A stretch of DNA of 64,000 nucleotides from a virus, in the IMG/VR virus record IMGVR_UViG_3300000318_000002, positions 20,814 through 84,813 of that record; one strand, given 5' to 3'. Each line of letters starts with the position of its first letter. Positions within the stretch are counted from its first letter, which is position 1. A program made the translations under genes and the position numbers. This document shows positions 1 to 64,000 of this stretch, piece by piece. The notes under the pieces are model-generated. The model was given only the letters and a program-made list of their open reading frames with translations. It did not search any database and was not told the DNA's origin.

Positions 1-412
1 CTTTTAATGCCTTTTCAGAATCAATTTTTATTTTCTTACAAACATTTTTAATATCTACTTCTTGATCGATATTACCTTTTTGGGAATCTTTATTTATATT
101 AAATCCAGAAGGTATGTTCTCTTTAATAAACAAATCGAACTTTTCGACGTCGATCAATGATTCATTAAATCGCGCCGAAAGCATCCCACACCCGATATCA
201 ACTCCAATGATATTTGGAATAACATATCCATTTATTTTCATGGTAAAACCGATCACCGCCCCTTTACCGGAATGGCAGTCAGGCATAATTGCTATATAGG
301 TTTTCCCGAATGCGGGATGATTTAAAAAACCTTGTATTTGATCTTTTGTTGTCAAATCTATTTCATCAATCATAATATTCGCAGTGTTATATTTACCTTC
401 CATTTGGATCAT
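1..412 (-). CDS. rtcB: RtcB-family RNA ligase, N-terminal part (runs off the window edge)
   Basis: Not in the ORF track; translated by hand: MIQMEGKYNTANIMIDEID...IAIMPDCHSGKGAVIGFT...IPNIIGVDIGCGM. MPDxHxGxG and GVDIGCGM are RtcB signature motifs; GGGAG RBS upstream. Confidence 0.93.
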   Translation of the reverse strand, partial: MIQMEGKYNTANIMIDEIDLTTKDQIQGFLNHPAFGKTYIAIMPDCHSGKGAVIGFTMKINGYVIPNIIGVDIGCGMLSARFNESLIDVEKFDLFIKENIPSGFNINKDSQKGNIDQEVDIKNVCKKIKIDSEKALK

Positions 413-587
413 GTTGTCTCCCCTTTTTTCCCTTTGATATTTCAACAATTTTATATTTATCTGCTTTATTTTCAATTTCCAACAAATGATAAATATAATT
501 TGCTGTTATAAGATCCACCGATTCGCCGCGCAAAGAAAAATATTGTGCAAAGTCCCCGATATCGTTAATTACATTATAAAGTGTCAT
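393..587 (-). CDS. hypothetical protein
   Basis: 64-aa ORF, GAGG RBS, in line with neighbouring minus-strand genes. Confidence 0.6.
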   Translation of the reverse strand: MTLYNVINDIGDFAQYFSLRGESVDLITANYIYHLLEIENKADKYKIVEISKGKKGRQHDPNGR

Positions 588-616
588 AAGTACACCTCAC
601 GTAAATTAAATCGCTA

Positions 617-781
617 TCACCAAACCGTATACACCAAAACTCCTATTATAACCAATAAAGTAAAAATCAGTTTAGCCGAAAAAAGACTATCTTCTTCTTT
701 TAATTTTGATCCGCACAAAGGGCATTTTGTATAATTATTATCTTCTACCCAATAATTACATGATGTACAATGATAAATCAT
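617..781 (-). CDS. small zinc-ribbon membrane protein
   Basis: Hand-translated 54 aa: MIYHCTSC...KCPLCG followed by a hydrophobic C-terminal segment (LIFTLLVIIGVLVYTVW). Confidence 0.6.
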   Translation of the reverse strand: MIYHCTSCNYWVEDNNYTKCPLCGSKLKEEDSLFSAKLIFTLLVIIGVLVYTVW

Positions 782-800
782 ACAAATACCTTTAACGTTG

Positions 801-959
801 TCATTTTATACCTCTATTTTTATTCTTTGATGCCGCAGGTCTACCACCTTTTTTCCCGTTAATCCTAGAAGCAATAGCCTTTCGTTCACTTTTTATTTTC
901 CCAAGTTCTGAAAAAAAGACAGATAACTCTATTTCTTTATTGCAATGTGGACAATGCAT
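801..959 (-). CDS. small basic protein with CxxC and SRxNGKKGGRP motif (putative DNA-binding)
   Basis: Hand-translated 52 aa MHCPHCNKEI...ASRINGKKGGRPAA; GGAGG RBS; directly downstream of a consensus promoter. Confidence 0.7.
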   Translation of the reverse strand: MHCPHCNKEIELSVFFSELGKIKSERKAIASRINGKKGGRPAASKNKNRGIK

Positions 960-984
960 ACTGTTATTACCTCCCAATAATAAC

Positions 985-1013
985 AGTATAGCCTACCGGA
1001 TAGGTTTTGTCAA
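985..1013 (-). promoter_or_regulatory. sigma70-type promoter TTGACA-N17-TATACT
   Basis: Minus strand TTGACA aaacctatccggtaggc TATACT; nearly identical to the promoter at 16751-16779. Confidence 0.85.
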
Positions 1014-1064
1014 CATAAAAAAATAAAAAATTATATTTTTTGATATCGATATTAATTGCTTTTA

Positions 1065-1343
1065 TTACAATAAATTATTATTATCTTTAATAATAGAAAG
1101 TAGCCCAATAGTTATTCCTTGGACTTGCTTTTCGGATAAATTCAAATTTAATTTATCTGAAATAAAATGTAGCTGTTCATGTAAAATTGTTTCATATTTA
1201 ACTTGTTCGGGTAATTCGTTAAAAATTAAAATTTTGCATTGATCAGAAAAACACTTCCCGACAGAATCACCACCAATTAAATCTTTCTCAAATATAATAT
1301 TAACATCAAAAGAAAGAATTTTTTTAATGGATACTCTTTTCAT
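1065..1343 (-). CDS. small HExxH metallopeptidase-like protein (ImmA/IrrE-like)
   Basis: ETILHEQLH motif preceded by a beta-rich segment. Confidence 0.6.
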   Translation of the reverse strand: MKRVSIKKILSFDVNIIFEKDLIGGDSVGKCFSDQCKILIFNELPEQVKYETILHEQLHFISDKLNLNLSEKQVQGITIGLLSIIKDNNNLL

Positions 1344-1564
1344 CTTTTATTAATTTTTTTATAATGTCTTCTTATTGTACTTTCATCAACTCCGCACACG
1401 TCAGCTATATCGCAAAACGTTAATCTGGGATAATGGTTTTTAAGTGCATATTCAATTTTTGCATTAAATTCAATTTTTTTATAATTTATATTACTTTTAG
1501 ATTCTAATTGTTTAATAAAATCAGTATCAATATTTACTTCTGTTACCGATGTTTTTGTTTCCAT
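1340..1564 (-). CDS. helix-turn-helix protein
   Basis: C-terminal LTFCDIADVCGVDESTIRRHY HTH pattern. Confidence 0.65.
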   Translation of the reverse strand: METKTSVTEVNIDTDFIKQLESKSNINYKKIEFNAKIEYALKNHYPRLTFCDIADVCGVDESTIRRHYKKINKR

Positions 1565-2325
1565 TAAATCCTCTCGTAAGATTGTTTTAAATTAACTTTA
1601 TAAATATGTTTCGTAAAATCTAAGACCTTCCCATTATCTACAACCATTTCACAAAATCCTACATTATAAAATCCTCCGGACATCCTTCTTGGATAACGAT
1701 CATAATCCGCATTCCCTATTTTTAACGCCGGTAATGTCATCACTGTTGTATCTACATCGGATACCGATCTATATTCATGGACGTGCCCTCGAATAATATA
1801 ATCCGCTTTTTCAACACCCTCAGGTTCAGACATTAATTTGTTCCAAATAAGTTGTTTCCGCAACATAATGTCGCCGCCAACGGGAGTAGATGTTTTCCCA
1901 ATAGTATGTTGCATATTGAATTTAACGCCATCGACATCTATCTTTCTCATCCATGAAATCCCAAAATCTCCCATTTTTTCTGCAATTGTTTTTTCAAAAT
2001 CGATATTTCCGGTGCTAACATGATATGGAGTCCCATAACAAAAAATATGTTTTTTAGCATTTGCGCTTTTTAATACCTTTATACAATTTTCTTGTTGTTC
2101 GGAAATATCCGGCAATCTTAGAAACCCAGAATCTTTTGTATCTGGTCCTTCAATACAATCTCCCAAATGCAACATTACATCATATTCTGATTTTTTTGTG
2201 GTCATCCACCAATTCCAAAATGGAGTCATAATCTCATCAATTTTTTTTTCATTCGGATAATCAGGATGGGTCATCCCCATTAAATGTCCGGAATGATTAT
2301 CCGAAAGTAAAATAATTTTAGTCAT
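1564..2325 (-). CDS. calcineurin-like metallophosphoesterase
   Basis: SDxH, LGD, H (QH) and GHVH motifs in canonical order. Confidence 0.8.
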   Translation of the reverse strand: MTKIILLSDNHSGHLMGMTHPDYPNEKKIDEIMTPFWNWWMTTKKSEYDVMLHLGDCIEGPDTKDSGFLRLPDISEQQENCIKVLKSANAKKHIFCYGTPYHVSTGNIDFEKTIAEKMGDFGISWMRKIDVDGVKFNMQHTIGKTSTPVGGDIMLRKQLIWNKLMSEPEGVEKADYIIRGHVHEYRSVSDVDTTVMTLPALKIGNADYDRYPRRMSGGFYNVGFCEMVVDNGKVLDFTKHIYKVNLKQSYERI

Positions 2326-2355
2326 AAATATCCTTTAAATTCAAAAATTCTGATT

Positions 2356-2829
2356 TTAAACATTTATTGTTTCATGCTGAATATATTTCAATGACTGAAA
2401 ATCATGATGGTCAATCATTAACCGCTCAAAAATATTCTTCCACTTTTCACCACGAATGCGCATGTTAAATATACGTTTATACCATGGGCAATTAATATAA
2501 ACAATCTTTATATTAAACCTCTTTTGGATAATATCGTTTTCAAGTAAATATAAAATGCCAGGAGGATCTATTATATAAAAATCAGCATCAAATAAATCAT
2601 TTGAAGAAACCCAATATTCGTTTTTCCCGCGTTTTGTGTACGCAACAAAATCCTTCCTATAGTCTTCACATACTATTTTATGAAAGTGTTTGTGTACTCC
2701 ATTAATTTCGCCATCTCTTTTCGGACGTGTAGTATGGGAAATTACCATTTTACAACCAAAGATGTTTGTTAAATAATCTTTTCCAGATCCTGATTTCCCA
2801 CAAACCAAAGTAAGATTTTTTTTAATCAT
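2356..2829 (-). CDS. guanylate kinase-like protein
   Basis: Walker A GKSGSGKD plus SHTTRPKRDGEINGVH guanylate-kinase signature. Confidence 0.8.
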   Translation of the reverse strand: MIKKNLTLVCGKSGSGKDYLTNIFGCKMVISHTTRPKRDGEINGVHKHFHKIVCEDYRKDFVAYTKRGKNEYWVSSNDLFDADFYIIDPPGILYLLENDIIQKRFNIKIVYINCPWYKRIFNMRIRGEKWKNIFERLMIDHHDFQSLKYIQHETINV

Positions 2830-2838
2830 TTTCTTTCC

Positions 2839-3324
2839 TTACATCATCATTAAAAATTGTGCTTTTCGCATACAATTACGCGCATATATTCTTGATATTT
2901 TGGGATAAATTTTTCTATTGTGCCCAGAATTGTATTTGCAAAAACCTTCAAAGTAATCATTCTTTGCTGGTGTTTTTGATAGGCAATATTTTAAATATTT
3001 TGTTCCCGCAAGAATATTTTCATATTTAACCCACGGTGCAGCTTTATATCCTGCGGCGGTCGATGGCATCAATTGGCATATCCCCAAAGCCCCGGCAGAC
3101 GAAACGGCTGAATTTGAAAAATTACTTTCAGAATGAATCTTTGAAAATTCGTATAGTTCATCAATTCCTGTTTGATAACAGGCTTGTTTTATCTGACAAA
3201 AAGTAGTCTGATCAAGTGCCGGATACAATTTGTGCATAGTTGAATAATCAACAACAATTCCTGAAGAAAAATTAAGAGAAACAATACCTAAAAAAAATAA
3301 TATTATTGTAAATATAAATTTCAT
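2839..3324 (-). CDS. SLT-domain lytic transglycosylase with N-terminal signal/anchor
   Basis: ES catalytic motif (HSESNF), AVSSAGALGICQLMPSTA, KYNSG; hydrophobic N-terminus. Confidence 0.85.
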   Translation of the reverse strand: MKFIFTIILFFLGIVSLNFSSGIVVDYSTMHKLYPALDQTTFCQIKQACYQTGIDELYEFSKIHSESNFSNSAVSSAGALGICQLMPSTAAGYKAAPWVKYENILAGTKYLKYCLSKTPAKNDYFEGFCKYNSGHNRKIYPKISRIYARNCMRKAQFLMMM

Positions 3325-4502
3325 TTTTTGACCTCTTTTAAAATTATAGAAAAAATATGAGAAATTACGTCAACAGTCCATGAATTCCCAACAGAGTGAT
3401 ATCGTCTTGAATTTGAAACGCAATCGGTATAATTATCTTTTAACGTTTGCAATCTTTCACATTCTACAGGAGTAAGTTTTCGCCAAGTTATTTTTTCTTC
3501 TGAGATTTTAGGCTCTTGATTCCCGCCGCAAATTGCAGTCAAACAGGGGCTTTTACCCTCCACCGAATAAACTCTTTTTATATTATCATTACCTTTTATA
3601 TCGGCAACTCCTATCTGTACGCATAAACTATCTTTTGTTAAACAATTAGATTTACCTGTTTCATTGACTTCAAGGCATTGTTCTGTATCAATACCTGAAG
3701 TTCGATCAGATGGATGTTCGGGATTCCGACCGCGGAATGCTCCGCCGGTAATAATTAACTGTCTTTTCCCTTGTTCTAAATAACTTTTTTCATTACCGCC
3801 TTTAGCATAATTGGCATCAAGACAATAGGATTTTGTTCTATCGGTTACCCCTGTTTCTATAATATCTTGTAAAAATATCTTTTTATCTTTTGGTTGAGTA
3901 ACTTCAGAGTCAAAAACAATAATATTATTTTCACTTTCAAATAAAGACTGAAAATAATTTCTTTTATTATCTTTATCAATTGATATTTGATAATTTTTAC
4001 AATCAGTAATTTTTTTACAAATTATATAAATACGTTCTCTGTTTTGTGCTGAAACCAATGCCGAATTTATTATAATCCAGTCTACGGCATATCCTAAATA
4101 ATTGAATTTTTTTAAAATAAACTTAAATGTATTACCATTATCAATTGATAAAAGTCCTTTTACATTTTCAAAAAATAAATCTTTTGGCTGATATTTTTCA
4201 ATAACACTAAACATCGCATCAAGGATATCCCCGCCTCTTTTGTCTCCCAACCCTTTTCTTTTACCGGCATTAGAGTATGGCTGGCAAGGGAAGCCTCCAA
4301 TAATTATATCAGGATGCTCAATATCCCATGTTTGGGAATAAAGTATTGATCCAAGCTGAATAGTATTCGGGTAATTTTTTTGTGTTATTTTTATTGCGTA
4401 AGGATCTATTTCTGAAGCATAATACTTTTCAATAGGTATACCGGACCTTTCAAAAGCAACTTGACCTGCCGAAATACCATCAAAAAGAGATAATACCTTC
4501 AT
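3321..4502 (-). CDS. DNA (cytosine-5) methyltransferase
   Basis: Motif I LSLFDGISAG, motif IV GFPCQ, motif VI ENV, motif VIII QNRERIY, C-terminal LTPVECERLQ and GNSW. Confidence 0.93.
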   Translation of the reverse strand: MKVLSLFDGISAGQVAFERSGIPIEKYYASEIDPYAIKITQKNYPNTIQLGSILYSQTWDIEHPDIIIGGFPCQPYSNAGKRKGLGDKRGGDILDAMFSVIEKYQPKDLFFENVKGLLSIDNGNTFKFILKKFNYLGYAVDWIIINSALVSAQNRERIYIICKKITDCKNYQISIDKDNKRNYFQSLFESENNIIVFDSEVTQPKDKKIFLQDIIETGVTDRTKSYCLDANYAKGGNEKSYLEQGKRQLIITGGAFRGRNPEHPSDRTSGIDTEQCLEVNETGKSNCLTKDSLCVQIGVADIKGNDNIKRVYSVEGKSPCLTAICGGNQEPKISEEKITWRKLTPVECERLQTLKDNYTDCVSNSRRYHSVGNSWTVDVISHIFSIILKEVKK

Positions 4503-4699
4503 TTTTTTTCATACTCAGAAAAAGCTTTTAAAATTTCATTAACCGTTAAATTTTGCATTTTTGATGGATGAAGTTTACACCAAAGCATAAAACGCCCCGC
4601 CGATTCAAGAGTAAAAAAAGCTTTTTCATTCATCAAAATAGCATGTATCCGCTTTTCAAGCGTCTCTTCGGATATCCATATAGGAAGTGGTTTTATCAT
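4499..4699 (-). CDS. hypothetical protein
   Basis: ORF 4499..4753; start moved to MIKPLP because of a GGAG RBS. Confidence 0.55.
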   Translation of the reverse strand: MIKPLPIWISEETLEKRIHAILMNEKAFFTLESAGRFMLWCKLHPSKMQNLTVNEILKAFSEYEKK

Positions 4700-4886
4700 G
4701 TTCCGTACTCCCATTGTGTTTTTTATAGTCGTTAACATAAAATCCTGCTCCATTAAATTTAATACTAGGTTTTGAAAAAAGCCTTCTCATTTTCCCTTTA
4801 CAAAGTGGACAAGTTTGATTTTTAACATTTACAGGATCCTCATGCTCGTATCCACATCCGTCACATTTAAAATCTGCCATATTCAT
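4656..4886 (-). CDS. FmdB-family zinc-ribbon protein
   Basis: FKCDGCG...CPLCKG..RRLFS..FNGAGFYVNDY, the typical FmdB pattern. Confidence 0.8.
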   Translation of the reverse strand: MNMADFKCDGCGYEHEDPVNVKNQTCPLCKGKMRRLFSKPSIKFNGAGFYVNDYKKHNGSTEHDKTTSYMDIRRDA

Positions 4887-4887
4887 T

Positions 4888-5097
4888 TTATGATACCTGT
4901 TTAACGCATGGATAAGAGCCAATTTTTATAGGGGAATCGATTTTCCCAATATTCCGAGCAAGAGTATAACTTGATCCAGAACAATCAACAAAATTATCCC
5001 CGTCTTTATAAAGACCAACTTTTTTACCGTCAGTATTCCATCTCTTTTTTATTCCATCCCACGAAACTATTAAGTAAATACCCTTATAAATCGCCAT
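4888..5097 (-). CDS. hypothetical protein
   Basis: 69-aa ORF with GAGG RBS. Confidence 0.55.
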   Translation of the reverse strand: MAIYKGIYLIVSWDGIKKRWNTDGKKVGLYKDGDNFVDCSGSSYTLARNIGKIDSPIKIGSYPCVKQVS

Positions 5098-5241
5098 GAG
5101 GAAACCCTCTTTATGTTTGAAATTATAACAACCATAAATAACCTGTTTGAAATGTCAAATATATTTTTGACATTTTTCGCAAAAAATAATAATCAGTTGA
5201 CTTTAATATAAACCTTATATTTTATTTTTATGTGAGGTTTT

Positions 5242-6120
5242 ATGCAAAAAAATGATTTAATTGTTCAAAATAATGCTTTCCCCGATCTTTCTTTAATAGC
5301 AGAAAAATTACCCAAACTTTCTGAAGAAAGTAGAAAAACATATTCCTACGCAATGAATTCATTTAAACATTATTGCGAAAAAAATTCCGTTCCGATAGGG
5401 ATAGACTCTCTTGTTGAATGGATTCAATCCATGGAAAACGGCAATACTCAAAAATGTTATCTTGCGGCAATAAAAAAAGTCATGCGTCAGCTTTTTAAAT
5501 TTGATCCGCGTCTTCAAAATATTCTTTCAAGTCTTGAAGAAATTCATCCTGAAAAGAAAGATATGACGATTACCAGATCCAAATATCTAACAAAAGAAGA
5601 AATTTATCAACTTATTCACAAATCGCCTAAAAATCTATCGGCAATTATTGAAGTTATGTTTTGGACTGGATTCCGTGTTTCTTCAATTTTGAACATTGAA
5701 CTCGAAAAATGTACTTTTGTAGAGTCCGGATACTATGAAATCCGCGTCAAAGGTAAACGCAACAAAGAAAATACCGGGTTTATTGACAAAAAACTTTACG
5801 ACAAGTGTAAAAAACTTTTCAATGGCAAAAAATTTTTATTTGAACATAAAGAAAAAAAGTTCACAAGGGAATATATAAGCCGATCAATAACGACTTTAGG
5901 TCGAAAAATACTCGATAAGAAAATTTCAGCGCATACTACCCGAAGATCCTTTGCTTGCTACCTGCTTTATGAGCGCGGCATTACTCTTGATAAAGTTCAA
6001 AAAGCAATGAATCATTCCAGTATAAATACCACTGCCATTTATTTATCCGGAAAAGCTACTCCGGAAGAAATAGGGATACCTGGACTAAAAAAAACAAGAA
6101 AAAATAAACCCGCCTGTTAA
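5242..6120 (+). CDS. tyrosine recombinase (integrase/Xer-like)
   Basis: TGFRVS, KGK, HTTRRS, MNHSSINTTAIY: R-K-H-x-x-R-H-Y catalytic set. Confidence 0.9.
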   Translation: MQKNDLIVQNNAFPDLSLIAEKLPKLSEESRKTYSYAMNSFKHYCEKNSVPIGIDSLVEWIQSMENGNTQKCYLAAIKKVMRQLFKFDPRLQNILSSLEEIHPEKKDMTITRSKYLTKEEIYQLIHKSPKNLSAIIEVMFWTGFRVSSILNIELEKCTFVESGYYEIRVKGKRNKENTGFIDKKLYDKCKKLFNGKKFLFEHKEKKFTREYISRSITTLGRKILDKKISAHTTRRSFACYLLYERGITLDKVQKAMNHSSINTTAIYLSGKATPEEIGIPGLKKTRKNKPAC

Positions 6121-6134
6121 AGCGGGTTTATTTT
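6101..6134. terminator. bidirectional intrinsic terminator
   Basis: AAAATAAACCCGC-ctgttaaa-GCGGGTTTATTTT between convergent genes. Confidence 0.8.
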
Positions 6135-6145
6135 AGAAAACCTTC

Positions 6146-6319
6146 TCAGCGATAATCTGACGTCAATTGTTTTTTATATATTCTTTCAAGTGCAGCAAAC
6201 CCCTGTTTTTTTATCGCGCGTTTTATCGCTTCTGTTTTTGGGACATCTTTAATCTGCTCATTCAAAAACATAAGCATATCAAACTTTATACCATCGTAAT
6301 TATCTTTTGTTATTCGCAT
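6146..6319 (-). CDS. hypothetical protein
   Basis: Hand-translated 57 aa MRITKDNYDG...; fills the gap before the terminator. Confidence 0.5.
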   Translation of the reverse strand: MRITKDNYDGIKFDMLMFLNEQIKDVPKTEAIKRAIKKQGFAALERIYKKQLTSDYR

Positions 6320-6378
6320 AAATTTTAGCCCTTAAAAAAAGCGGGACTTTTATACCCCGCCTGACTTTGTTAGTCAGC

Positions 6379-6561
6379 CTATATCATGCTATAATTTTTC
6401 ATCGACCAGTCGTGACAAAACTGTTTAACGTCTTTGTCATCTGTAAAATTATAGCCATTGTAAAGAGGATTGATCTTGCGATCATGTCTTACGCCGTCAA
6501 TGTAAAGATACCCGGCAGATGTTATTTTAACGCTCTTACCATTGATAATTGATGTTCTCAT
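6379..6561 (-). CDS. hypothetical protein
   Basis: 60-aa ORF with AGGA RBS, downstream of a TTGACA promoter. Confidence 0.6.
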   Translation of the reverse strand: MRTSIINGKSVKITSAGYLYIDGVRHDRKINPLYNGYNFTDDKDVKQFCHDWSMKNYSMI

Positions 6562-6630
6562 GTTGTTTCTCCTACCCGTCTGAGTGGGTTAGCCTCGTAA
6601 TTTGTTTTGGTCTCTCTCAACCATATAAAT

Positions 6631-6673
6631 AATCTACTGCACGGGACTATTTTTGTCAACAATTTTTTTGACA
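6631..6673 (-). promoter_or_regulatory. sigma70-type promoter inside a TGTCAA-N8-TTGACA palindrome
   Basis: Minus strand TTGACA-N17-TAGATT; the -35 element is one arm of the palindrome. Confidence 0.6.
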
Positions 6674-6857
6674 AAAATCTACTTTTTTATCTTTTTTTCG
6701 TAATTTTTATATCCTCAAACGTGCACCAACACAAAAAGATCAATCCCTCAATTTCACACAATCCGATATTATCATCTTTTACAGCATATATTTTGTATTT
6801 TTTGCCATTTGAGTATCCATATCCAATTGATTTCATAGACTACCTATTAAAATCCCC

Positions 6858-7175
6858 TCATTGTTCACTGATAAATTCCTCCAACTTCTTTAATACTTTT
6901 TTATCATAAATTTTTTTACTACGCACGGTCTTCGCCTCGCGCCATTTGGAATAAATAGAATTTTCTCCACAACTTTCAAGAGGACATTTATTATATCTTC
7001 TTCTGAAATACCTAGGATAAGACGTTCTTTCAAAAAATAATTCGCAAAGAGGGCATTCATTTATAAATTTATTAACATTAACTGAAGTGCTCGACTTATA
7101 CCTTGACCCCGATGCTGAAAGTTCCTTCTAAATCTGAATAGAAATTTTTAATGCTTTTATAAGTTTTTTATCCAC
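6858..7175 (-). pseudogene. Cys-rich phage protein interrupted by an in-frame TAG at codon 16
   Basis: AAGGAG RBS, GTG start, MDKKLIKALKISIQI*KELSASG...CPLCE...KCPLESC...YSKW; frame stays open for 89 codons after the TAG (7128-7130). Confidence 0.65.
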
Positions 7176-7279
7176 TTTATTTCTCCTTTTATTTTTTTCC
7201 ACAAACTGCCCTCTAAAATGCCCTCAGTCTGCTTAAAACGGCTTTATTTGGCTTCCAAAACCGCAAAACAACCCCTTAT

Positions 7280-8002
7280 CTACCCTATAGCCTTTTGACC
7301 GTTTGTAGAAAGGAAAAGACGTGTATATTCATCCGAATACAGAAAATAAACAATTTCACCATTAAAATTCTTTTTATCAATGCTTTCCTTTTCCAAAAGA
7401 CGGGCGATTGTCTCTTTTATCTGCTTTTCATCCAGATTAAAACAAATATCCATGATGCTATTATAATCCATGTATCGGTGTCCGACCCCTTCATCATATA
7501 TCGCATTCAGGATTATATTTTCAAACCGGACCTTTTCTTCTTTTTCCGCGTAGAAGTCTTTTTCTTCAGACGGGCAATATTTATATTCAAGCTGTGCAGT
7601 AATTGCTCTTACTTTTGTTTTTGTGCAATGCTCTTCCATGAGATCCAATTCTTTTTGGTAATCAATTTTTTCAGCATGAGAAACAACCGGCTTTTTAAGT
7701 GCCTGAAGACATTCATGTGAGAACCAATGCTTAAATGGTTTTGCTTTTTCTTTACGGCTGGAAAAGATTAAAGCAGTTAATCCAAATTCATTTACAATTA
7801 TTATAGGTTGCAATCCACCAGCCGTTTGTATCCGAATAGTCTTCTTATCTTCTTCATCAAGACGTTCAACAGCACGTGAAACATCTTTTATTTCTAAAGC
7901 TTCACAAATATCGGAAGCTACAAACCAATTAATATTTTCTTCATCCGTTATTTCTTGGATCTTTTTTGATCCAAAATTAAAAATTTGCAATTCATTATTC
8001 AT
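7280..8002 (-). CDS. Bro-N domain protein (antirepressor-like) with C-terminal winged-helix-like region
   Basis: LQIFNF...WFVASDICEALEI...RLDEEDK...GGLQ..IIVNEFGL..LIFSSRKEKAKPFKHW. Confidence 0.88.
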   Translation of the reverse strand: MNNELQIFNFGSKKIQEITDEENINWFVASDICEALEIKDVSRAVERLDEEDKKTIRIQTAGGLQPIIIVNEFGLTALIFSSRKEKAKPFKHWFSHECLQALKKPVVSHAEKIDYQKELDLMEEHCTKTKVRAITAQLEYKYCPSEEKDFYAEKEEKVRFENIILNAIYDEGVGHRYMDYNSIMDICFNLDEKQIKETIARLLEKESIDKKNFNGEIVYFLYSDEYTRLFLSTNGQKAIG

Positions 8003-8160
8003 TTGTTTTCCTCTTTTTGTTGAGATTTTTCAAATTCTGCAATTTCTTTTTTACAAGCTCTTGCAATTATTCTACTTCTTGACCGATCTTCAATCATCGC
8101 CATTTTCTCCAGCGAGGCAACTACCTCATCTTCAAAATAAACAGTAATCATTTTTGCCAT
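7999..8160 (-). CDS. ribbon-helix-helix (CopG/Arc-like) regulator
   Basis: Hand-translated 53 aa MAKMITVYFEDEVVASLEKMAMIEDRSRSRIIARAC; AAGGAG RBS; ATGA overlap with the Bro-N gene. Confidence 0.75.
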   Translation of the reverse strand: MAKMITVYFEDEVVASLEKMAMIEDRSRSRIIARACKKEIAEFEKSQQKEENK

Positions 8161-8238
8161 TTTATTTCTCCTTTACAGTTAAAGAAATATATAGACGTTT
8201 TTTATGTCAAGTTATTTTATTTTTTTATATGTTTTAGT

Positions 8239-8289
8239 ATTATATCCTCATAGGGTACGATTTCAAATCGTACCCTATGAGGATATAAT
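8239..8289. repeat. perfect 25-bp inverted repeat with a 1-nt centre
   Basis: ATTATATCCTCATAGGGTACGATTT-C-AAATCGTACCCTATGAGGATATAAT. Confidence 0.95.
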
Positions 8290-8439
8290 GGTTTGCAATA
8301 GTGTTTAAAATAATAAATTTTTAAGTAAATAGTAACTAAAAATCAATATTTTATCAGGATTTTACTCTCTTCCGGCATTAAAACAGTTCCCTATCAAATA
8401 CCAATACATAGTTTCTTCTATATAAGCAAATTACAAAAA

Positions 8440-8960
8440 CCGAATCTTTCAATCTTTCAAAGATCTTTCAAGGGGGTAAATTTGAAAGATTCGACCAAAA
8501 GAATCAACAAAACAGCCTAAAATTTAGTAAACAGTAAGTAAAAAAACGCCTATACACCGCAGTACACTATAGAAGAAAAAAAAGCAAAATTTACTGGTTT
8601 CTAATTTATCACGCCGAATCTTTCAATCTTTCAACCTAGGGAATAAAAATATAAGAAAATAATAAAAAATGATATAAAATAGATAAATAGTAAAAGAAAA
8701 CAAAAAATTGATAAATAGTAAAAAGTTTTGGGGAAGGGCTTGAAAGATTGAAAGATTTATTGTTAAATATTAGTAACAAGTAAATTATATATTATATATA
8801 TACATATTATAGATATATGTATATATATCTATACCTTTTTTTCAAATTAAAATAGTCATTTTATTATTTTTGTCTATTTTCGCATTTACTAGTTTCTAAA
8901 ATCTTGTATTAAATCTTTCAAGAGTATGCCTTGAAAGATTTATGAAAGATTTGAAAGATT
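8440..8960. repeat. mirror-symmetric iteron array, putative replication origin
   Basis: 12 copies of ATCTTTCAA or its complement (one with a mismatch) in 4+2+2+4 clusters around an A-rich core, at the coding-strand switch. Confidence 0.7.
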
Positions 8961-9096
8961 TATTCCCTATTTTCACCTTTATTCACTTTTTATCTTAATT
9001 TATATTTTTTCTCTTGACACATATGTTCCTACTTATCAAATAAATTATGCGTGAGTTGTTTTATCCTCTCCTTACGCTCTTGATACCCTCTACTTG

Positions 9097-9132
9097 GCAG
9101 TGCTGAGTTTTATGTTTTTTACTCAGCACTGC
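9097..9132. other. 12-bp perfect hairpin in the leader of the first rightward gene
   Basis: GCAGTGCTGAGT-N12-ACTCAGCACTGC. Confidence 0.6.
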
Positions 9133-9169
9133 TTCCTTAAAAAAACAATATTTATAAGAAGGTCTTTTT

Positions 9170-9691
9170 ATGATCGATGCCTTAAAAGAATTTATTGAAA
9201 GTCCAATAGAACATTCTATCGAAAAAGAAAATTTTTACATCATGATCGGTAAACGTGGATTTGTTGTTTCCGTTGAAAAAAAAGAAATAAATAATTCTCA
9301 AACCGTAAATTCAGAATGTTCTGATCTTATTATAAATTATTTTTTCAAGTTTGCTGAAAAAAATCAATTAAGAGAATCTAAAAAACCTTCAGATATAAAA
9401 TATATTTGCTGCGATAATGTCATTGTATCAATTCAATTTTCATTCCAACGCATAAATTGGATAGTTCTTCCAAAAGTAAAATTATCTCTTGGAACAAAGG
9501 CTCTTGAGTTTATTTCGTCCGGCGGTACTGATGGAAAATCATTATCCGATATTACTGTTTATCTTCATAATAATAAACCAGAAATTAGAGCAGATATCTT
9601 AAAAAACCTTATAAATACAGGACAAATTGAACAAAAAACAGTTTTAGGGAAATCTAATCATCCTTGTACTTATTATTATGCAATCAAATAA
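9170..9691 (+). CDS. hypothetical protein with C-terminal winged-helix-like region
   Basis: 173 aa; C-terminus SLSDIT...ILKNLINTGQIEQ...TYY resembles a wHTH; adjacent to the putative origin. Confidence 0.55.
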   Translation: MIDALKEFIESPIEHSIEKENFYIMIGKRGFVVSVEKKEINNSQTVNSECSDLIINYFFKFAEKNQLRESKKPSDIKYICCDNVIVSIQFSFQRINWIVLPKVKLSLGTKALEFISSGGTDGKSLSDITVYLHNNKPEIRADILKNLINTGQIEQKTVLGKSNHPCTYYYAIK

Positions 9692-10115
9692 TATTCTCAA
9701 TATCCTAATTCCAGGTTCACTATATGACAGTGGTTCACCTGAAGGCAAACAGCGTGCTCGCCAAGGCAAAGGACATTTCTATAATCCTCAAAAAGATATG
9801 ATGGATAAAATGCGTATTTATGTAAAAGCGCAGCTTCCGGAAAATTTTATGATGATTAAAAAAAATGTTCCTGTAATTGTTAATAATAATTTTTTTATGG
9901 CAATACCAAAAATTCGTCAAAAGGGTGACTGGAAAGAATTTTATAAAAACGAAGATATCCCTCATCTTGAAAAATCCGATAGGGATAATTTGGACAAAAC
10001 CTTGCTGGATATTTGTAGTAAAATTATTTTTGCAGATGACAAGCAAATTTACGATGGCAGGATACAAAAATATTATTCCTTAAACCCTCGTGCTGAAATA
10101 GAAATTATTTATTAA
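9678..10115 (+). CDS. rusA: RusA-family Holliday junction resolvase
   Basis: P.GKQRAR, KSDRDNLDK..LD and DDKQI acidic catalytic motifs. Confidence 0.85.
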   Translation: MQSNNILNILIPGSLYDSGSPEGKQRARQGKGHFYNPQKDMMDKMRIYVKAQLPENFMMIKKNVPVIVNNNFFMAIPKIRQKGDWKEFYKNEDIPHLEKSDRDNLDKTLLDICSKIIFADDKQIYDGRIQKYYSLNPRAEIEIIY

Positions 10116-10127
10116 AAGGAGAAGGAT

Positions 10128-10817
10128 ATGAATGATTTAATCAAAATTGAAGAAAAAGACGGTAAACAAACAGTTAATGCCAGAGAATTACATGAATTTT
10201 TGGGAAATCAAAGACAATTTGCTAATTGGATTCAGGAAAGAATTGAAAAATATGATTTTATAGACGGTCAAGACTTTTTAACAATCCAGTTAAAAAGTAA
10301 TGGAGGACGACCTTCTATTGATTATTATATTTCTCTTGATATGGCAAAAGAACTTTCAATGGTAGAAAACAACGAAAAAGGAAAAGAAGCACGAAAATAT
10401 TTTATTGAAATAGAAAAAAGATATAAAAATATTATCCCCTTATATTTTGATAAAATATCTTCCCTCGAATTAAAAATTGATAAAATGGCTACTTTTATCG
10501 AAAAATACAATACTGAAGTTTTTCTTCCAAAACAAGAAGAAACTAAGCTGAAAAAAAATTGTAAACAAGTCATGAAAATGCTTCAACGAGTTCGTAATTA
10601 TGGAACACTTTATATGAATGAAGATGTTTTCTTTGGCTATCTCCCAGACTTTATGACAAGAGAAGAATTTAAAGAAGCTTCTAAACAACTTGAAGACGAA
10701 GGCGAAATCGAAATTACTGTAATATCAAATTCTGATATATCACCTCAATATCGTGTAGGTACTTGGTCGCTATTTAAACTCAGCATAAATCCATATGCCG
10801 GAAATGATTACAAATAA
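10128..10817 (+). CDS. AntA/AntB antirepressor-family protein
   Basis: TVNARELHEFL...FANWIQERIEKYDF..GQDF...GGRPSIDYYISLDMAKELSMVENNEKGKEARKYFIEIE. Confidence 0.9.
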   Translation: MNDLIKIEEKDGKQTVNARELHEFLGNQRQFANWIQERIEKYDFIDGQDFLTIQLKSNGGRPSIDYYISLDMAKELSMVENNEKGKEARKYFIEIEKRYKNIIPLYFDKISSLELKIDKMATFIEKYNTEVFLPKQEETKLKKNCKQVMKMLQRVRNYGTLYMNEDVFFGYLPDFMTREEFKEASKQLEDEGEIEITVISNSDISPQYRVGTWSLFKLSINPYAGNDYK

Positions 10818-10830
10818 GGAGCTACTATAA

Positions 10831-11088
10831 ATGTCAAACCGTACAACCAAAGGCAAAAAAGATGTTTTAATCCAAGAACTTTCCGTCCGTCACAAACTCA
10901 AAGACGGAATAATTATGAGACTCATGAATATTCTTGTTGCAAATAAAATAAAAATAGATCCTGAATTGTCAAATGTTATCGGAGCTTTATATTATGATAA
11001 AAATATTGCGAAAAAGATTTATAAGGAAATATCCATAAATGATACAGAAGCAAAAAGGGAAGCAGACAAAAACTCTTCCGCAGGATAA
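10831..11088 (+). CDS. hypothetical protein
   Basis: 85-aa ORF with AAGGAG RBS. Confidence 0.65.
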   Translation: MSNRTTKGKKDVLIQELSVRHKLKDGIIMRLMNILVANKIKIDPELSNVIGALYYDKNIAKKIYKEISINDTEAKREADKNSSAG

Positions 11089-11668
11089 TCCGGATTATAA
11101 ACCCGGTGATGCATTCAAACAATTGTCTGAAAAACAAAAGGCTTTTGTTGCTGAATACTTTGCACAATTTCAAAATGGGGCTAAAACATATCTTAAATTG
11201 TATCCAAAATCAACAACAGACTCAGCGAAGGCAGGGGCAAGTGAACTCTTAGCTTTGCCTTACGTTCGGCAGGCGGTTTTGGATGAATGCAGGAAGCGTA
11301 TAAAAGCTTTTACGGGTGAAGAATCAATTAATGAGACCTTTGCTCAAATTAAAGCAATATCCTCGTCTGATATATCAGACGTTATAAATATGGAAGACGG
11401 GACGTTTGTAGTTAAGTCGTTGAAAGATATCCCCGTTGAGGCACGAAAGGCTATTAAAAATATAAAGAGGAAATATAAAGAGACAAAAGATGGAATTGAA
11501 GAGTATATAGAGGTTACCCTTCACGACAAAATGAAAGCTATAGAGTTCCAAGCTAATATACAAAAGTTGTTGAATAATAAAGTGACTATAGAGCCGATAG
11601 AGATAATAATAAAACCGGCGATAAGACCGGAAAAAAAAGAAGGAGAAGAAAAAGATGAAAAAAATTAG
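11039..11668 (+). CDS. terminase small subunit
   Basis: LSEKQKAFVAEY...NGAKTY..Y...AKAGASELL..P.V and C-terminal EVTLHDKMKAIE, typical of Terminase_2. Confidence 0.85.
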   Translation: MIQKQKGKQTKTLPQDNPDYKPGDAFKQLSEKQKAFVAEYFAQFQNGAKTYLKLYPKSTTDSAKAGASELLALPYVRQAVLDECRKRIKAFTGEESINETFAQIKAISSSDISDVINMEDGTFVVKSLKDIPVEARKAIKNIKRKYKETKDGIEEYIEVTLHDKMKAIEFQANIQKLLNNKVTIEPIEIIIKPAIRPEKKEGEEKDEKN

Positions 11669-11826
11669 ATTTTGGGGGACACTACCTTTTACTATTGCTT
11701 TATTATTTTTTTGGGGGATTATTACTCTGCCATTTTTGCTATTGGGTAAAATAGGATGGTGGGGAATTGGAGAAAATATTTGTTTTTTCAGTTTTGATCT
11801 TGTTGATAAAATAAGAGGAGAATAAA

Positions 11827-11994
11827 ATGTTTAACATTACAAACGAAGAGTTGAAAGAAGCCGCTATCCCGATGATTAAGCTTATCAATGAAAAATGTCA
11901 TCCGAATGTAACTGTGATAATAACTCCTACAAGTGTTGAATTGTTTGAAAGTCAAATATGTGATCCGACTATAACCGAGTTTATAAAAGATTGA
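11827..11994 (+). CDS. small phage hypothetical protein
   Basis: Hand-translated 55 aa MFNITNEELKEAAIPMIKLINEKCHPNVTVIITPTSVEL...; GAGGAG RBS. Confidence 0.7.
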   Translation: MFNITNEELKEAAIPMIKLINEKCHPNVTVIITPTSVELFESQICDPTITEFIKD

Positions 11995-12144
11995 TTTTTT
12001 TACAAAAAAATTGTTGACAATAGATTATCTGTAATAATTATTGTCAACATGATCTTAAACGGATGTTTGTTCGATATCAAATAACCCAATTTAAAATTGC
12101 GCTCCGCCGTTTAAGATCAAATAAAACATTTAAGGATAACTAAA

Positions 12145-12519
12145 ATGTCAGATTATTACAGTCAACTTCGTAATGAATATAGTGGTCCATTATCGTCTCG
12201 GTCAAAAATGTTCCGAGAGGATAACTATCGTGAATCTGAATATGAAAAATCTGTAAAAAAAGAACCTGAAAATAAAAAATCTGTAAAAAAAAATAAATGG
12301 ATACCTAAAAATGGCGAGACCTGCGTTTTTTTTGATGATTTTAATTTAAAAAATAGAATTGTTTCTCAATTAAATAATCATTGTGATCCTAAAATAACAA
12401 ATAGATATCAAGCAGTAAATGGGGTGGGATATGAACATATAGCAAAATTAACACCAGAAAATTCTAAATATTTAACTCTTGGATTTGAAGAATTTTTAAA
12501 ACATTCAGAGGTTAAATAA
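12145..12519 (+). CDS. hypothetical protein
   Basis: 124-aa ORF with AAGGA RBS. Confidence 0.65.
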   Translation: MSDYYSQLRNEYSGPLSSRSKMFREDNYRESEYEKSVKKEPENKKSVKKNKWIPKNGETCVFFDDFNLKNRIVSQLNNHCDPKITNRYQAVNGVGYEHIAKLTPENSKYLTLGFEEFLKHSEVK

Positions 12520-12520
12520 A

Positions 12521-13324
12521 ATGAAAATATTATATTTTGGTAATTGGATTAATGTCGAATTGAATGATCCTAAAATATCAGAGATTGGGATTACCATAGA
12601 ACAGGACGCATATATAGGACAGGACGCACGTATAGAACAGGGCGCATATATAGAACAGGGCGCATATATAGGACAGGGCGCATATATAGGACAGGACGCA
12701 TATATAGAACAGGGCGCACGTATCGGACAGGACGCACATATAGAACAGGGCGCACGTATCGGACAGGACGCACATATAGAACAGGGCGCATATATCGGAC
12801 AGGGCGCACGTATAGAACGGGACGCACGTATAGGACAGGACGCATATATAGGACAGGGCGCACGTATCGGACAGGGCGCATATATCGGACAAGACGCATA
12901 TATAGGACAGGGCGCACGTATCGGACAGGGCGCACGTATAGAACAGGGCGCACGTATCGAACGGGACGCATATATAGGACAGGGCGCACGTATAGAACGG
13001 GACGCATATATAGAACGGGGCGCATGTATAGAACGGGACGCATATATCGGACAGGACGCATATATAGGACAGGGCGCACGTATCGAACGGGACGCATATA
13101 TAGAACGGGGCGCATGTATCGAAACAATTATTATCTCATCACATAACAAATATACAATAATTTTGTGTAATGGTAAAATTGCTATTGGATGTAAATTGTT
13201 TACATATGATGAATGGATAGAAAACGGGGAATCCATCGCAAAAGAAAATGGATGTGATAGCGATATTGAATATTATCGTGATAAAATAAATAAACTTAAA
13301 AATTTTATGGATGAATCTAAATGA
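12521..13324 (+). CDS. left-handed beta-helix (hexapeptide repeat) protein
   Basis: 29 I-[EG]-[QR]-[DG]-A-[YRHC] hexapeptides and a C-terminal IAIGC cap; GAGG RBS. Confidence 0.85.
   Translation: MKILYFGNWINVELNDPKISEIGITIEQDAYIGQDARIEQGAYIEQGAYIGQGAYIGQDAYIEQGARIGQDAHIEQGARIGQDAHIEQGAYIGQGARIERDARIGQDAYIGQGARIGQGAYIGQDAYIGQGARIGQGARIEQGARIERDAYIGQGARIERDAYIERGACIERDAYIGQDAYIGQGARIERDAYIERGACIETIIISSHNKYTIILCNGKIAIGCKLFTYDEWIENGESIAKENGCDSDIEYYRDKINKLKNFMDESK
12596..13117 (+). repeat. 29 x 18-bp coding tandem repeat
   Basis: Unit ATM GRA CRG GRC GCA YRT, read directly from the sequence. Confidence 0.95.
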
Positions 13325-13563
13325 AAATTTATAAAATTAAACGATTCCCTAAAGAATATGAAACTGAATTTTTTGGAATAACCAAAGTTCAATGGAGAAT
13401 TTTACAAGAGAGAGAACATTTTGGTGAAATCGGATCAATAAATAAGGCATTATATTTATCTCCATCCGGATTTTGGATTCCTTTCGGATACTATTCTGAA
13501 ACAACAAATGAAACAATTATAAATAAAATTATAAATTTATTTATAGAAAGAGTCATAAAATGA
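13321..13563 (+). CDS. hypothetical protein
   Basis: 80-aa ORF packed between its neighbours. Confidence 0.6.
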   Translation: MKIYKIKRFPKEYETEFFGITKVQWRILQEREHFGEIGSINKALYLSPSGFWIPFGYYSETTNETIINKIINLFIERVIK

Positions 13564-14165
13564 AAATAGAGCTTTTATCAATAACTTCAAATGCTCAAAA
13601 ACTAATCGAAGAAGCTGGTCGCACTTGCTATAAATCAAAATCTGGAGATAACACTGATTCTAATTTTATTCGCGGTGCTATTCAACGCGGTCATGAGTCC
13701 ATAATAGAACATGCTTCAGCTACGTTTCGGATATCTGAAGTATCTCGTGCGCTTTCTCATCAACTTGTTCGGCATAGATTGGCAAGTTTCAGCCAAATGT
13801 CGCAAAGATATACTAACGGCGAAAATTTTACATATGAAGTCCCTAATGCTATAAAAAATGTTCCTCATTTGTATGAAGAATTTATTCGTTTTATGAATGA
13901 AACTAAAAATATGTATTCGTATTTTACTCATCAAGGGATTAAACCGGAAGACGCACGGTCGATACTACCAAATGCTTGCCATACTGAAATTGTTATGACT
14001 GCCAATTTTAGGGAATGGAGGACAATATTCAAACTCCGTTGTGATTCTCACGCTCAATTAGATATTCGTATAATGGCAAAATCAATTCTTGAAATATTAT
14101 ATTCAAATGCTCCGGATGTTTTTTTTGATTTATATGAAAAATTTATAGGAGTGGAGGAGAAATAA
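13560..14165 (+). CDS. thyX: flavin-dependent thymidylate synthase
   Basis: GHESIIEH, SRALSHQLVRHRLASFSQMSQRY (RHRx7S), EDARSILP, NFREW..IFKLRC..HAQ. Confidence 0.96.
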   Translation: MKIELLSITSNAQKLIEEAGRTCYKSKSGDNTDSNFIRGAIQRGHESIIEHASATFRISEVSRALSHQLVRHRLASFSQMSQRYTNGENFTYEVPNAIKNVPHLYEEFIRFMNETKNMYSYFTHQGIKPEDARSILPNACHTEIVMTANFREWRTIFKLRCDSHAQLDIRIMAKSILEILYSNAPDVFFDLYEKFIGVEEK

Positions 14166-14166
14166 A

Positions 14167-14370
14167 ATGAAAACCTATTTCCCCGATGACCCTATAAAGC
14201 AGGAAATGCTAAATTTAATTCTAAAACATTTAAAAATTAAATTAGATAATGGTATTGGGTTATGTCAATATCCGGATTGTTCTGAATGCCCGAATTATCC
14301 TACGTGCAATACGTATGAAATATGCGATTTAATTAAACGTGCAACAGGCGGGAACCCCAGTGAAATTTAA
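14167..14370 (+). CDS. small Cys-rich hypothetical protein
   Basis: CQYPDCSECPNYPTC; GGAGGAG RBS. Confidence 0.6.
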   Translation: MKTYFPDDPIKQEMLNLILKHLKIKLDNGIGLCQYPDCSECPNYPTCNTYEICDLIKRATGGNPSEI

Positions 14371-14557
14371 AATAAAAGGATTAATTCCCGATTATATTAT
14401 TCTTGCCTATAAAGAAAAAAATGAAATTACAGTTGAATTGGCAATAGAAACTTTTAAGAATGGTAAAATAGTATTCCACGTAGAGGGTTGTTATAAAGAT
14501 TATAAATTTGATTATATTACTGAAGCTGTTGAATGTTATAATAATTGGGAAAATTGA
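14360..14557 (+). CDS. hypothetical protein
   Basis: ORF 14339..14557, probable GTG start at 14360. Confidence 0.5.
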   Translation: MKFKIKGLIPDYIILAYKEKNEITVELAIETFKNGKIVFHVEGCYKDYKFDYITEAVECYNNWEN

Positions 14558-14770
14558 ATGTCTTGTAAGCGTTGTGCAAAGCCTGTTCGAGGTTTAACCG
14601 GTCGTGCCGGATATTGCGATACTTGTAAGCCTATTATGACAAGAATAAGCCAATTGATTATTCTTGCGGATAAAGGGTTATTACAAAAGCGAGAAAGATC
14701 AAATCAAGGAATATTAAAAAAATGTTCTCATAATTGTTTTAATTGTGAGTTATCTGACTGTATTCAATAA
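14558..14770 (+). CDS. small zinc-finger protein
   Basis: CKRC...CDTC and CSHNCFNCELSDC. Confidence 0.6.
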   Translation: MSCKRCAKPVRGLTGRAGYCDTCKPIMTRISQLIILADKGLLQKRERSNQGILKKCSHNCFNCELSDCIQ

Positions 14771-15237
14771 ATCAAAAAACCGCCACTAATTGAAGCTGAA
14801 ATTGATTTAGATCCATATGTCCCCTGAACCCCAATAGTAAATCTATCATTAAAAAATTTGCTGAACGTAAGTCCATAAACTTGCGTTATTTTTTTATTAA
14901 TCAGCGTGAATCCATAAGCCCCTTGTATTAAATATCTAGGCATTGTAGATGAAGCCTTTATCCGGTCCTGAACATGTGTGCTTTTCCATCCATCACTGGC
15001 GGTTATATCATAAATATCTTCTCCTATTAAATATCTATTGATATCAATTGGAGAATTAAAAGCTTTTAGATAGTCGTCGGTTGTTTCCGGATATTTAATT
15101 ATTGTATGAGTTACCGGAATAATGTCTTTTTGTATCTCAATTTTTGTTTTTATTGCCGGCTTTAACCATATAGTAAGTCCTGATCCTGTAATAAGCCCCA
15201 AAAATACTGAGATTAAAATAATTTTTAAAGTTTTCAT
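14764..15237 (-). CDS. membrane-anchored protein with C-terminal amphipathic beta-strands (possible lysis/spanin-like)
   Basis: N-terminal TM helix from MKTLKIILISVFLG; C-terminus of alternating beta-strands ending GGFLIY. Confidence 0.5.
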   Translation of the reverse strand: MKTLKIILISVFLGLITGSGLTIWLKPAIKTKIEIQKDIIPVTHTIIKYPETTDDYLKAFNSPIDINRYLIGEDIYDITASDGWKSTHVQDRIKASSTMPRYLIQGAYGFTLINKKITQVYGLTFSKFFNDRFTIGVQGTYGSKSISASISGGFLIY

Positions 15238-15301
15238 AAACAAAAAAATAATTGACATCCGCTTTGTGTCAACCACTTATTTCTTTTCGAAAGGGAAATA
15301 A

Positions 15302-16732
15302 ATGGCTCAAACGGTTATTGATTTTACTGACTTTTATAAACTGATAAATCCTGCCTTTTGGGACTTCTTTGATAATAAATATCGTATAAGAATTTCTCTT
15401 GGCGGCGGCGGATCGGGAAAATCGTATGAGTGTTTTCAAGAAATTGTTTACAAAATGGTTAATGAACCAGGGCATAATTTTTTAATATGTCGTAAGGTCG
15501 CAAACACTTCAAAAACTTCTACTTATGCACTCATGAAGCAAGTTATTACAGATCTAGGATTATGGACCGTCTTCAAAGAAAATAAATCTGATCTTAGCTT
15601 TACTTGTATCCATAATAATAACATGGCGGTGTTCAAAGGACTTGATGATATTGAAAAACTTAAATCTATAACATTCCCGTCAGGAATTTTAACCGATATC
15701 GTTGTTGAAGAAGCAACGGAAATAACCCAAAAAGATTTTGATCAATTAAATATTCGTTTACGTGGTACAAAAAAACCGACAAACGTTCCTTTCCAGATTA
15801 CAATGCTACTCAACCCTATCCATGATAAACACTGGATAAAGCGTGAATTTTTTGATTTAAAATCTTATCAGACAGACCAATTTGATAAAGACGGTAAATT
15901 GATCCGGAAAGGGATAAGTGTTTATTTATTACATACGACATATCAAGACAATTTATTTATAGATGAGGAGTACAAGCAAACTCTTGAAAACTATAAAGTT
16001 ATTGATGAACAGATGTACCGGGTTTATTGTTTGGGAGAATGGGGTTGCTTTGGGAATGTTATTTTTAATAACTGGACCGCGTTGCCCTGTCCTTATGGCG
16101 TTGACGATTTTGATATGGTATTCTACGGTCAAGATTACGGGTATAATCATCCAAGCGTAATTTCTTGTACTGGATTAAAAGATGGTAATTTGTATTCTTT
16201 TGATGAGCTATGCGTATTTGAGAAAACAAATAAAGAATTTATCGCGGCAAACGAAGAGTATCAGGTATATCCAAAGAACAAACAGGCAAGAGGCGATTCC
16301 GCAGAACCGGCACGTATAAAAGAATGGCAGCAATATGGATATGCGGTTATAGGAGCCGCAAAAGGGCAAGGCTCCGTACGTCGTGGTATAGATTTTATAA
16401 AGTCTTTCAAGTGGTTCATTGATCCCAACAAATGCCCTCGCTTATTGCAAGAGGTCCAGACATTCCACTGGAAAACTAACAAGGCTGGTGAAGTTGTGAC
16501 GCCTGAAGAACCGATAGAACTCGATGATGATGCCATAAAAGCTACTTTTTATGGGCTTGAGCCGATCAGCAAAATGCGCGGGAAACCTGGTGTTTTATCC
16601 GGAACAAAAGATGATAATAAGAAAGAAGCCATTCAGATACGTCGTGAAATGCGACATAAGGAGCGAGAAGTGAAAACCGCTCTTGTTCGTAGGCGTAGAG
16701 AAGAAAGAGAAAAAAACAGAGAAAAAAGTTAA
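15302..16732 (+). CDS. terminase large subunit (PBSX/SPP1-like)
   Basis: Walker A GGGGSGKS, FKGLDDIEKLKSI, Walker B VVEEATE, LNP, nuclease GQDYGYNHP, DSAEP, DDAI. Confidence 0.95.
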   Translation: MAQTVIDFTDFYKLINPAFWDFFDNKYRIRISLGGGGSGKSYECFQEIVYKMVNEPGHNFLICRKVANTSKTSTYALMKQVITDLGLWTVFKENKSDLSFTCIHNNNMAVFKGLDDIEKLKSITFPSGILTDIVVEEATEITQKDFDQLNIRLRGTKKPTNVPFQITMLLNPIHDKHWIKREFFDLKSYQTDQFDKDGKLIRKGISVYLLHTTYQDNLFIDEEYKQTLENYKVIDEQMYRVYCLGEWGCFGNVIFNNWTALPCPYGVDDFDMVFYGQDYGYNHPSVISCTGLKDGNLYSFDELCVFEKTNKEFIAANEEYQVYPKNKQARGDSAEPARIKEWQQYGYAVIGAAKGQGSVRRGIDFIKSFKWFIDPNKCPRLLQEVQTFHWKTNKAGEVVTPEEPIELDDDAIKATFYGLEPISKMRGKPGVLSGTKDDNKKEAIQIRREMRHKEREVKTALVRRRREEREKNREKS

Positions 16733-16736
16733 TTTT

Positions 16737-16779
16737 TGTCAAAAAAATTGTTGACAAAACCTATTAAATGGGTTATACT
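16737..16779 (+). promoter_or_regulatory. sigma70-type promoter with upstream palindrome arm
   Basis: TGTCAA-N8-TTGACA (16751)-N17-TATACT (16774). Confidence 0.85.
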
Positions 16780-16821
16780 GTTATTATTGAATGAGATGAA
16801 AATCAAAAGAGAGGTTCCGTT

Positions 16822-16968
16822 ATGAAAAAAGTATTTTTTAACCATGCCTATTGGATGATTGATGAAAATTTAACGGTATTGGTCGAATGTATGGCTAAAG
16901 GTAGGACCGTTACCCTGAACCATCTGACTCTCGAAGATCGGAAAACTGTTTTGAAGCAAATTTTTTAA
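16822..16968 (+). CDS. hypothetical protein
   Basis: Hand-translated 48 aa MKKVFFNHAYW...; GAGG RBS, first gene after the promoter. Confidence 0.55.
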   Translation: MKKVFFNHAYWMIDENLTVLVECMAKGRTVTLNHLTLEDRKTVLKQIF

Positions 16969-16991
16969 TTATTAAATAAAAGGGGGATACT

Positions 16992-17204
16992 ATGAAAATA
17001 TCAGATAAAGTTATTGCGACTGAATCGGGAACATTTGGCGGTATAACAGGTGAAGTTATTTCTGTATATCCGGCTGGAACCCATGGAACCGAACCTGTTC
17101 TTCAGGTGTTGTTTAGAATCCAAAAGCATTTTTATAAAGCTCAATTCCCAAAAACTAAATTACGTTACGAGCATGAAGCTATCGATAATTTTATAATGTT
17201 TTAG
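16992..17204 (+). CDS. hypothetical protein (SH3/KOW-like start)
   Basis: MKISDKVIA...GITGEVISV; GGGGGA RBS. Confidence 0.6.
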   Translation: MKISDKVIATESGTFGGITGEVISVYPAGTHGTEPVLQVLFRIQKHFYKAQFPKTKLRYEHEAIDNFIMF

Positions 17205-17297
17205 GTTAAAAAAAGTCAATTATTGTCAAAAAAGTTGTTGACAGAATAGAATAAATGAATCATGGTATTTTTAGATCAAAACAAAAGAGAGGAAATT

Positions 17298-17504
17298 ATG
17301 AAAGCGATTAGAACTTTTAGCATTTTAAAAAATGATTCGGATTCCGAAAGAATAAAAATTGACCTTGTAAAAAATGAAGATGGCATGTATCAGTGGGTGT
17401 ATGAAGACGATGACCTTCCGTTATTTGCCTCTATCTCTAAAGCTACTGAGTGGGCAAAGATATCGTATAAGGGCACGGCATGGGCGATGAAAAGTAACTG
17501 GTAA
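17298..17504 (+). CDS. hypothetical protein
   Basis: Start at MKAIRT after a GAGG RBS. Confidence 0.6.
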   Translation: MKAIRTFSILKNDSDSERIKIDLVKNEDGMYQWVYEDDDLPLFASISKATEWAKISYKGTAWAMKSNW

Positions 17505-17665
17505 TAACAACCCGACCGGCGGCGGAGTATCCGCCGGAAATAATAAACGGAAAACTGCTGTAAAAATGACGAAAGTCTGCGGTTTTTAAACGACAATTAT
17601 TGCGTCCTTAAATTCAAAAAAACGGGTGATTGCCGGATGACGTAAATATTTAAATGGAGGCTCTT

Positions 17666-17869
17666 ATGTATCTGTTTAATGTTACAAACAAATTCGGGGA
17701 TTATGCAGAGGCTGGCGGGATAAAAGCTAATCAGGTTGATCAGATGACCGCCGAGTACTTTTATCGTCACATGCTCAAATACCGTGCGCAGGAGCACTGG
17801 CAGATTGTGAGCATAGAGCAAAATAAAAACAAGGAGCAAATAAAATGTCAAACATCAAAGTGGTGTTAA
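17666..17869 (+). CDS. hypothetical protein
   Basis: Start at MYLFNV after a GGAGG RBS. Confidence 0.55.
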   Translation: MYLFNVTNKFGDYAEAGGIKANQVDQMTAEYFYRHMLKYRAQEHWQIVSIEQNKNKEQIKCQTSKWC

Positions 17870-18009
17870 CGCCGAAACAAAAAAAAATGTTGGAACAGAT
17901 TATAAATGAGGGTTGCGACGGCATAACGTGCGAGCTCTGCCCGCTTGAAAACATGTACGGAGGCAGCAATGACATAATCGCCGAGACGCTTCTCGAGGCA
18001 TCAAAATGA
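17845..18009 (+). CDS. small Cys-containing hypothetical protein
   Basis: Hand-translated 54 aa MSNIKVVLTPKQKKMLE...CDGITCELCP; AAGGAG RBS. Confidence 0.6.
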   Translation: MSNIKVVLTPKQKKMLEQIINEGCDGITCELCPLENMYGGSNDIIAETLLEASK

Positions 18010-18187
18010 AAATATTACCGAATGAAGAAACAGAAAAGCCGTTCAAGCCGTTTTCAATATTGATCGAATCGGCAGATGAGGCGTGGGCGATTGAGAATTT
18101 GATGTATTCAGATGAGTCCCCTTTTTCAGAATACGATTATAGCAATTTTCATGCCGCTCGGATACTCGCAGAAAAAGGATAATAAAA

Positions 18188-18382
18188 ATGAAAATAAAAA
18201 TTACTAATGAATATGCATGGGACAATGTGGTAACTCATAGGGATATCGCTGTAAGGATAAAAAAAATGTTATCTGACGACCCGGTATTTACGTTTGCCGT
18301 ATATAGGGACGAAACAGATTTTTTTGACCGCACCACCGAGTTAACGGTTAGGGCAAAAATAAAGGAGAATAAAAATGTTTAA
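18188..18382 (+). CDS. hypothetical protein
   Basis: 64-aa ORF, AAGGA RBS. Confidence 0.55.
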   Translation: MKIKITNEYAWDNVVTHRDIAVRIKKMLSDDPVFTFAVYRDETDFFDRTTELTVRAKIKENKNV

Positions 18383-18560
18383 ATTTATCGATGTTAATGG
18401 CAATGTAAAGTTTTCCGAAAAAACTACATTGCCAAAATTACAGGAATTTGTTGGCGGCACGGTTACTCATATCGGCAATTACTATTATAATCCGGCGGAG
18501 ATGACGCCGAATAAGCTAAAACCGTCGCTGTGCGGTAATATTGTGGAGGTGGTGAAATGA
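18375..18560 (+). CDS. hypothetical protein (DUF3846-like)
   Basis: TLPKLQEFVGG...N...LCGNIV pattern; AAGGAG RBS. Confidence 0.55.
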   Translation: MFKFIDVNGNVKFSEKTTLPKLQEFVGGTVTHIGNYYYNPAEMTPNKLKPSLCGNIVEVVK

Positions 18561-18615
18561 AAGTATATTTTGAAGATGATTCGCCTTGCGGGATACTCAT
18601 AAGCGAGGATGAGAA

Positions 18616-18786
18616 ATGAAAAGCCAAGAAGAGCTAGGAGAAGAAATTTGTGAATATTGTCCTATTGAGCCGTCCGATCGTGGTGTACATTGTTATGGCG
18701 GATCGGTTAGTATGTGCGAGGGATCGAAATGTGACGATGCCTATGAAAATTATATTGAATCACAAGAGGATAAAAATGAAACGTGA
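18616..18786 (+). CDS. small Cys-rich hypothetical protein
   Basis: Hand-translated 56 aa ...ICEYCP...HCYGG..MCEGSKCDDAYENY; GAGG RBS. Confidence 0.6.
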   Translation: MKSQEELGEEICEYCPIEPSDRGVHCYGGSVSMCEGSKCDDAYENYIESQEDKNET

Positions 18787-19288
18787 AATAACTACAAAAA
18801 CAGAACAACGGAATATTGATATTATGAGTGATTATACGGCAAGTATCAGTGTTTATGAAATTGCTAAAAAATATAATCTTGAGGTTTCCACTGTTCGGAA
18901 TATTATTTGCATTCATGATAAGTCGAAAGAAGAAAAAATAAATAAATATCAAAAAGTAATTGATATGTTTGATCGAGGGTTTTCGAGAAAGGAAATTTCC
19001 ATTAAATTACATATCGGTTATAATAAAGTTCGGGATATTGTAGATAATGGTATTCCGGAAATTGAAATTGAAGAGCAAGAAGAAGTTATTTCTCAAAAAA
19101 AGATAAAATCAATTCCAGGATTATTGATCCAGCCAACGGAACGAGGGGAAATAGATCAGCGACGTTTTCTAAAAGCCAAAATACCGGCAGAAGAACGTGT
19201 CAAAATACATGTTTTGTCTGAAGATCCGAGATGTTTCCGGAATGGGGGTATTCTTTTATCTGCCGTTTTTTTGAATAAAATTAGATAA
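18776..19288 (+). CDS. tandem helix-turn-helix protein
   Basis: SVYEIAKKYNLEVSTVRNII and GFSRKEISIKLHIGYNKVRDIV; start at MKREI. Confidence 0.7.
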   Translation: MKREITTKTEQRNIDIMSDYTASISVYEIAKKYNLEVSTVRNIICIHDKSKEEKINKYQKVIDMFDRGFSRKEISIKLHIGYNKVRDIVDNGIPEIEIEEQEEVISQKKIKSIPGLLIQPTERGEIDQRRFLKAKIPAEERVKIHVLSEDPRCFRNGGILLSAVFLNKIR

Positions 19289-19376
19289 TAATGAAACAGT
19301 TGAAAATAAATTGTTGACAAATAGCCAACAATTTATTTTATTGTTAATATATTTCAAAAGGAGAAAACGACACACT

Positions 19377-19517
19377 ATGTCAAAACTCACCTACCGCCTG
19401 GATCAGCTTCTTTCAAAGAAAGAAAAGCTTAAGGCAGAAAGCGAATCTGTTACATCTGAGATCAAAACCGTAAAACTGGGTATCGCTGAAGAAAAGAAAG
19501 TTGCAAAAGCAAAGTAA
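19377..19517 (+). CDS. small basic coiled-coil protein
   Basis: MSKLTYRLDQLLSKKEKL...; AAGGAG RBS, TTGACA upstream and terminator downstream. Confidence 0.6.
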   Translation: MSKLTYRLDQLLSKKEKLKAESESVTSEIKTVKLGIAEEKKVAKAK

Positions 19518-19528
19518 TTTAGAATCAG

Positions 19529-19560
19529 AAAAAAGGGTGTCTTGACTGGCACTCTTTTTT
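19529..19560. terminator. intrinsic terminator
   Basis: AAAAAAGGGTGTC-ttgact-GGCACTCTTTTTT. Confidence 0.75.
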
Positions 19561-19584
19561 CTTCTTATCATTGAGAGGTTTAAA

Positions 19585-19854
19585 ATGTTGAATAAAGCTT
19601 TAAAATTACTTCGGGTTTATCATGATATGAAGGCGGTGGACCTTGCGGACAAGCTAGGGATGCCCGATAGCTCATTTGTATCATTGATGGAAAAGGGACG
19701 AAGAAAGGTTACAATGGAAATGCTACAAAAATATGCAAATGTTTTTGATATGAAGCCTCAAGAAATTTTAACTTTTGCTGAAAAAATTGAGCACAAAAAA
19801 GGTCTTGAAGTCGCGATCATCAAAAGTATTAAAAAAACCATAGCGGAGTATTAA
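19585..19854 (+). CDS. XRE-family helix-turn-helix regulator
   Basis: LKLLR...LADKLGM..SFVSLMEKGRRKVTMEMLQKYANVF. Confidence 0.88.
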   Translation: MLNKALKLLRVYHDMKAVDLADKLGMPDSSFVSLMEKGRRKVTMEMLQKYANVFDMKPQEILTFAEKIEHKKGLEVAIIKSIKKTIAEY

Positions 19855-19857
19855 ACA

Positions 19858-20208
19858 ATGGCGGGATTTACGTCTATTGGTAATCGTCGGATTTACCATG
19901 ATGAAACATATTTTGTTTCTTATGCTGGTGGGAAGAGAGATCTTGCGGCAAAAGATCAAAAAGAGTACAGTAATATTATTAAACTTCCTTTTGAACTCCA
20001 GCGAAAAGAATTAAAGAAGCTTGGTTTTGAAAAAAATCCTAATGTAATTCCCATTAAAGGAATACGTTTGATTGAAATTTTCAAGACCAGTAATTTTATT
20101 CCGCTCTTTGATCATTTCTTTGATCAATCACATCTTTTAACGGTAACAGATGAAATTGTTTATGAAAGTATTCGTCAGAAAAACTATGAAATTGCACTTG
20201 GTAAATAA
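19858..20208 (+). CDS. hypothetical protein
   Basis: 116-aa ORF, GGAG RBS. Confidence 0.6.
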   Translation: MAGFTSIGNRRIYHDETYFVSYAGGKRDLAAKDQKEYSNIIKLPFELQRKELKKLGFEKNPNVIPIKGIRLIEIFKTSNFIPLFDHFFDQSHLLTVTDEIVYESIRQKNYEIALGK

Positions 20209-20211
20209 AAT

Positions 20212-20541
20212 ATGAAACAGCCTATCAGTATAATCCAAAAAATATATGATTCTGAAATAAATATCCGTATCTCATGGTCCTGGGACGCTGGTTTTTATTG
20301 GTTTATCATAAATCCAAATAGAGCAAGTCGTCAGAACGCCGATATGCTATTGCCGGAAAATCCTCTTAATGAAGATATTTCCAATATTATTGAAGTTGAT
20401 TGGTTAAAAAAGGGATCGAAAGAAACATTTTCAGAAATGGTTGTAGACCTTGCTGAAAATATTGTGTTGCTATATCCTGATTCAAATTTTAGTGGATGGT
20501 ATAAAGAGCAAAATGAAAAAAAAATCAATCCAGATATTTAA
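20212..20541 (+). CDS. hypothetical protein
   Basis: 109-aa ORF in a tightly packed operon. Confidence 0.65.
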   Translation: MKQPISIIQKIYDSEINIRISWSWDAGFYWFIINPNRASRQNADMLLPENPLNEDISNIIEVDWLKKGSKETFSEMVVDLAENIVLLYPDSNFSGWYKEQNEKKINPDI

Positions 20542-20728
20542 ACAGCAAGAAAATTTTGTTCCGGATAATGCCTCTATCGCAAGTGAACAAACATTCCAAT
20601 CTATTTTAAATGAATTTTCAATGATTTTTGCTTCAAATAAAAAAAAATATGGTGATATCGCTAATACTGAAAACACAAAACATATAATAAACAATTCAAA
20701 ACTTTTAACCGTAAGGAAGGTAGATTAA
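20513..20728 (+). CDS. hypothetical protein
   Basis: Probable start MKKKS; fills the gap in the operon. Confidence 0.5.
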   Translation: MKKKSIQIFKQQENFVPDNASIASEQTFQSILNEFSMIFASNKKKYGDIANTENTKHIINNSKLLTVRKVD

Positions 20729-20729
20729 A

Positions 20730-21167
20730 ATGGAAATTTTAAAACATATTTTTTCAGATGCTATATTCTGTTTTGTTTTGTTTTTGATTAAATTTTATGT
20801 TCCTGATTTTGTTGGAGGATTCGGGGTGTTTACCGGGATTCTGTTTTCTTTAAATATTTTGTATTTGCTTTTTTGTATAAGTAATGCTCAAGAAGGATAC
20901 TTTGACAAGCGTTTTCATAAAGAAAATATAAAATTTGCAAATAGAACTATTTCTTTGTGGGTATATGATATTGCTACGGACATATTATATATCATTATTT
21001 TTATTGTTTATTTCCATTATGTTTTTGCTCCAATAGTATTGATGTTTTCCCTAATGGCTAAATTTTATGGCAAGCCAATATTTAACACGTATAAAATATG
21101 GTATGATGCGGTTTATTCAAAGCTTCTGGAGTTTGAGAAAACAAAACTTACAAAAGGACTAAAATAA
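20730..21167 (+). CDS. multi-pass membrane protein
   Basis: Three to four hydrophobic segments. Confidence 0.65.
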   Translation: MEILKHIFSDAIFCFVLFLIKFYVPDFVGGFGVFTGILFSLNILYLLFCISNAQEGYFDKRFHKENIKFANRTISLWVYDIATDILYIIIFIVYFHYVFAPIVLMFSLMAKFYGKPIFNTYKIWYDAVYSKLLEFEKTKLTKGLK

Positions 21168-21358
21168 TGCAAAATGTAGAAATGACGAGTGACGGTAAGA
21201 AATTAACTATTGTCGTTGATCTTACAAAAGAATATGGGGAAAGTGCTTCTAAAAAATCGATTATAATTGCGTCAACCGGCGGGGGTATCGCAATACCCGA
21301 ATCAAATGATATTAAGATCGGATTGAATATTTATAAAAAGGTAAAGAGGAAAAAGTAA
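21167..21358 (+). CDS. small all-beta hypothetical protein
   Basis: MQNVEM..DGKKLTIVVDLTKEYGESASKKSIIIASTGG...IGLNIYK. Confidence 0.7.
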   Translation: MQNVEMTSDGKKLTIVVDLTKEYGESASKKSIIIASTGGGIAIPESNDIKIGLNIYKKVKRKK

Positions 21359-22077
21359 TGGAAATTTTTCAATTAGGACAAGGGTGGATAGAAGTAGACC
21401 CTACAGATCAAAAAGTTAAAGATCAAAAGATAATATTTGAATGTTTGGATAGTTTGCAACCGACATTTATTGATAATTCAGTACGGGTATTGTTTAATTG
21501 CACGATTGAACACTCTTGTTTTTTCGATGAAGATGTAACCATTAATTCGAATTGTAAAATTTCGCATGATGTGAAAATAGGTAAAAAATCACATATAGGA
21601 AATGGTGTTCTTATTGGTCCGAATACTATTATTTCTCAATCTGTAATTATTTCAGATAATGTTTTTATTGGAGAAGATGTTATTATTGGTGATAATGTTA
21701 TTATTGGTAAAGGATCGCGAATAAGATCCGGATCAATTATTGGTAATTTTTCATTTATACATGAAAAAACTTTACTTAATAAAAATATTGTTTTATCGCC
21801 TTTTTGTATTATTCCCGAAAATACCGAGATTAAAGAATCTTTGCAAATAAGCTCTATTATGATCAATGACAATTCTCATGAATTGATTTATTGTAATGGC
21901 GAATTTTTTATTAATAGAATTCATATAATTGATGATGAATTAAATTGTTATCTTGATTATATGGAAAATATCCCAATTTTAAGGGACAAAGATCAAATAG
22001 ATCAAAACAAAATTGATGTTCAAAACACAATTATATGGGCAAAAAAGCAAATTAAAAAAATTAAGGAGATTATATGA
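21358..22077 (+). CDS. left-handed beta-helix (hexapeptide repeat) protein, paralogue of 12521..13324
   Basis: IGxxxx hexapeptides (IGKKSH IGNGVL IGPNTI...); N- and C-caps similar to the 12521 protein. Confidence 0.8.
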   Translation: MEIFQLGQGWIEVDPTDQKVKDQKIIFECLDSLQPTFIDNSVRVLFNCTIEHSCFFDEDVTINSNCKISHDVKIGKKSHIGNGVLIGPNTIISQSVIISDNVFIGEDVIIGDNVIIGKGSRIRSGSIIGNFSFIHEKTLLNKNIVLSPFCIIPENTEIKESLQISSIMINDNSHELIYCNGEFFINRIHIIDDELNCYLDYMENIPILRDKDQIDQNKIDVQNTIIWAKKQIKKIKEII

Positions 22078-22415
22078 AATTTGAAAAGGCACTAGAATTG
22101 GTTAATGTACAATTAAAAAAATCATATCCGTTCTTTAAAGGTGTTGATGAACAAGATGGAAAAGCAATGATTATGATTTGGAATATGTTTGCACTTGTAA
22201 AAAAAAATAAGCTTGACGATTTAGTTTTAATAGCTAAGAACGGAACAGATATAATTTCTATCCCAATTCCCGATGAATTGGAAGACGAAAAAACGTTCAA
22301 TGAGGCTGATGAACAAATAAATGAGTCATCCAAACCGAAGAAAGCAACAAAGAAAGATGCAAAAGGCGCAAAGCCCGATGTCATCTCCGCAACCTCAACA
22401 GAACCAAATAGCTGA
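22074..22415 (+). CDS. hypothetical protein
   Basis: 113-aa ORF, AAGGAG RBS. Confidence 0.6.
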   Translation: MKFEKALELVNVQLKKSYPFFKGVDEQDGKAMIMIWNMFALVKKNKLDDLVLIAKNGTDIISIPIPDELEDEKTFNEADEQINESSKPKKATKKDAKGAKPDVISATSTEPNS

Positions 22416-24030
22416 TACCTACAATAGAGCTTATAAAGAAGGAAGAGCCGCTGTCAAAGAACTTGAAAAGCGGCTCTCTCTTTCTGTTCCTTCCGGCGTA
22501 AAATACGATCAACTCAATAATATCTCTTATAACAATGTTGTTTATCAACGTGATAAAATCCCAGATAGAATCCTTAAAATGGTTGAGCGTCGGAATCCGG
22601 TTGTTGCCGCTGGAATAACGCTCCGGATACAGCAAGCTCTTGAATATTCTAACATTTCCCATGATAAAGATGTTCCCGGTTGGGAATTTGTCCCGCGTGA
22701 TGAGAAACAACAAATGACGCCCAAAATGGAAAAGCAGAAACTTTTCCTTGAATACCTTCTAGAAAAAGGTCATTCTTCTGATTATACGTCATTTGATGGT
22801 GTTGATGAACCTTCTTATTTCCGTGAAAGAATTACTCAATATGTTCGTGATCGAATAACTATTGATAAAGTATGCTGGGAGATTGAACGCGATCTCAAGG
22901 GACGTGCTATAGCACTATGGACTCTCGACGGTGCTACAGTGTTCCCTGTACTTCCTGGCGGGTTTTGGGGTTCGTGTTCGATGATTACCGCTGGGATGGG
23001 AGGGGGTTATACAGAACTTGCCGAAAAGATCCGTCAAGCCCGTCTGACAAATGTTCCTCCAGTCGAAAAAATAGCATTTGTTCAAGAACTTCTTTATGGC
23101 ATGAGTGGCGGCGGGATTGCTGCGGCTTTCACAAATAAAGACATGATTTATGATATTTCAAATGACCTTAATGATGTTCGTTATTATAAACAAGGGTTTT
23201 CAGTTATTGAAAAAGCGAATATTGCCATAACTGCTTTTATCAATTCCCTTTCCTATAATTCAAACGGTCTTTCCCGTGGTGCTATTCCAAAAGTAGCAAT
23301 TTCTATGGGCAAGGAAAGCGGTTACACCGAAGAACAACTTGAAGATCTTCAAGACGAATGGATGGCAAATTTTGAAGGTGTAGATTCTCAATGGAATATT
23401 CCGCTTCTTAATGGGGATGCAAAAGTTCTTAATCTTTTGCCGTCAAATCGTGATATGGAATATCAATCGTACCTTGAATTTACAGGTGCATTAACTTTTG
23501 CCTGTATGGGTATAGATCCTACTGAATGCGGGTTACGATTTAATCAAGCAACTCAGATTATGTCAGAGAACAGCGATGGGAAACAAAAGTTTTCTAAGAA
23601 TCGCGGTCTTGCCGAAATGCTGACCTCTTTTGCGTATACGACAAATAGATTCCTTGAACTCAGTGGATATGATTTTGCAAAAGACTGGAATTTCCGTTTT
23701 AACGGATTATCTTTTGAGGATAAAGGTTTTGAGGCTGATCTTAGAGAAAAGGCAATAAGAACAGATACTACAATTAATGAAAGTCGCATAAAACGCGGTG
23801 ACAAACCGATCAAATATGGTGATATTATTGCGAACCCTCAATTTATTCAATATATAATGAATAAAGAACAACAAGAACAGCAAGGTCAAGATCAAAGTGA
23901 TAATCAAAATGATTTTGGTAGTGATGATACCGAAGATGATGATCTTGATTCAACCGTTGATGATGCAATGAATGAAGCTTTAGGAAGTGATTCATCTCAA
24001 AAAATGGAAAAAGCGTTTAGATTAATATAA
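22321..24030 (+). CDS. portal protein
   Basis: 569 aa; WEIERD..G..IALWTLDGATV, GFSVIE, W.IPLL, NRDMEY, IDPTECG, SKNRGL, TINESR...GDII.NP resemble SPO1/herelle-type portals. Confidence 0.9.
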   Translation: MSHPNRRKQQRKMQKAQSPMSSPQPQQNQIADTYNRAYKEGRAAVKELEKRLSLSVPSGVKYDQLNNISYNNVVYQRDKIPDRILKMVERRNPVVAAGITLRIQQALEYSNISHDKDVPGWEFVPRDEKQQMTPKMEKQKLFLEYLLEKGHSSDYTSFDGVDEPSYFRERITQYVRDRITIDKVCWEIERDLKGRAIALWTLDGATVFPVLPGGFWGSCSMITAGMGGGYTELAEKIRQARLTNVPPVEKIAFVQELLYGMSGGGIAAAFTNKDMIYDISNDLNDVRYYKQGFSVIEKANIAITAFINSLSYNSNGLSRGAIPKVAISMGKESGYTEEQLEDLQDEWMANFEGVDSQWNIPLLNGDAKVLNLLPSNRDMEYQSYLEFTGALTFACMGIDPTECGLRFNQATQIMSENSDGKQKFSKNRGLAEMLTSFAYTTNRFLELSGYDFAKDWNFRFNGLSFEDKGFEADLREKAIRTDTTINESRIKRGDKPIKYGDIIANPQFIQYIMNKEQQEQQGQDQSDNQNDFGSDDTEDDDLDSTVDDAMNEALGSDSSQKMEKAFRLI

Positions 24031-24045
24031 CAGGAGTTTTTTAAA

Positions 24046-25143
24046 ATGTCAGTGAATAAAAAAAGTTTAATGTATTGCCAAATCTCTCATAAAAGTACGA
24101 CATATGAAGTATATGTTGGAGTTACTGATACTGACGAACTTAATGATATACTTCAGGATTGGGCAATCAGCAATACCACTATTGCGGAAGCCCTTGATTT
24201 ACCTGCGGATCTTGTAATATGCCAAGCAATTACTGATTATCTTACAACCAATGATTCCGATGGTTATGTTTATATAAAAAGTGCCGTTTCTGCTTATATG
24301 GATAAAGTAAAGAATGCAGGGCTTACCGGAACTTTCCCAACACTTCCAACCGCCCTTGTTGCAGAGAAATATGTCCTTCCAGCGACAACTGCATTTGTTT
24401 TCTCTGCCGCTTCTTTTGCTGGAGTGTTTGGAGAATATACAATCCCTACAGCGTCTTTTGAGCTTGCGACTGGAGTTAACATAATCGGTATTGATTATAA
24501 TGCGGGAACTCCTCAATATCAGATTTATTCCGATATCTCTTCAGTTAATTATTCCAGCATAATCCCTGTTTGTAAAGTTCTGTATTTTAATAGCAATATT
24601 TATTCTATTCCTCTCGGTGTTTCCGGAGACGGACTTGCTGAAAAAATTATTGCCGATCAACGGAAACAACATCAGTATGTTTTGATAGATGAATTTACAC
24701 TTACTCATGATTCAAACCTTTATACTCAAATAGGGGCATTGTCCGTAACTCACGGGCTTGATACTATTGCTCCGCTTGCGTTTGATTCGTCTTTATCAAA
24801 TAATGATCTTTATCTTTATTACAAAAATTCAAGTTCCGAATGGCAGACAAGTAAGGTTACCCAACTTAATAATCTTCAGTATCAAGGTGCGGGTCTTGTT
24901 GCTCTTGCCGATGGCGAATATGTGGCAAATTATCTTTATCGTTTGGTTGATGGAACGAATAAACTTGCTTTTACAGTGCTTTCTGGTAAATTTACATCTC
25001 TTCAGGATGCAATTAACAGCGCGCCAGTTTCTATCCCTGATACGATAAAAAATTCATCAGTAATTGTCGGACGTATTATATTTGCAAAAGGATCAACAAC
25101 GGGAACTGTACAAAAAGTGCAGAAAATCGTTTTTGGTATATAA
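24046..25143 (+). CDS. putative virion structural protein
   Basis: 365 aa, Thr/Ser/Ala-rich beta composition, directly after the portal gene. Confidence 0.55.
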   Translation: MSVNKKSLMYCQISHKSTTYEVYVGVTDTDELNDILQDWAISNTTIAEALDLPADLVICQAITDYLTTNDSDGYVYIKSAVSAYMDKVKNAGLTGTFPTLPTALVAEKYVLPATTAFVFSAASFAGVFGEYTIPTASFELATGVNIIGIDYNAGTPQYQIYSDISSVNYSSIIPVCKVLYFNSNIYSIPLGVSGDGLAEKIIADQRKQHQYVLIDEFTLTHDSNLYTQIGALSVTHGLDTIAPLAFDSSLSNNDLYLYYKNSSSEWQTSKVTQLNNLQYQGAGLVALADGEYVANYLYRLVDGTNKLAFTVLSGKFTSLQDAINSAPVSIPDTIKNSSVIVGRIIFAKGSTTGTVQKVQKIVFGI

Positions 25144-25168
25144 TTTCAAACAAAAGGAATAAAATTTT

Positions 25169-25507
25169 ATGAAAAAGAATCTTGGGATATTTGACCACTT
25201 CGATTTTTTGAAACAGCAATATCCTTGTGTACTGGATGGATGTTTCGCTTTTGTGAAAGATTCGGGGACAGTTTATCTTCATATCAATAATGCATGGAAG
25301 AATACAAATCTACCCATTACGCATTACGAGTTTTTGGTTAAAGCAGATGATCTTACACCTGATCCTATTATTGATGAAAAGCCTAAATTCGAAACGGTTG
25401 TTGAAGAAAGTTCAGAAGCAACGAACAAATTAGTTGAAGAAGAAGCAATAGAAACGGAAACATCGGAAGAGCCTGAACTCGAAATCAAATTAACCGAGAA
25501 GGAATAA
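25169..25507 (+). CDS. hypothetical protein sharing its N-terminal domain with 25733..26920
   Basis: KNLGIFD...G.FAFVK..TVY.....W.NT, then an acidic tail. Confidence 0.55.
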   Translation: MKKNLGIFDHFDFLKQQYPCVLDGCFAFVKDSGTVYLHINNAWKNTNLPITHYEFLVKADDLTPDPIIDEKPKFETVVEESSEATNKLVEEEAIETETSEEPELEIKLTEKE

Positions 25508-25512
25508 TTTAA

Positions 25513-25719
25513 ATGACACCGCAAAGAAGAAAAACAGATCATATTAGAAATGTATGGGATTTTTTGCGGTGGCTCATCGGCGGTAAGAATTTATTTAAAG
25601 TTACCTTCTATCTTGCTATCGTATTTTTTATTGCTTTTTCAAGTTTTTCTTTTTCAGTAGGAAATAGTCAATTTAAAAAAGACTCCATCACTACAATAAT
25701 TTTGAATTTAATTAAATAG
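25513..25719 (+). CDS. small membrane protein (holin-like candidate)
   Basis: RRKTD motif followed by a single hydrophobic helix. Confidence 0.45.
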   Translation: MTPQRRKTDHIRNVWDFLRWLIGGKNLFKVTFYLAIVFFIAFSSFSFSVGNSQFKKDSITTIILNLIK

Positions 25720-25732
25720 GAGTTTTATAACA

Positions 25733-26920
25733 ATGGCAAAGAACATAGGAACTTTTGATATCCCTGAACTTTTAAAACCTTCAGATCAAGGTGATTATGC
25801 TATCATAAAAAGCACAAGTTCAATGTGGAAATATACAAAGGAAGGTTGGCTCGACACGGGAACACCTTCCGTAGTTTCAGAAGGAGAAACATTCCCTTCT
25901 ACAACCATTTATGTTGATGGGAATAGAACTGACGAATATACTCCAGATGGAACATATGAAAAACCTTTTTTAAAATTTAGTGATGCTCTAGTCGTTGCAC
26001 ATTCTGCGGTAGCAATCAATCTAGCTCCTGGAGCTTATGTTGAAACGGGAACAGTATCTTTACCCGCATATCCGATTACAATTTATGGGAATAAATCAAC
26101 ATTAACCTCTTCTGGAACCATTACAGTAAACGAAGTATTGACTGTTTACGATTTAAATACTGTTGGGGCGGTTGTTTATGCTTATACCGGAGCAGCCAGA
26201 TCGATGAGAATTGGCGGATCAATCAATGGAGCGGTTACAATCCAAGGAGGATTTATACATTTTGATTCATTAAATTATACGGGAACAATGACAATTACGG
26301 GTGGGACTCCATATTTCAGGGGGATGACTGGCGGGGGTTCGATTGTTGTGAACGGTTCTTCTGCGGTAGTAATTTTAAATGATTGTAATCTTAACAAGGC
26401 AAATGTTTCATCCGCCAATATAACTGTTACTTCGGGACAAGTCTTTGGCAAGGGGAGCATTTGTATAAATAAAGGAGATACTTCAAATATTGTATTTAAC
26501 AATACTAATACAATTACCACTCCACATTATTTAACTCAAATAACTTGTAATTATGGCGTATCATGCAATTCTGCTTATACCATTGTTGCTCCAGATAATA
26601 TTATTCCTGTTCTGACTGGTTCTGCTATTGTTGGACCTCCGGCGATTCCTACTTTTGGAGTTGGCGGAGGAACTGCACAAGTACAGACAGCGACTATTCC
26701 GCTTCTTGTTTCAACTTATTATCCAGGAATGAGATTTTCATATGTGGTTTCTGTTTCTAATACGGGCGCGACTCCGACATTGAATGTTAATACTCTTGGT
26801 GCAAAAACAGTAATCAAGGGAACTGGTGCGGCAGTAGCGGCAGGTAGTTTAGCTATTGGAATGGTTGCAGAAATTATTTATGATGGTACATATTTACGTA
26901 TTCTTAATCCTGCTGCATAA
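25733..26920 (+). CDS. fibre/appendage-like protein with right-handed beta-helix
   Basis: IYVDGNR....PDGT.EKPF....AL......I.LAPG.Y pectin-lyase-like start; C-terminal NTGATPTLNVNTLGAK..IYDGT module typical of fibres. Confidence 0.65.
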   Translation: MAKNIGTFDIPELLKPSDQGDYAIIKSTSSMWKYTKEGWLDTGTPSVVSEGETFPSTTIYVDGNRTDEYTPDGTYEKPFLKFSDALVVAHSAVAINLAPGAYVETGTVSLPAYPITIYGNKSTLTSSGTITVNEVLTVYDLNTVGAVVYAYTGAARSMRIGGSINGAVTIQGGFIHFDSLNYTGTMTITGGTPYFRGMTGGGSIVVNGSSAVVILNDCNLNKANVSSANITVTSGQVFGKGSICINKGDTSNIVFNNTNTITTPHYLTQITCNYGVSCNSAYTIVAPDNIIPVLTGSAIVGPPAIPTFGVGGGTAQVQTATIPLLVSTYYPGMRFSYVVSVSNTGATPTLNVNTLGAKTVIKGTGAAVAAGSLAIGMVAEIIYDGTYLRILNPAA

Positions 26921-26929
26921 TATGGCAAT

Positions 26930-28342
26930 ATGAAAAAAACCGTTAAACAGGTTGAGCAAAAAGAATATCAAGAAGTTAAATACATACGTGAGCTGACCGA
27001 ATATTGGTCGGCTTACGTTTCTTCGGTTATCAATGAAATATTTGTTGGTATAGGAACAACTCTTGGTATTTCTGAAAACGAAGCATATAAACTAATAAAA
27101 AATGATCCGTCAAAACTTGAGAAAGCTGGATTCTTTAAAAGCATATTTGAAAAGTTTAAAAATATTTTTAAGTATCGTGTTAAAAAATTCAGACCAAAGG
27201 TAAAACTATTTAATAAAGATGGATCAGTTATTGATGAAAAAAGATGGCAAAAAGTTCAGGACGATATCCATGATTTTTGGGTAAAACAAACTCAAAAAAA
27301 TTCAGAGGATATGACTCTAAAAGGTTTTATTCTTGGCAAGAAAACAAGTAAATATAGAGAAGAAAAGAAGAAGAACTTTGAGAATAAATCTTTTGAACAG
27401 ATAGATGAAGAAGAATATAAGAATAAAATGCCGTCGCGGATTGAAGAAATATATGCAGATTTAAAACCGTCTGAACGCCGGACTATGAATAAAGCCTTGT
27501 CACGTGTAGCAATGCACGTAGCAGACGTTGAAAATAAAGTAAAAAGCTCAATACGAAAGAATGTAGTGCAAGGTCTTAATGCCGGTAAAAGCCCAACGCA
27601 AATAGCGTCTGACCTTTACTGGAATGTTCAGGGAGGATCTAAACAATCAGCAGACGTATTGAGACGCGATTGGAATAGGATTGCTGAAACAGAGGTTCAA
27701 AGCATTTATGAAGCCGGTATTCTTGCGCCTCATGAAGAAGAGGCAAGGGAATCAATAGAAAATCCAGAAAAAGCACAATATTTTGTTTATACAGGCGGAA
27801 CTTGTAAGTGGTGTAAATCCCAACAAGGGACTATTGTCAGGTTACTTCCGGAAGACGTTATAAGAGATAAAAATAATGACAGTCTTTCGTCAATGGGTAT
27901 TGATGATTATTTTACAGATATCGCTGTTTGGATTGGTAAAAATAATGTCGGACGGTATTCGTATAAAGATCCTTACTGGCAAATCTGTACACCTGCTCAT
28001 CCGCACGGGGTAGCTACGTTACATCCTATAGATTTTGAAAAAGAATTTTACAATGAAAATACGGGACGAGTAGAAGCCAAATTGACGCAGTATTCAGGAA
28101 TACCAAAGAAAAAAGATTTTGAGTTTACACCGGAAGAAATAGAAAATAGAAAGCCTCATTTTGTCGGCAATAACAGAGTGATGTTTAATGATAATTTGTA
28201 TGAAAGAGTATCTCCTGATGAATATAAATCATCTTTAAAACGCTGGAATGATAACCCTAATCTTCCGATTCCCGTATCGGCAGGGACTACAAGTGATAGA
28301 CAAATTTTTGAAGCTGCGGAGAAAAATAGAAATGATTCTTGA
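26930..28342 (+). CDS. head morphogenesis protein (MuF / SPP1 gp7-like)
   Basis: IASDLY...RDWNRIAETE, CKWC, and PAHPHG (equivalent of HPxCRC). Confidence 0.75.
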   Translation: MKKTVKQVEQKEYQEVKYIRELTEYWSAYVSSVINEIFVGIGTTLGISENEAYKLIKNDPSKLEKAGFFKSIFEKFKNIFKYRVKKFRPKVKLFNKDGSVIDEKRWQKVQDDIHDFWVKQTQKNSEDMTLKGFILGKKTSKYREEKKKNFENKSFEQIDEEEYKNKMPSRIEEIYADLKPSERRTMNKALSRVAMHVADVENKVKSSIRKNVVQGLNAGKSPTQIASDLYWNVQGGSKQSADVLRRDWNRIAETEVQSIYEAGILAPHEEEARESIENPEKAQYFVYTGGTCKWCKSQQGTIVRLLPEDVIRDKNNDSLSSMGIDDYFTDIAVWIGKNNVGRYSYKDPYWQICTPAHPHGVATLHPIDFEKEFYNENTGRVEAKLTQYSGIPKKKDFEFTPEEIENRKPHFVGNNRVMFNDNLYERVSPDEYKSSLKRWNDNPNLPIPVSAGTTSDRQIFEAAEKNRNDS

Positions 28343-29183
28343 TCTTGATGCAGATACGATTATTGATTCTATTTCGCAATCTTTGGGCAATTCAGATATT
28401 GACATTTCTTCTGCTGAAGTTGAAAAAATAGTTAATCATATCGACAATTGTTTACCTGGATTGATAGGTCTTATTGTTTCAGAAGGTAAAGAATGCTGGA
28501 TACAAAAAGCAATTGCGGCTGGCGGTTGGGGTAAAAAATATGCAGAAGCAATAAGAGGAGAATCTAAAGGTTTAGATGGTACATTGTTTCTTGATGAAGA
28601 AATTAAAGATAAAGGCAGTAATAAAACTAATTTTATGTTTGCTATGATGATGGAAAAAGGAGTTTCGTCATGGTCAATAAAAGACGCACTTTTAAAAAGT
28701 GAAAAAGCAAAAGATGGTTTTGATGGTAATGGAAAAGCTATCCGATATATTGTAATCCCTTTACCCGTTTCTACACCGAGAAAAGAAGGTCAAGGAACAA
28801 TGTCTAGCGAATTTGGTGGTCGTGAAATGACCAAAGAAATGTACAAAATAGTAAAATCAGGTGAACGTCTCGGTTCCGGATCAGTAGACGTAACAACAGT
28901 ATCCGGAACAAAACAAGTTAATATCTCTGGACTTACAAAATTTAAAACAGCTCAATTGCATAGTGGATATGGGATTTTTCGTTGTGTCACTTCCAATTCA
29001 AAAGGATGGCAATATCCGGATGTTTCACCAAAACCAATTTTTAAATCAGTATGCGATTATATGGATAGACGGATTCAAGAGATAATGATAGAGTTTTGTT
29101 CACAGATCGTTAAGGAATATACAGGGAAAGAAGATTACGCCTATAGCAGAAATAGGAATTCTTTTATTTTTTACCTTCCTTAA
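28332..29183 (+). CDS. putative neck / virion morphogenesis protein
   Basis: Start MILDLD; MMEKG...WSIK..LL.S.KAK..YIVIP...TP and FRCVTSNS.GWQYP resemble myophage neck-region proteins. Confidence 0.55.
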   Translation: MILDLDADTIIDSISQSLGNSDIDISSAEVEKIVNHIDNCLPGLIGLIVSEGKECWIQKAIAAGGWGKKYAEAIRGESKGLDGTLFLDEEIKDKGSNKTNFMFAMMMEKGVSSWSIKDALLKSEKAKDGFDGNGKAIRYIVIPLPVSTPRKEGQGTMSSEFGGREMTKEMYKIVKSGERLGSGSVDVTTVSGTKQVNISGLTKFKTAQLHSGYGIFRCVTSNSKGWQYPDVSPKPIFKSVCDYMDRRIQEIMIEFCSQIVKEYTGKEDYAYSRNRNSFIFYLP

Positions 29184-29394
29184 AAATATTCTTAAATCTG
29201 TTTATGTCTATAAGAGAAAAAATATCATCACTATTATTAAAATCATCTTCAAAGTCTTCCCAACTCGACCATACTGTTTGTTCGTTAAACGATATTATCG
29301 TTCCGCTTACAGTATCATACCATGCAAACTCGAAAATTCTATCTTCATTGTCTGCACCCCATATGTCATCTGTTAAATTTAAAAATCTTATCAT
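29164..29394 (-). CDS. hypothetical protein
   Basis: 76-aa acidic ORF, AAGGA RBS. Confidence 0.65.
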   Translation of the reverse strand: MIRFLNLTDDIWGADNEDRIFEFAWYDTVSGTIISFNEQTVWSSWEDFEDDFNNSDDIFSLIDINRFKNIFKEGKK

Positions 29395-29421
29395 TTTAAT
29401 GTCCTTTTAAAAAAATTATAT

Positions 29422-29667
29422 TCAATTAACATTTAACATGTAAACAATAATACCAAAAAATATTGTTGTGACAACCATACAAATCAGTGGGAGAATTATC
29501 ATCCATTGAGATTTTATAAAATCAATAATATCGTAAACCCACCACCGAATATCTCGGACATAACATGAATGTGTTCCTGCGTTTCTCGTCCTGATGCCCC
29601 AACATTTACCACATTCTTTGAAAAAAGGATGAAAATATATTTTCCCACATACAGAACATTTAAGCAT
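29422..29667 (-). CDS. zinc-ribbon membrane protein
   Basis: CSVC...CGKC and a C-terminal TM helix; AAGGAG RBS. Confidence 0.65.
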   Translation of the reverse strand: MLKCSVCGKIYFHPFFKECGKCWGIRTRNAGTHSCYVRDIRWWVYDIIDFIKSQWMIILPLICMVVTTIFFGIIVYMLNVN

Positions 29668-29688
29668 AATTTACTCCTTTATTTAATA

Positions 29689-30507
29689 TTACCATCTATC
29701 AAAAATCTTTATCCGGATATTCTCTCCGATTCGAGAAGGATCTCCACCATATAGATTGATTTTTGCACGAATTTCTTCGTTTAAAAACTTATAATGAGTA
29801 TTCGTCTTGTACGCTTTTATCTGAAAATAATCATTATGCCCAATACTCGATTTTTCTTTTTTCATTTTATTTATGATTGTTATATCGGGAACCTTTTTCC
29901 CGTCAAGAATATAACAAACTTTTTCAAGATCGTCTGTAATTGTTGGGCGATCATCATATCCAAAAATTCTACGATGATCCATTGCCCCCAAAATAAAAAC
30001 CTTATCAACACCGTTGTTGTTTCTTTTTTTCTTTGGGCTATTCCATCCACCGGTATGATATGTTTGTTCTGTTAATTCCGTAAATACTGTTTTGACTAAT
30101 GTTCTAACATTATCATAAATAAGAGCCTTTAACCCTTCAACCCAAGATTCTACATTCTCAATTGTAAATGGCGGAAAAACATATTGGTTGATATCATTGC
30201 ATAGTTTTTTGTATTCGGTGCAAAGCATATATTTCTGCAACCCAAATTGTCGAAGAATATACCACCATATAGTGCGGTCGATGTGTTTTTCTTCTCGTTG
30301 CTCCATATGCGGAAACCCATTTTTAAGATCAATAGGAGAATATCCATCAATTGATTTATAGATATCAGAGATTTCTTTGTCTTTATTCTGTATCTCATTT
30401 AAGCGTTCAAGCATATTTACTTTAAGCAAAAAAAGATCTTTTATCGTTTTGCGTTTCTCCGGTAAATTCTCTTCAGGATCTTCTATTGAATTATTAAATT
30501 GGTTCAT
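29689..30507 (-). CDS. DUF4942-like protein
   Basis: IDR.IW, PPFT.ENV, DDLEKVCYILDGK, YFQIKAYK.NTH pattern. Confidence 0.6.
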   Translation of the reverse strand: MNQFNNSIEDPEENLPEKRKTIKDLFLLKVNMLERLNEIQNKDKEISDIYKSIDGYSPIDLKNGFPHMEQREEKHIDRTIWWYILRQFGLQKYMLCTEYKKLCNDINQYVFPPFTIENVESWVEGLKALIYDNVRTLVKTVFTELTEQTYHTGGWNSPKKKRNNNGVDKVFILGAMDHRRIFGYDDRPTITDDLEKVCYILDGKKVPDITIINKMKKEKSSIGHNDYFQIKAYKTNTHYKFLNEEIRAKINLYGGDPSRIGENIRIKIFDRW

Positions 30508-30517
30508 TATGATATTG

Positions 30518-30805
30518 TTATCCTTTGTCTTTAAGGTTGCTTAATACTTTTATAATCTCGTTTTGCAACAGCACTCTTCTCATGGATAATATAATGTCAT
30601 CTGATAATTGATATTTATTCATAACTGACCATAAAATATCAATTTCAAAACATAGTTTTTGAACATCTTTTTTGTTCGATTGAGAATATTTTTCAATTTT
30701 ATTTTCAAGCCATTCAACATATTCTCTTGTATAACCGCCTTCTGGAAGATCGGCTGAATATGTTTCTTTTTTTGTTTCTTCAAAGTATTTTTGTGATAAA
30801 TCCAT
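30518..30805 (-). CDS. hypothetical protein
   Basis: Start at MDLSQK after an AAGGGGA RBS; YTREYVEWLE. Confidence 0.6.
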   Translation of the reverse strand: MDLSQKYFEETKKETYSADLPEGGYTREYVEWLENKIEKYSQSNKKDVQKLCFEIDILWSVMNKYQLSDDIILSMRRVLLQNEIIKVLSNLKDKG

Positions 30806-30815
30806 GATTATCCCC

Positions 30816-31034
30816 TTATTTCGATTTTTGTTCAAAATTAATGCATCCGAAATCTTCACTTACCATAAAATAAGCATCATATCCTTCGTAATCAGTATAT
30901 GTTGCACCGCTTGAAGGGGGATTTCTATCTTCAGAATATATGATTTTATCCGAAGCACATTCCCCAATAATTTTACCTAAATCTTTAGTTTTATCATAAT
31001 CTTGATGAAAAAACTCGCAATCTTGGCAATACAT
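30816..31034 (-). CDS. small Cys-containing phage protein
   Basis: MYCQDC...GEC...DFGCINFE. Confidence 0.7.
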   Translation of the reverse strand: MYCQDCEFFHQDYDKTKDLGKIIGECASDKIIYSEDRNPPSSGATYTDYEGYDAYFMVSEDFGCINFEQKSK

Positions 31035-31059
31035 AATATTATCCTTTTTTATTAAAATG

Positions 31060-31132
31060 CAGACCTGGCTGGACTTGAACCAGCGAGTGACGGCTTCAAA
31101 AGCCGTTGCCTTACCGACTTGGCGACAGGTCT
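31060..31132 (-). tRNA. tRNA-Gln(TTG), CCA not encoded
   Basis: Acceptor AGACCTG/CAGGTCT, D arm GCCAAGTCGGTAAGGC, anticodon stem ACGGC/GCCGT with loop TT-TTG-AA, T arm GCTGG-TTCAAGT-CCAGC. Confidence 0.92.
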
Positions 31133-31218
31133 ATTTTTTTGTATCTTCATACCACTGAGAATTATAATGATCATTGTCCATACGATAAGCGATAAGATCA
31201 AGCAAAAGATTGATTTTT

Positions 31219-31524
31219 TTAATGAGTTGCATGGGGAATCTCCTTATAAATTTTATTAAGTTCTTTGACAATTTGATTGTATCCATGATTTTTAATCCTA
31301 AATACAAAATCACTCATCTCTTCCCCTATATTAATACATTCTTTGTCGCGCGGATTTATACTGGAATATAAATCTTTTGAATATAATATTTGTGGATCAC
31401 GGATATCGAAATCCAATAAAAACCGGATATTATTCAATAATATATTAAAATCAGCACTTTGCTTACAATCATTTGCATCAATATATTTCATTTCCATCCA
31501 TTTCATAATATTATATTTCTCCAA
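31219..31524 (-). CDS. hypothetical protein
   Basis: ORF in the minus-strand cassette; start uncertain. Confidence 0.5.
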   Translation of the reverse strand: MEKYNIMKWMEMKYIDANDCKQSADFNILLNNIRFLLDFDIRDPQILYSKDLYSSINPRDKECINIGEEMSDFVFRIKNHGYNQIVKELNKIYKEIPHATH

Positions 31525-31989
31525 TTACCATTTAAAGTTTACTGATTTTAATTCTGGTAAATTCCTTACTTCTTTAGGAATAAACAATCCGTCCAAAAAC
31601 CAAAAATATATTTTAGAATCCATAGCAATGATAGCCTTTTTTCTTGATTCAATATAATTTGATTCTATTTCGGTAAGTGCCAAAATAGCTTCCGATAAAA
31701 TTTTTGATTGAGATAAGTTTTCAATTGATCCGGAAATCATTGTCCCTTGTTCCTTTTGTGGATAATAAGATTTTTGGATATCAATAATCCTTATACGTTG
31801 GTTTTGAATAGAATCATATTTTGCACTTAATCCCGAATAATCCCTTACTCCAGAACAAATTGTTATAAATAACAGTATACCAGTAAGTAAAGAAATTATG
31901 AACCAAGAAGCCGCATAATCTTCTTCTGATGATAAAATTGATTTAACAAACATAACAACAAACGCTATAAATAAAATTACATAAAACAT
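31525..31989 (-). CDS. membrane protein with coiled coil
   Basis: Two N-terminal TM helices; AAGGA RBS. Confidence 0.65.
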   Translation of the reverse strand: MFYVILFIAFVVMFVKSILSSEEDYAASWFIISLLTGILLFITICSGVRDYSGLSAKYDSIQNQRIRIIDIQKSYYPQKEQGTMISGSIENLSQSKILSEAILALTEIESNYIESRKKAIIAMDSKIYFWFLDGLFIPKEVRNLPELKSVNFKW

Positions 31990-32001
31990 AAATATCCTTC
32001 A

Positions 32002-32346
32002 TTATTTTATAAACATAAAATATATAGATCCGGCAATAAAAATAAAAAGCAATGACCAAAATGCTCTTTTATAAAAAGTATAAAAAGAATTTTTATCTAT
32101 TTCTTGACTAAGTAGTTCCCGTGTGCTGTTATGTATTATTTGAAGATCTCTTATTTCTCTATTACATACTTCAACCGCTTCTGCGATTATGGCATCTTCG
32201 GAAGAAAAAGCTTTAATTTCGTAAAAAAAGCTATAGTCCTTTCTTATTACTAAACTATAGGTATGTTCCTTTTTGTCAGCTTCTGCCGCTTTCTTTAAAA
32301 GTTCTTCATGATCTTCATACGATAAAATAACCTGTTTGTTGTCCAT
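32002..32346 (-). CDS. coiled-coil protein with C-terminal membrane anchor
   Basis: Start at MDNKQV after an AAGGAG RBS; C-terminal TM helix. Confidence 0.65.
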   Translation of the reverse strand: MDNKQVILSYEDHEELLKKAAEADKKEHTYSLVIRKDYSFFYEIKAFSSEDAIIAEAVEVCNREIRDLQIIHNSTRELLSQEIDKNSFYTFYKRAFWSLLFIFIAGSIYFMFIK

Positions 32347-32570
32347 TTTAAATTCTCCTTTTATTTTAGTAAAACTTCCGCCGGACTCTTTGCCGACTGT
32401 CATTGGTTCCACATTGTTACCAAAAACCGCCTTTTCCTTTCTCAGGTAGTCATACTCCGATATGATCGCCGCACGTTATGGAGTAATTACGTATCGTCAG
32501 CGTCCCGGTCTCGTTATTTACTGCACCAATTACCGAGCGTTTATCTGGATGTGCCTTCCAGAGAGCCATT

Positions 32571-32689
32571 TGAACGGGGCAGGATTCGAACCTGCATGGC
32601 ATGTTTATGGGAGACCTCTTTTACACATACCTTACTGCTGTTAGTACCGCCCACAGACTATTAGCGTCTACCAATTCCGCCACCCGTTC
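32571..32689 (-). ncRNA. 119-nt tRNA-like RNA: Leu-type body, non-canonical anticodon arm, oversized variable arm
   Basis: Acceptor GAACGGG/CCCGTTC + A, D arm GGCGGAATTGGTAGACGC, T arm GCAGG-TTCGAAT-CCTGC; about 68 nt between D and T arms. Confidence 0.75.
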
Positions 32690-32831
32690 TGATATACCCA
32701 TATAACTCTATTTAACATATTTTTTGTCAACATTTTTTTTGCTAAAACCAATTTTTTTTACATTTTTAATTAAATCTTGACATATACGCTCCCTTTTGCA
32801 TTGATTTATCAACCATATAAGGAAGGTTTTC

Positions 32832-35800
32832 ATGAACAAGTCTCAAATAAAAGCACTTATCAGGAAAAATATTAAGATAGATAATCTTGAAAAATCAAAA
32901 GAAATGTTAAAAAATCAATATAATATATCCTTTGGGAGATATGAACCAGAAGAAATCAGGCAATCTCTTATAAAGGGACTACCGGTTCTCGTACAGGATC
33001 ATTTTATTATAGGAATGGACGAAGCAAAACAAAACACTTTTGAGGATACCGACGGAAAAGTTTTTAGTATAGATGTCCCTGTAAAAGCAATTATTGTAAA
33101 TGATGAAATAGATCAGGACGATATTGATGCCTCAACAGATAATTTTGCAATCATCGGACGCAATGAATGGAAAACGCCGATTAATGAATTTGATAATATT
33201 ATTGCACCGCTTAGAAATGGGAAACCTTTTCTTCCGAAAACTCCTGTTATTTTTAATTTTCTTAATCTTACAGATGAAATAAAAAAAACAGATATTGTTT
33301 CTAAAACTGTTGGAGCGCAAATTTATCTTTATGATAAAGACGGATACATCGATAATGCTTTTCACGAGATAGGTCATATCTTTTGGAGAACCCGATTGAC
33401 CTATGACGAGCAAGAATTATTCCAGGAAATCTTTGATAGTGGAAAACTTTCGAGTGCCATTTATGAATACGAATGGGAAAAGAAATCAGCAGAAGAAATT
33501 TTCTGTACAGTTTATAAATGGTATTTAAAATCAATTCTGATAAATACATCTTTCCGTAAAATTCTTTCTTTTGAAGAACCAGACGGATATGATCTTATGG
33601 TTTCAATTGTTCAGCGTATTGGAGAAGACAATATCAGGTCGGATGTTTGGGAAAGTGTAGAAGACAAGGTTAGAGAATACCTAAATCCTCGATATGATAC
33701 AACGACAAATAGTTTTATCCGTAAACGTGGTGATTTTGATGCTATCAAAGATGTCGAAATACCTTCAGAACTTTTGGAAGATATTTCTTCAGTTCAAGAT
33801 GGAATAAAATATGTTAATCTATTTAAAGGTAAAAATCCTGTTCCCGTAAAAGAATATTCTATTGATTTTGTAAGGGCAACCGAAGATTTTACTAAAAAAC
33901 TTGAGAAGTCGCGTCCGATTATCCCCGCTGGGAAAGAAGTTTTGTACATGGATATGGACGGAGTTATCGCAGATATAGGAACAGGATATAAAGAGTTGTC
34001 CGGACGTAATATCTTTAAAGATGATACTTTTACTGTTCGACAGACGATAGGTTTGATCCCTCATTTTTGGCGTAAATTGCCCGTCCTTCCCAAAGGGAAA
34101 GAGCTTTACGATATGCTCAAAGATTATTACGCTATTATATTTCTGACAACTCCGATGGATTCTATAGATTCTTGTAAGATGGATAAAATAGCATGGGCGA
34201 AGCAGTATTTCCCTGAAGTTAAAACAATTCTATTCAGTGATAAAAAAGAAGAATACGCAGCGTCAAATAAAAGCGTATTGATAGATGACTATGGTAAAAA
34301 CGTAAAAGCATTTAATGATGCCGGAGGAAGTGCTATAAATTTCAAAGAAAAAAATACCGAAATAGTATCGCAGATAAAAGAAATATTTAATCCTAAAGAT
34401 GAAATTGCTGAAATAAAAGAGCAATTAAAATCTATGCAAGTTGATCCTTCCCCGTTCGAAGCACAAAAGAAAACGGGAAATTATAAAAAGGGTAAAATAT
34501 TATTCAAAGGGCTTTCTCTTATAATCGAAAATCCGAAAGGATCTATCCGTTTTGGTCGCGGATCTGACGGTAAGCGTTGGATGAATATTATGAAGGCACA
34601 CTACGGATATATTGATACAAAGCCAGGAGAAGAAGGTGCTGATGGCGATAAAATAGATTTCTTTCTTGGTGAAAATTTATCAACAAATAAAGTGTTTGCC
34701 ATAAATCAGGTGTGTCCGGAAACGGGGATGTTTGACGAAATCAAGTTGGTTATGGGTTGTAATACCGCCGAAGAAGCAGAAAAGCTATATCGATCATGTT
34801 ATTCTAAAAACTGGACCGGATTTGGTTCAATAGTCCAGACGAATACAAAGGGCATACGAGAATACATCCAAAACGGGTATAGATATGAACCTTTTGGGGA
34901 TAATTTTATAGAGCAAGAACCGCTACAAAAAGCAACATTTTTAGAAATGCTAAAAGCCAGAATTACAAAATATGTAAGACGTGAACCAGACGGTAAAGGC
35001 GGATGGAAGTATTTTTATAAAAACAATATAAAGAATAATACAATCCAAAATCAGGAAGAACATAAAGATAGAAAAATATCTCAAACCGAAACTCCTGAAT
35101 TTAAAAAGTGGTTTGGGGATTCAAAAGTTGTAGATAAAAATGGTAAACCCTTAATCGTTTATCACGGAACAACGGCTTCAAATATTAAAGAATTTAAACC
35201 TGAGAGATTACACGGACGAAATGGAATTTATTTTACAGATAAACAGGAAGAAGCCCAATTATATGGGTCAAATATAATAAAAGTCTATGTAAAAATGGAA
35301 AATCCCAAAATTTTTGATGCTGAAGGTAAATCTTTCAATGATATTTTTGACAAAATTGAGCCACTATTAAGATTCTTAGGCAAGTTTGAGAATGATGGTA
35401 TAATTATAAAAAATGTATATGATTCCCCTTCCGGGAAGAAGGAGGGGCGAAAATCTACAACATTTATTGTAGATGATGCTTCACAAATAAAATCAGCAAC
35501 AAATAATAATGGTAATTTTGATCCGAATGAATCTGATATGACAAAAGCACACGATTCTTTTGATATTTCAGATAAAGAAATTGTACAATCCTTGGATCAA
35601 ATAAAAAAAGAAATAACCGTCAACCATGATTTTGATATTCCTTATTTATGCGGATACAGCAAAGACGCTAAAACAATTTACATCGATAGACATCTTCCAA
35701 AGATGAAAACACGTGGACATTTTGATTCTGATGATGCTCTGATAATGCACGAAGCTACTGAAAAGGCAATGGAGAAAACATATCATCTGGAATATGCCAA

Positions 35801-36008
35801 AGCTCACCAGATCGCATTACGTGCCGAAAAAGCATATGTAGAATCTCAAGGTATTTCATGGAAAGGTTATAATTCCTTTATGCAAAAGTACATTAAGAAA
35901 GCTGGAGATGAGAGACTTACGGAAACTCCTAAAAATCTGGATTTGCAACCATATCGTAATTGTCATGATTATTCCGAGTTGACAAAAATTTCAAAGGTGC
36001 AAAAGTAA
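32832..36008 (+). CDS. polyvalent multidomain protein 1: HExxH peptidase, HAD 5'(3')-nucleotidase, pyrophosphatase-like, ART-like, HExxE domain
   Basis: FHEIGH; YMDMDGVIAD..LIDDYGKN; GNYKKG..IENPKGS.R..HYGYI..GADGD.ID; TPEFKKWFGDSKVVD.NGKPL.VYHGT..QIKSA.NNGNFD; IMHEATE. Confidence 0.8.
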   Translation: MNKSQIKALIRKNIKIDNLEKSKEMLKNQYNISFGRYEPEEIRQSLIKGLPVLVQDHFIIGMDEAKQNTFEDTDGKVFSIDVPVKAIIVNDEIDQDDIDASTDNFAIIGRNEWKTPINEFDNIIAPLRNGKPFLPKTPVIFNFLNLTDEIKKTDIVSKTVGAQIYLYDKDGYIDNAFHEIGHIFWRTRLTYDEQELFQEIFDSGKLSSAIYEYEWEKKSAEEIFCTVYKWYLKSILINTSFRKILSFEEPDGYDLMVSIVQRIGEDNIRSDVWESVEDKVREYLNPRYDTTTNSFIRKRGDFDAIKDVEIPSELLEDISSVQDGIKYVNLFKGKNPVPVKEYSIDFVRATEDFTKKLEKSRPIIPAGKEVLYMDMDGVIADIGTGYKELSGRNIFKDDTFTVRQTIGLIPHFWRKLPVLPKGKELYDMLKDYYAIIFLTTPMDSIDSCKMDKIAWAKQYFPEVKTILFSDKKEEYAASNKSVLIDDYGKNVKAFNDAGGSAINFKEKNTEIVSQIKEIFNPKDEIAEIKEQLKSMQVDPSPFEAQKKTGNYKKGKILFKGLSLIIENPKGSIRFGRGSDGKRWMNIMKAHYGYIDTKPGEEGADGDKIDFFLGENLSTNKVFAINQVCPETGMFDEIKLVMGCNTAEEAEKLYRSCYSKNWTGFGSIVQTNTKGIREYIQNGYRYEPFGDNFIEQEPLQKATFLEMLKARITKYVRREPDGKGGWKYFYKNNIKNNTIQNQEEHKDRKISQTETPEFKKWFGDSKVVDKNGKPLIVYHGTTASNIKEFKPERLHGRNGIYFTDKQEEAQLYGSNIIKVYVKMENPKIFDAEGKSFNDIFDKIEPLLRFLGKFENDGIIIKNVYDSPSGKKEGRKSTTFIVDDASQIKSATNNNGNFDPNESDMTKAHDSFDISDKEIVQSLDQIKKEITVNHDFDIPYLCGYSKDAKTIYIDRHLPKMKTRGHFDSDDALIMHEATEKAMEKTYHLEYAKAHQIALRAEKAYVESQGISWKGYNSFMQKYIKKAGDERLTETPKNLDLQPYRNCHDYSELTKISKVQK

Positions 36009-36032
36009 ATTTGTAAAAGGACGTAGTATCAC

Positions 36033-39000
36033 ATGAAAAACCCTCTCTTTTCCTCTTTCTCTCCTCAACAATTAAGATTTGCTATAGAGTATGAAATGCG
36101 ATTCCGAGATGATCCTAAAATCGCGTCAGATATCGCAATCGGGCGTTTAACGGAAAACCCAAAATATTATGATCAGTTTGCAAAGATGGAGAAAGCTCGT
36201 ATTACAAAATATGTAAGACGTGAACCCGACGGTAAAGGCGGGTGGAAATATTTTTATAAAAATAATGTAAAAAAAGAATCAAAGGAAATAGTTGAAGGTA
36301 CTTCTGAATGGGCGGAAAGAATGTTTATTAATAAAGAAATACCAGAGGGATGGTACGTTCATGGAAGAAGTAGAGGACATAATGAGGATTTGACTACAGG
36401 AGCAGTGACCCAATGTACTAAAAGATGGGATGTTGCAGAACATTATGGTCGGTCAGGTTCGATGTTCCTTATTCATCCAGATAAAAATGCAAAAGTATTA
36501 GATCTTTCATCATCAAATACTAAAGATATGGATATGGTTGTAAATCTTTTTACTAATCAATATGTAAAAGATATAATGCCAGATGAAATACAGGAATTAT
36601 TTATTCCTTTAGATATGAAAAATGAATTAACTATAGAAGAAAAAAAAGAACATATTGAAAAAGTAGTAAGAAAAGAATTTTCTCCTAAAGATATCGTGAA
36701 TTCGGCTGAAGCTTATGACAGTTTAGAGTTAATGGATTATTTTGATAGATTAAATATAGCAGATTTTGTAATAACTCCTGATGGTGCGGTGATAACTGGA
36801 GATTTGGATAAAATAAAAAAAGTAAAAATCCCGAATCATCAGCTGTTAGAGAAAGCCAATCAATTATCTATCGGAACGAAAATAGAATCAGAACATAAAG
36901 AGACAGTTGATTTTATCCGTTCTTATGTTAAAAAAAATGGGAAGATGCCTCTTGATAAGGAAATATATAAACATATTTCGATGAATCATACTGAAAAAGA
37001 AATGAAAGATTATTATACTCGATTGATTCAAATGGAGAAACAAGCCAAAAAAGATAAAAAGCGTCCTCAGATTGAAATAGATGTTATAAAATTTCTTATA
37101 GATAATCCAAACCCTCCTGATTCAAAAATACATGCTTTTGCAGAGAGCAAAAGTCTTGATCCTTCAAAACTTGAAACAGTAGTCTATCGGATAGCAACCG
37201 AAAGAGCAAAGATGAGTACAGATATGTTTAAAGCCCGTATCGTCAAATATATCCGAAAAGAACGAATGAAAGACGGTAAGTTCAAATATTATTACGCAGA
37301 CGGTACGCACTCGACAACCGAAAAAGAAAAACCCTTTAATGTCGTAGAAGCTTTTAAAAATTTCTTTGGTCTATCTGATGAGAAGATTGCAAAAGAAAAG
37401 ATTAAAAAAGACTATTACGAACATAAAATTTCAGCAAAATATAATTTATCTTTACTCGGTTGGGCAGATCATCTTTCAGAATATTTTATTCATAAAGATA
37501 AATGGGACAGTAAGTTTTCAAATAAAACTCCCGAAACAAAAGCGGATGATGCCAAAAAGGATACAAATGCCGAAAAGAAGGCTTCTACACCTTCTGAAAA
37601 GCCTAAGTTTAATACCAACGCAATGAAAGAAATTTATGATCTTTATAATAAAAAGGCTGAAGAACCTATAAAAGAAACCGCCAAAGAGTCAGAGGCTATT
37701 GTCGAGCCTGTTAAAGAAACATCGGAACAAAAAGCAAAAGATATTCAAATATCAACTGCGATAAATACTGTAACTCCTGAAAACAGAAATGAAAAAGAAA
37801 ATGAAATCCTTAATATCCCTGAACTAACAGAACCAGAAAAAGAAAATATAATAGAGCCAACGGTTGAATTTGTTCCTGATTATGAAGTAGTCTCTATCCC
37901 TGGATTAATAGTTGAAGGTAAAAATAACAGTCAACATTTATTAAAAAGTTATTTAAAAGTAAAGCCGAAAGATATTTTACTACAAAATGAAAAAACTATT
38001 CTTACCAAAGAAAAACCATCATATATTCCTGAAGTTGATGAAAAATTTCTTAAAGGAGCAGGATTTGTTATTCCAACATACAAACTTGAAACTGACAAAT
38101 ATTTAATTCAGACTAATGCAAAACGGAAAGTATGGACAGAAGATAAAAAATGGCATATCGCAGGTGAAGATACTTATATTATAGTGAATAGAGATGTTCT
38201 TGCAGCAACTTATGATTATTTTATCAAGAAAGCCAAGATGTTAAAGAAAGAAGAAACAAAAAAAAGACAAGAAAAATATCCTGATTATAAAGTTACAGCA
38301 GAAAGAATTACAGTTTTAACCGATAAGAAAATGTCGTATGATCAACAACGAGTATTTTCTTATTTCATTCGGAATGTAACGGGTTTTTCTGGCGGTGGTT
38401 CAAAGTTCATGTGGGAAAAATATAAAGAAATAAGAGAAGATATTGCTCAAAAAACATCGGATATGGAAATACAGCTTGAAGATTATTATAATGCTCATGC
38501 GAAAGGAAGAGAAACTTCATATGGAGATAAAGGAACAAATGATTCTCTTCTAAGCACTTTGGGAGTAAAAGTAAAAAGACAAAATGGCGCGGAGATTACA
38601 TCAAAAGAAATAACCGAAATAAAAGATGCTGTTGATGACGTATTCTCTGTTTTTGGGAATAGATCTTCTATGGCTAAAAATTTTGGGTTGAAAATATCTC
38701 ATGCTGGGGATAAGAATATGCACGCTCGGAACGCAGCAGGGATATTTATACCCTCTCTTAAGGTAATCGGCGTAACAACTCAATATGGAAATGGAACGAC
38801 TGGATTTGTTCTTGCTCATGAATGGTCTCATTTTATGGATTTTTATGTTGGTGAAAAAAATGACAGACATTATATTTCCGATAATCCGAACCATGTTGCA
38901 GGCGAAATAGCAGATACGTTTAGAAAAAACATGAAAAAACAACAAAAATCTGCATACTATAATCGTACTTGTGAATGTTTCGCAAGAGCATTGGAGCAAT

Positions 39001-39236
39001 ATTGGGCTATTAAAACAAACAGTACAGATATACTTCAAAGATGGGATAGTTTAGGGACACATCCCGAAGAAAATATTTTTAAAGAAAAGGTAATGCCACT
39101 CATTGATAGATTTTTATCTGAAAATGACCAATTACTCAAAGCTTTTTTCAACGATAATTTCAATAAAAATAAAAATATCTTGATTAAATCTTTTGATCGT
39201 GTAAAAGGTGTATTTGTTTACAGGAGAATGAAATAA
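36033..39236 (+). CDS. polyvalent multidomain protein 2: DUF5661-like x2, possible ART-like domain, C-terminal LPD1-like zincin peptidase
   Basis: L.ENPKYY and DYYTRL motifs; WYVHG..AEHYG; LAHEWSHFMD...ECFARALEQY. Confidence 0.7.
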   Translation: MKNPLFSSFSPQQLRFAIEYEMRFRDDPKIASDIAIGRLTENPKYYDQFAKMEKARITKYVRREPDGKGGWKYFYKNNVKKESKEIVEGTSEWAERMFINKEIPEGWYVHGRSRGHNEDLTTGAVTQCTKRWDVAEHYGRSGSMFLIHPDKNAKVLDLSSSNTKDMDMVVNLFTNQYVKDIMPDEIQELFIPLDMKNELTIEEKKEHIEKVVRKEFSPKDIVNSAEAYDSLELMDYFDRLNIADFVITPDGAVITGDLDKIKKVKIPNHQLLEKANQLSIGTKIESEHKETVDFIRSYVKKNGKMPLDKEIYKHISMNHTEKEMKDYYTRLIQMEKQAKKDKKRPQIEIDVIKFLIDNPNPPDSKIHAFAESKSLDPSKLETVVYRIATERAKMSTDMFKARIVKYIRKERMKDGKFKYYYADGTHSTTEKEKPFNVVEAFKNFFGLSDEKIAKEKIKKDYYEHKISAKYNLSLLGWADHLSEYFIHKDKWDSKFSNKTPETKADDAKKDTNAEKKASTPSEKPKFNTNAMKEIYDLYNKKAEEPIKETAKESEAIVEPVKETSEQKAKDIQISTAINTVTPENRNEKENEILNIPELTEPEKENIIEPTVEFVPDYEVVSIPGLIVEGKNNSQHLLKSYLKVKPKDILLQNEKTILTKEKPSYIPEVDEKFLKGAGFVIPTYKLETDKYLIQTNAKRKVWTEDKKWHIAGEDTYIIVNRDVLAATYDYFIKKAKMLKKEETKKRQEKYPDYKVTAERITVLTDKKMSYDQQRVFSYFIRNVTGFSGGGSKFMWEKYKEIREDIAQKTSDMEIQLEDYYNAHAKGRETSYGDKGTNDSLLSTLGVKVKRQNGAEITSKEITEIKDAVDDVFSVFGNRSSMAKNFGLKISHAGDKNMHARNAAGIFIPSLKVIGVTTQYGNGTTGFVLAHEWSHFMDFYVGEKNDRHYISDNPNHVAGEIADTFRKNMKKQQKSAYYNRTCECFARALEQYWAIKTNSTDILQRWDSLGTHPEENIFKEKVMPLIDRFLSENDQLLKAFFNDNFNKNKNILIKSFDRVKGVFVYRRMK

Positions 39237-42200
39237 ATGAAAAAATCCCTACTGAAAATTAAAGATAAATTTTTCATTAATATGGAAAAAGCTATTCCCG
39301 AATCAACATATGAACATTCTGATAAACTTGGAGAAGGGGCTAAAAAAAGAAAAAAACTACATTTAAATAAAGATAAATTTGACGCAGTTATGCATGAATT
39401 TAAACGTGGGACATTACGTTCTGGGTCAGGTGAACATGTAAAAGATCATAATCAAGCGGTTGCGATAGCAATGCATGAAAGTGGAATGGCGAAAGCAGAA
39501 TCTCCCGAAGTCCAGGCGAAGATTAAGAAAGTTATGGACGAATTTAAAGCTGGAAAACTAAAATCAAGTAGCGGACAAATAGTAACTGATCGGAATCAGG
39601 CTTTGGCTATCGCATATTCATATTTTAAGAAGGCAGATAACTCGATGACAAAAGCAAATGAATGTTCTTTTCTTGATGATGTCTATGCGGCAAAAGAAAA
39701 TACCCTTATACCTTCAGATATAGATGTTTATCAACTCGCTATGGGAATACAAGTAGAGTTCGGGGAACATACAAATGATATCCAGATTGCAATGCAAATA
39801 GCAATGGATCATCTTGAGGAAAATCCGGTATATTATACTAAATTGCAAGAATCAGGGCTTGTAGATGAAGTGTTGTTACATACCTATGAAATATCAAATA
39901 TTCTCCGTGGAGCATTACCATTTAATGCAGGGTTAGAGCCTATGGAGAAGGCAAGGATTACGAAATATGTAAGACGAGTTCCGAAGCCATCGGGAAAAGG
40001 TTATATTTATTTCTATAATAAAGCCGAATACGAACATTATAAAAAAACAGGAGAACTTCCAACAAAGCAAAAGTCTATTTTCTCTAAAATTATATCATTC
40101 TTTGGTCTTGGATCTGATAAAGAAGCCAAAGAAAAAATTGATAAAATGTATGAAAGCCATAAGACAGTTTTGACAGGTGTTGGGAAAGATGCTTTCACCG
40201 ATCATGTCATAGAATATATAACAAACAAAGAAAAATGGGACAAAAAACTTTCAGCACCAAAAGCAGAGCGCAAAGAGTCAAAAGAAGGTGCTAAAAAAGA
40301 ACCTACAGAAAAGAAAAAAGTAGTTAAGAAAGAAGGAAAGAAATTTAATATTTCTGTAATGCGTGTTGTTGCGGGGATAGTTAATGAGAAGGAAAATAAA
40401 AAACAAAATGCAGGATCAAAAGATAAAGACAACTTTGAGACTATGCCGAAAGATGAAAAGAAATGGTATGAAAATATATTAGAAAAAATAGAAAATATTA
40501 CCAATGAAGATGATAAAAGTGGATTAAAGGAATGGATATCTGATTGGACTAATACTAAAGGATCTGTTCGTAAATCGTTGGCAAAAGATATTGAAGATAA
40601 ATTGTCTAATATTCAAGGCAAAGAAGAAAAAAATAAATTAAAAGAAAATTTGTCTAACTCACGATTGAAAAAATTTGAAGATTCAGGGAAAGAAGCTTTT
40701 GAAACCACCAAGAAAGATTGGGTAGAGATGCAACGAGAAGAGCGGCGAATTATGGGGCAAAATGAAGGTAATGGGAATCCGAATGCTCCTTATTCTGATT
40801 ACGAAAACTATCATAATGATTCTGTAAGACGTGCTATTGAAGAAGGTAAAACGGTTTCTCCTGAAGTGTTGAAGGATTATCCTGAATTAAAAAAAGACAA
40901 TAGCATAATCAAAGAAATTGATAAAGTCAAAGATGAGATAAAAAAACAAATAAATACAGAAGAAGATATCGAAGATGAAGAAACTAAACTTCAAAAAGAA
41001 TCAGATGAACATTTGAAACAAAAACCCGAAAAGGTAGAAAGACCTTCCGTTCTTGATAAGGGCGGAGATAATTTCTGGAATGGAAAAATTTATGGTAATG
41101 AAAAATATGGTTTCAATATATATTTAAACAATGAAAAGGAAGTTATTCCTAAAAGTGTAGCCCAAAAATTAGAGCAATATGTTGAATATCGTCAAAAATT
41201 AAAGTCATGGAAAGAAAAACAAGAAACTATTGATAATAAACAACTTAAATTTAAAAATAAAAATGAACAACTACAACAAATAATTGATAAGCCGATAGAA
41301 CATATTAAGAAAATAGCTGAAGATAACTTTTTAACACAAGTTGATGGGATGTTTGTTAGTACTGATTATACGGGTGCAAAAACAATTATTGTTGATGATG
41401 TAAAAGAACAAAAACTTATAGATCGTATGAAAGAATGGACTCCTAAAGATTTTAAAGAAATGTTAAAGGAGAGAATAGGAACAATTACAAAAGAAAGCAG
41501 TAAAAAAGAAAATGAAGTTAATACTGTATTAAATAAAACTATAAATGATAGTATTGATAACGAGTTTGTAGAACATCTTAAAAATATTGTTAAAAATCGT
41601 TTAATCGAATTGAAAGCAGAATCGCTCAAACAAAATAAAGATAAAGAGGAACAAGATAAAAAGAATAAACTTATACAAGAAAAAATTAATGAAGCTGAAA
41701 AGAAATATATCCCAGAAGGCTATTGGAATGGTAAAGTTTATGGACGTCATGGTAACTACAATATTTATGTAGATAATAAAAAAAGAGCTATAAACGATAA
41801 TGTTGCTTTGGAGCTTATGGGGGGCGAAAAAAAATCAATGTCAAAAGCCGAAGAACTTGAAGATATGTTAAAAGCCAAAAAAGCAATCACCGGGGAAGTA
41901 CATACCTATAAAAACGGCAAGAAATATCGTAAAGAAGGCGATAAATGGGTACTCGTAACAAGTGGTAAGAACAAAGTCAAAGGGAAACCGGAAGAGAAAA
42001 ATAAAAAGAAAAAATCTAAAACTGGAGGAAAAAATAAAATATCTAAAGAAGATCGGAGTTTAATAAAAAATACTCTGAAACGAGTAGCTTCGGTAATTGC
42101 AGAAGCTCTTGCTGGTAAAAATCCCAATGCTCAAGCCGCACAGGGGATCGAACATACAGGAGAAGATTTAAAATCAAGTAGTCATAAAGGCTTAACAGAA

Positions 42201-42242
42201 AAACAAGTTGACAAAAATAATAATAATAACAATAAAAAATAG
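39237..42242 (+). CDS. polyvalent multidomain protein 3: DUF6496-like x2, DUF5661-like, repeated WNGK.YG domain
   Basis: VMHEFKRGTLRSGSG..QAVAIA and VMDEFKAGKLKSSSG..QALAIA; GIQVE..EHTND..IAMDHLEENPVYYTKL; two WNGK[IV]YG units. Confidence 0.7.
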   Translation: MKKSLLKIKDKFFINMEKAIPESTYEHSDKLGEGAKKRKKLHLNKDKFDAVMHEFKRGTLRSGSGEHVKDHNQAVAIAMHESGMAKAESPEVQAKIKKVMDEFKAGKLKSSSGQIVTDRNQALAIAYSYFKKADNSMTKANECSFLDDVYAAKENTLIPSDIDVYQLAMGIQVEFGEHTNDIQIAMQIAMDHLEENPVYYTKLQESGLVDEVLLHTYEISNILRGALPFNAGLEPMEKARITKYVRRVPKPSGKGYIYFYNKAEYEHYKKTGELPTKQKSIFSKIISFFGLGSDKEAKEKIDKMYESHKTVLTGVGKDAFTDHVIEYITNKEKWDKKLSAPKAERKESKEGAKKEPTEKKKVVKKEGKKFNISVMRVVAGIVNEKENKKQNAGSKDKDNFETMPKDEKKWYENILEKIENITNEDDKSGLKEWISDWTNTKGSVRKSLAKDIEDKLSNIQGKEEKNKLKENLSNSRLKKFEDSGKEAFETTKKDWVEMQREERRIMGQNEGNGNPNAPYSDYENYHNDSVRRAIEEGKTVSPEVLKDYPELKKDNSIIKEIDKVKDEIKKQINTEEDIEDEETKLQKESDEHLKQKPEKVERPSVLDKGGDNFWNGKIYGNEKYGFNIYLNNEKEVIPKSVAQKLEQYVEYRQKLKSWKEKQETIDNKQLKFKNKNEQLQQIIDKPIEHIKKIAEDNFLTQVDGMFVSTDYTGAKTIIVDDVKEQKLIDRMKEWTPKDFKEMLKERIGTITKESSKKENEVNTVLNKTINDSIDNEFVEHLKNIVKNRLIELKAESLKQNKDKEEQDKKNKLIQEKINEAEKKYIPEGYWNGKVYGRHGNYNIYVDNKKRAINDNVALELMGGEKKSMSKAEELEDMLKAKKAITGEVHTYKNGKKYRKEGDKWVLVTSGKNKVKGKPEEKNKKKKSKTGGKNKISKEDRSLIKNTLKRVASVIAEALAGKNPNAQAAQGIEHTGEDLKSSSHKGLTEKQVDKNNNNNNKK

Positions 42243-42269
42243 GACAAGGATAAAAAGGAATAATCCAAA

Positions 42270-42452
42270 ATGCACATTGTAATTGATAATCCGGTAATGT
42301 CAAAGTGTTCTTGTGGAAGCGTATATAAGGTTTCCAACCCTGATGAAGAAGTTATAAAAAATGTCAGGGCGGTATACGTTGATAAAAAGGCAAATTTGAG
42401 AAAAATACTTTGCCGTAAGTGTAAAACTTGGATAGAAGAAAAAATTTCTTGA
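42270..42452 (+). CDS. small zinc-finger protein
   Basis: KCSCG...LCRKCK. Confidence 0.65.
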   Translation: MHIVIDNPVMSKCSCGSVYKVSNPDEEVIKNVRAVYVDKKANLRKILCRKCKTWIEEKIS

Positions 42453-42533
42453 CATTCTTCTAAATGAGTTTTTATTGAAACTGCTATTGAAAGTCCGTTA
42501 AAGGAATAAGCATGAATACTAACGAAGGTATAA

Positions 42534-43406
42534 ATGTTATTCCGCGTAAACGGGTTTTACATCTCGAATCTACAGAAAGCAAAAGACGATAAACTCGTTA
42601 CTGTTGATATAATCGCAAATCATCTTACCGAAGACCAAGATAATGAAGTCGTTCTCAAAGAAGCCTTTGACGATGATACGGTCAAAGAATTTCTCGATAT
42701 CGGCGTTATCGAATTTTGGCATGAATCAAAAAACGAACTTCTTACCAAAAAAGAAAAAAATGATAATCTTATAGGTCGCCCCGTAGCTTTTCGTTGGGAA
42801 AATGGGCTTCCGGTTGTTACTGCGACACTTTCAAAAACTCATCCTATCGTACAGTCAATGATGCCTCATCTTGAATCGCAAAATCCTGTATACGCCGCTT
42901 CAATAGGCGGTTCTAAAGTCGTACTCGAAGCAAAAGATAATTCGGGTGAAATACATAAAATAATCCCCAAAATACGTTGGGATCATCTTGCTATAGCTCC
43001 TCAAAATATGGTCGTGAACCGTGAACCTGGAATAAATGTCAAGATGCTTGAAAAAGCAAAATCTATATATAATTTTAGCAATTTTACTACTCTTGCAAAA
43101 GCTCTTGAAGCCCCCGGTTCGGTAGACGCTCTTTATTCAACTCCCGGCGGTGCTATTACCAAACAATCTCTTGAAAAAAGTATTTCCGTTCAAGGTTTTT
43201 CGGAATCCGAAGCGGATCTTTTACTTGATACTATACTTAAATATGCAAACGGAGAAATGCCGACAGATAAAGTTGGTTATTTTGCTCTGTTTCCAAACAA
43301 TGAAGAATTTGCCGATAAGTCGTATCGGCTGTTCGATAACCATTTTAAAAAAGGAGAATTCGTAAATGAAGTTTTCAAAAGAAGAACTTCTTGCCAAAGG
43401 TATTGA
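42534..43406 (+). CDS. prohead protease
   Basis: A.....DQDNEVV, G.I.F.H, IGRP, ASIGG (catalytic Ser context), HLAIAP..VN; upstream of scaffold and capsid. Confidence 0.8.
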   Translation: MLFRVNGFYISNLQKAKDDKLVTVDIIANHLTEDQDNEVVLKEAFDDDTVKEFLDIGVIEFWHESKNELLTKKEKNDNLIGRPVAFRWENGLPVVTATLSKTHPIVQSMMPHLESQNPVYAASIGGSKVVLEAKDNSGEIHKIIPKIRWDHLAIAPQNMVVNREPGINVKMLEKAKSIYNFSNFTTLAKALEAPGSVDALYSTPGGAITKQSLEKSISVQGFSESEADLLLDTILKYANGEMPTDKVGYFALFPNNEEFADKSYRLFDNHFKKGEFVNEVFKRRTSCQRY

Positions 43407-44154
43407 TCCGATTGTCGCTGATGAAATAATCGCGTCATATGACCGTACCGATGACGGAACTCCCCTGTCTAAGCTTGAAAAAGCTTTGAAGCCGAAAAAG
43501 AAAAATGACGAACAGTCGCTTTTTAAGGCTGAAAAAGGGGAAAAAGAAGGGGACGCAGAAGATGATGCAGAACCAGATGATGATGAAGATGACAAAGAAA
43601 AGTTTATGAAAAAGAACAAAAAGGCAATGAAAAAAGCCGAAGAAGAAGACGAAGATGAGGAAGACGAAAAAGAAATGAAAAAAGCATTTGATTCGATTGA
43701 TAGAACTGCTCCTGGTGCTGTTGTAGAAATGGAAGATCTTGCTCCGTCTCTTTCTGCTATCCATAAAAGCTTTTCTTCACTACTTAAAGCGGTAAATGAC
43801 CTTTCAAATCGTGTTGATACTATTGTTTCTCAAAATGAAGAATCTTATAGTCTCATGCACAAAGCCGCAGAACTTCAGGTCGAAACTTCAAAAGGTCTTT
43901 CAAGTGTTCTGTCTATTCCGGCTGGACGTAAAGGCGTAACTGCTTCCGTCAATATGGAAAAAGCTCAGGGCATAAATACTGATCTTGCTAACCGCGCACT
44001 TGTTTATCAGGTACTCGCTAAAGCAGTTAAGCTCAAAGATCCTATCGGCGGTGCTATTGCAGAGCGTTATGAAAGTGCTGGTCACGATATTCGCGCTCTC
44101 AGTAAAGATGACCGCGCAGGGATCGCAAAACTTATTCAGGAGAATAATAAATAA
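43366..44154 (+). CDS. capsid scaffold protein
   Basis: Acidic coiled-coil protein between protease and capsid, with eight [LM]xKA sites. Confidence 0.75.
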   Translation: MKFSKEELLAKGIDPIVADEIIASYDRTDDGTPLSKLEKALKPKKKNDEQSLFKAEKGEKEGDAEDDAEPDDDEDDKEKFMKKNKKAMKKAEEEDEDEEDEKEMKKAFDSIDRTAPGAVVEMEDLAPSLSAIHKSFSSLLKAVNDLSNRVDTIVSQNEESYSLMHKAAELQVETSKGLSSVLSIPAGRKGVTASVNMEKAQGINTDLANRALVYQVLAKAVKLKDPIGGAIAERYESAGHDIRALSKDDRAGIAKLIQENNK

Positions 44155-45659
44155 TGGACGAAGAACTTTTCCCACTCACCGACAGCTCGATGGGATCTGA
44201 ACAGATGGGACAGTTTCAGGAGCTTCTGAAAGCTCTTGCAGCTCCTGGATCTGTTGACGATCTCTACGGTACGCCTGGCGGTGCTATTACTCAACAGTCA
44301 CTCGAACTGATGCTTGCAAATCTTACCTTGAAACCGACGGATATGACTTTCTGGCAGGATATTGTTAAGATCAAAGCATTTTCAACCGTTGAAGAATACA
44401 ATCAGCTTATTGGTTCTGGTATTAGCGATGGCGGATTCGTGGATGCAATGGAAAATCCGGAATTTTCCGATCCTGATATCCTCAAACAGATAGCAATTGT
44501 AAAATTCATGTCTGAAGGTTGGAAGGTTGGTGATGTACAGGAGCAAACCCGTACAACTGTAGCTTCCCGTGCGCTTTCTCAGAAAGCGGCGATGACTCGT
44601 CTCCTCCGTAACGTAAACCGTGCTCTGTATTCTGGAAATTCACTCTGGATTCCGGAATCAATTGACGGTCTTTCCGCTACTATCTCCGGATCAAGCTCAA
44701 GTCAGGTATTTGACCTTCGTGGCGCGTCTCTGACTATGGCGGCGCTGAATCTTGCCGGTCAACTTATTACCGAAGGCAATGGGAATGTTGAAAATTCAAA
44801 TCTGTACCTTTCCCCTGCTGGAGTACAGAATCTTTCAACGATCATAGAATCTACCGGAGATGCAACAAATAACCGTAAATTTGTGCCAATGGGTGATGGG
44901 AACATTACTATCGGCGGTAAAATATCAGACATTATGACCAATTATGGGAAGATAAAAACTCGTATGGACAAAGTTCTTGGTCTTGAATATGAAGCAAACG
45001 GCGTTCCTAAGATTTTCAATAACAAGACTAAAACTTGGTACGAAGGTCCTACTTCTGAATTTGCTCCCTCTGCTCCTACTATTGCTCTTACGAATCAGGG
45101 AACTATTGCAAATTCTCAGTATTCCGCAACAGGGACTCGTCCTTCTGGTGTAAAAGCTCGCTATCGTGTTTCTGCTCGTAATCGTTATGGTCGTTCAATT
45201 GCTTGCGCTCTTGTTGAGTCTACTTCGGTTGTAGCTTCCGGAGGTGGTATTGATATCGCTATTACTCCTGTTTCTACAGATACTGGGAAACGTACGCCTT
45301 CTTGTTTCGTGATCTATGGCGAACAGGTATATAATTCTGGAGAATTCCGTTATCTCGATACGATTGCGGTTGATACTACCAATCCATATGCAGTTGTTAC
45401 CTATCATGAAAAGAATTCATACATCCCCGGTACTGCTCGCATGTTCATTGTTGACCAGACTTCTGCCGGAGAAGATCGTTCCCTTGCTTTTGCGCAACTT
45501 GCGCCAATTCATAATACCGATCTTTCCAAAGAAAACCGTTCAACTCGTGGTCTCATCAATCTTTATGGAACGATGAAATACTATAAACCTCAGGTTCTTG
45601 TTGAAATCCGTAACATCGCTGTTACTCAGGCAAACATTAATCTGTACAACAATAACTAA
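44154..45659 (+). CDS. major capsid protein
   Basis: 501 aa; LLKAL..G......GGAIT.QSLE..L..LT....TFW.DI.K..A.STVEEY..., resembling SPO1/herelle-type capsids. Confidence 0.93.
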   Translation: MDEELFPLTDSSMGSEQMGQFQELLKALAAPGSVDDLYGTPGGAITQQSLELMLANLTLKPTDMTFWQDIVKIKAFSTVEEYNQLIGSGISDGGFVDAMENPEFSDPDILKQIAIVKFMSEGWKVGDVQEQTRTTVASRALSQKAAMTRLLRNVNRALYSGNSLWIPESIDGLSATISGSSSSQVFDLRGASLTMAALNLAGQLITEGNGNVENSNLYLSPAGVQNLSTIIESTGDATNNRKFVPMGDGNITIGGKISDIMTNYGKIKTRMDKVLGLEYEANGVPKIFNNKTKTWYEGPTSEFAPSAPTIALTNQGTIANSQYSATGTRPSGVKARYRVSARNRYGRSIACALVESTSVVASGGGIDIAITPVSTDTGKRTPSCFVIYGEQVYNSGEFRYLDTIAVDTTNPYAVVTYHEKNSYIPGTARMFIVDQTSAGEDRSLAFAQLAPIHNTDLSKENRSTRGLINLYGTMKYYKPQVLVEIRNIAVTQANINLYNNN

Positions 45660-45670
45660 GGTAGATAATT

Positions 45671-45967
45671 ATGGGCGTCTGGCACAATAGCAAACTTATT
45701 CCGAGTTACCATGCAAGTCACAGAGCTTCGTGTCAGTATGTACTGACGGGTACGGACCCGTCAGTAAGCTCTACAAAGGGTATTTTCTTTTTGGAAATGT
45801 TGCAAACTTCCGCAGGAGTAACATTGACAAGTGGTGATAGTAAAAACGTCATAACCGGCGCATTATCATTTAGCCAGGATCAGTCTCCTCTTCGTTTTGA
45901 TGGCGGACTTTCGATTACCGGAACAGTAATTTTTGCAAAAGGTTTTCTAATTGAAGGTGCTCTTTGA
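45671..45967 (+). CDS. putative virion protein
   Basis: 98-aa beta-rich ORF directly after the capsid gene. Confidence 0.55.
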   Translation: MGVWHNSKLIPSYHASHRASCQYVLTGTDPSVSSTKGIFFLEMLQTSAGVTLTSGDSKNVITGALSFSQDQSPLRFDGGLSITGTVIFAKGFLIEGAL

Positions 45968-46212
45968 TATTTACCATAGAAGAAAAGAATTTATTTCGAT
46001 ATATTCTTCCAGTTCAAGGGAATATTTTAACTCTTGAACTGGTTGAAAATATTATTCGGAAACTTGATTCAAATATTATAGATGAAAATATTATTTTTTC
46101 TGACGATGAATGGAAATTGATTAAAATTGCCATTGAAATTAAAGATCATAATGGTGTTATTCCCTATGAATGTTTGAATATAGTTCGTAAACTTTTAAAA
46201 GGAGAATTTTAA
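45964..46212 (+). CDS. hypothetical protein
   Basis: 82-aa ORF, TTG start overlapping the previous stop. Confidence 0.5.
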   Translation: MIFTIEEKNLFRYILPVQGNILTLELVENIIRKLDSNIIDENIIFSDDEWKLIKIAIEIKDHNGVIPYECLNIVRKLLKGEF

Positions 46213-46213
46213 A

Positions 46214-46648
46214 ATGTCGCAAAAACCCGATGTTTTTGATCAAAAGGTTTCAGGATCTCCGAATTCTGAAGCCGCTCAGTATATTCAGTCTGTTTTTAAC
46301 TCTGTTGCTAAGGTAGGCGCAATTGCTAAACGTGTGAAAACAGCAATTACCGCCGATGCTTCGGCAGGATTGGATATAACTTCTTTGATCCCTTTGGGAT
46401 CTCAGATTATAGGTGTTACTGTTATTGCAACGGTGGCGAATACTCTTGGTACGGTTACTTTGAAAACTAATGCAACGTCTCCAGTAGCTATTACCGATGC
46501 GATCATTGCCGCAGTTGACAAAGTAGTTACTCGTGTCGGAACGATTGATGATGCGTATAATACCGTGACGGCAGATGGGCTTTTGCTTGTTGCTGGTGGA
46601 ACTGATGCAACCGCGACTCGTGCGATTGTTGTCATCGATTATGTGTAA
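46214..46648 (+). CDS. putative head decoration protein
   Basis: Ala/Thr/Val-rich beta-sandwich (IP.GSQIIGV.V...V.IDY); AAGGAG RBS. Confidence 0.6.
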   Translation: MSQKPDVFDQKVSGSPNSEAAQYIQSVFNSVAKVGAIAKRVKTAITADASAGLDITSLIPLGSQIIGVTVIATVANTLGTVTLKTNATSPVAITDAIIAAVDKVVTRVGTIDDAYNTVTADGLLLVAGGTDATATRAIVVIDYV

Positions 46649-46670
46649 AAAGAAGTTGACAATCTGATTT

Positions 46671-46702
46671 ATGAAGCCGGAAGATAATTCCGGCTTCATT
46701 TT
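46671..46702 (+). terminator. intrinsic terminator after the head genes
   Basis: ATGAAGCCGGAA-gataa-TTCCGGCTTCAT-TTT. Confidence 0.75.
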
Positions 46703-46717
46703 AAGAGGAAGACAAAC

Positions 46718-47647
46718 ATGTCAGAAGAACGTTCCGGATTTGCATTTAATAATCCAGATTTAAAAAATGATTACCATGCTCCTAAATGGGGCTTGCTTGT
46801 TACTGCCGATGAATTACGATATGATCAAGCTTTCGGAAATAAGCTTATTGCCGCTGCGGATAGCCAAGATATTACCGATGACCAATTATTAGATTATGTT
46901 CGTCTTGCACTTGGATATGTTGAAAGAGAGTTGAAACTGGATATTTTGCCTCGCCGAATACGATATATGAACCGAATAGGTTCTGATGGCAAAGAAATTT
47001 TAAGAGATGATATTGATGAAGATAAAAAAATATTATCTCAATATAAAACACGAAAACAAAAAAATGCACTTTATATAAGAGAACAGGGCTATCCTTACCG
47101 ACTTAAACAAGTTCGAAAGGAAATGAGGATAAAACTTCGTCGCCGTCCTGTCCGGGATATTTTAACCGCCGAATTGGTCGATCCTTATAGAGGGCTTCTA
47201 ATTGCTGATTTATTGCCTTATAGAGTTTTAAAACCTGGTCTTACGGGCGTTTGTTATTTCCGACAAAATACATATCTTGGTAGAGGTTATGCTTTTTCAA
47301 ATGCTGTTCAATCTTTTTCAGCTTTTCAAGCGGATAATATTCAATCTCTGTTTCTTATAGATTATGATTCTGGTTATGAAAGTTGCGAAGATGTTCCTGA
47401 TGATTTACGATGGTTAATTGGCAAAATAGCGGCGGTTACGCTTCTTTCAATTTATGGTCTTGGCAAAAGTGCGGGTATGGCTAGCCGGTCCGTAAGTCTC
47501 AATGCGGTATCAGAATCTATTAGCACTACTCAGTCCGCCACAAGCAGTTATTTTGGTGCAAATATACTGCAATATCAAAAAGAAATACGCGAATGGTTTA
47601 AAGACAATAGTAAACATTATGCACGTACCTCTATTGGGTGCTTATGA
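46718..47647 (+). CDS. head-tail adaptor (neck) protein
   Basis: VEREL.LDI.P, IDY.SG....VP.DL...IGKIAA...G.ASRSVSL..VSESISTTQSA..SYFGA.I.QY. Confidence 0.8.
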   Translation: MSEERSGFAFNNPDLKNDYHAPKWGLLVTADELRYDQAFGNKLIAAADSQDITDDQLLDYVRLALGYVERELKLDILPRRIRYMNRIGSDGKEILRDDIDEDKKILSQYKTRKQKNALYIREQGYPYRLKQVRKEMRIKLRRRPVRDILTAELVDPYRGLLIADLLPYRVLKPGLTGVCYFRQNTYLGRGYAFSNAVQSFSAFQADNIQSLFLIDYDSGYESCEDVPDDLRWLIGKIAAVTLLSIYGLGKSAGMASRSVSLNAVSESISTTQSATSSYFGANILQYQKEIREWFKDNSKHYARTSIGCL

Positions 47648-48027
47648 TAACTCAAGAATTTAAAAATGACACATCTACAATAAAAATAGAAAATGCAACT
47701 TCACTTGAAGATGCTAAAAAAAACAAGTTCGCAGAAGGTATTTTTTCCCGTATTTCAATTGATGGTAAACCTGTTGAATATATGGATATGATACAACATA
47801 TAATTTCAAATGCAACAAAAACAGGAACAAAATTTATCCCTCCGTCTGATGAATCTTTACGCCAAATGCAAAAAGACCTTATTCAGAAACAAAAAGAAGA
47901 TTTCAGAGCGATAATGGTACAAATGAAACAGAAATATGGTGAAGCCGGCGTTCCCGTTTCTGAATTAGATAAATTCGACGATATCGCTGATAAAGTTGAT
48001 CTTGCGTTTGTGCGAGTTGAGAAATAA
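47644..48027 (+). CDS. hypothetical protein in the neck region
   Basis: ATGA overlap with the adaptor gene. Confidence 0.6.
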   Translation: MITQEFKNDTSTIKIENATSLEDAKKNKFAEGIFSRISIDGKPVEYMDMIQHIISNATKTGTKFIPPSDESLRQMQKDLIQKQKEDFRAIMVQMKQKYGEAGVPVSELDKFDDIADKVDLAFVRVEK

Positions 48028-49226
48028 TGGGACAAAATAGAAATACCGGGGCTGATAATGTAAATGTCGTATACGGTAATCCTGAAAGTTTCAGACAGCT
48101 TATTAAAAATCATGGTCAATTATGTAAAATAAGACAAATGCTTCCCTGCCCATGTTCAGGGACAAATCACAATGCACCGTCAGATGATTGTGAATTGTGT
48201 CATGGCGATGGTATGATTTATACACACCAACGACGATTTTTAATAGCTGATGAAGATTCTTTATGTAATAAAAAAGTAACTGAAATATATCCATATTTTT
48301 ATCCTGTATTGGAAGTAACAAAAGTAGAAAGAATGACTTCTGAGAAACAGGGCGGAATTACAGAAATGACCGTCAAGAGTTTTAACGAAAAAACTATTTA
48401 TGTTGAAAACGATAAAAATGATGTTAAAGAATATCAACAAAAAAGAGTTACCTATTTTTTTGATGGCTGGACAAAAGTAGAAGGCGAAGTTTTAAAAACC
48501 GATATTTCTAACGGTCTTATGTGGGCAACGGGAACTTTTTATAATGCAAAATATCAAAGTAGTAATCCATTACGTGCCGAATCAGATATTGCAGAAATAA
48601 TTCAAATAAAAAATACCAAAACAGGACAAGTTTTATCTCGAAGTGATTATAAGATGCTTGGTAATCTTATAAAAACAACCGCGCAGATAGACGCTGGTTA
48701 CATGGTTATGGATTATTATTATTCTGATCTTACTCAAATTATAACCGCTGATTTAAAGACAAAAGATCCGCTTGAAAAATGGACAAATGATCTTTCAAGC
48801 GGTGATATCCGATGCGCTGTTTATCCGTGGTGGAATATAGGGAAAGGGGACCTTATCGTAATTGCTGCCGATGCTCAATATAAAAATCAACTTTTTACAC
48901 ATACGTCTGATTATGATAAAATGAAAGAAATAGAAGTATTTGAATTAAATGATGTTATGATCGATGATTTAGGTAATAAATATTACCGTGAAGAAGATTA
49001 TACTCTTGTTGGATTTCGATTTATTCATTGGATTAGTAAAAATAAACCTAAAAACGGCGCGATAATGTCAATCAAATACGGGTTTAAGCCGACATTCATC
49101 TGCTTTGAAGATAATCCAGAACCAAATAATCTGGAAAATAGACGATATCCTAAAATTATTTATGTGAAAGAATTTACAAAAACGAGTAAAGATGAAATAA
49201 ATCGCCTTATGTCAATAGGTAACTAA
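48027..49226 (+). CDS. head completion / neck protein
   Basis: LIKNHG..C....PCPC......C.LCHGDG.IY zinc motif typical of myophage neck proteins. Confidence 0.7.
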   Translation: MGQNRNTGADNVNVVYGNPESFRQLIKNHGQLCKIRQMLPCPCSGTNHNAPSDDCELCHGDGMIYTHQRRFLIADEDSLCNKKVTEIYPYFYPVLEVTKVERMTSEKQGGITEMTVKSFNEKTIYVENDKNDVKEYQQKRVTYFFDGWTKVEGEVLKTDISNGLMWATGTFYNAKYQSSNPLRAESDIAEIIQIKNTKTGQVLSRSDYKMLGNLIKTTAQIDAGYMVMDYYYSDLTQIITADLKTKDPLEKWTNDLSSGDIRCAVYPWWNIGKGDLIVIAADAQYKNQLFTHTSDYDKMKEIEVFELNDVMIDDLGNKYYREEDYTLVGFRFIHWISKNKPKNGAIMSIKYGFKPTFICFEDNPEPNNLENRRYPKIIYVKEFTKTSKDEINRLMSIGN

Positions 49227-49972
49227 TGGAAAAAATAATAGAATATTCAGAATACGATTTTAATTCTCTTAATTATTTTTGCGATAATATTGAACTTGCT
49301 TTAAACTCAAGAGACTTAGCTGGATTATTTAACGATAAAATAGAAAAAGTAGCTGTCTCAAAAGAACACCCGTTGATAACATATATTGCAAGCACGCTAT
49401 TGAACAAAAAAACAAATGATACTCAAGACGGCGGTCTTTTACCTGCAATAGGGGTAACCCCCGGAACAAATCATCCTTCCGCTGAAACTTTAGGGAAAAC
49501 CCCTGGTATGCAATTGGTCGATGATGCATATATCGAAAACTTTAAAACTATTCGAAAAATACCGTTTAAAACTCGTAAAAACGAAGGGTTATTAACCGAT
49601 GATCAAATTGATAATGTTCTTTTAGCATATCGCAAAAAAGGAACTTCGAAGATGTTTTTTCAAAAAAATACATGGGGATGGGACGAAGAAGTAAATGTTT
49701 CATGTTGGTCTGATAATATAGATAGAGATAGAATCCTTGCGGCGATTGTAGATAGTACCCTCGCCCGCCTTTCTGTCGAAGAAAATTCGCCCATTCGTGG
49801 AATGAAATATAATATGGCAAATGGTTTAACTAATTTTAGTTACGGAAGAATCCTTTTTGGTACAGAATTTAACTTGACTTTTTTGAACAGATATTCCATA
49901 TCTTCTATCTATACAGAAGAACACATTACAGGCGTTACGTTTGTAAATACGTTCAGGATACCGAGTTTATAA
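49226..49972 (+). CDS. putative tail completion/terminator protein
   Basis: LPAIGV motif and position just upstream of the sheath gene. Confidence 0.55.
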   Translation: MEKIIEYSEYDFNSLNYFCDNIELALNSRDLAGLFNDKIEKVAVSKEHPLITYIASTLLNKKTNDTQDGGLLPAIGVTPGTNHPSAETLGKTPGMQLVDDAYIENFKTIRKIPFKTRKNEGLLTDDQIDNVLLAYRKKGTSKMFFQKNTWGWDEEVNVSCWSDNIDRDRILAAIVDSTLARLSVEENSPIRGMKYNMANGLTNFSYGRILFGTEFNLTFLNRYSISSIYTEEHITGVTFVNTFRIPSL

Positions 49973-49986
49973 CGGAGAATGAACGT

Positions 49987-50235
49987 ATGATACTTGATAA
50001 ATACCTCGCCAACCATTCACCAAATCGTCATCTTGATAAGGTTATTATTAAATGGTTTCTTACCAGAAACGGGAATGCTTATTTTGATAAATCAAAAGAA
50101 GATTGGGATAGTATTATCTCTGATTTTTTTGGCGAAACTGAAAAAAAAATAGAAGATCCCGTTGCTCTAGTAGCTGAACCAAAAGAAGACATTATAATCA
50201 CGAAAATAAATTCAAAGAAAGGAGATGTTAAATAA
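49987..50235 (+). CDS. hypothetical protein
   Basis: 82-aa ORF preceding the sheath gene; GGAG RBS. Confidence 0.6.
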   Translation: MILDKYLANHSPNRHLDKVIIKWFLTRNGNAYFDKSKEDWDSIISDFFGETEKKIEDPVALVAEPKEDIIITKINSKKGDVK

Positions 50236-52019
50236 TGGCACAATGGTATGATTTCGCAGGGCAAAGAATTATTCTTCCTGGCGCATATACAAAAAGATTT
50301 TTCCCAAAAGATCAAGGATCAGGCTCAACCGCTGGTAAAGTTCTGATTCTCGGTGAAGCTTCAAAAGGCGGCGTTCCTTACGATGCTTATACAGATGTTG
50401 AAAGTGTTATAAATGTTATTACTGGTCAAGCTCAAGCTCTTAATGTTTTTGGAGGAGGAGATCTTTATTACGGAGCGGAATTCTTTTTGACTCCGACAAA
50501 AGATTCTCGGTTCAACACTCCGTCTCAGGCAAATTGCATTGTTGTTAATAAAATGACTCAGGCTGGGACTACAATTGTTAATAGTTCTACTACTGTACTT
50601 GATTTGCTCTATGGTAAATTCGGAACAGATGGTAATCAGGCGGCTATTAAAATAAGTGCTGGAACGACTACAGGGAAACTCCTTCAGCTACTTTATAAGG
50701 GAACCGAAGTTCTTAATACAGATAATGTTACTCTCCCTCTATTCTCGATTCAATATACCGGAGCAGGTTCTGCTTGTACATTAACCATTACGGCAACAAC
50801 TCTTTCCACAACGGTAACGGCTGGCGGTTCAACTGATACACTCTCTATTACTCTTGCCGATTATGATGATCTTGGCAGTTTGATAAATTATATTAACAGC
50901 AATTCCGCATATACTTGTACTCTTACGGGGAAATCTGATGAATTTGCAAATGTTTTTGATGCAGTAACAGCGGTTGACATTAAAACTGCTTCTTATGATG
51001 CTGTTGGAATTGTGGAGTCCCTTCTCCGTGCGATTAACGCAAGTGAATCTTTTACGGCAACTCTTCACACTGGAAGCGCAAGACTGATCCCTGACAATCT
51101 TTCTGCTTATAAATTTCTTACTGGCGGGACAGTTACAGCCGCAACAACTGATGACTGGACAAAAACTCTTACTAAACTTGAGAAGTATGATTTCGATTGC
51201 ATTGTCCCGATGTCCGGAAGTACAACTATCCAAAATCTTGTAACTGCTCATGTCGAAAAAATGAATGGCGTAAAAGTAAAAAAATATCGTCAAGCAATAA
51301 CAGGATCTGGAAGCGCAACTTCCACAAAAGCTCTTCGTATCTCTCAGATAAAGAGTCTTAATTCTGCATATACGGAATATGCAGTGTCGCCATTCAAAAG
51401 ATATGATTATGTTAACAAGCAAGTACCTACTACTAATTTTGATTCTTATTATCTTGCGCCTCTTGTTGCAGGATTGCGATATTCAAATAATATCGGGATG
51501 GATGTTGTTTTTAAATATTTGAATGTATTATCAACTCCCGAAATTACAAAAGAAGATCAGGAAGCATACGCCGAAGCAGGAGCAGTTTTTATTCAAAAAA
51601 CCACAAATGTTCTTGATTCTACACAAAATTTTGAAATTCTTTGCGATAATTCAACATATCAGGGATCTCAGGTTACTCGAACAAATCCGGCTTGCGTTTA
51701 TGAAATAAATAAACTCACAAAAGATTTTGAAGAAAGAGTGACTGAAAAAATACGCGCTCTTGATGAAGTTGCAAATAGCGTAATTATGAGTTCTATTGAA
51801 AACTGGGTTACGACATACCTTTTCCCATACTATCGCGATAGCAAAAAATGGATTACAAATTATACTGATGCTTCAGGGAATGTACAAAAAGCATTTGATA
51901 ATGTAAGTTTTGAACAAGACGGCGAACAATTAAAAATAACGGCAACACTTACAATGAGCGTAACACCTCGCTTTGTATTTAATTTCCTGACGTTTATTGT
52001 TCCTGGTCAGAATGTATAA
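50235..52019 (+). CDS. tail sheath protein
   Basis: 594 aa; PGAYT, LILGEA.KGG.P, FGGGDL, LTGG..T..DW...L..LE. Confidence 0.9.
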   Translation: MAQWYDFAGQRIILPGAYTKRFFPKDQGSGSTAGKVLILGEASKGGVPYDAYTDVESVINVITGQAQALNVFGGGDLYYGAEFFLTPTKDSRFNTPSQANCIVVNKMTQAGTTIVNSSTTVLDLLYGKFGTDGNQAAIKISAGTTTGKLLQLLYKGTEVLNTDNVTLPLFSIQYTGAGSACTLTITATTLSTTVTAGGSTDTLSITLADYDDLGSLINYINSNSAYTCTLTGKSDEFANVFDAVTAVDIKTASYDAVGIVESLLRAINASESFTATLHTGSARLIPDNLSAYKFLTGGTVTAATTDDWTKTLTKLEKYDFDCIVPMSGSTTIQNLVTAHVEKMNGVKVKKYRQAITGSGSATSTKALRISQIKSLNSAYTEYAVSPFKRYDYVNKQVPTTNFDSYYLAPLVAGLRYSNNIGMDVVFKYLNVLSTPEITKEDQEAYAEAGAVFIQKTTNVLDSTQNFEILCDNSTYQGSQVTRTNPACVYEINKLTKDFEERVTEKIRALDEVANSVIMSSIENWVTTYLFPYYRDSKKWITNYTDASGNVQKAFDNVSFEQDGEQLKITATLTMSVTPRFVFNFLTFIVPGQNV

Positions 52020-52032
52020 GGAGGATTTTTAA

Positions 52033-52491
52033 ATGGCTTTTAACGCAGGTAACGAACCAAGAACCCCATTAGGAAGTGGTATTGATTGCCTTCTGATGCA
52101 GGACAATAGAGTGCTGGCATACAGCACAGATATGAGAGTATCAGAAGATTATCAGCTCGAACGAGTAACCACCTTGGGATATTTTGGAGCAAGAGATATT
52201 CTTTCTCTTGGGTATAACTGTAATTTCTCTTTGGGGACATTCCTTTTGAGAGGTGCGGATATCTCCGGAGCTGTTGCGATGCCTGGTTGGCAGGCAGATG
52301 GTTCAAATAATATTAACTCATCGGGGCTTTACGCGTTTACTGTTATAGATATTCATACACTGACTGTTCTTGCGACTATTATGGGCGCAAAATATGGCGG
52401 CGGAGATATTGATATCTCAGTAGGTCAACTTTTGAAAAAAAGTACGAATTGGCAGGCAAGACAATTGCTCCCAGGTTTAGCCGTATCTTAA
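52033..52491 (+). CDS. tail tube protein
   Basis: 152-aa beta-rich ORF directly after the sheath; GGAGGA RBS. Confidence 0.8.
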   Translation: MAFNAGNEPRTPLGSGIDCLLMQDNRVLAYSTDMRVSEDYQLERVTTLGYFGARDILSLGYNCNFSLGTFLLRGADISGAVAMPGWQADGSNNINSSGLYAFTVIDIHTLTVLATIMGAKYGGGDIDISVGQLLKKSTNWQARQLLPGLAVS

Positions 52492-52538
52492 AATTAAGAA
52501 TATAAGTTTATACACCATATTAAAAAGGGAAACAAACG

Positions 52539-52886
52539 ATGAATTTACTCGATCTCGAAGAAGAAAAATTTAAGACTGTTACTATCAAAGGATACACCTT
52601 CAAAATAAGGTGTATCCTTATGAAAGATAAAATGGTAATAACTCAGCGCAGAGTTAGAATGCAGAATGGCGCACCTGTTGAAATGTTTTTGACAGATGAA
52701 TTTATTCAAATGGACAATATCGCAACGGTTGATGTTTGTACAGAAGAACGTCCAAAGGAATTTGACAAGAACGAAAGTTGTATCAATTGGGCAGATATGG
52801 AACTTGTCAATTTGCTTGCGATGGAAATAAAAAATCATTCTGAAGACATTCAAGAAAAGTTAAAAAAAAATAGATCTATTGCTTGA
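52539..52886 (+). CDS. tail assembly chaperone
   Basis: Between tube and tape measure; ends in an A9 slippery run. Confidence 0.7.
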   Translation: MNLLDLEEEKFKTVTIKGYTFKIRCILMKDKMVITQRRVRMQNGAPVEMFLTDEFIQMDNIATVDVCTEERPKEFDKNESCINWADMELVNLLAMEIKNHSEDIQEKLKKNRSIA

Positions 52887-53343
52887 AGCGAGAAAAGATC
52901 AGTATTTTACTGATGGATTTTTGATTAAATATTTTAATATTTTCCCTGTTAATTTTGACAGGGAAAATTTATTCCCGGAGCAAAAAGCTTTTTTAGTTTA
53001 TTTACTTGGAATTATACCGTCTCTTGAGACTTGGAGTTTAAATGTTGAATATTTGCTTAAAAAACGAGAAATTGAGAATTTAACTACAAGAGATATTGTT
53101 CTTGGAGAATCTGAAATTGATTTAATAAAAATGCGTAACGGAGATATTGAAAAAATAAAACGTGAAAGAGTACCACAAGAAAAGAAAAAAAGACTTGAAG
53201 AATTAAATAAAGAATATGGAATAGAAATAGAAAAGGAAGAAGTAAATTATAGTATTCCTGCGATGCAAAACGTAAAAGATCCAAGAGCAAGAATATATGA
53301 TTTACTGATGGGAAAAGGACTTGTGAAAAAAGATGGCAAGTAA
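52879..53343 (+). CDS. tail chaperone downstream ORF (probably translated as a frameshift fusion)
   Basis: TTG start without a clear RBS; frame open back into the A9 run. Confidence 0.6.
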   Translation: MLEARKDQYFTDGFLIKYFNIFPVNFDRENLFPEQKAFLVYLLGIIPSLETWSLNVEYLLKKREIENLTTRDIVLGESEIDLIKMRNGDIEKIKRERVPQEKKKRLEELNKEYGIEIEKEEVNYSIPAMQNVKDPRARIYDLLMGKGLVKKDGK

Positions 53344-55054
53344 TTTTAAGATAGAAGTCAAAGGTGTTAAGGGCGGAATGGGTACTGGGAGTCGGACTTC
53401 CGGAATAGGATCTGACGTTAATACCATTCGTCAAAAAGCAATCCAGGCTCAAAAAAGTACCGAAAAAAACTCAAATGTTTCTATAAGCGCAATGAAAGAG
53501 CTTTCTAATTCAATGAAAGCTCTTATACAATCTAATAAATCTTTAATAGAACACCTTAAAAAAAGTGGCGGAGGCGGAGAAGGCGGTCCTAAAGGTGGAT
53601 CGGCTCGAAGTTTAGCGTCAAATGCCGCTGCTATGTTCGGAGGCGGTTTTTTAGCGTCTATTATAGGGTTCGCAGCGTCAAAAAGTAATATGATTGGTCA
53701 GGCATATATTTCTACAGCGGCAGAACAAAGCAAGAATGTAGGAACTGGCGGATTTAGACGAGGACAAGGGATGTATACTGGATCTGAAATAGGATCTGGG
53801 ATGAAAGCATATGCTATGAATAGCGGGAAATTTGCGAATGGTCAAGGGATTAATAAATCTGCTCTTCAGGTTGGGAATATATACGGATTATCTACTGAAG
53901 AAACTTTTGGGCAGGCTGGTAAATTTGCAAAAGCAGGCGGGAGTTATGCGCAAGCAGCAAATATTGGAGCCGGTGCAGGAATAGAAACTCAATTGCCAAT
54001 GTTTATTTCCTCTATTGGGGATCAACTGGAAGAATCTGTTGCGGCTGGGATAGATACTTCAGATATGTCAAAATCAATTTCTTCGGATATGGCAGAGTTG
54101 ACAGAAGCTACAAAAACAAAAGATGTAAGAACCGCGATGGCATTAACAAACGCAGTTAAAGGTGTAAAAAGCACAGTCGGAACAAAAGGACAAATAACAA
54201 ATATTGATGAATTATTAGAATATAAGGCAACACAAAAACAAATATTATCAGGAATAAATCAAACTGGTCCGAAAGGCGGAATCGCAATTGAAAAAATGCT
54301 GCAAAGCGGTGAGATCGATTCTGGGACAGCAGAAAGATTAAGAGGAATAAAATCATCTGGGAAAGATGTTACTGAAGCAGATTTTAGGGGAGGATTATCT
54401 TATGCTATCCAACAGAGAGTACAGAGGAAAAGCGATGTAGAAGTACAACGAGATGTCGCTGGCGGACTTCTTGATATAACAGGTAATAACCCAATAAATG
54501 CAACTTATTTGGCTCAACAAAATAACTCTTCTATTTCCCCACAAGCTATTTCCGCAGAAGACCGGAGACGGAGAAATCGTGCGAACGGCATTTTTGATGC
54601 AAAAGACATTGAAACCAAAGGGGAAGGACTAAATGCAAGTAGAAATAAAAATGTTGTTGAAAGTGATAGCGGAACAGCAGTTTCATTAATAAATGCTCAA
54701 ACAAATTTATTATTAGAACACGGGAAAGCTTTTGCGACAGCAACGGTTACGGCGACAAGAACATTATTGACATTGTCTGATGCAGTTGCAACAACAGTAG
54801 AAAACATGTATCAAATGGCAGGTTCCTTTAAGACAATGGTGGGTCGAGGTGCTAAAGGGGACTGGGAAGGTGCAATGAGAACCGGGCAAATACAATCTAT
54901 AAATGATATGTTGAATGGCAAAGCAGGTGGGGTGTTATTCCCTGTATCTATAAAATTTAGTCCAGAAGGAAGAAAACAACTTATGGCAGAAAGACAAAGG
55001 CTGATAGATGAAGACAAAAAAAATGCTCCCTCCACTCCAGGAACAAAAAAATAA
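53333..55054 (+). CDS. tape measure protein
   Basis: 573 aa, Gly/Ala/Ser-rich helical, directly after the chaperones. Confidence 0.75.
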   Translation: MASNFKIEVKGVKGGMGTGSRTSGIGSDVNTIRQKAIQAQKSTEKNSNVSISAMKELSNSMKALIQSNKSLIEHLKKSGGGGEGGPKGGSARSLASNAAAMFGGGFLASIIGFAASKSNMIGQAYISTAAEQSKNVGTGGFRRGQGMYTGSEIGSGMKAYAMNSGKFANGQGINKSALQVGNIYGLSTEETFGQAGKFAKAGGSYAQAANIGAGAGIETQLPMFISSIGDQLEESVAAGIDTSDMSKSISSDMAELTEATKTKDVRTAMALTNAVKGVKSTVGTKGQITNIDELLEYKATQKQILSGINQTGPKGGIAIEKMLQSGEIDSGTAERLRGIKSSGKDVTEADFRGGLSYAIQQRVQRKSDVEVQRDVAGGLLDITGNNPINATYLAQQNNSSISPQAISAEDRRRRNRANGIFDAKDIETKGEGLNASRNKNVVESDSGTAVSLINAQTNLLLEHGKAFATATVTATRTLLTLSDAVATTVENMYQMAGSFKTMVGRGAKGDWEGAMRTGQIQSINDMLNGKAGGVLFPVSIKFSPEGRKQLMAERQRLIDEDKKNAPSTPGTKK

Positions 55055-56812
55055 ATGGAAAATATAGTTTCATATGCCGAATCGGCGATAAAATATCAAA
55101 AGAAAATAATTTTCAATGCTGGGATTGAAAGTTCAAGATATTATTATGAACCTGAAAAAGAATATTCTCCGCGTATTCAAATTCTTATTTCTCCCTTTGG
55201 ACTTCCGTTTGTTCCGATAGAAATTGTAGGTACAGATGTAGGTAAAATTCTTACAAGTTTACAATTTAATGGAGATCGGAATAACCCAGGAGGAATACTT
55301 ACTTTTACTCTTGCTCCTGATGAAACAATGATTCAAGATATATATAATATTTTAAGGAAATTCCCGACGGCGGGACTTTACTCTAAAATATGGGATGCTT
55401 TAGGTTTTAATCTTGAAGATTTATTTAAACCGATGGCTTTATGCCAATTATGGATTGACGGATATCATGTAATGACCGGAACCGTTGAAAGTTGTCATAG
55501 AGGCGTTCAGGCAAGCAACGATGGACATGATGTTTCTTATTCAGTAACAATAAATGAACTTGGAAATATTTATAATAAAAACATGATGCGTCTTGATACG
55601 ACGATTGCTCAAAATTTACTTACTTCACGCTTGAGTGATAGTGCTTTAAAAGCATTTGATCTTACTAAAGATATAAAAATGGTTCCCGTCTCCGTCGCTT
55701 TAAAATTATTGATTGAAGCGTTTAAGGTTTCATTATTTGCGGAGCAAGGTCTTACCGCAAGTGATGGTTTACCTTTAACACTGAGGTTACTTGCAACAAG
55801 TAATTTCCTTGGTGCAATTGCACAAATGAGTTATAGCCAAAATGTTATCGTTAATTCATCATTTATGCAATTAGAGGATCAATCTTTTTGGGATTATTTA
55901 AAGAATTTAATTCCATTGCCTTGGATGGAATTTTATACTGAATCCGGCGGGAGGACAATGGTTACCGAGCCTAATTTCGGTGCGCCAAGTGTACTTTTCC
56001 CAGGTATTAATTATGTTGTTGCAAGATCAACTCCATATACAAATCCGATGATTGGTCTTCCTAATTTATCACATATCGCCGCATTACAACCTTTCAATTT
56101 ATCAGTTTTAAATTTAATTGCAGGCGGTGATTTTGTTATTATTACTGATGATGATATTATTGATAAAAATATTGGAGTAGATTGCACAAATCAGGCAACG
56201 GCTTTTTGGTCTTCATATACTCAAGGCAATATGAACCCAGCGAACTCAAGACCAATATGTTCAGATGGTCCATTAAACCCTTTTGCAACAGGCGGGATGA
56301 GAACTTTTGGATTTAATGAAATGAGACAAGTTATTAACAGTATGCAATTATTTGATGCTGGATCTGCTATTGAGCAAAATTTTAATTATTCAAAAGATAC
56401 AATTTCAACGACAGGTAAGTTTTCAATTCCTGCATGGAGTAATTTACTCGCACTTTGGTATAGAAACCAAGCGAAATTCCGTGAAGGGTCTGTTACGATT
56501 AGAATGAAACCATGGGCAAGGAAGGGAATGGTATGTCTTTATTTACCAACGATCAGAGGGTCAAAACCTGATAATGCCCGTGATATTGGGATGTATTATA
56601 TAGATTCTTTTTCTCATGATTATAATTTAAGTAACGAAAGTGCTTCGGCGACAACAACACTTAACCTTATTCGTGGCGTTCCTCTCCCGACAAGTGTTGC
56701 AAATTCAGCATTACTTTTATTTGATTTTGAAATACTTCCTCCGACAGGTGGACTTGTCGATGGTGAAGATAGCATTATACGAAAAGCACGTATGGCGGCG
56801 GCAACTTTATAA
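55055..56812 (+). CDS. baseplate hub protein
   Basis: Position; P.MEFYTE and C-terminal GSVTIR..PWARKG...YYIDSFSH.Y.....TTTLNLIRG. Confidence 0.7.
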   Translation: MENIVSYAESAIKYQKKIIFNAGIESSRYYYEPEKEYSPRIQILISPFGLPFVPIEIVGTDVGKILTSLQFNGDRNNPGGILTFTLAPDETMIQDIYNILRKFPTAGLYSKIWDALGFNLEDLFKPMALCQLWIDGYHVMTGTVESCHRGVQASNDGHDVSYSVTINELGNIYNKNMMRLDTTIAQNLLTSRLSDSALKAFDLTKDIKMVPVSVALKLLIEAFKVSLFAEQGLTASDGLPLTLRLLATSNFLGAIAQMSYSQNVIVNSSFMQLEDQSFWDYLKNLIPLPWMEFYTESGGRTMVTEPNFGAPSVLFPGINYVVARSTPYTNPMIGLPNLSHIAALQPFNLSVLNLIAGGDFVIITDDDIIDKNIGVDCTNQATAFWSSYTQGNMNPANSRPICSDGPLNPFATGGMRTFGFNEMRQVINSMQLFDAGSAIEQNFNYSKDTISTTGKFSIPAWSNLLALWYRNQAKFREGSVTIRMKPWARKGMVCLYLPTIRGSKPDNARDIGMYYIDSFSHDYNLSNESASATTTLNLIRGVPLPTSVANSALLLFDFEILPPTGGLVDGEDSIIRKARMAAATL

Positions 56813-57624
56813 TGGCAGTTCCAGGATATAAACAAGTACGGTATAATCAAACGAATAAATACGATTCACATACTCGTGATTATTCGACAAATGAATTTCA
56901 AAAGCCATCTACGCAATGCACAAAAATGATCCAGGGCGAAATATTAATTACTCAGCCTGAACCATTATTTCGACAGACGGCAGTTACGGTAAGAACAGAT
57001 AACAATGAGATATTGACCGGCGTAGGATATCCAAACGCTTTTATAGATCCTATTACGGGTAATTTGCACGGGACATATGAAGGTCCGTATCCTGGTCAAT
57101 CGGTTATGGTTGGGTTTTTGAATGGCAATTCTCATTCTCCGGTTGTCGTAAATAGATATCCATATCAGGGTAACAAAAATACACTTTTAACACCATTGTA
57201 TAATAGCCCTATGACGAGAAGTATGTATGATGCAACAGATATTATAATTGGTCATTTTACCGGATCTGTTTTGAGCTTTAATACGGGATTACTATCCGGG
57301 AAACTACCTGGTAGTGTTACAATGTCCGCTACGACAGCAATGGAACTTTCCGCAACTACCGACATGGCAATATCCGCACTAGTAACAGCTTCAGTTACCG
57401 CTACAAGTACGACAATAAATGGGGATGCAGAGTTAAAATTAACCGGCGGAATTATCCAGATAAAAAGCACTGCCCAATCAATGAAAACTCTTATAGATGG
57501 TCTTTTCGATGTTTTAACAAAATTCGGGACAGCAGGATCTCCGGTAAAACACGTTGTAGATCCTGCAACAATAGCCCTCTTAAATGCCGAAAAAGCAAAA
57601 TGGGCATTACTTTTGGAGGCTTGA
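56812..57624 (+). CDS. baseplate spike (gpV/gp5-like)
   Basis: OB-fold P.PGQSVMVGFLNG...PVV followed by beta-helix repeats and a terminal His-containing apex. Confidence 0.75.
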   Translation: MAVPGYKQVRYNQTNKYDSHTRDYSTNEFQKPSTQCTKMIQGEILITQPEPLFRQTAVTVRTDNNEILTGVGYPNAFIDPITGNLHGTYEGPYPGQSVMVGFLNGNSHSPVVVNRYPYQGNKNTLLTPLYNSPMTRSMYDATDIIIGHFTGSVLSFNTGLLSGKLPGSVTMSATTAMELSATTDMAISALVTASVTATSTTINGDAELKLTGGIIQIKSTAQSMKTLIDGLFDVLTKFGTAGSPVKHVVDPATIALLNAEKAKWALLLEA

Positions 57625-57626
57625 TT

Positions 57627-57863
57627 ATGGCTCTTGTAGATTCAACCCTTGAAAATGCTCTTAACGCAATAGATGCTCAAGCAGAAGCGGCAGCGACAAC
57701 AACGCCGATGACGCACCAGCAATATAATGCTCTGGTAGCGGCGGCAATATCAACTTTTATAAAGACAGCTACGGTTACGACTCCGATGGGTGTTGCGGTT
57801 CAGGTCACACCCGCAACAGGAACCGGAGCTACTACAGCTCCTGGCGTTGGGGTGGTCTCTTAA
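57627..57863 (+). CDS. small spike-tip / baseplate protein
   Basis: Start MALVD after a GGAGG RBS; Ala/Thr-rich; follows the spike gene. Confidence 0.55.
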   Translation: MALVDSTLENALNAIDAQAEAAATTTPMTHQQYNALVAAAISTFIKTATVTTPMGVAVQVTPATGTGATTAPGVGVVS

Positions 57864-57865
57864 AT

Positions 57866-57897
57866 AAAAAGCCATGCTTCTTATAACATGGCTTTTT
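57866..57897. terminator. bidirectional intrinsic terminator
   Basis: AAAAAGCCATG-N10-CATGGCTTTTT between convergent genes. Confidence 0.8.
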
Positions 57898-57910
57898 GGG
57901 AATTATTGAT

Positions 57911-58441
57911 TTAATAATATTTACCAACATTATTATGATAATAATATGTCATCCAGATTACTTCATTATAAGGTATTTTGCAAGACTCCGACCATCCGTT
58001 AGGAAGAGAAGAAAAATATGCTGAATTTGTTGTTGGATCTTCATAATATAAATTTCCATCACCTAACAAATCACCATATATTAACGCATGACATTCTGAA
58101 CCATTTCTCACTATCGCTAGAGAAGAATCTATATTAAATTTTGTTTTTGCTAAATACATCCAAAGGATGCAAAAATCTTCACAATCTCCTGTACCTAAAC
58201 TCAAAGTTTCTTCAGGTAATTGCCAGTAATCTGCCACGTCATCTTTATATCCAATTGTACTGTGAACATAATAACTGATTTTACTAATATTTTTTAAATC
58301 AATATTATTATCACAAACATAATCATCTTTTTGCCCAATCTGGATATCTTCCAAAGGATTATGTTCTTCGGAACCATCAAAACACCCAAAAAATGACAAA
58401 AATAAACCAATAGCACTAATAACCATAAATAATTTTTTCAT
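57911..58441 (-). CDS. lipoprotein with transglutaminase-like cysteine peptidase (BTLCP-like) domain
   Basis: Signal MKKLFMVISAIGLFLSFFG-C; DYWQLPEETL..GTGDCEDF...HAL...D catalytic triad. Confidence 0.85.
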   Translation of the reverse strand: MKKLFMVISAIGLFLSFFGCFDGSEEHNPLEDIQIGQKDDYVCDNNIDLKNISKISYYVHSTIGYKDDVADYWQLPEETLSLGTGDCEDFCILWMYLAKTKFNIDSSLAIVRNGSECHALIYGDLLGDGNLYYEDPTTNSAYFSSLPNGWSESCKIPYNEVIWMTYYYHNNVGKYY

Positions 58442-58475
58442 AAAACACCTTCCTTTTGTTAATCTCAATAAAATA

Positions 58476-58518
58476 ATCATGATTTATTTACTTTGTTTTG
58501 TCAACAAATTATTTGACT
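58476..58518 (-). promoter_or_regulatory. promoter for the inverted lipoprotein gene
   Basis: Minus strand TTGACA-N17-CATGAT, within TGTCAA-N8-TTGACT. Confidence 0.55.
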
Positions 58519-58626
58519 AAATCAACTTTTTTTAACCAGTAAAAGAACTTGACATTTTTAGTCTTTTCTTCTTTATATAGCACAATATACGCCACTTTAT
58601 AGGCAAATAAACGGAGTTATTAATCT

Positions 58627-60426
58627 GTGAATTTGCCTATTTTAATGCAAAAACTTTATGGCGAAATTACCTTCACGGGACTCTATTCTTTTGAATTTAA
58701 GAATAAAGGCAAGAAAATAACCGAAATTTTCTTTATGATGCCCCCCAAATCAAAAGATGTTTCAGAATCTACTCGCTCCGCTACGATTCCGACTCTTTCT
58801 TCAAATTATGTAATAGATGCAGGAAACAGCACGAAATCAATATCTTTAAATGGTGAATTGTATTTCCCAACAGTCGGAAGTCCCGTTAATCCAGTTGCAA
58901 TGGATAGCGCAAACCTTCCGAATTTGATAGACGGTCTTACCGAATTTTTTAAACTCAAATGGATGCTTATTTCTTACCGCGATTATACAATGACAAAAAA
59001 CGGGAAGATAGATGTCCCTACAGTTCCCATGAATTCAAGTCCGGAACTTACGACTCTTTATAAAAAAGTATCAAAACTTGTTAAAAACAAATCAGGCGCA
59101 TTATACGATCAGATACAACTTATATTCCATGATTATGACATGGATGATCATTATTTTTGTCGTATAGCTAATTTTTCATCTAAACAGAGCGACTCAAAAT
59201 ATATTGCAGTTGAATATAATATTTCTCTTGATTGTTATAAAAAATATCAATCAAATACTCAAAAATCGGTAACTATAAAAAAAACTATTTCAGAAGAACT
59301 TAATATTTCAAATACTCAATTACAAAACGTTTCTCTTGCAACGATTGTATCAAATATGAATGCTGCCGGTTCAAGTTCTGGAGCTGTTTTCAATAATGCT
59401 ACGTTTTATGCACTCATATTAAGTATAGAAAATACCATTGCAAGTATTGATACTGAGAACACAAACATACAATCAGGAGTTTCAACCCCATTTGATAATA
59501 TGCTTTTATATACTTTAAATTTAATTTCAGATATTACAAGTGTTATGAATGCATATATAACATTATTTTTAACCGAAGCACAACAAACATTATATGCTGA
59601 TGGAGATTTAACGCTTGACGAAATTTTAGATATTACGTTAATTGCTTTATATAATAGTTTTTTAAAAATAAAAATTATTGCAGAAACTATTAAGGGATCG
59701 ATTATTTCAGCTCCAAGACAAAATACCATTTCTTACAATTCTAATTCTGATGATTATACTATTACGACGGAACAATTTGATTCTACAGATAGCACAAACA
59801 AAATATCTAACGAATCAAGTTTTGAATATTATACTATTAAAGAAGGAGATTCCGCTCGATCAATTGCTCTAAGCGAACTTGGCGATAGTGAAAAATTTGT
59901 ACAAATATTACAAATAAATGATATCACGGAATCAGAACTTATCGAAGGAACTTTAATCGGAACGCAAATAAAAATTCCAGTAGACAGCACTTCGGTAACA
60001 AAAAGCGCAGATAATCTTGTTTACGAATCTGATGATACAGATATTGAAGCCTATTTACACGGATCAGATATTTCATCAGGCGTAAATAATACGATTCTCA
60101 TATCCTCGAAAGGCGATATTGCAAATGTTTCGGGGGCAGATAATACTATAAACGCAATAACGGCTAGAGTATCCGGGAAGAAGGGATCTTTAAATGTTTT
60201 TTCTTCAGATTGGGGAGTTACGCCTATCGGCGATGGGAATGTACCGCTAATGGTACGAATAAATAATTATCTAACCGATCTTACAAATCAAATACAAGAA
60301 GACCCTCGCGTAGAATCAGTAAATATTGATATGGACAAATTATATCTTGATGGTGAAAAATTATCTGTTTATGCAAAAGTTTTACTTATTGGTTCTGAAG
60401 AAGAAAAGGAGATTATCGTAGCATGA
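58627..60426 (+). CDS. tube-initiator / LysM / gp25-like baseplate wedge fusion
   Basis: N-terminal tube-initiator-like region; LysM YTIKEGDS.RSIA..ELGD..KF.QI..IN..GTQIKIP; C-terminal GDI..VSG.DN...QEDPRVESV. Confidence 0.75.
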   Translation: MNLPILMQKLYGEITFTGLYSFEFKNKGKKITEIFFMMPPKSKDVSESTRSATIPTLSSNYVIDAGNSTKSISLNGELYFPTVGSPVNPVAMDSANLPNLIDGLTEFFKLKWMLISYRDYTMTKNGKIDVPTVPMNSSPELTTLYKKVSKLVKNKSGALYDQIQLIFHDYDMDDHYFCRIANFSSKQSDSKYIAVEYNISLDCYKKYQSNTQKSVTIKKTISEELNISNTQLQNVSLATIVSNMNAAGSSSGAVFNNATFYALILSIENTIASIDTENTNIQSGVSTPFDNMLLYTLNLISDITSVMNAYITLFLTEAQQTLYADGDLTLDEILDITLIALYNSFLKIKIIAETIKGSIISAPRQNTISYNSNSDDYTITTEQFDSTDSTNKISNESSFEYYTIKEGDSARSIALSELGDSEKFVQILQINDITESELIEGTLIGTQIKIPVDSTSVTKSADNLVYESDDTDIEAYLHGSDISSGVNNTILISSKGDIANVSGADNTINAITARVSGKKGSLNVFSSDWGVTPIGDGNVPLMVRINNYLTDLTNQIQEDPRVESVNIDMDKLYLDGEKLSVYAKVLLIGSEEEKEIIVA

Positions 60427-61838
60427 GTGATATTTTAAAAATATATACAGAAGAACAGTTATATGAGATGTATCGTAAAATTATTCTTGCCGCTGGAGTA
60501 GGACTTACCGATTTTAACGATGGATCAAAAATAAAAGTATTATTACAATCAAATTCCGATATTGTTTCAAGCGTAAGCATGGATTTTAAAGAAGGCATTT
60601 ATAACGCTATCCCAATTGCTCTTTATGAAGGTATGGGATTTACAAAAAAGGCAGCGGCACAAGCTACCGGATATTTAAAACTTTATAGAAAACCCGTTAT
60701 GACTTTACAGTATACGGGAACCGGAACTGCCGCAAATATAACAATTACCTCAAGTGGAATTTCTTCAACAGTATCCGGTGCACCCGGTGACGCATTTTCT
60801 TTTGATTTTACAACATATCCCAAAACAGGTGTACTTGTTACGGCGATTGATGCGCTTACAAACTGGACGGCGGCAAAAGTTTCTGATGTAGACTGCGATA
60901 CATTATATCAATATACTAATCTTGACGCAAAAACTTCAACCACTTATGACAATGTGAATGGAATGGATATTTGCCTTGCAACAGATATTGCTGTTTCTGT
61001 TTCAGCGGGATTTTCTGCAACAATAGATAGTATGACAATATTAACAAATTCAACAACAACACTTCCGGCTGGAACGGCTTGGATTCTTGCCGCTTCTACT
61101 GTTCAACAAGCGGGAATAGATGGCAATATAAAAGTAGCGGCACTTGATACGGCTAATGGTTTAGGATATATGAATTCAAGTGTTTCGGGCGTTGACTATG
61201 TTCGAAATGATTCTGCTTTTTCCGGAGGTAGTGATGTCGAAACAGACGCAGAACGTAAAATCCGTTTTGTAGATACCATAAACGCCCTTAATGCAGGAAC
61301 AAAAAACGGAATTATTGCTGCTCTTGAAGCAATAAATGGGATAAAAAGTGTAGGGATGCGAACCGCATATCCTCATAGAGGGACCAACACCATTATTGTT
61401 GATGATGGTTCGGGTACAATTAGTTCAACATTGCTAGCTTCGATTACCAAAGTTCTATATGGGGATGCCTCGGATTTGACTAACTATCCGGGGAAAAATT
61501 GTGAGGGCATTGGATATACTATTGTTGCTCCGACAATAGTATCGGTAAGTGTTGGCATAGTTGCAACAAGACTTTCAACTGTAAATGTATCTCTTTCTAC
61601 AATTTCTACAGATATACAATCAGCCGTTGAACAATATATAAATACCTTACCTCTTGGACGCGATGTTCTTTTAAGTGAAGTAGTCCGTGTTGCTAAAAAC
61701 TCTAATACTGCAATTTATGATTTATCAATAAGCAGTCCTTCTACGAATATAACTATAAATTCTAATGAATTTGGAAGAACAGGTTCCGGTTATGGTGGAA
61801 CTGTTTCTGTTACTGTATCTATAGCGTCAAGCGAGTAA
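60423..61838 (+). CDS. baseplate J-like wedge protein
   Basis: LTDFNDGS, G.DGN, FSGGSDVETDAERK.RF...L..GT, I..AVEQYINTL.LG. Confidence 0.9.
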   Translation: MSDILKIYTEEQLYEMYRKIILAAGVGLTDFNDGSKIKVLLQSNSDIVSSVSMDFKEGIYNAIPIALYEGMGFTKKAAAQATGYLKLYRKPVMTLQYTGTGTAANITITSSGISSTVSGAPGDAFSFDFTTYPKTGVLVTAIDALTNWTAAKVSDVDCDTLYQYTNLDAKTSTTYDNVNGMDICLATDIAVSVSAGFSATIDSMTILTNSTTTLPAGTAWILAASTVQQAGIDGNIKVAALDTANGLGYMNSSVSGVDYVRNDSAFSGGSDVETDAERKIRFVDTINALNAGTKNGIIAALEAINGIKSVGMRTAYPHRGTNTIIVDDGSGTISSTLLASITKVLYGDASDLTNYPGKNCEGIGYTIVAPTIVSVSVGIVATRLSTVNVSLSTISTDIQSAVEQYINTLPLGRDVLLSEVVRVAKNSNTAIYDLSISSPSTNITINSNEFGRTGSGYGGTVSVTVSIASSE

Positions 61839-61841
61839 TTA

Positions 61842-62885
61842 ATGTCAGAACCGATTACGACACGAATAAATAATAATTTAAAAGCAGTTTGGAATGTTGA
61901 TGATCCAATATATAAAGTCTGCATTTGCAATGCGGATGGGACAATACCTTCTACAATTACAAAACCTACAGATATTGCGATTGGTGCAATTGCAAGTGAG
62001 CTTGAATATTTAAGACTTTTTTCTTTATCGCTGGTGAAGCAACTTGTTTTAACAAATGCAAGTACAGATTTTTTAAAGTATACCCTTGAAAATTATTTTG
62101 GGAGTTATCGTCTTGAGGGAGAAACTGATAGCGCATGGTTGACACGAGTTATTGCAACGGTATTTCAACCAAAAGTTTCCCGTGCCGCTATTATTTATGC
62201 ACTACGAGCATATTCAAATCAAGAACCTGAAATTGAAGATGGTTCTGGAAGTTCTGCTTTCTCAAACGTATGTTTCGCTGGTCGTAATAAAAAATATTCA
62301 ACAACATATAAAGGGAAAATATTTTATGTATTTCCCGCAATATCAAATGATTTTAGCTCTTTATATTTTTTCATTATTATTACGTTATATCAAAATAATA
62401 CCACAAATGTTCAAAACGCAATAAACGTAATAAATAAAGTTATTGCCGCTGGCATAAAATATGTACTTCAACTGAAAGGATTTAAGGCAATCTCTGAAAA
62501 TATGTATTATTGTTCAGGGAATATTTCTTATGCTATAAAAATAGATTCATTAAATTCTCAGATGGGTACGTTCCCTGATGATTTTATTAGATATGATTCT
62601 GTTAATTATAACAGTACAACTTATTCAGCGACCGGAGAATATGTTGGTATTTTTAAAGGAATGTCCGTTTTTAATTCTGTAACATTAAAATCAACGGGTA
62701 CAGTTTATTATCAAATTGCAGAATCAACAGATGGAGTTGTTTTCGATCCCTATAGCACGAAAGCGTTAATCGGAACAACCGTTACGGTTGCACTTACTAA
62801 AAAATATTTCAAATTACGTTTAATTTTTGATACTGCAACATGGACAGATACAATAACAAGTGCACATATAGATTCTATAACATAA
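61842..62885 (+). CDS. baseplate wedge subunit (gpI-like)
   Basis: A...L.....YFG..R..GETD...TRVIA....K.SR.AI..AL and AAGIK motifs; follows baseplate J. Confidence 0.75.
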   Translation: MSEPITTRINNNLKAVWNVDDPIYKVCICNADGTIPSTITKPTDIAIGAIASELEYLRLFSLSLVKQLVLTNASTDFLKYTLENYFGSYRLEGETDSAWLTRVIATVFQPKVSRAAIIYALRAYSNQEPEIEDGSGSSAFSNVCFAGRNKKYSTTYKGKIFYVFPAISNDFSSLYFFIIITLYQNNTTNVQNAINVINKVIAAGIKYVLQLKGFKAISENMYYCSGNISYAIKIDSLNSQMGTFPDDFIRYDSVNYNSTTYSATGEYVGIFKGMSVFNSVTLKSTGTVYYQIAESTDGVVFDPYSTKALIGTTVTVALTKKYFKLRLIFDTATWTDTITSAHIDSIT

Positions 62886-62900
62886 AAGGATGTTTTAAAA

Positions 62901-64000
62901 ATGGCTAAAGATTTAAGAACAGTGAATATGGTAGACGGACAATTGATTGAAGCAAAAAAAGTGCTTAAAAGAATTGGAGATGTTGGTTATAGAGACCTCG
63001 GAGTATTATCTAAAATAGGACTTTTTGATACCGGGAAAGTATTAATCACAAGCGGTCTTCGGGTTGTTGCTTCATCAGGGATGACAATATCCGTGGGACT
63101 TGGGAAAGGGATGCAACGACTTTCTGATTCTGCTGATATTCTACCTTTTATTCAATTGACCGATCAAACAGTAACTGTTTCGGCTTCAGACGGAACCGCA
63201 AGAACTGACATTATCGAAGCGCAAGTAATAGCAACCGAAGACAAAAACGATTATTCAGATGTAGTCCTTGACTCTGATACCGGAACAATAACAACGGCAG
63301 CGGTAAAACGAGATATAAAATATTCTTTATCGGTACGTGCTCAAAAGGGGACTATAACTCCCACAGCAGGTACTGCCGGGGTATTAACCGGAACAATATC
63401 AATTCCAAGTTCTATTAACCTTTCACTTTTATATTTGTTAAACATTGCAGACGGAGAAGATGGCTCATTTCAAGAAATAGATTTACGCGGTGCTGATCCT
63501 TCCGCAACAACAAAAGCCGAAATAATTTCTAAAATCAATACTGCAATTGGGAGAACCATAGCGTCTATCAGTGGTAATTATATTGTTTTGACGGGATATT
63601 TGACAGGAGTATCAAGTAAGTTCGAGATAAAGCCACCGGTTTCAGATTCTTCCCTTGACGCTTTTGAGACTGTTTTTGGTGTAGTAGGAAGTGGCGAATA
63701 TGATTATACTTATGCTGGTACAAATGAATGGTTTAAACTATCCGAAATAGATGTTGGAGCATCGTCTTCGTCTATCACTACAGGGATGATTCGTAATGTT
63801 GACCAAAAATCAACATGGGGAAGTGAAGCTACAAATACCCTCCTTGCAAATGCATTATTTGATTCAGGAGGTTCCCATGTCGCTCTTGCAGATGTTGCGA
63901 CAAATGCATTGGCATGTTCAGGGAATTCGGCTACGGCTACAAGTGCGACAAATGCATTGGCATGTTCAGGGAATTCGGCTACGGCTACAAGTGCGACAAA
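62901..64000 (+). CDS. tail fibre / baseplate-attached protein, partial (runs off the window edge)
   Basis: AAGGA RBS, MAKDLRTVNM...SGLRVVASSGMTISV; GNSATATS repeats at the window end; position after the wedge genes. Confidence 0.75.
   Translation, partial: MAKDLRTVNMVDGQLIEAKKVLKRIGDVGYRDLGVLSKIGLFDTGKVLITSGLRVVASSGMTISVGLGKGMQRLSDSADILPFIQLTDQTVTVSASDGTARTDIIEAQVIATEDKNDYSDVVLDSDTGTITTAAVKRDIKYSLSVRAQKGTITPTAGTAGVLTGTISIPSSINLSLLYLLNIADGEDGSFQEIDLRGADPSATTKAEIISKINTAIGRTIASISGNYIVLTGYLTGVSSKFEIKPPVSDSSLDAFETVFGVVGSGEYDYTYAGTNEWFKLSEIDVGASSSSITTGMIRNVDQKSTWGSEATNTLLANALFDSGGSHVALADVATNALACSGNSATATSATNALACSGNSATATSAT
63897..64000 (+). repeat. 48-bp perfect tandem repeat encoding ATNALACSGNSATATS
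   Basis: Two identical units (63897-63944, 63945-63992) and the start of a third. Confidence 0.9.

Follow-up and report, generated by a model that had tools for sequence, protein, structure and literature searches.

A candidate prohead-protease motif connects capsid, scaffold and polyvalent proteins in the head module of an uncultured myovirus

Head genes and large putative cargo proteins of the locus

The window, which is the whole stretch of 64,000 nucleotides analysed here, covers the head module of a so far uncultured myovirus whose capsid protein is of the SPO1/phi812 type, and belongs to an 84.8-kb phage genome known only from metagenomes. The genes are arranged along this genome in the order terminase, portal, MuF-like protein, three large proteins (P1, P2 and P3), prohead protease, scaffold, capsid and sheath, and all features given with coordinates below lie on the plus strand. 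The portal protein (569 aa; 22321..24030) is recognized by the PHROG portal families (E = 1.5e-25), and the MuF-like head morphogenesis protein (470 aa; 26930..28342) by a weak match to phrog_2468. The major capsid protein (501 aa; 44154..45659) is of the SPO1/phi812 type, with matches to phrog_752 (1.3e-59) and PDB 9vel (3e-27), and is ~27–28% identical to SPO1-type capsid proteins in tblastn comparisons. It is preceded by the genes for the scaffolding protein (262 aa; 43366..44154) and the prohead serine protease (290 aa; 42534..43406).

The first of the large putative cargo proteins, P1 (1058 aa; 32832..36008), is a polyvalent protein containing the Pfam domains InPase (2.5e-42), ART-PolyVal (2.7e-21) and NT5C, and Foldseek matches its structural model to deoxyribonucleotidases. 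P2 (1067 aa; 36033..39236) contains a DUF5661 domain, two modules that begin with a short tag described below (the KY tag) and an HExxH/LPD1-like module, the protein giving weak matches to Peptidase_M91 and LPD1. P3 (1001 aa; 39237..42242) contains two DUF6496 domains and a DUF5661 domain. When the single predicted fragments of these proteins were scanned against Pfam at E <= 1, nothing beyond weak matches to LPD1, Peptidase_M91 and DUF5661 was gained. The set thus combines at least two unrelated effector or enzymatic domains, signature domains included, namely NT5C/HAD, InPase and ART-PolyVal in P1, and DUF5661, DUF6496 and the weak LPD1 in P2 and P3. The location of their genes among the portal, MuF and capsid late genes is likewise the context of phage-type polyvalent proteins.

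The prohead protease and the motif of the head proteins

A sequence search with the protease against the PDB recovered no match, and a fold search was therefore needed. In its AF2 model (mean pLDDT 82.6; core 95–98) the protein displays the assemblin/T4 gp21 fold, the best Foldseek matches being herpesvirus assemblins/proteases and T4 gp21 (5jbl; probability 1.00, TM 0.53 normalised to target). No match was obtained to the Pfam families Peptidase_S78, S78_2, S80 and U9, and just 3 of 49 relatives gave weak S78 or S78_2 matches; the protease is thus a member of the assemblin fold class that belongs to no curated sequence family. It comprises a core (residues 16–174) and a C-terminal helical domain (216–290). 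Across 49 members of the family K15, D34, H63, S123 and K189 are invariant, with Ser123 lying in an ASxGG motif, and His63 and Ser123 are likely to form the catalytic dyad. The segment at residues 181–214 (43074..43175) reproduces the predicted cleavage site of the capsid protein together with the N-terminus of its mature form, 24 of 34 residues being identical (BLASTP, E = 2e-11). This capsid-mimicking segment is conserved across the protease family, whose profile also matches the N-terminus of SPO1 gp6.1 in PDB 9vel.

Capsids of the SPO1/A511 type mature by cleavage at a Lys-Ser-like site. In the capsid protein studied here the sequence LLKA (residues 24–27) aligns with VVKS of the staphylococcal phage phi812 (5lii and 9row), and the mature phi812 chain deposited in 9row (439 aa) starts at Ser25. 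Thus, a homologous capsid protein bears its site at the aligned Lys, and residues 1–26 (44154–44231) are predicted to be a propeptide that is removed by a cut between the Lys and Ala of LLKA. Judged from the sequences, the protease most likely cuts after the Lys of [Leu/Met]-x-Lys-[Ala/Ser], and the preliminary description of this DNA had read [LM]xK[AS] as the prohead-protease motif in agreement with this rule.

That description had also listed the motif in the capsid N-terminus, scaffold, protease and P1–P3; it is indeed common to all of these, and every listed occurrence was found at its position. The protease itself contains LQKA13, LEKA172, LAKA187 and LEKS213, with cuts predicted after K15, K174, K189 and K215. 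The scaffold contains eight sites that would divide it into pieces of 15–43 aa; the scaffolds of relatives have 6–8 sites each, and in gp3.3, the scaffold of SPO1, 5 strict and 11 loose ones are counted. The portal has MQKA13 near its N-terminus and MEKA562 seven residues before its C-terminus, and the MuF-like protein has LEKA63 and MNKA186. P1–P3 thereby have the motif in common with the capsid propeptide and the scaffold.

The excess of this motif in head genes is real and lies far above chance. A comparison of head with other proteins, corrected for composition as the preliminary description had proposed, gives 30 matches against 5.2 expected in the six core head genes, and 23 against 21.2 in the remaining 110 ORFs of the genome. 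When all three-residue patterns were scanned without bias, MxKA ranked first by enrichment (14 observed, 0.65 expected, p = 1.5e-14) and LxKA second (10 observed, 1.73 expected). Eleven control motifs, in which Lys was changed to Arg or Glu, the spacing shifted, the order reversed or another P1' residue used, were enriched at most 2.5-fold. Using a 9-member alignment, we located 19 related metagenomic loci, including a clade with a protease just 31–34% identical, and these reproduce the pattern: observed and expected counts are 170 and 56 for cargo, 86 and 8.3 for the protease, 128 and 17.7 for scaffold plus capsid, and 24 and 31.7 for neck and tail.

Sites at module borders, leaders and the KY tag

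In P1 the motif occurs as LEKS357 (33900), LQKA698/MLKA706 (34923–34958) and MTKA903 (35538), as well as LEKS19 (32886), which the preliminary description had not included; we agree with it that the HAD/pyrophosphatase junction has no site. The predicted pieces are a leader (1–21), an HExxH domain (22–359), the HAD nucleotidase together with InPase (360–700), a spacer (701–708), the KY tag with ART-PolyVal (709–905) and a C-terminal domain (906–1058). The sites of P2 lie at 36186, 36846, 37224 and 39132, to which LLKS636 (37938) and LIKS1050 (39180) can be added, and cuts are predicted after residues 54, 274, 400, 638, 1036 and 1052. P3 has six internal sites, predicted to yield a leader (1–18), DUF6496 domains (19–86 and 87–139), DUF5661 (140–238), a KY-tagged Lys/Glu-rich region (239–870), a spacer and a basic tail (880–1001).

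The proposal that the cargo sites fall at module borders is supported by several measures. BLAST alignments between cargo proteins start near a site in 58 cases, against 19.3 expected by chance (reached in 0 of 1000 permutations), with a peak of 18 starts on the very residue that opens the motif, and end near a site in 33 cases against 14.1 expected. In the AF2 model of P1 the pLDDT drops below 50 at residues 356–362 and 693–719, exactly at the sites at 357–360 and 698–709, and 26 of 28 homologues retain the junction site at Lys359, the mean column identity of the alignment being 32%. The Pfam envelopes of DUF6496 and DUF5661 in P3 stop just before sites, and homologues of ~25% identity retain its sites at 16, 236, 868 and 877. 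The module at residues 275–400 of P2 recurs in a related locus (L004) between MEKA78 and MQKA203. In another locus (L003), the orthologue of P1 ends 12 residues short of P1 site 698; in L004 the module that follows this point is encoded by a gene of its own, and the product has a 19-residue leader that ends in LEK, followed by Ala. Paired sites 8–12 residues apart are a recurrent feature of the junctions.

As regards placement in linkers, the P1 model bears out the expectation, but hydrophobicity does not: in an admittedly crude test, the 12 residues flanking all motif matches equalled the background (0.31 vs 0.31). As the flanks are no less hydrophobic than background, some of the matches lie in no obvious linker. 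In homologues of P1, conserved matches at 42, 65, 81 and ~322 are situated inside the modelled N-terminal domain.

Short leaders ending in the motif are present in P1 (1–21, kept in 19 of 27 homologues) and P3 (1–18), and measure 8–22 residues in the cargo of relatives; no such N-terminal leader was found in P2. The leaders of P1 and P3 resemble the capsid-targeting sequence of T4 or of phage P1, and might have a targeting role. In a distant clade (L018–L020) the cargo sites cluster 8–22 residues from the N-terminus and 11–30 from the C-terminus.

The KY tag (ARxxKYxxR...G...Y.Y) directly follows a site in P1 (34956..35024), with further copies at 36195–36263, 37233–37301 and 39951–40019. In the window and the related loci 12 of 12 such tags are preceded by [LM]xK. 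Four cargo sites are consequently not independent of each other, since each precedes the same repeated tag, and the motif may belong to the tag. A pattern search of the best 120 of 143 stand-alone ART-PolyVal proteins did not find the tag, which would therefore be an add-on to the enzyme, and it returned no case of the tag behind a different protease motif.

Predicted processing in the prohead and its alternatives

As the modules of P1–P3 are joined by a likely protease signal, it is probable that these proteins enter the head and are split into individual enzymes. We consider it fairly probable that a prohead-protease substrate set of the T4/phiKZ style extends here to polyvalent proteins, and we infer that P1–P3 are packaged, cleaved at their internal sites and injected. 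According to this proposal, the protease would remove the 26-residue propeptide of the capsid protein, cut the scaffold into its 15–43-residue pieces, trim the portal and trim itself, releasing its core from the capsid-mimicking linker and the C-terminal domain. P1–P3, with the presumptive signal after the N-terminal leader (P1 and P3) and at the joints of exchangeable modules, would enter the prohead and probably be cut into about 15 separate products, including a zincin-like domain, the HAD nucleotidase with the pyrophosphatase, an ADP-ribosyltransferase, and DUF6496 and DUF5661 domains. These products would then exit the head together with the DNA.

A different outcome, which we regard as rather unlikely, is that processing is confined to the termini: leaders and short C-terminal tails would be removed, the internal sites would be mostly buried or unused, and the proteins would stay multi-domain in the virion like DarB of phage P1 or the N4 vRNAP. 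The terminal clustering of cargo sites in the distant clade and the negative hydrophobicity test are in line with this, as is the precedent of SPN3US, in which 13 of 14 mapped cuts remove N-terminal propeptides without splitting domains and the exception releases the C-terminal propeptide of the protease itself, so that all cuts in the other substrates are of the N-terminal kind (PMC10052503). Against it stand the retention of the internal junction Lys359, the low-confidence linkers in which the internal sites of the P1 model lie, their coincidence with the borders of shuffled modules, and the recurrence of closely paired junction sites.

It is improbable that the cargo motif is a conserved junction or tag element rather than a cut site, for instance the opening residues of the KY tag or a remnant left by gene fusion. 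The motif and the tag are inseparable wherever the tag occurs, and both P1 and P3 begin with M-x-K-S; however, a start of the form M-x-K-[AS] is seen in only 3 of 116 proteins, and the capsid propeptide, scaffold and protease all carry the motif in the absence of a KY tag. Internal translation starts and fusion relics were rejected on the grounds that a Shine-Dalgarno-like sequence lies upstream of only 2 of 33 internal sites, and that the Leu codons opening the motif are the non-start codons CTT, CTA and TTA, with the exception of a single TTG.

Alternatively, the embedded zincin-like domains (P1 22–359, HEIGH; P2 639–1036, HEWSH) might process the polyproteins, leaving only capsid and scaffold to the prohead protease. 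The HExxH of P1 is conserved in at least 90% of cases, P2 gives the Peptidase_M91 and LPD1 matches mentioned above, and Iyer et al. 2017 have put forward processing of this kind for polyvalent proteins (PMC5512222). Yet the junction motif is identical to that of capsid propeptide, scaffold and protease, SPO1 included, where the head region examined contains no such polyvalent protein, and a second protease of the same specificity would be less economical; we hold this to be very improbable. Lys-rich, helical proteins such as the scaffold and P3, in which L-x-x-A fits heptad a/d spacing, could in principle generate the motif by composition or helix periodicity, but this has next to no likelihood and is rejected by the composition-corrected expectations, the reversed, shifted and K-to-R/E controls, the top rank in the unbiased scan and the repetition of the pattern in 19 loci.

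The reading we favor, namely cleavage by the prohead protease, draws on several known systems. Iyer et al. 2017 predicted that polyvalent proteins are packaged in the capsid, delivered with the DNA and processed by embedded peptidases into individual units, likened them to polyproteins, and reported that some of them carry an assemblin-like peptidase domain at the C-terminus (PMC5512222). The claim of the preliminary description that such processing was undescribed for polyvalent proteins is hence too strong. P1–P3 resemble those proteins in uniting ART-PolyVal, InPase, HAD, zincin-like and LPD1 domains in single polypeptides beside portal, MuF and capsid genes, and differ in that a separate prohead protease is implicated instead of an embedded MPTase or C-terminal assemblin-like domain. 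In T4, phiKZ and SPN3US, ejected head proteins are cut at a short motif by prohead proteases (PMC10052503). The assemblin-fold proteases concerned (T4 gp21, phiKZ gp175 and SPN3US gp245) likewise share one motif among capsid, scaffold, portal, self and ejected head proteins, and short N-terminal leaders serve there as capsid-targeting sequences, the equivalents of which are putative here. The T4 substrates comprise IPI–III, Alt, gp22 and gp23, Alt being an ADP-ribosyltransferase cargo like the ART of P1. Their motif is L/I-x-E or A-x-E as opposed to L/M-x-K before A/S, and the substrates in our locus are multi-domain with predicted cuts also between modules.

The Herelleviridae (SPO1 gp3.2, gp3.3 and gp6.1; phi812/K) share the homologous capsid and protease, the cut after Lys at the aligned position (predicted in our locus), the motif-rich scaffold and the copy of the capsid N-terminus in the protease. 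However, the portal, protease, scaffold and capsid genes of SPO1 lie side by side, uninterrupted by polyvalent cargo genes, and the present genome measures 85 kb with the divergent capsid protein noted above. The Dar system of phage P1 (DarB, DdrB and others) loads large polyvalent anti-restriction proteins into the head via an N-terminal sequence of <=30 residues, but DarB is treated as one 250-kDa protein and no shared junction motif is described (PMC9024508); the capsid protein of phage P1, moreover, is cut after Glu120. Against this background, the novelty would lie in a capsid protease that acts in trans on a motif common to its substrates and situated between exchangeable modules.

More tentatively, the cargo might follow a modular grammar in which each cassette consists of a protease site, a KY tag and an enzyme. 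Tagged enzymes would be released in the head by a protease recruited via its built-in copy of the capsid N-terminal arm, and the tag they retain would serve to address them, either keeping them on the DNA or core or directing them through portal and tail. We rate this as possible rather than probable; if true, it would amount to a general, rewritable system for the loading and delivery of proteins by phage heads.

If the processing of P1–P3 is confirmed, the enzyme that matures the capsid would at the same time process a polyprotein-like arsenal of injected enzymes, and two fields pursued separately so far would meet: prohead proteolysis, as studied in T4 and phiKZ, and the polyvalent proteins described by Iyer et al. 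A simple sequence rule for predicting head cargo and the mature ends of phage proteins would follow, as would a design rule (leader, site and tag) by which foreign proteins could be loaded into phage heads, and it would become clear how phages can exchange effector modules that are still delivered.

Head genes and the prohead protease

Metagenomes are the only source of this phage; the window covers bases 20814-84813 of one contig of 84.8 kb. In order, its genes include those for the large terminase (15302-16732), the portal (22321-24030), a MuF-like protein (26930-28342), three large polyvalent, putative cargo proteins of about 1000 codons each, namely P1 (32832-36008; distinct from phage P1), P2 (36033-39236) and P3 (39237-42242), a protease of 290 aa (42534-43406), a scaffold-like protein of 262 aa (43366-44154) and the major capsid protein (44154-45659), with neck, sheath and tail genes 3' of the capsid gene. 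A reverse-strand block of small ORFs (29164-32412), which contains a tRNA-Gln(ttg) (31059-31132), breaks the head module in two, separating the region of the MuF-like gene from P1; in the window ARAGORN detected no other tRNA, the tRNA-Leu-like candidate at 32571-32689 included. By sequence the capsid protein is of the SPO1/phi812 type, with matches to phrog_752 (1.3e-59) and SPO1 gp6.1 (PDB 9vel, 3e-27) and about 27-30% identity to the capsid proteins of Bacteroides DAC and Bacillus SPO1-like phages.

The 290-aa protein has no match in Pfam or PDB sequence searches. A HMMER search over 1.8 billion proteins recovered 57 cluster representatives of its family, and K15, D34, H63, G81, S123, G125, A153 and K189 are invariant in the 49 that were aligned. 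The best structural matches of its AlphaFold model (mean pLDDT 82.6, core 95-98) are the herpesvirus assemblins and T4 gp21 (probability 0.97-1.00); by this model the protein belongs to the prohead serine proteases, His63/Ser123 being its predicted catalytic pair. Four matches to [LM]-x-K-[AS], the predicted cut signal with cleavage after Lys, place cuts after K15, K174, K189 and K215. None lies within the core (16-174), each being in a segment modelled with low confidence, and the sites divide the core from a helical C-terminal domain (216-290) that is itself well folded. The layout fits self-trimming like that demonstrated for SPN3US gp245 (PMC10052503). Protease residues 181-214 (43074-43175) share 71% identity with capsid residues 18-51 (44205-44306), which span the capsid cut site and mature N-terminus, and sites flank this copy on both sides. 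The copy is kept across the whole protease family, SPO1 included (LDK/SLEAG..., the slash marking the cut), and the family profile matches the N-terminus of SPO1 gp6.1 (PDB 9vel). The copy may be a docking element that brings the protease into the prohead, as a capsid N-arm would, or may serve as a built-in substrate.

The predicted cut motif in head and putative cargo proteins

The preliminary description had reported this motif in both the head and the cargo proteins, and all its listed occurrences were recovered at the coordinates it gave, to which LEKS19 in P1 and LLKS636 and LIKS1050 in P2 are to be added. With 116 ORFs called genome-wide, matches at Met1 excluded and the expectation adjusted to the composition of each protein, the six core head genes (P1-P3, protease, scaffold and capsid) hold 30 matches versus 5.2 expected, and the remaining 110 ORFs hold 23 (21.2 expected). 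To avoid post-hoc selection, all three-residue patterns at six spacings were scanned in the head set: M-x-K-A ranked first (14 observed, 0.65 expected, p = 1.5e-14) and L-x-K-A second (10 observed, 1.73 expected). Eleven control motifs, with Lys changed to Arg or Glu, Ile/Val or an aromatic residue in first position, a different residue following Lys, a shift in spacing or reversed order, reached at most 2.5-fold, and none had a comparable difference between head and rest of genome. The unbiased scan and the flat controls thus indicate that neither Lys content nor helical periodicity accounts for the motif. In the non-head ORFs the same scan gave a strong excess of the triplets PNM, PDN, LPD, SLP and DNM, suggesting that the genome encodes a protein with numerous repeats of the S-L-P-D-N-M type.

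The capsid site LLK/A (K26) aligns with VVK/S of the phi812 capsid protein (5lii, 463 aa), whose mature form in 9row has 439 residues and starts at Ser25. SPO1 has LNK/A at the matching capsid position, 5 strict and 11 loose [LIVM]xKS matches in its scaffold gp3.3, and in its protease LDK/S ahead of a capsid N-terminus copy. Given the phi812 mature start and the SPO1 layout, cutting after Lys is a property of the protease family, which judging from these sequences cleaves hydrophobic-x-Lys/Ser or Ala. We infer the same rule for this phage by homology, and the motif is very probably the cut site of its protease.

Searching IMG/VR with the protease yielded 19 related loci (protease identity 49-60%, or 31-34% in a distant clade). 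Summed over these loci, which include a few near-duplicates but have the motif pattern in each clade, the genes upstream of the protease hold 170 matches (56.1 expected), the protease 86 (8.3), scaffold plus capsid 128 (17.7), and the downstream neck and tail genes 24 (31.7). L-x-K-A occurs once in every capsid protein of the loci, at residues 23-33. In the distant clade the cargo upstream of the protease (700-1100 aa) has a leader of 8-22 residues that ends in LLK/A in most cases, and many of these proteins also have a site 11-30 residues before the C-terminus; their sequences suggest trimming at both ends.

Cargo sites and module borders

The further claim that cargo sites fall at domain borders stood in four agreeing lines of evidence and did not hold for every match. 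No site lies inside any Pfam envelope: sites occur 2-10 residues outside the HAD, both DUF6496, the P2 N-terminal DUF5661 and the ART domains, about 18 residues past the InPase envelope and about 30 past that of the P3 DUF5661. For P1, an AlphaFold model based on 28 homologues is confident over residues 1-690 and poor over 730-964, the stretch holding site 903. Within 1-690 the segments of at least three residues below pLDDT 50 are 96-100, 356-362 and 598-605, and the next starts at 693; sites 357-360 and 698-709 fall exactly within such segments. In locus L003 the P1 orthologue ends 12 residues short of P1 site 698, and the N-terminal site of P3 has its counterpart within a longer protein, at a junction at residue 221; in locus L004 the module beyond the point where that orthologue ends is its own gene, with a 19-residue leader ending in LEK/A, and P2 275-400 is found again, bounded by MEKA78 and MQKA203. 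Among 55 cargo proteins, internal BLAST alignment starts fall at the motif 58 times versus 19.3 by chance (0/1000 permutations), 18 starts coinciding exactly with its first residue, and alignment ends do so 33 times versus 14.1. The motif before the P1 HAD domain is kept in 26 of 28 homologues, at a mean column identity of 32%, and the P1 leader site in 19 of 27. Against this, some matches conserved among P1 homologues sit inside the folded N-terminal domain, and not all matches need be cut sites.

Paired sites 8-12 residues apart are frequent at junctions (LQKA...MLKA, 34923-34958; MSKA...MLKA, 41838-41876), also in loci L001, L002, L003 and L004; cutting at both would free a short spacer peptide. 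Four predicted fragments with differing downstream domains begin with a segment of about 22 residues, ARxxKYxxR...G...Y.Y (the KY tag; 34956-35024, 36195-36263, 37233-37301 and 39951-40019), and [LM]xK immediately precedes 12 of 12 such tags in the window and its relatives. A pattern search found the tag in none of the best 120 of 143 stand-alone ART-PolyVal proteins of other elements. The tag may serve as a label for retention or delivery.

Probable processing and proposed delivery of the cargo

Iyer et al. 2017 (PMC5512222) defined polyvalent proteins and predicted that these are packaged and delivered. The authors proposed that embedded MPTase domains do the processing, drew the analogy to polyproteins and described some with C-terminal assemblin-like peptidase domains. 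The prohead proteases of T4, phiKZ, 201phi2-1 and SPN3US recognise a short motif in head proteins that are ejected, and cut there (PMC10052503), and T4 and phage P1 have capsid-targeting sequences at the N-terminus (PMC10052503, PMC9024508).

The main rival to internal cutting is that the prohead protease trims only the cargo termini, as the mapped SPN3US cuts all remove N-terminal propeptides, except the protease's own (PMC10052503), and the sites of the distant clade are concentrated at protein ends. The reading of the cargo as polyproteins, put forward in the preliminary description, is partly supported: it gains from the shared, enriched motif at module borders and loses from the matches within a folded domain and from a crude test of flank hydrophobicity, in which 151 matches were the same as background. 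Alternatively, zincin-like domains embedded in P1 and P2 might do the cutting, a role suggested for such domains by Iyer et al. 2017 (PMC5512222). HEIGH in P1 (aa 178-182; 33363-33377) is at least 90% conserved among 28 homologues, its domain weakly resembling anthrax lethal factor-type zincins in structure, and P2 has HEWSH (aa 639-1036 region) with weak Peptidase_M91 and LPD1 matches; both regions are likely metallopeptidase domains. However, the junction motif is the same as that of capsid, scaffold and protease, SPO1 included, and the SPO1 head region as examined has no such polyvalent protein. Internal translation starts or fusion relics do not fit, M-x-K-[AS] beginning only 3 of 116 proteins, a ribosome-binding-like sequence lying upstream of only 2 of 33 sites, and the first-position Leu codons being the non-start CTT, CTA and TTA save for a single TTG.

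On balance, P1-P3 are probably carried in the head and cleaved by the prohead protease at one or more of their internal sites; injection of the products as separate effectors is a more tentative proposal. A full-text literature search for prohead proteases and polyproteins in phages returned nothing beyond Iyer et al. and an unrelated genome report, and the finding joins two known ideas, their proposed processing of polyvalent proteins and the known prohead cutting of ejected proteins. What is new is the testable proposal that the capsid protease cuts in trans at a shared motif, which would delimit exchangeable modules of polyvalent proteins.

Follow-up and report, generated by a model that had tools for sequence, protein, structure and literature searches.

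A predicted beta-hairpin beside a putative prohead-protease site probably marks cargo modules of phage polyvalent proteins

How do polyvalent proteins of phages enter the head, and how are their giant chains converted to working enzymes? Autoproteolysis by their own metallopeptidase domains has been proposed (Iyer, Burroughs, Anand, de Souza and Aravind 2017, PMC5512222), and in the parts of that paper searched no mention was found of the element described below, or of cutting by a head protease. The window analysed here, 64,000 nucleotides from an 84,813-base phage genome (IMG/VR record IMGVR_UViG_3300000318_000002), raises this question because three giant proteins encoded in its head module carry repeated copies of a short peptide, the header, composed of an M-x-K-A motif and a predicted hairpin (Table 1).

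Protein 1 is composed of a HEIGH metallopeptidase-like N-terminal domain, an NT5C phosphatase, an InPase, header copy 1, ART-PolyVal and a C-terminal HEATE domain (Pfam: InPase 2.5e-42, ART-PolyVal 2.7e-21, NT5C 3.7e-6), and its PHROG matches are virion, minor head and DarB-like proteins. Protein 2 starts with DUF5661, header copy 2, a domain of ~200 aa without assignment and a DUF5661-like stretch; these are followed by header copy 3, a helical domain and a long C-terminal part, in which a HEWSH metallopeptidase motif resembles LPD1, the LPD1 match being weak. Protein 3 begins with a short N-terminal leader ending in M-E-K-A and continues with two DUF6496 repeats, DUF5661, header copy 4, the helical domain and a long K/E-rich remainder. 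As judged by their multiple domains of the polyvalent repertoire (InPase, ART-PolyVal, NT5C, metallopeptidase-like) and their head-module neighbourhood, the three belong to the phage polyvalent proteins. The header has no Pfam family.

Table 1 Cargo and head genes of the window, with the domains and header copies of the cargo proteins
Feature	Coordinates	Strand	Basis or remark
Portal	22321-24030		Head neighbourhood of the cargo genes
MuF-like gene	26930-28342		Head neighbourhood of the cargo genes
Polyvalent cargo protein 1, 1058 aa	32832..36008	+	ORF
Header copy 1	34947..35018	+	M-L-K-A site, then hairpin RITKYVRREPDGKGGWKYFY; residues 706-729 of protein 1
ART-PolyVal ADP-ribosyltransferase domain, cargo of copy 1	35133..35519	+	Pfam PF18760, residues 768-896
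Polyvalent cargo protein 2, 1067 aa	36033..39236	+	ORF; phrog_22901 5e-82, residues 572-1052
DUF5661 domain	36066..36194	+	Pfam PF18905, residues 12-54; ends exactly at the Lys of the copy 2 M-E-K-A
Header copy 2	36186..36257	+	M-E-K-A and hairpin; same peptide as copy 1
Header copy 3, divergent	37224..37295	+	M-F-K-A, then RIVKYIRKERMKDGKFKYYY
Helical domain behind copy 3, common to protein 3	37296..37550	+	Alignment; alignment row in the AF2 model of copy 4
Cargo protein 3, 1001 aa	39237..42242	+	ORF, Pfam
Header copy 4	39942..40016	+	M-E-K-A, then RITKYVRRVPKPSGKGYIYFY
Helical domain behind copy 4	40017..40283	+	Alignment, AF2
Probable prohead protease (HK97/S78-like)	42534..43406	+	ESM Atlas neighbours, position
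Scaffold-like protein	43366..44154	+	Between protease and capsid gene
Major capsid protein, SPO1/Herelleviridae-like type	44154..45659	+	phrog_752 1.3e-59

A first-pass annotation of this DNA had reported four header copies in three genes, each directly after M-x-K-A. The ORFs and a six-frame regex scan confirm this and detect exactly four copies in the whole genome, all in frame on the plus strand, starting with their M-x-K-A motifs at 34947, 36186, 37224 and 39942 (residues 706, 52, 398 and 236 of their own proteins). The header-bearing ORFs are adjacent, and the genes for protease, scaffold and capsid follow them closely downstream. The DNA similarity of the copies extends over ~90 nt and drops to background on either side. 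As noted before, the 25-residue peptide is identical in copies 1 (34953-35027) and 2 (36192-36266), and the 7 nucleotides that distinguish them, spread over 6 codons, are all synonymous changes; with 14.5 synonymous and 60.5 non-synonymous sites, seven random changes would all be silent with a probability of ~1e-5. Since none of the changes alters an amino acid, the header peptide is, by the evidence of its codons, under purifying selection at the protein level, which bears out the selection claimed in the first-pass annotation.

The cargoes behind the first two copies had been called unrelated, and indeed the ART-PolyVal domain, which is separated from copy 1 by a polar linker of ~35 residues, shows no similarity to the cargo of copy 2 (BLASTP E = 0.56). 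Copies 3 and 4 do precede a shared helical domain, with 31-53% identity among six relatives and five helices in the AF2 model (copy-4 sequence as query), for which no PDB fold match was obtained. In relatives, this domain regularly follows headers of the PKPSGKGY subtype, to which copy 4 belongs.

The head genes of the phage carry motifs similar to that in front of the hairpin. The protease gene has no Pfam match; in the ESM Atlas it has Peptidase_S78 clusters as neighbours (features 0.96, TM ~0.46-0.50), and its position ahead of the scaffold and capsid genes fits the HK97/S78 type. Hydrophobic-x-K-[ASG] motifs number 5 in the protease (1.1 expected) and 10 in the scaffold-like protein (1.5 expected), and the C-terminal stretch of the protease, after L-A-K-A, copies the capsid N-arm. 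The capsid protein, whose gene has tblastn matches in Bacteroides DAC phages and SPO1-like phages, contains a single L-L-K-A motif (residues 24-27, nt 44223-44234), and this N-terminal site is conserved in seven relatives and in SPO1. Counted over the head block, the motif occurs 46 times vs 17.9 expected (2.6-fold enriched), compared with 65 vs 59.3 expected (1.1-fold) in the rest of the genome. Because it is enriched in the head block and the scaffold and conserved at capsid N-termini, hydrophobic-x-K-[AGS] is a probable equivalent of the local prohead-protease site, at which cleavage is putative. In its gene order (protease, scaffold, capsid) and its SPO1-like capsid protein the phage resembles the HK97/S78 maturation systems of SPO1-like heads, and it shares with SPO1 the motif L-x-K/[AS] (slash, putative cut) at the capsid N-terminus and the protease tail; in contrast, the cultured SPO1-like phages searched have no header-bearing polyproteins.

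The coupling between hairpin and site extends far beyond this genome. The core pattern was found in 29 stretches in IMG/VR, and a profile built without the K-A motif matched 271 protein clusters among 1.84 billion proteins, many with 2-5 copies. [LMIFV]-x-K-[AGS] is situated at most 16 residues upstream in 206 of 225 copies (92%; best 150 proteins) vs 12% at random positions, with L/M/I as P3, K as P1 and A/S/G as P1'. In these 206 copies the hairpin follows the putative P1 Lys by 0-11 residues; in the closest relative it begins at P2' (K/A-K-Y), and a few proteins open directly with a hairpin (M-A-K-Y...), mimicking the product of a cut. Many copies outside the window begin near residue 20. 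The consensus, (H/T)-K-Y-x-x-R-x-P, D-G-K-G-G and W-x-Y-x-Y, covers ~20-30 residues including the site, and the same residues are kept across phages of widely differing base composition, from 33% GC to high GC. Only three stretches with the core pattern were found in 185,579 bacterial and archaeal genomes. The header was not found in the cultured phages searched, including SPO1-like ones, and no description of it was found in Pfam, the PDB or the literature searched. As far as such searches reach, it is a widespread, unnamed element on cargo ("weapon") modules of hundreds of other uncultured phages.

The first-pass annotation had suggested a profile search asking whether hits follow a cleavage motif and are confined to head modules; every context of a motif gene that could be identified is a head module. 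In one set of records, motif genes are on the strand of the capsid gene and 2-28 kb away from it in 8/8 records with a capsid-gene match. A capsid homolog is present in 10 of 13 viral records, including 5/5 that are at least 90% complete, and fusion of the hairpin to the portal gene, or a place beside it, was seen in one more record and in a bacterial MAG. The cargo families behind the headers are ART, InPase, Zeta toxin, NUDIX, RelA_SpoT, ddrB-ParB, Kinase-PolyVal and a CCA-adding enzyme; Zeta toxin, ddrB-ParB, Kinase-PolyVal and RelA_SpoT are carried by motif-bearing proteins other than those of the window. ART, InPase, Zeta toxin, NUDIX, RelA/SpoT and ddrB-ParB are part of the repertoire of polyvalent and Dar proteins. 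P0002, a protein of a relative, is a mosaic of the leader of protein 2, the ART domain of protein 1 and the helical part of protein 2, and its junctions fall at headers. This mosaic supports the earlier suggestion that the repeat is a point for swapping cargo, and the header may well be a joint for exchanging modules between genes and phages.

The AlphaFold2 model of the header is a beta-hairpin (pLDDT ~88), with strands at RREP and WKYF in copy 1. When the predicted strand register is read against the conservation, the conserved side chains would all be on one face. Of the basic/aromatic beta-hairpin that had been suggested, the hairpin thus stands as a prediction; "basic" does not, as the net charge varies among relatives (close to neutral in the headers of high-GC ones) and the charge of ~+6 of the window copies is a local feature.

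We propose that the procapsid incorporates the three polyproteins and that the HK97/S78-type protease, encoded one short spacer downstream, would cut them there after Lys, just as it would cut the scaffold, its own chain and the N-terminus of the capsid protein. Each freed module would retain the hairpin as its new N-terminus, and the conserved hairpin face (I/V, R, P, W, Y, Y) would dock on a conserved partner within the head, the capsid inner surface, the scaffold, the portal and the packaged DNA being candidates. In this way the cargo would be held or positioned up to its ejection along with the DNA. There is precedent in the T4 and P1 heads, into which cargo is loaded by short peptides (PMC9024508), and in DarA-Hdf of P1, whose binding partners are DNA and the inner wall of the capsid (PMC12810830). 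The header probably marks cargo that is cut up inside the capsid. That it is, in full, a prohead-protease-type site with a retained hairpin marking head-packaged cargo, docking and module exchange included, has in our estimate an even chance of being right. The first-pass reading is partly supported.

Some observations restrict the proposal. The header cannot be the sole route into the head, because relatives L001 and L002 have two separately encoded cargo proteins, NT5C- and InPase-carrying, without it. In L006 the hairpin is between a portal domain and DUF5661-InPase, without a K-A site, and it should be redundant there as a loading signal. That there are several headers per polyprotein, more than loading alone would require, counts against the proposal, and the link between the header and the capsid family could reflect shared descent and not interaction.

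The hairpin might instead serve the cut itself, by docking on, or presenting the site to, the prohead protease; it would then label the places at which a folded polyprotein is cut and have no role after cleavage. Its short, near-universal distance to the site, its location directly at P2' in the closest relative and the presence of several headers per polyprotein, one at each module boundary, would all fit. However, the hairpin would not be needed for cutting, because the capsid protein, the scaffold and the protease carry the site without it; moreover, its distance from the site is anything between 0 and 11 residues, and hairpins are extant at native N-termini and in the site-less portal fusion. 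We regard a role restricted to processing as unlikely.

Alternatively, the aromatic and Arg face may bind the packaged genome, so that the freed modules would leave the head on the DNA. The inferred composition of the conserved face and the net charge of the window copies are consistent with this, as is the DNA contact of P1 DarA-Hdf in the head (PMC12810830). The header also bears a weak likeness to a hairpin of topoisomerase I that binds DNA and is zinc-ribbon-like (Zn_Ribbon_Topo, PF08272), but this match is confined to two window copies and is far under the cut-off (14.0-14.6 bits vs 25, E = 0.03-0.04), PDB sequence and fold searches lend a DNA handle no support, and the charge is lost in the high-GC relatives. 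A DNA handle is in our judgement rather improbable.

The hairpin could also act after injection, targeting the effectors to a host structure or shielding their N-terminus, with the link to the head module being indirect. It would, unlike known capsid-targeting peptides, stay on the mature effector, and the enzymes behind it have host nucleotides, NAD or tRNA as their targets; the cut would expose Ala, Ser or Gly, each of them stabilising by the bacterial N-end rule. Since the hosts must be very diverse (33% GC to high GC), however, a partner shared by the phages is more likely than a target shared by the hosts, and the feature common to most motif-bearing phages is the family of the capsid gene. 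We give such a role little credence. That the peptide has no function, being a scar of recombination or a flexible linker that module shuffling has spread, as the mosaic junctions at headers and the short, sharply bounded DNA repeat might suggest, is already disfavoured and very improbable in view of the 7/7 silent differences, the residues kept despite very different base composition and the confident, ordered hairpin of the AF2 model.

The retained hairpin may be compared with known loading signals. The capsid targeting sequence of T4 is present on the internal proteins IPI-III and Alt and is cut off by gp21 (PMC9024508). Common to both systems are a short peptide beside a prohead-protease site (hydrophobic-x-E/ in T4, hydrophobic-x-K/ here) and its portability over unrelated cargo; the T4 proteins are head-packed and injected, as those described here would be. 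In T4 the signal occupies the extreme N-terminus ahead of the cut and is lost on cleavage, whereas the hairpin follows the putative cut and occurs in repeated, mostly internal copies; the protease is of the gp21 type in T4 and of the putative HK97/S78 type here. The analogy to T4 drawn in the first-pass annotation is, as the hairpin is on the retained side of the cut, a loose one.

In P1, the polyvalent protein DarB is loaded by a peptide of 10-30 residues, which loads a reporter too; its packaging signal is in the N-terminal 30 residues, and the P1 capsid protein is cut after Glu, between E120 and S121 (PMC9024508). DarA is trimmed by the head protease and is found on the inner capsid surface, touching DNA (PMC12810830). 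Some motif-bearing proteins have ddrB-ParB or DarA_C domains; the DarA_C match in L045, however, takes in no more of the hairpin than its last strand. In DarB, the first 50 residues have no G-rich turn and no W-x-Y-x-Y strand, only the tetrapeptide K-Y-I-R being common, and homology between the header and the P1 Dar proteins is not established. The use of such a site to segment giant cargo proteins was not found described in the literature searched. Encapsulin cargo-loading peptides are short and conserved, and attach diverse enzymes inside an HK97-fold shell; they are mostly C-terminal, not cleavage-coupled and not hairpins, and their likeness to the header is one of principle only.

A head-protease site with a retained hairpin points to a mechanism other than self-cleavage by metallopeptidase domains. 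In its widest form, which we put forward tentatively as a possible generalisation, the header would be a portable code for address and cut, general to a large phage clade whose heads are SPO1-like and covering intake, release by the protease, holding by the hairpin and injection, and polyvalent proteins would be cut by the capsid protease and not by their own peptidase domains. Such a code would explain how cargo modules are shuffled without loss of processing. The header could yield a compact capsid-loading tag, as the T4 and P1 signals have done, and it offers a rule by which injected effectors could be recognised from sequence in the genomes of uncultured phages; the rule predicts virion delivery of CCA-adding enzyme, RelA/SpoT, NUDIX and Zeta-toxin domains.

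The window belongs to a phage genome assembled as one contig, 84.8 kb long and with about 33% GC, in which three cargo ORFs lie 3' of portal and MuF-like genes and immediately 5' of protease-like, scaffold-like and SPO1-type major capsid genes. Proteins 1, 2 and 3 encoded by these ORFs are members of the phage polyvalent class (PMC5512222), for which self-processing has been proposed; text searches of that paper found no mention of the header. The four header copies of the first-pass annotation (at 34947, 36186, 37224 and 39942) are present, and no others occur in any of the six frames of the whole genome. The 25-residue peptides encoded by copies 1 and 2 are indeed identical; the 7 base differences between the two DNA stretches fall in 6 codons and are all silent. 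With 14.5 synonymous sites among 75, the probability of seven all-silent changes is about 1e-5. The domains after copies 1 and 2 are without kinship and those after copies 3 and 4 are homologous, in agreement with the unrelated cargoes and the shared helical domain described earlier. DNA similarity of the repeat is restricted to about 90 nt, and a DNA- or RNA-level reading of it was rejected, given the silent differences and a peptide kept across very different base compositions. The hairpin-like stretch near the end of protein 3, which resembles one after M-Q-K-A in the related IMG/VR phage L002 (near 16324), is a candidate fifth, divergent header; no more examples of this type turned up in a simple regex scan.

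Coordinates of the cargo ORFs, of P0002 (motif-bearing protein from another contig; residues) and of further features
Feature	Location	Strand	Content or match
Cargo protein 1 ORF	window 32832-36008	+	metallopeptidase-like motif, NT5C, InPase, ART-PolyVal
Cargo protein 2 ORF	window 36033-39236	+	DUF5661, LPD1-like metallopeptidase motif
Cargo protein 3 ORF	window 39237-42242	+	DUF6496 repeats, DUF5661
DUF5661 or DUF5661-like stretches	window 36066-36194, 36846-37040, 39699-39851		shortly 5' of copies 2, 3 and 4
Hairpin-like stretch near protein 3 end	window 41865-41957		M-L-K-A, then G-E-V-H-T-Y-K-N-G-K-K-Y-R-K-E-G-D-K-W-V-L-V, different from the header
Leaders of 8-20 N-terminal residues	window 39237-39293, 42534-42581; L002 9962-10030, 14701-14769		end in hydrophobic-x-K-A
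Capsid N-arm repeat	window 43092-43175 (protease tail), 44223-44306 (capsid)		after L-x-K-A
SPO1 protease	L042 1907-2674		L-D-K-S-L-E-A-G... matches own capsid N-terminus, L-N-K-A-L-E-A-G
P0002 segment	1-163		protein 2, 1-144; 55% identity (first 57 residues near-identical by eye)
P0002 segment	49-158		protein 1, 703-812 (header + ART); 67% identity
P0002 segment	308-351		protein 1, 855-907 (ART); 55% identity
P0002 segment	345-506		protein 2, 396-557; 81% identity
P0002 segment	747-1303		protein 2, 561-1067; 37% identity
Only header-free cargo-block ORFs	L001 6400-7431, L002 7950-9962		NT5C-plus-InPase proteins
Fusion protein, 722 residues	L006 2956-5121		Phage_portal_3, hairpin without K-A site, DUF5661, InPase
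CCA-adding/poly(A) polymerase-family enzyme	L007 1825-3294		HD domain; hairpin begins after nine residues
Head-module ORF upstream of NUDIX cargo gene	L008 6399-7922		intein/Hint domain (Intein_splicing 3e-9)
Acidimicrobiia MAG protein	L045 4410-4682		Pfam DarA_C match from last (second) hairpin strand into next domain
P1-like DarA, Cronobacter phage JK004	L050 1241-3205		G-G-K-Y-R-Y at matching place, first strand absent

AF2, run on a 42-row alignment, predicts the beta-hairpin that had been proposed from the sequence, with strands R-R-E-P and W-K-Y-F flanking a D-G-K-G-G turn at a pLDDT of about 88; the K-A site falls where a helix modelled at low confidence ends. According to this model, the conserved I/V, R, P, W, Y and Y would share one face of the hairpin, opposite the variable residues, the appearance expected of a docking surface. 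When the hairpin and the helical domain were modelled together, the hairpin was followed by five helices, and Foldseek found no PDB fold match for this model.

A degenerate DNA pattern for P-D-G-K-G-G-W-x-Y-x-Y, which skews the seed set to the PDGKGGW subtype, retrieved 29 stretches from IMG/VR, including high-GC phages, one of these with nine copies. A profile of 30 columns built from 43 copies leaves out the K-A site, since it starts one residue ahead of K-Y; among 1.84 billion representative proteins it matched 271 clusters (E <= 0.001). Many of these have 2-5 copies, and many are small proteins in which the motif is near residue 20. In the best 150 proteins of the profile search, [LMIFV]-x-K-[AGS] lies at most 16 residues upstream of 206 of the 225 copies versus 12% at random positions of the same proteins, which bears out the expectation that such a site precedes the matches. 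The site has L, M or I at P3, K at P1 and A (139), S (36) or G (30) at P1', and it precedes the hairpin by 0-11 residues, the distribution peaking at 3 and 9. The extended consensus reads hydrophobic-x-K-[AGS], an optional x-x-G-E-x-x-x-G, then H-K-Y-x-x-R-x-P-D-G-K-G-G-W-x-Y-x-Y. Among the exceptions are a small group with H replacing K and two proteins that start M-A-K-Y, which equals the predicted cut product after removal of the initiator Met.

The related phages L001 and L002 carry nine further copies. Some lie in small separate ORFs ahead of other cargo, which includes an ADP-ribosyltransferase toxin domain and domains in which a RadC-like H-x-H-P motif was recognized by eye. The motif is absent from every cultured phage searched: tblastn with a 34-residue copy gave chance matches only, and the four-copy protein P0004 a single unrelated match. 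NCBI gives an uncultured Caudovirales phage as the source of one match, and the core pattern occurs in only 3 stretches among 185,579 species genomes. Pfam and PDB sequence searches returned no family for the header (a weak Pfam match to Zn_Ribbon_Topo fell below threshold and was rejected), and literature searches with strings of the motif found nothing.

Hydrophobic-x-K-[ASG] occurs 12, 8 and 10 times in the three cargo proteins (4.2-4.8 expected), 5 times in the window protease (1.1 expected), 10 times in the scaffold (1.5 expected) and once, at residues 24-27, in the capsid protein; the head block contains 46 (17.9 expected) and the remaining genome 65 (59.3 expected). The motif is likewise found at the capsid-protein N-terminus in seven motif-bearing phages and in Bacillus phage SPO1. 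In SPO1, as in the window, a repeat of the capsid N-arm follows L-x-K-[AS] in the protease tail, which makes this mimicry look conserved among SPO1-type heads. The window protease-like protein has no Pfam match, and its Atlas neighbours are Peptidase_S78 clusters. The HK97 gp4 protease cuts after a Lys. According to PMC9024508, gp4 trims about 104 residues off the N-terminus of the HK97 capsid protein. The literature searched on SPO1-like capsid proteins yielded no experimental N-terminus; we infer cleavage at the site in the window phage.

Genomic context was read for the IMG/VR and genome loci. Of 13 motif-bearing viral records, 10 have a homolog of the window capsid, among them each of the five with a completeness of 90% or more; these are raw counts, uncorrected for phylogeny. 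Consistent with the prediction that matches belong to head modules, the motif genes lie on the strand of the capsid gene, 2-28 kb from it and mostly upstream, in all eight capsid-positive records whose gene order was compared. One exception among the records, the fusion gene of L006, is a head gene in its own right, which adjoins a MuF gene and a DUF2213-type protease and is a portal-cargo fusion of a different head system; there the hairpin comes first and DUF5661 after, the reverse of the window order. In an Acidimicrobiia MAG the motif ORFs adjoin a portal gene, in an Omnitrophota MAG stretch (L043) the nearby family match is only to a glycosyltransferase, and the neighbours of the L007 motif gene gave no family match. 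Pfam domains on 67 motif-bearing proteins are of the polyvalent and Dar repertoire, DUF5661 being the commonest family outside the window (8 of 67).

P0002 is a mosaic of window-protein segments with joints located at headers, which supports the suggestion that the repeat is a recombination point for cargo swapping. The data are best fitted by a cassette header, in which a cut site and a retained hairpin would stand at the front of each mobile cargo module. We consider the chances about even that the hairpin docks inside the head, where docking would mean loading, retention or positioning, and the partner would be capsid, scaffold, portal or DNA. A header acting purely as a loading tag is difficult to reconcile with several headers in each chain, with two tagless cargo ORFs in the relatives L001 and L002, and with a hairpin kept in the L006 portal fusion. 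Were the hairpin purely a protease-recognition element, it would be expected beside the sites of the scaffold, protease and capsid protein, which lack it; the variable spacing between site and hairpin and the hairpins at native N-termini also speak against this. Plain DNA binding fits poorly with a net charge that is not conserved.

The functionally nearest systems to the cassette header are the T4 targeting sequence, the 30-residue signal of P1 DarB (PMC9024508) and DarA-Hdf on the P1 capsid wall (PMC12810830). The T4 analogy of the first-pass annotation is loose: the T4 sequence is removed by the cut, whereas the window hairpin would be retained. The window header belongs to neither the T4 nor the P1 DarB class of signal, and the latter was rejected as a relative for want of any real similarity to the DarB N-terminus. 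The DarA_C link, considered as a clue to mechanism, yielded nothing, P1-like DarA being without the first strand and the corresponding part of DarA not being resolved in the cryo-EM structure.

Small cargo ORFs have the short hydrophobic-x-K-A leaders ahead of the hairpin, and protein 3 and the protease begin with such leaders too; many of the leaders look strand-turn-strand (for example I-K-L-x-D-G-x-Y-I-x-L-x-K-A), and they may be removable propeptides, nearer in kind to the T4 targeting sequence. In L002 the header-bearing ORF that comes next starts within the stop of the NT5C-plus-InPase ORF. Should the header be a marker of virion cargo, the L007 phage would inject a tRNA-repair enzyme.
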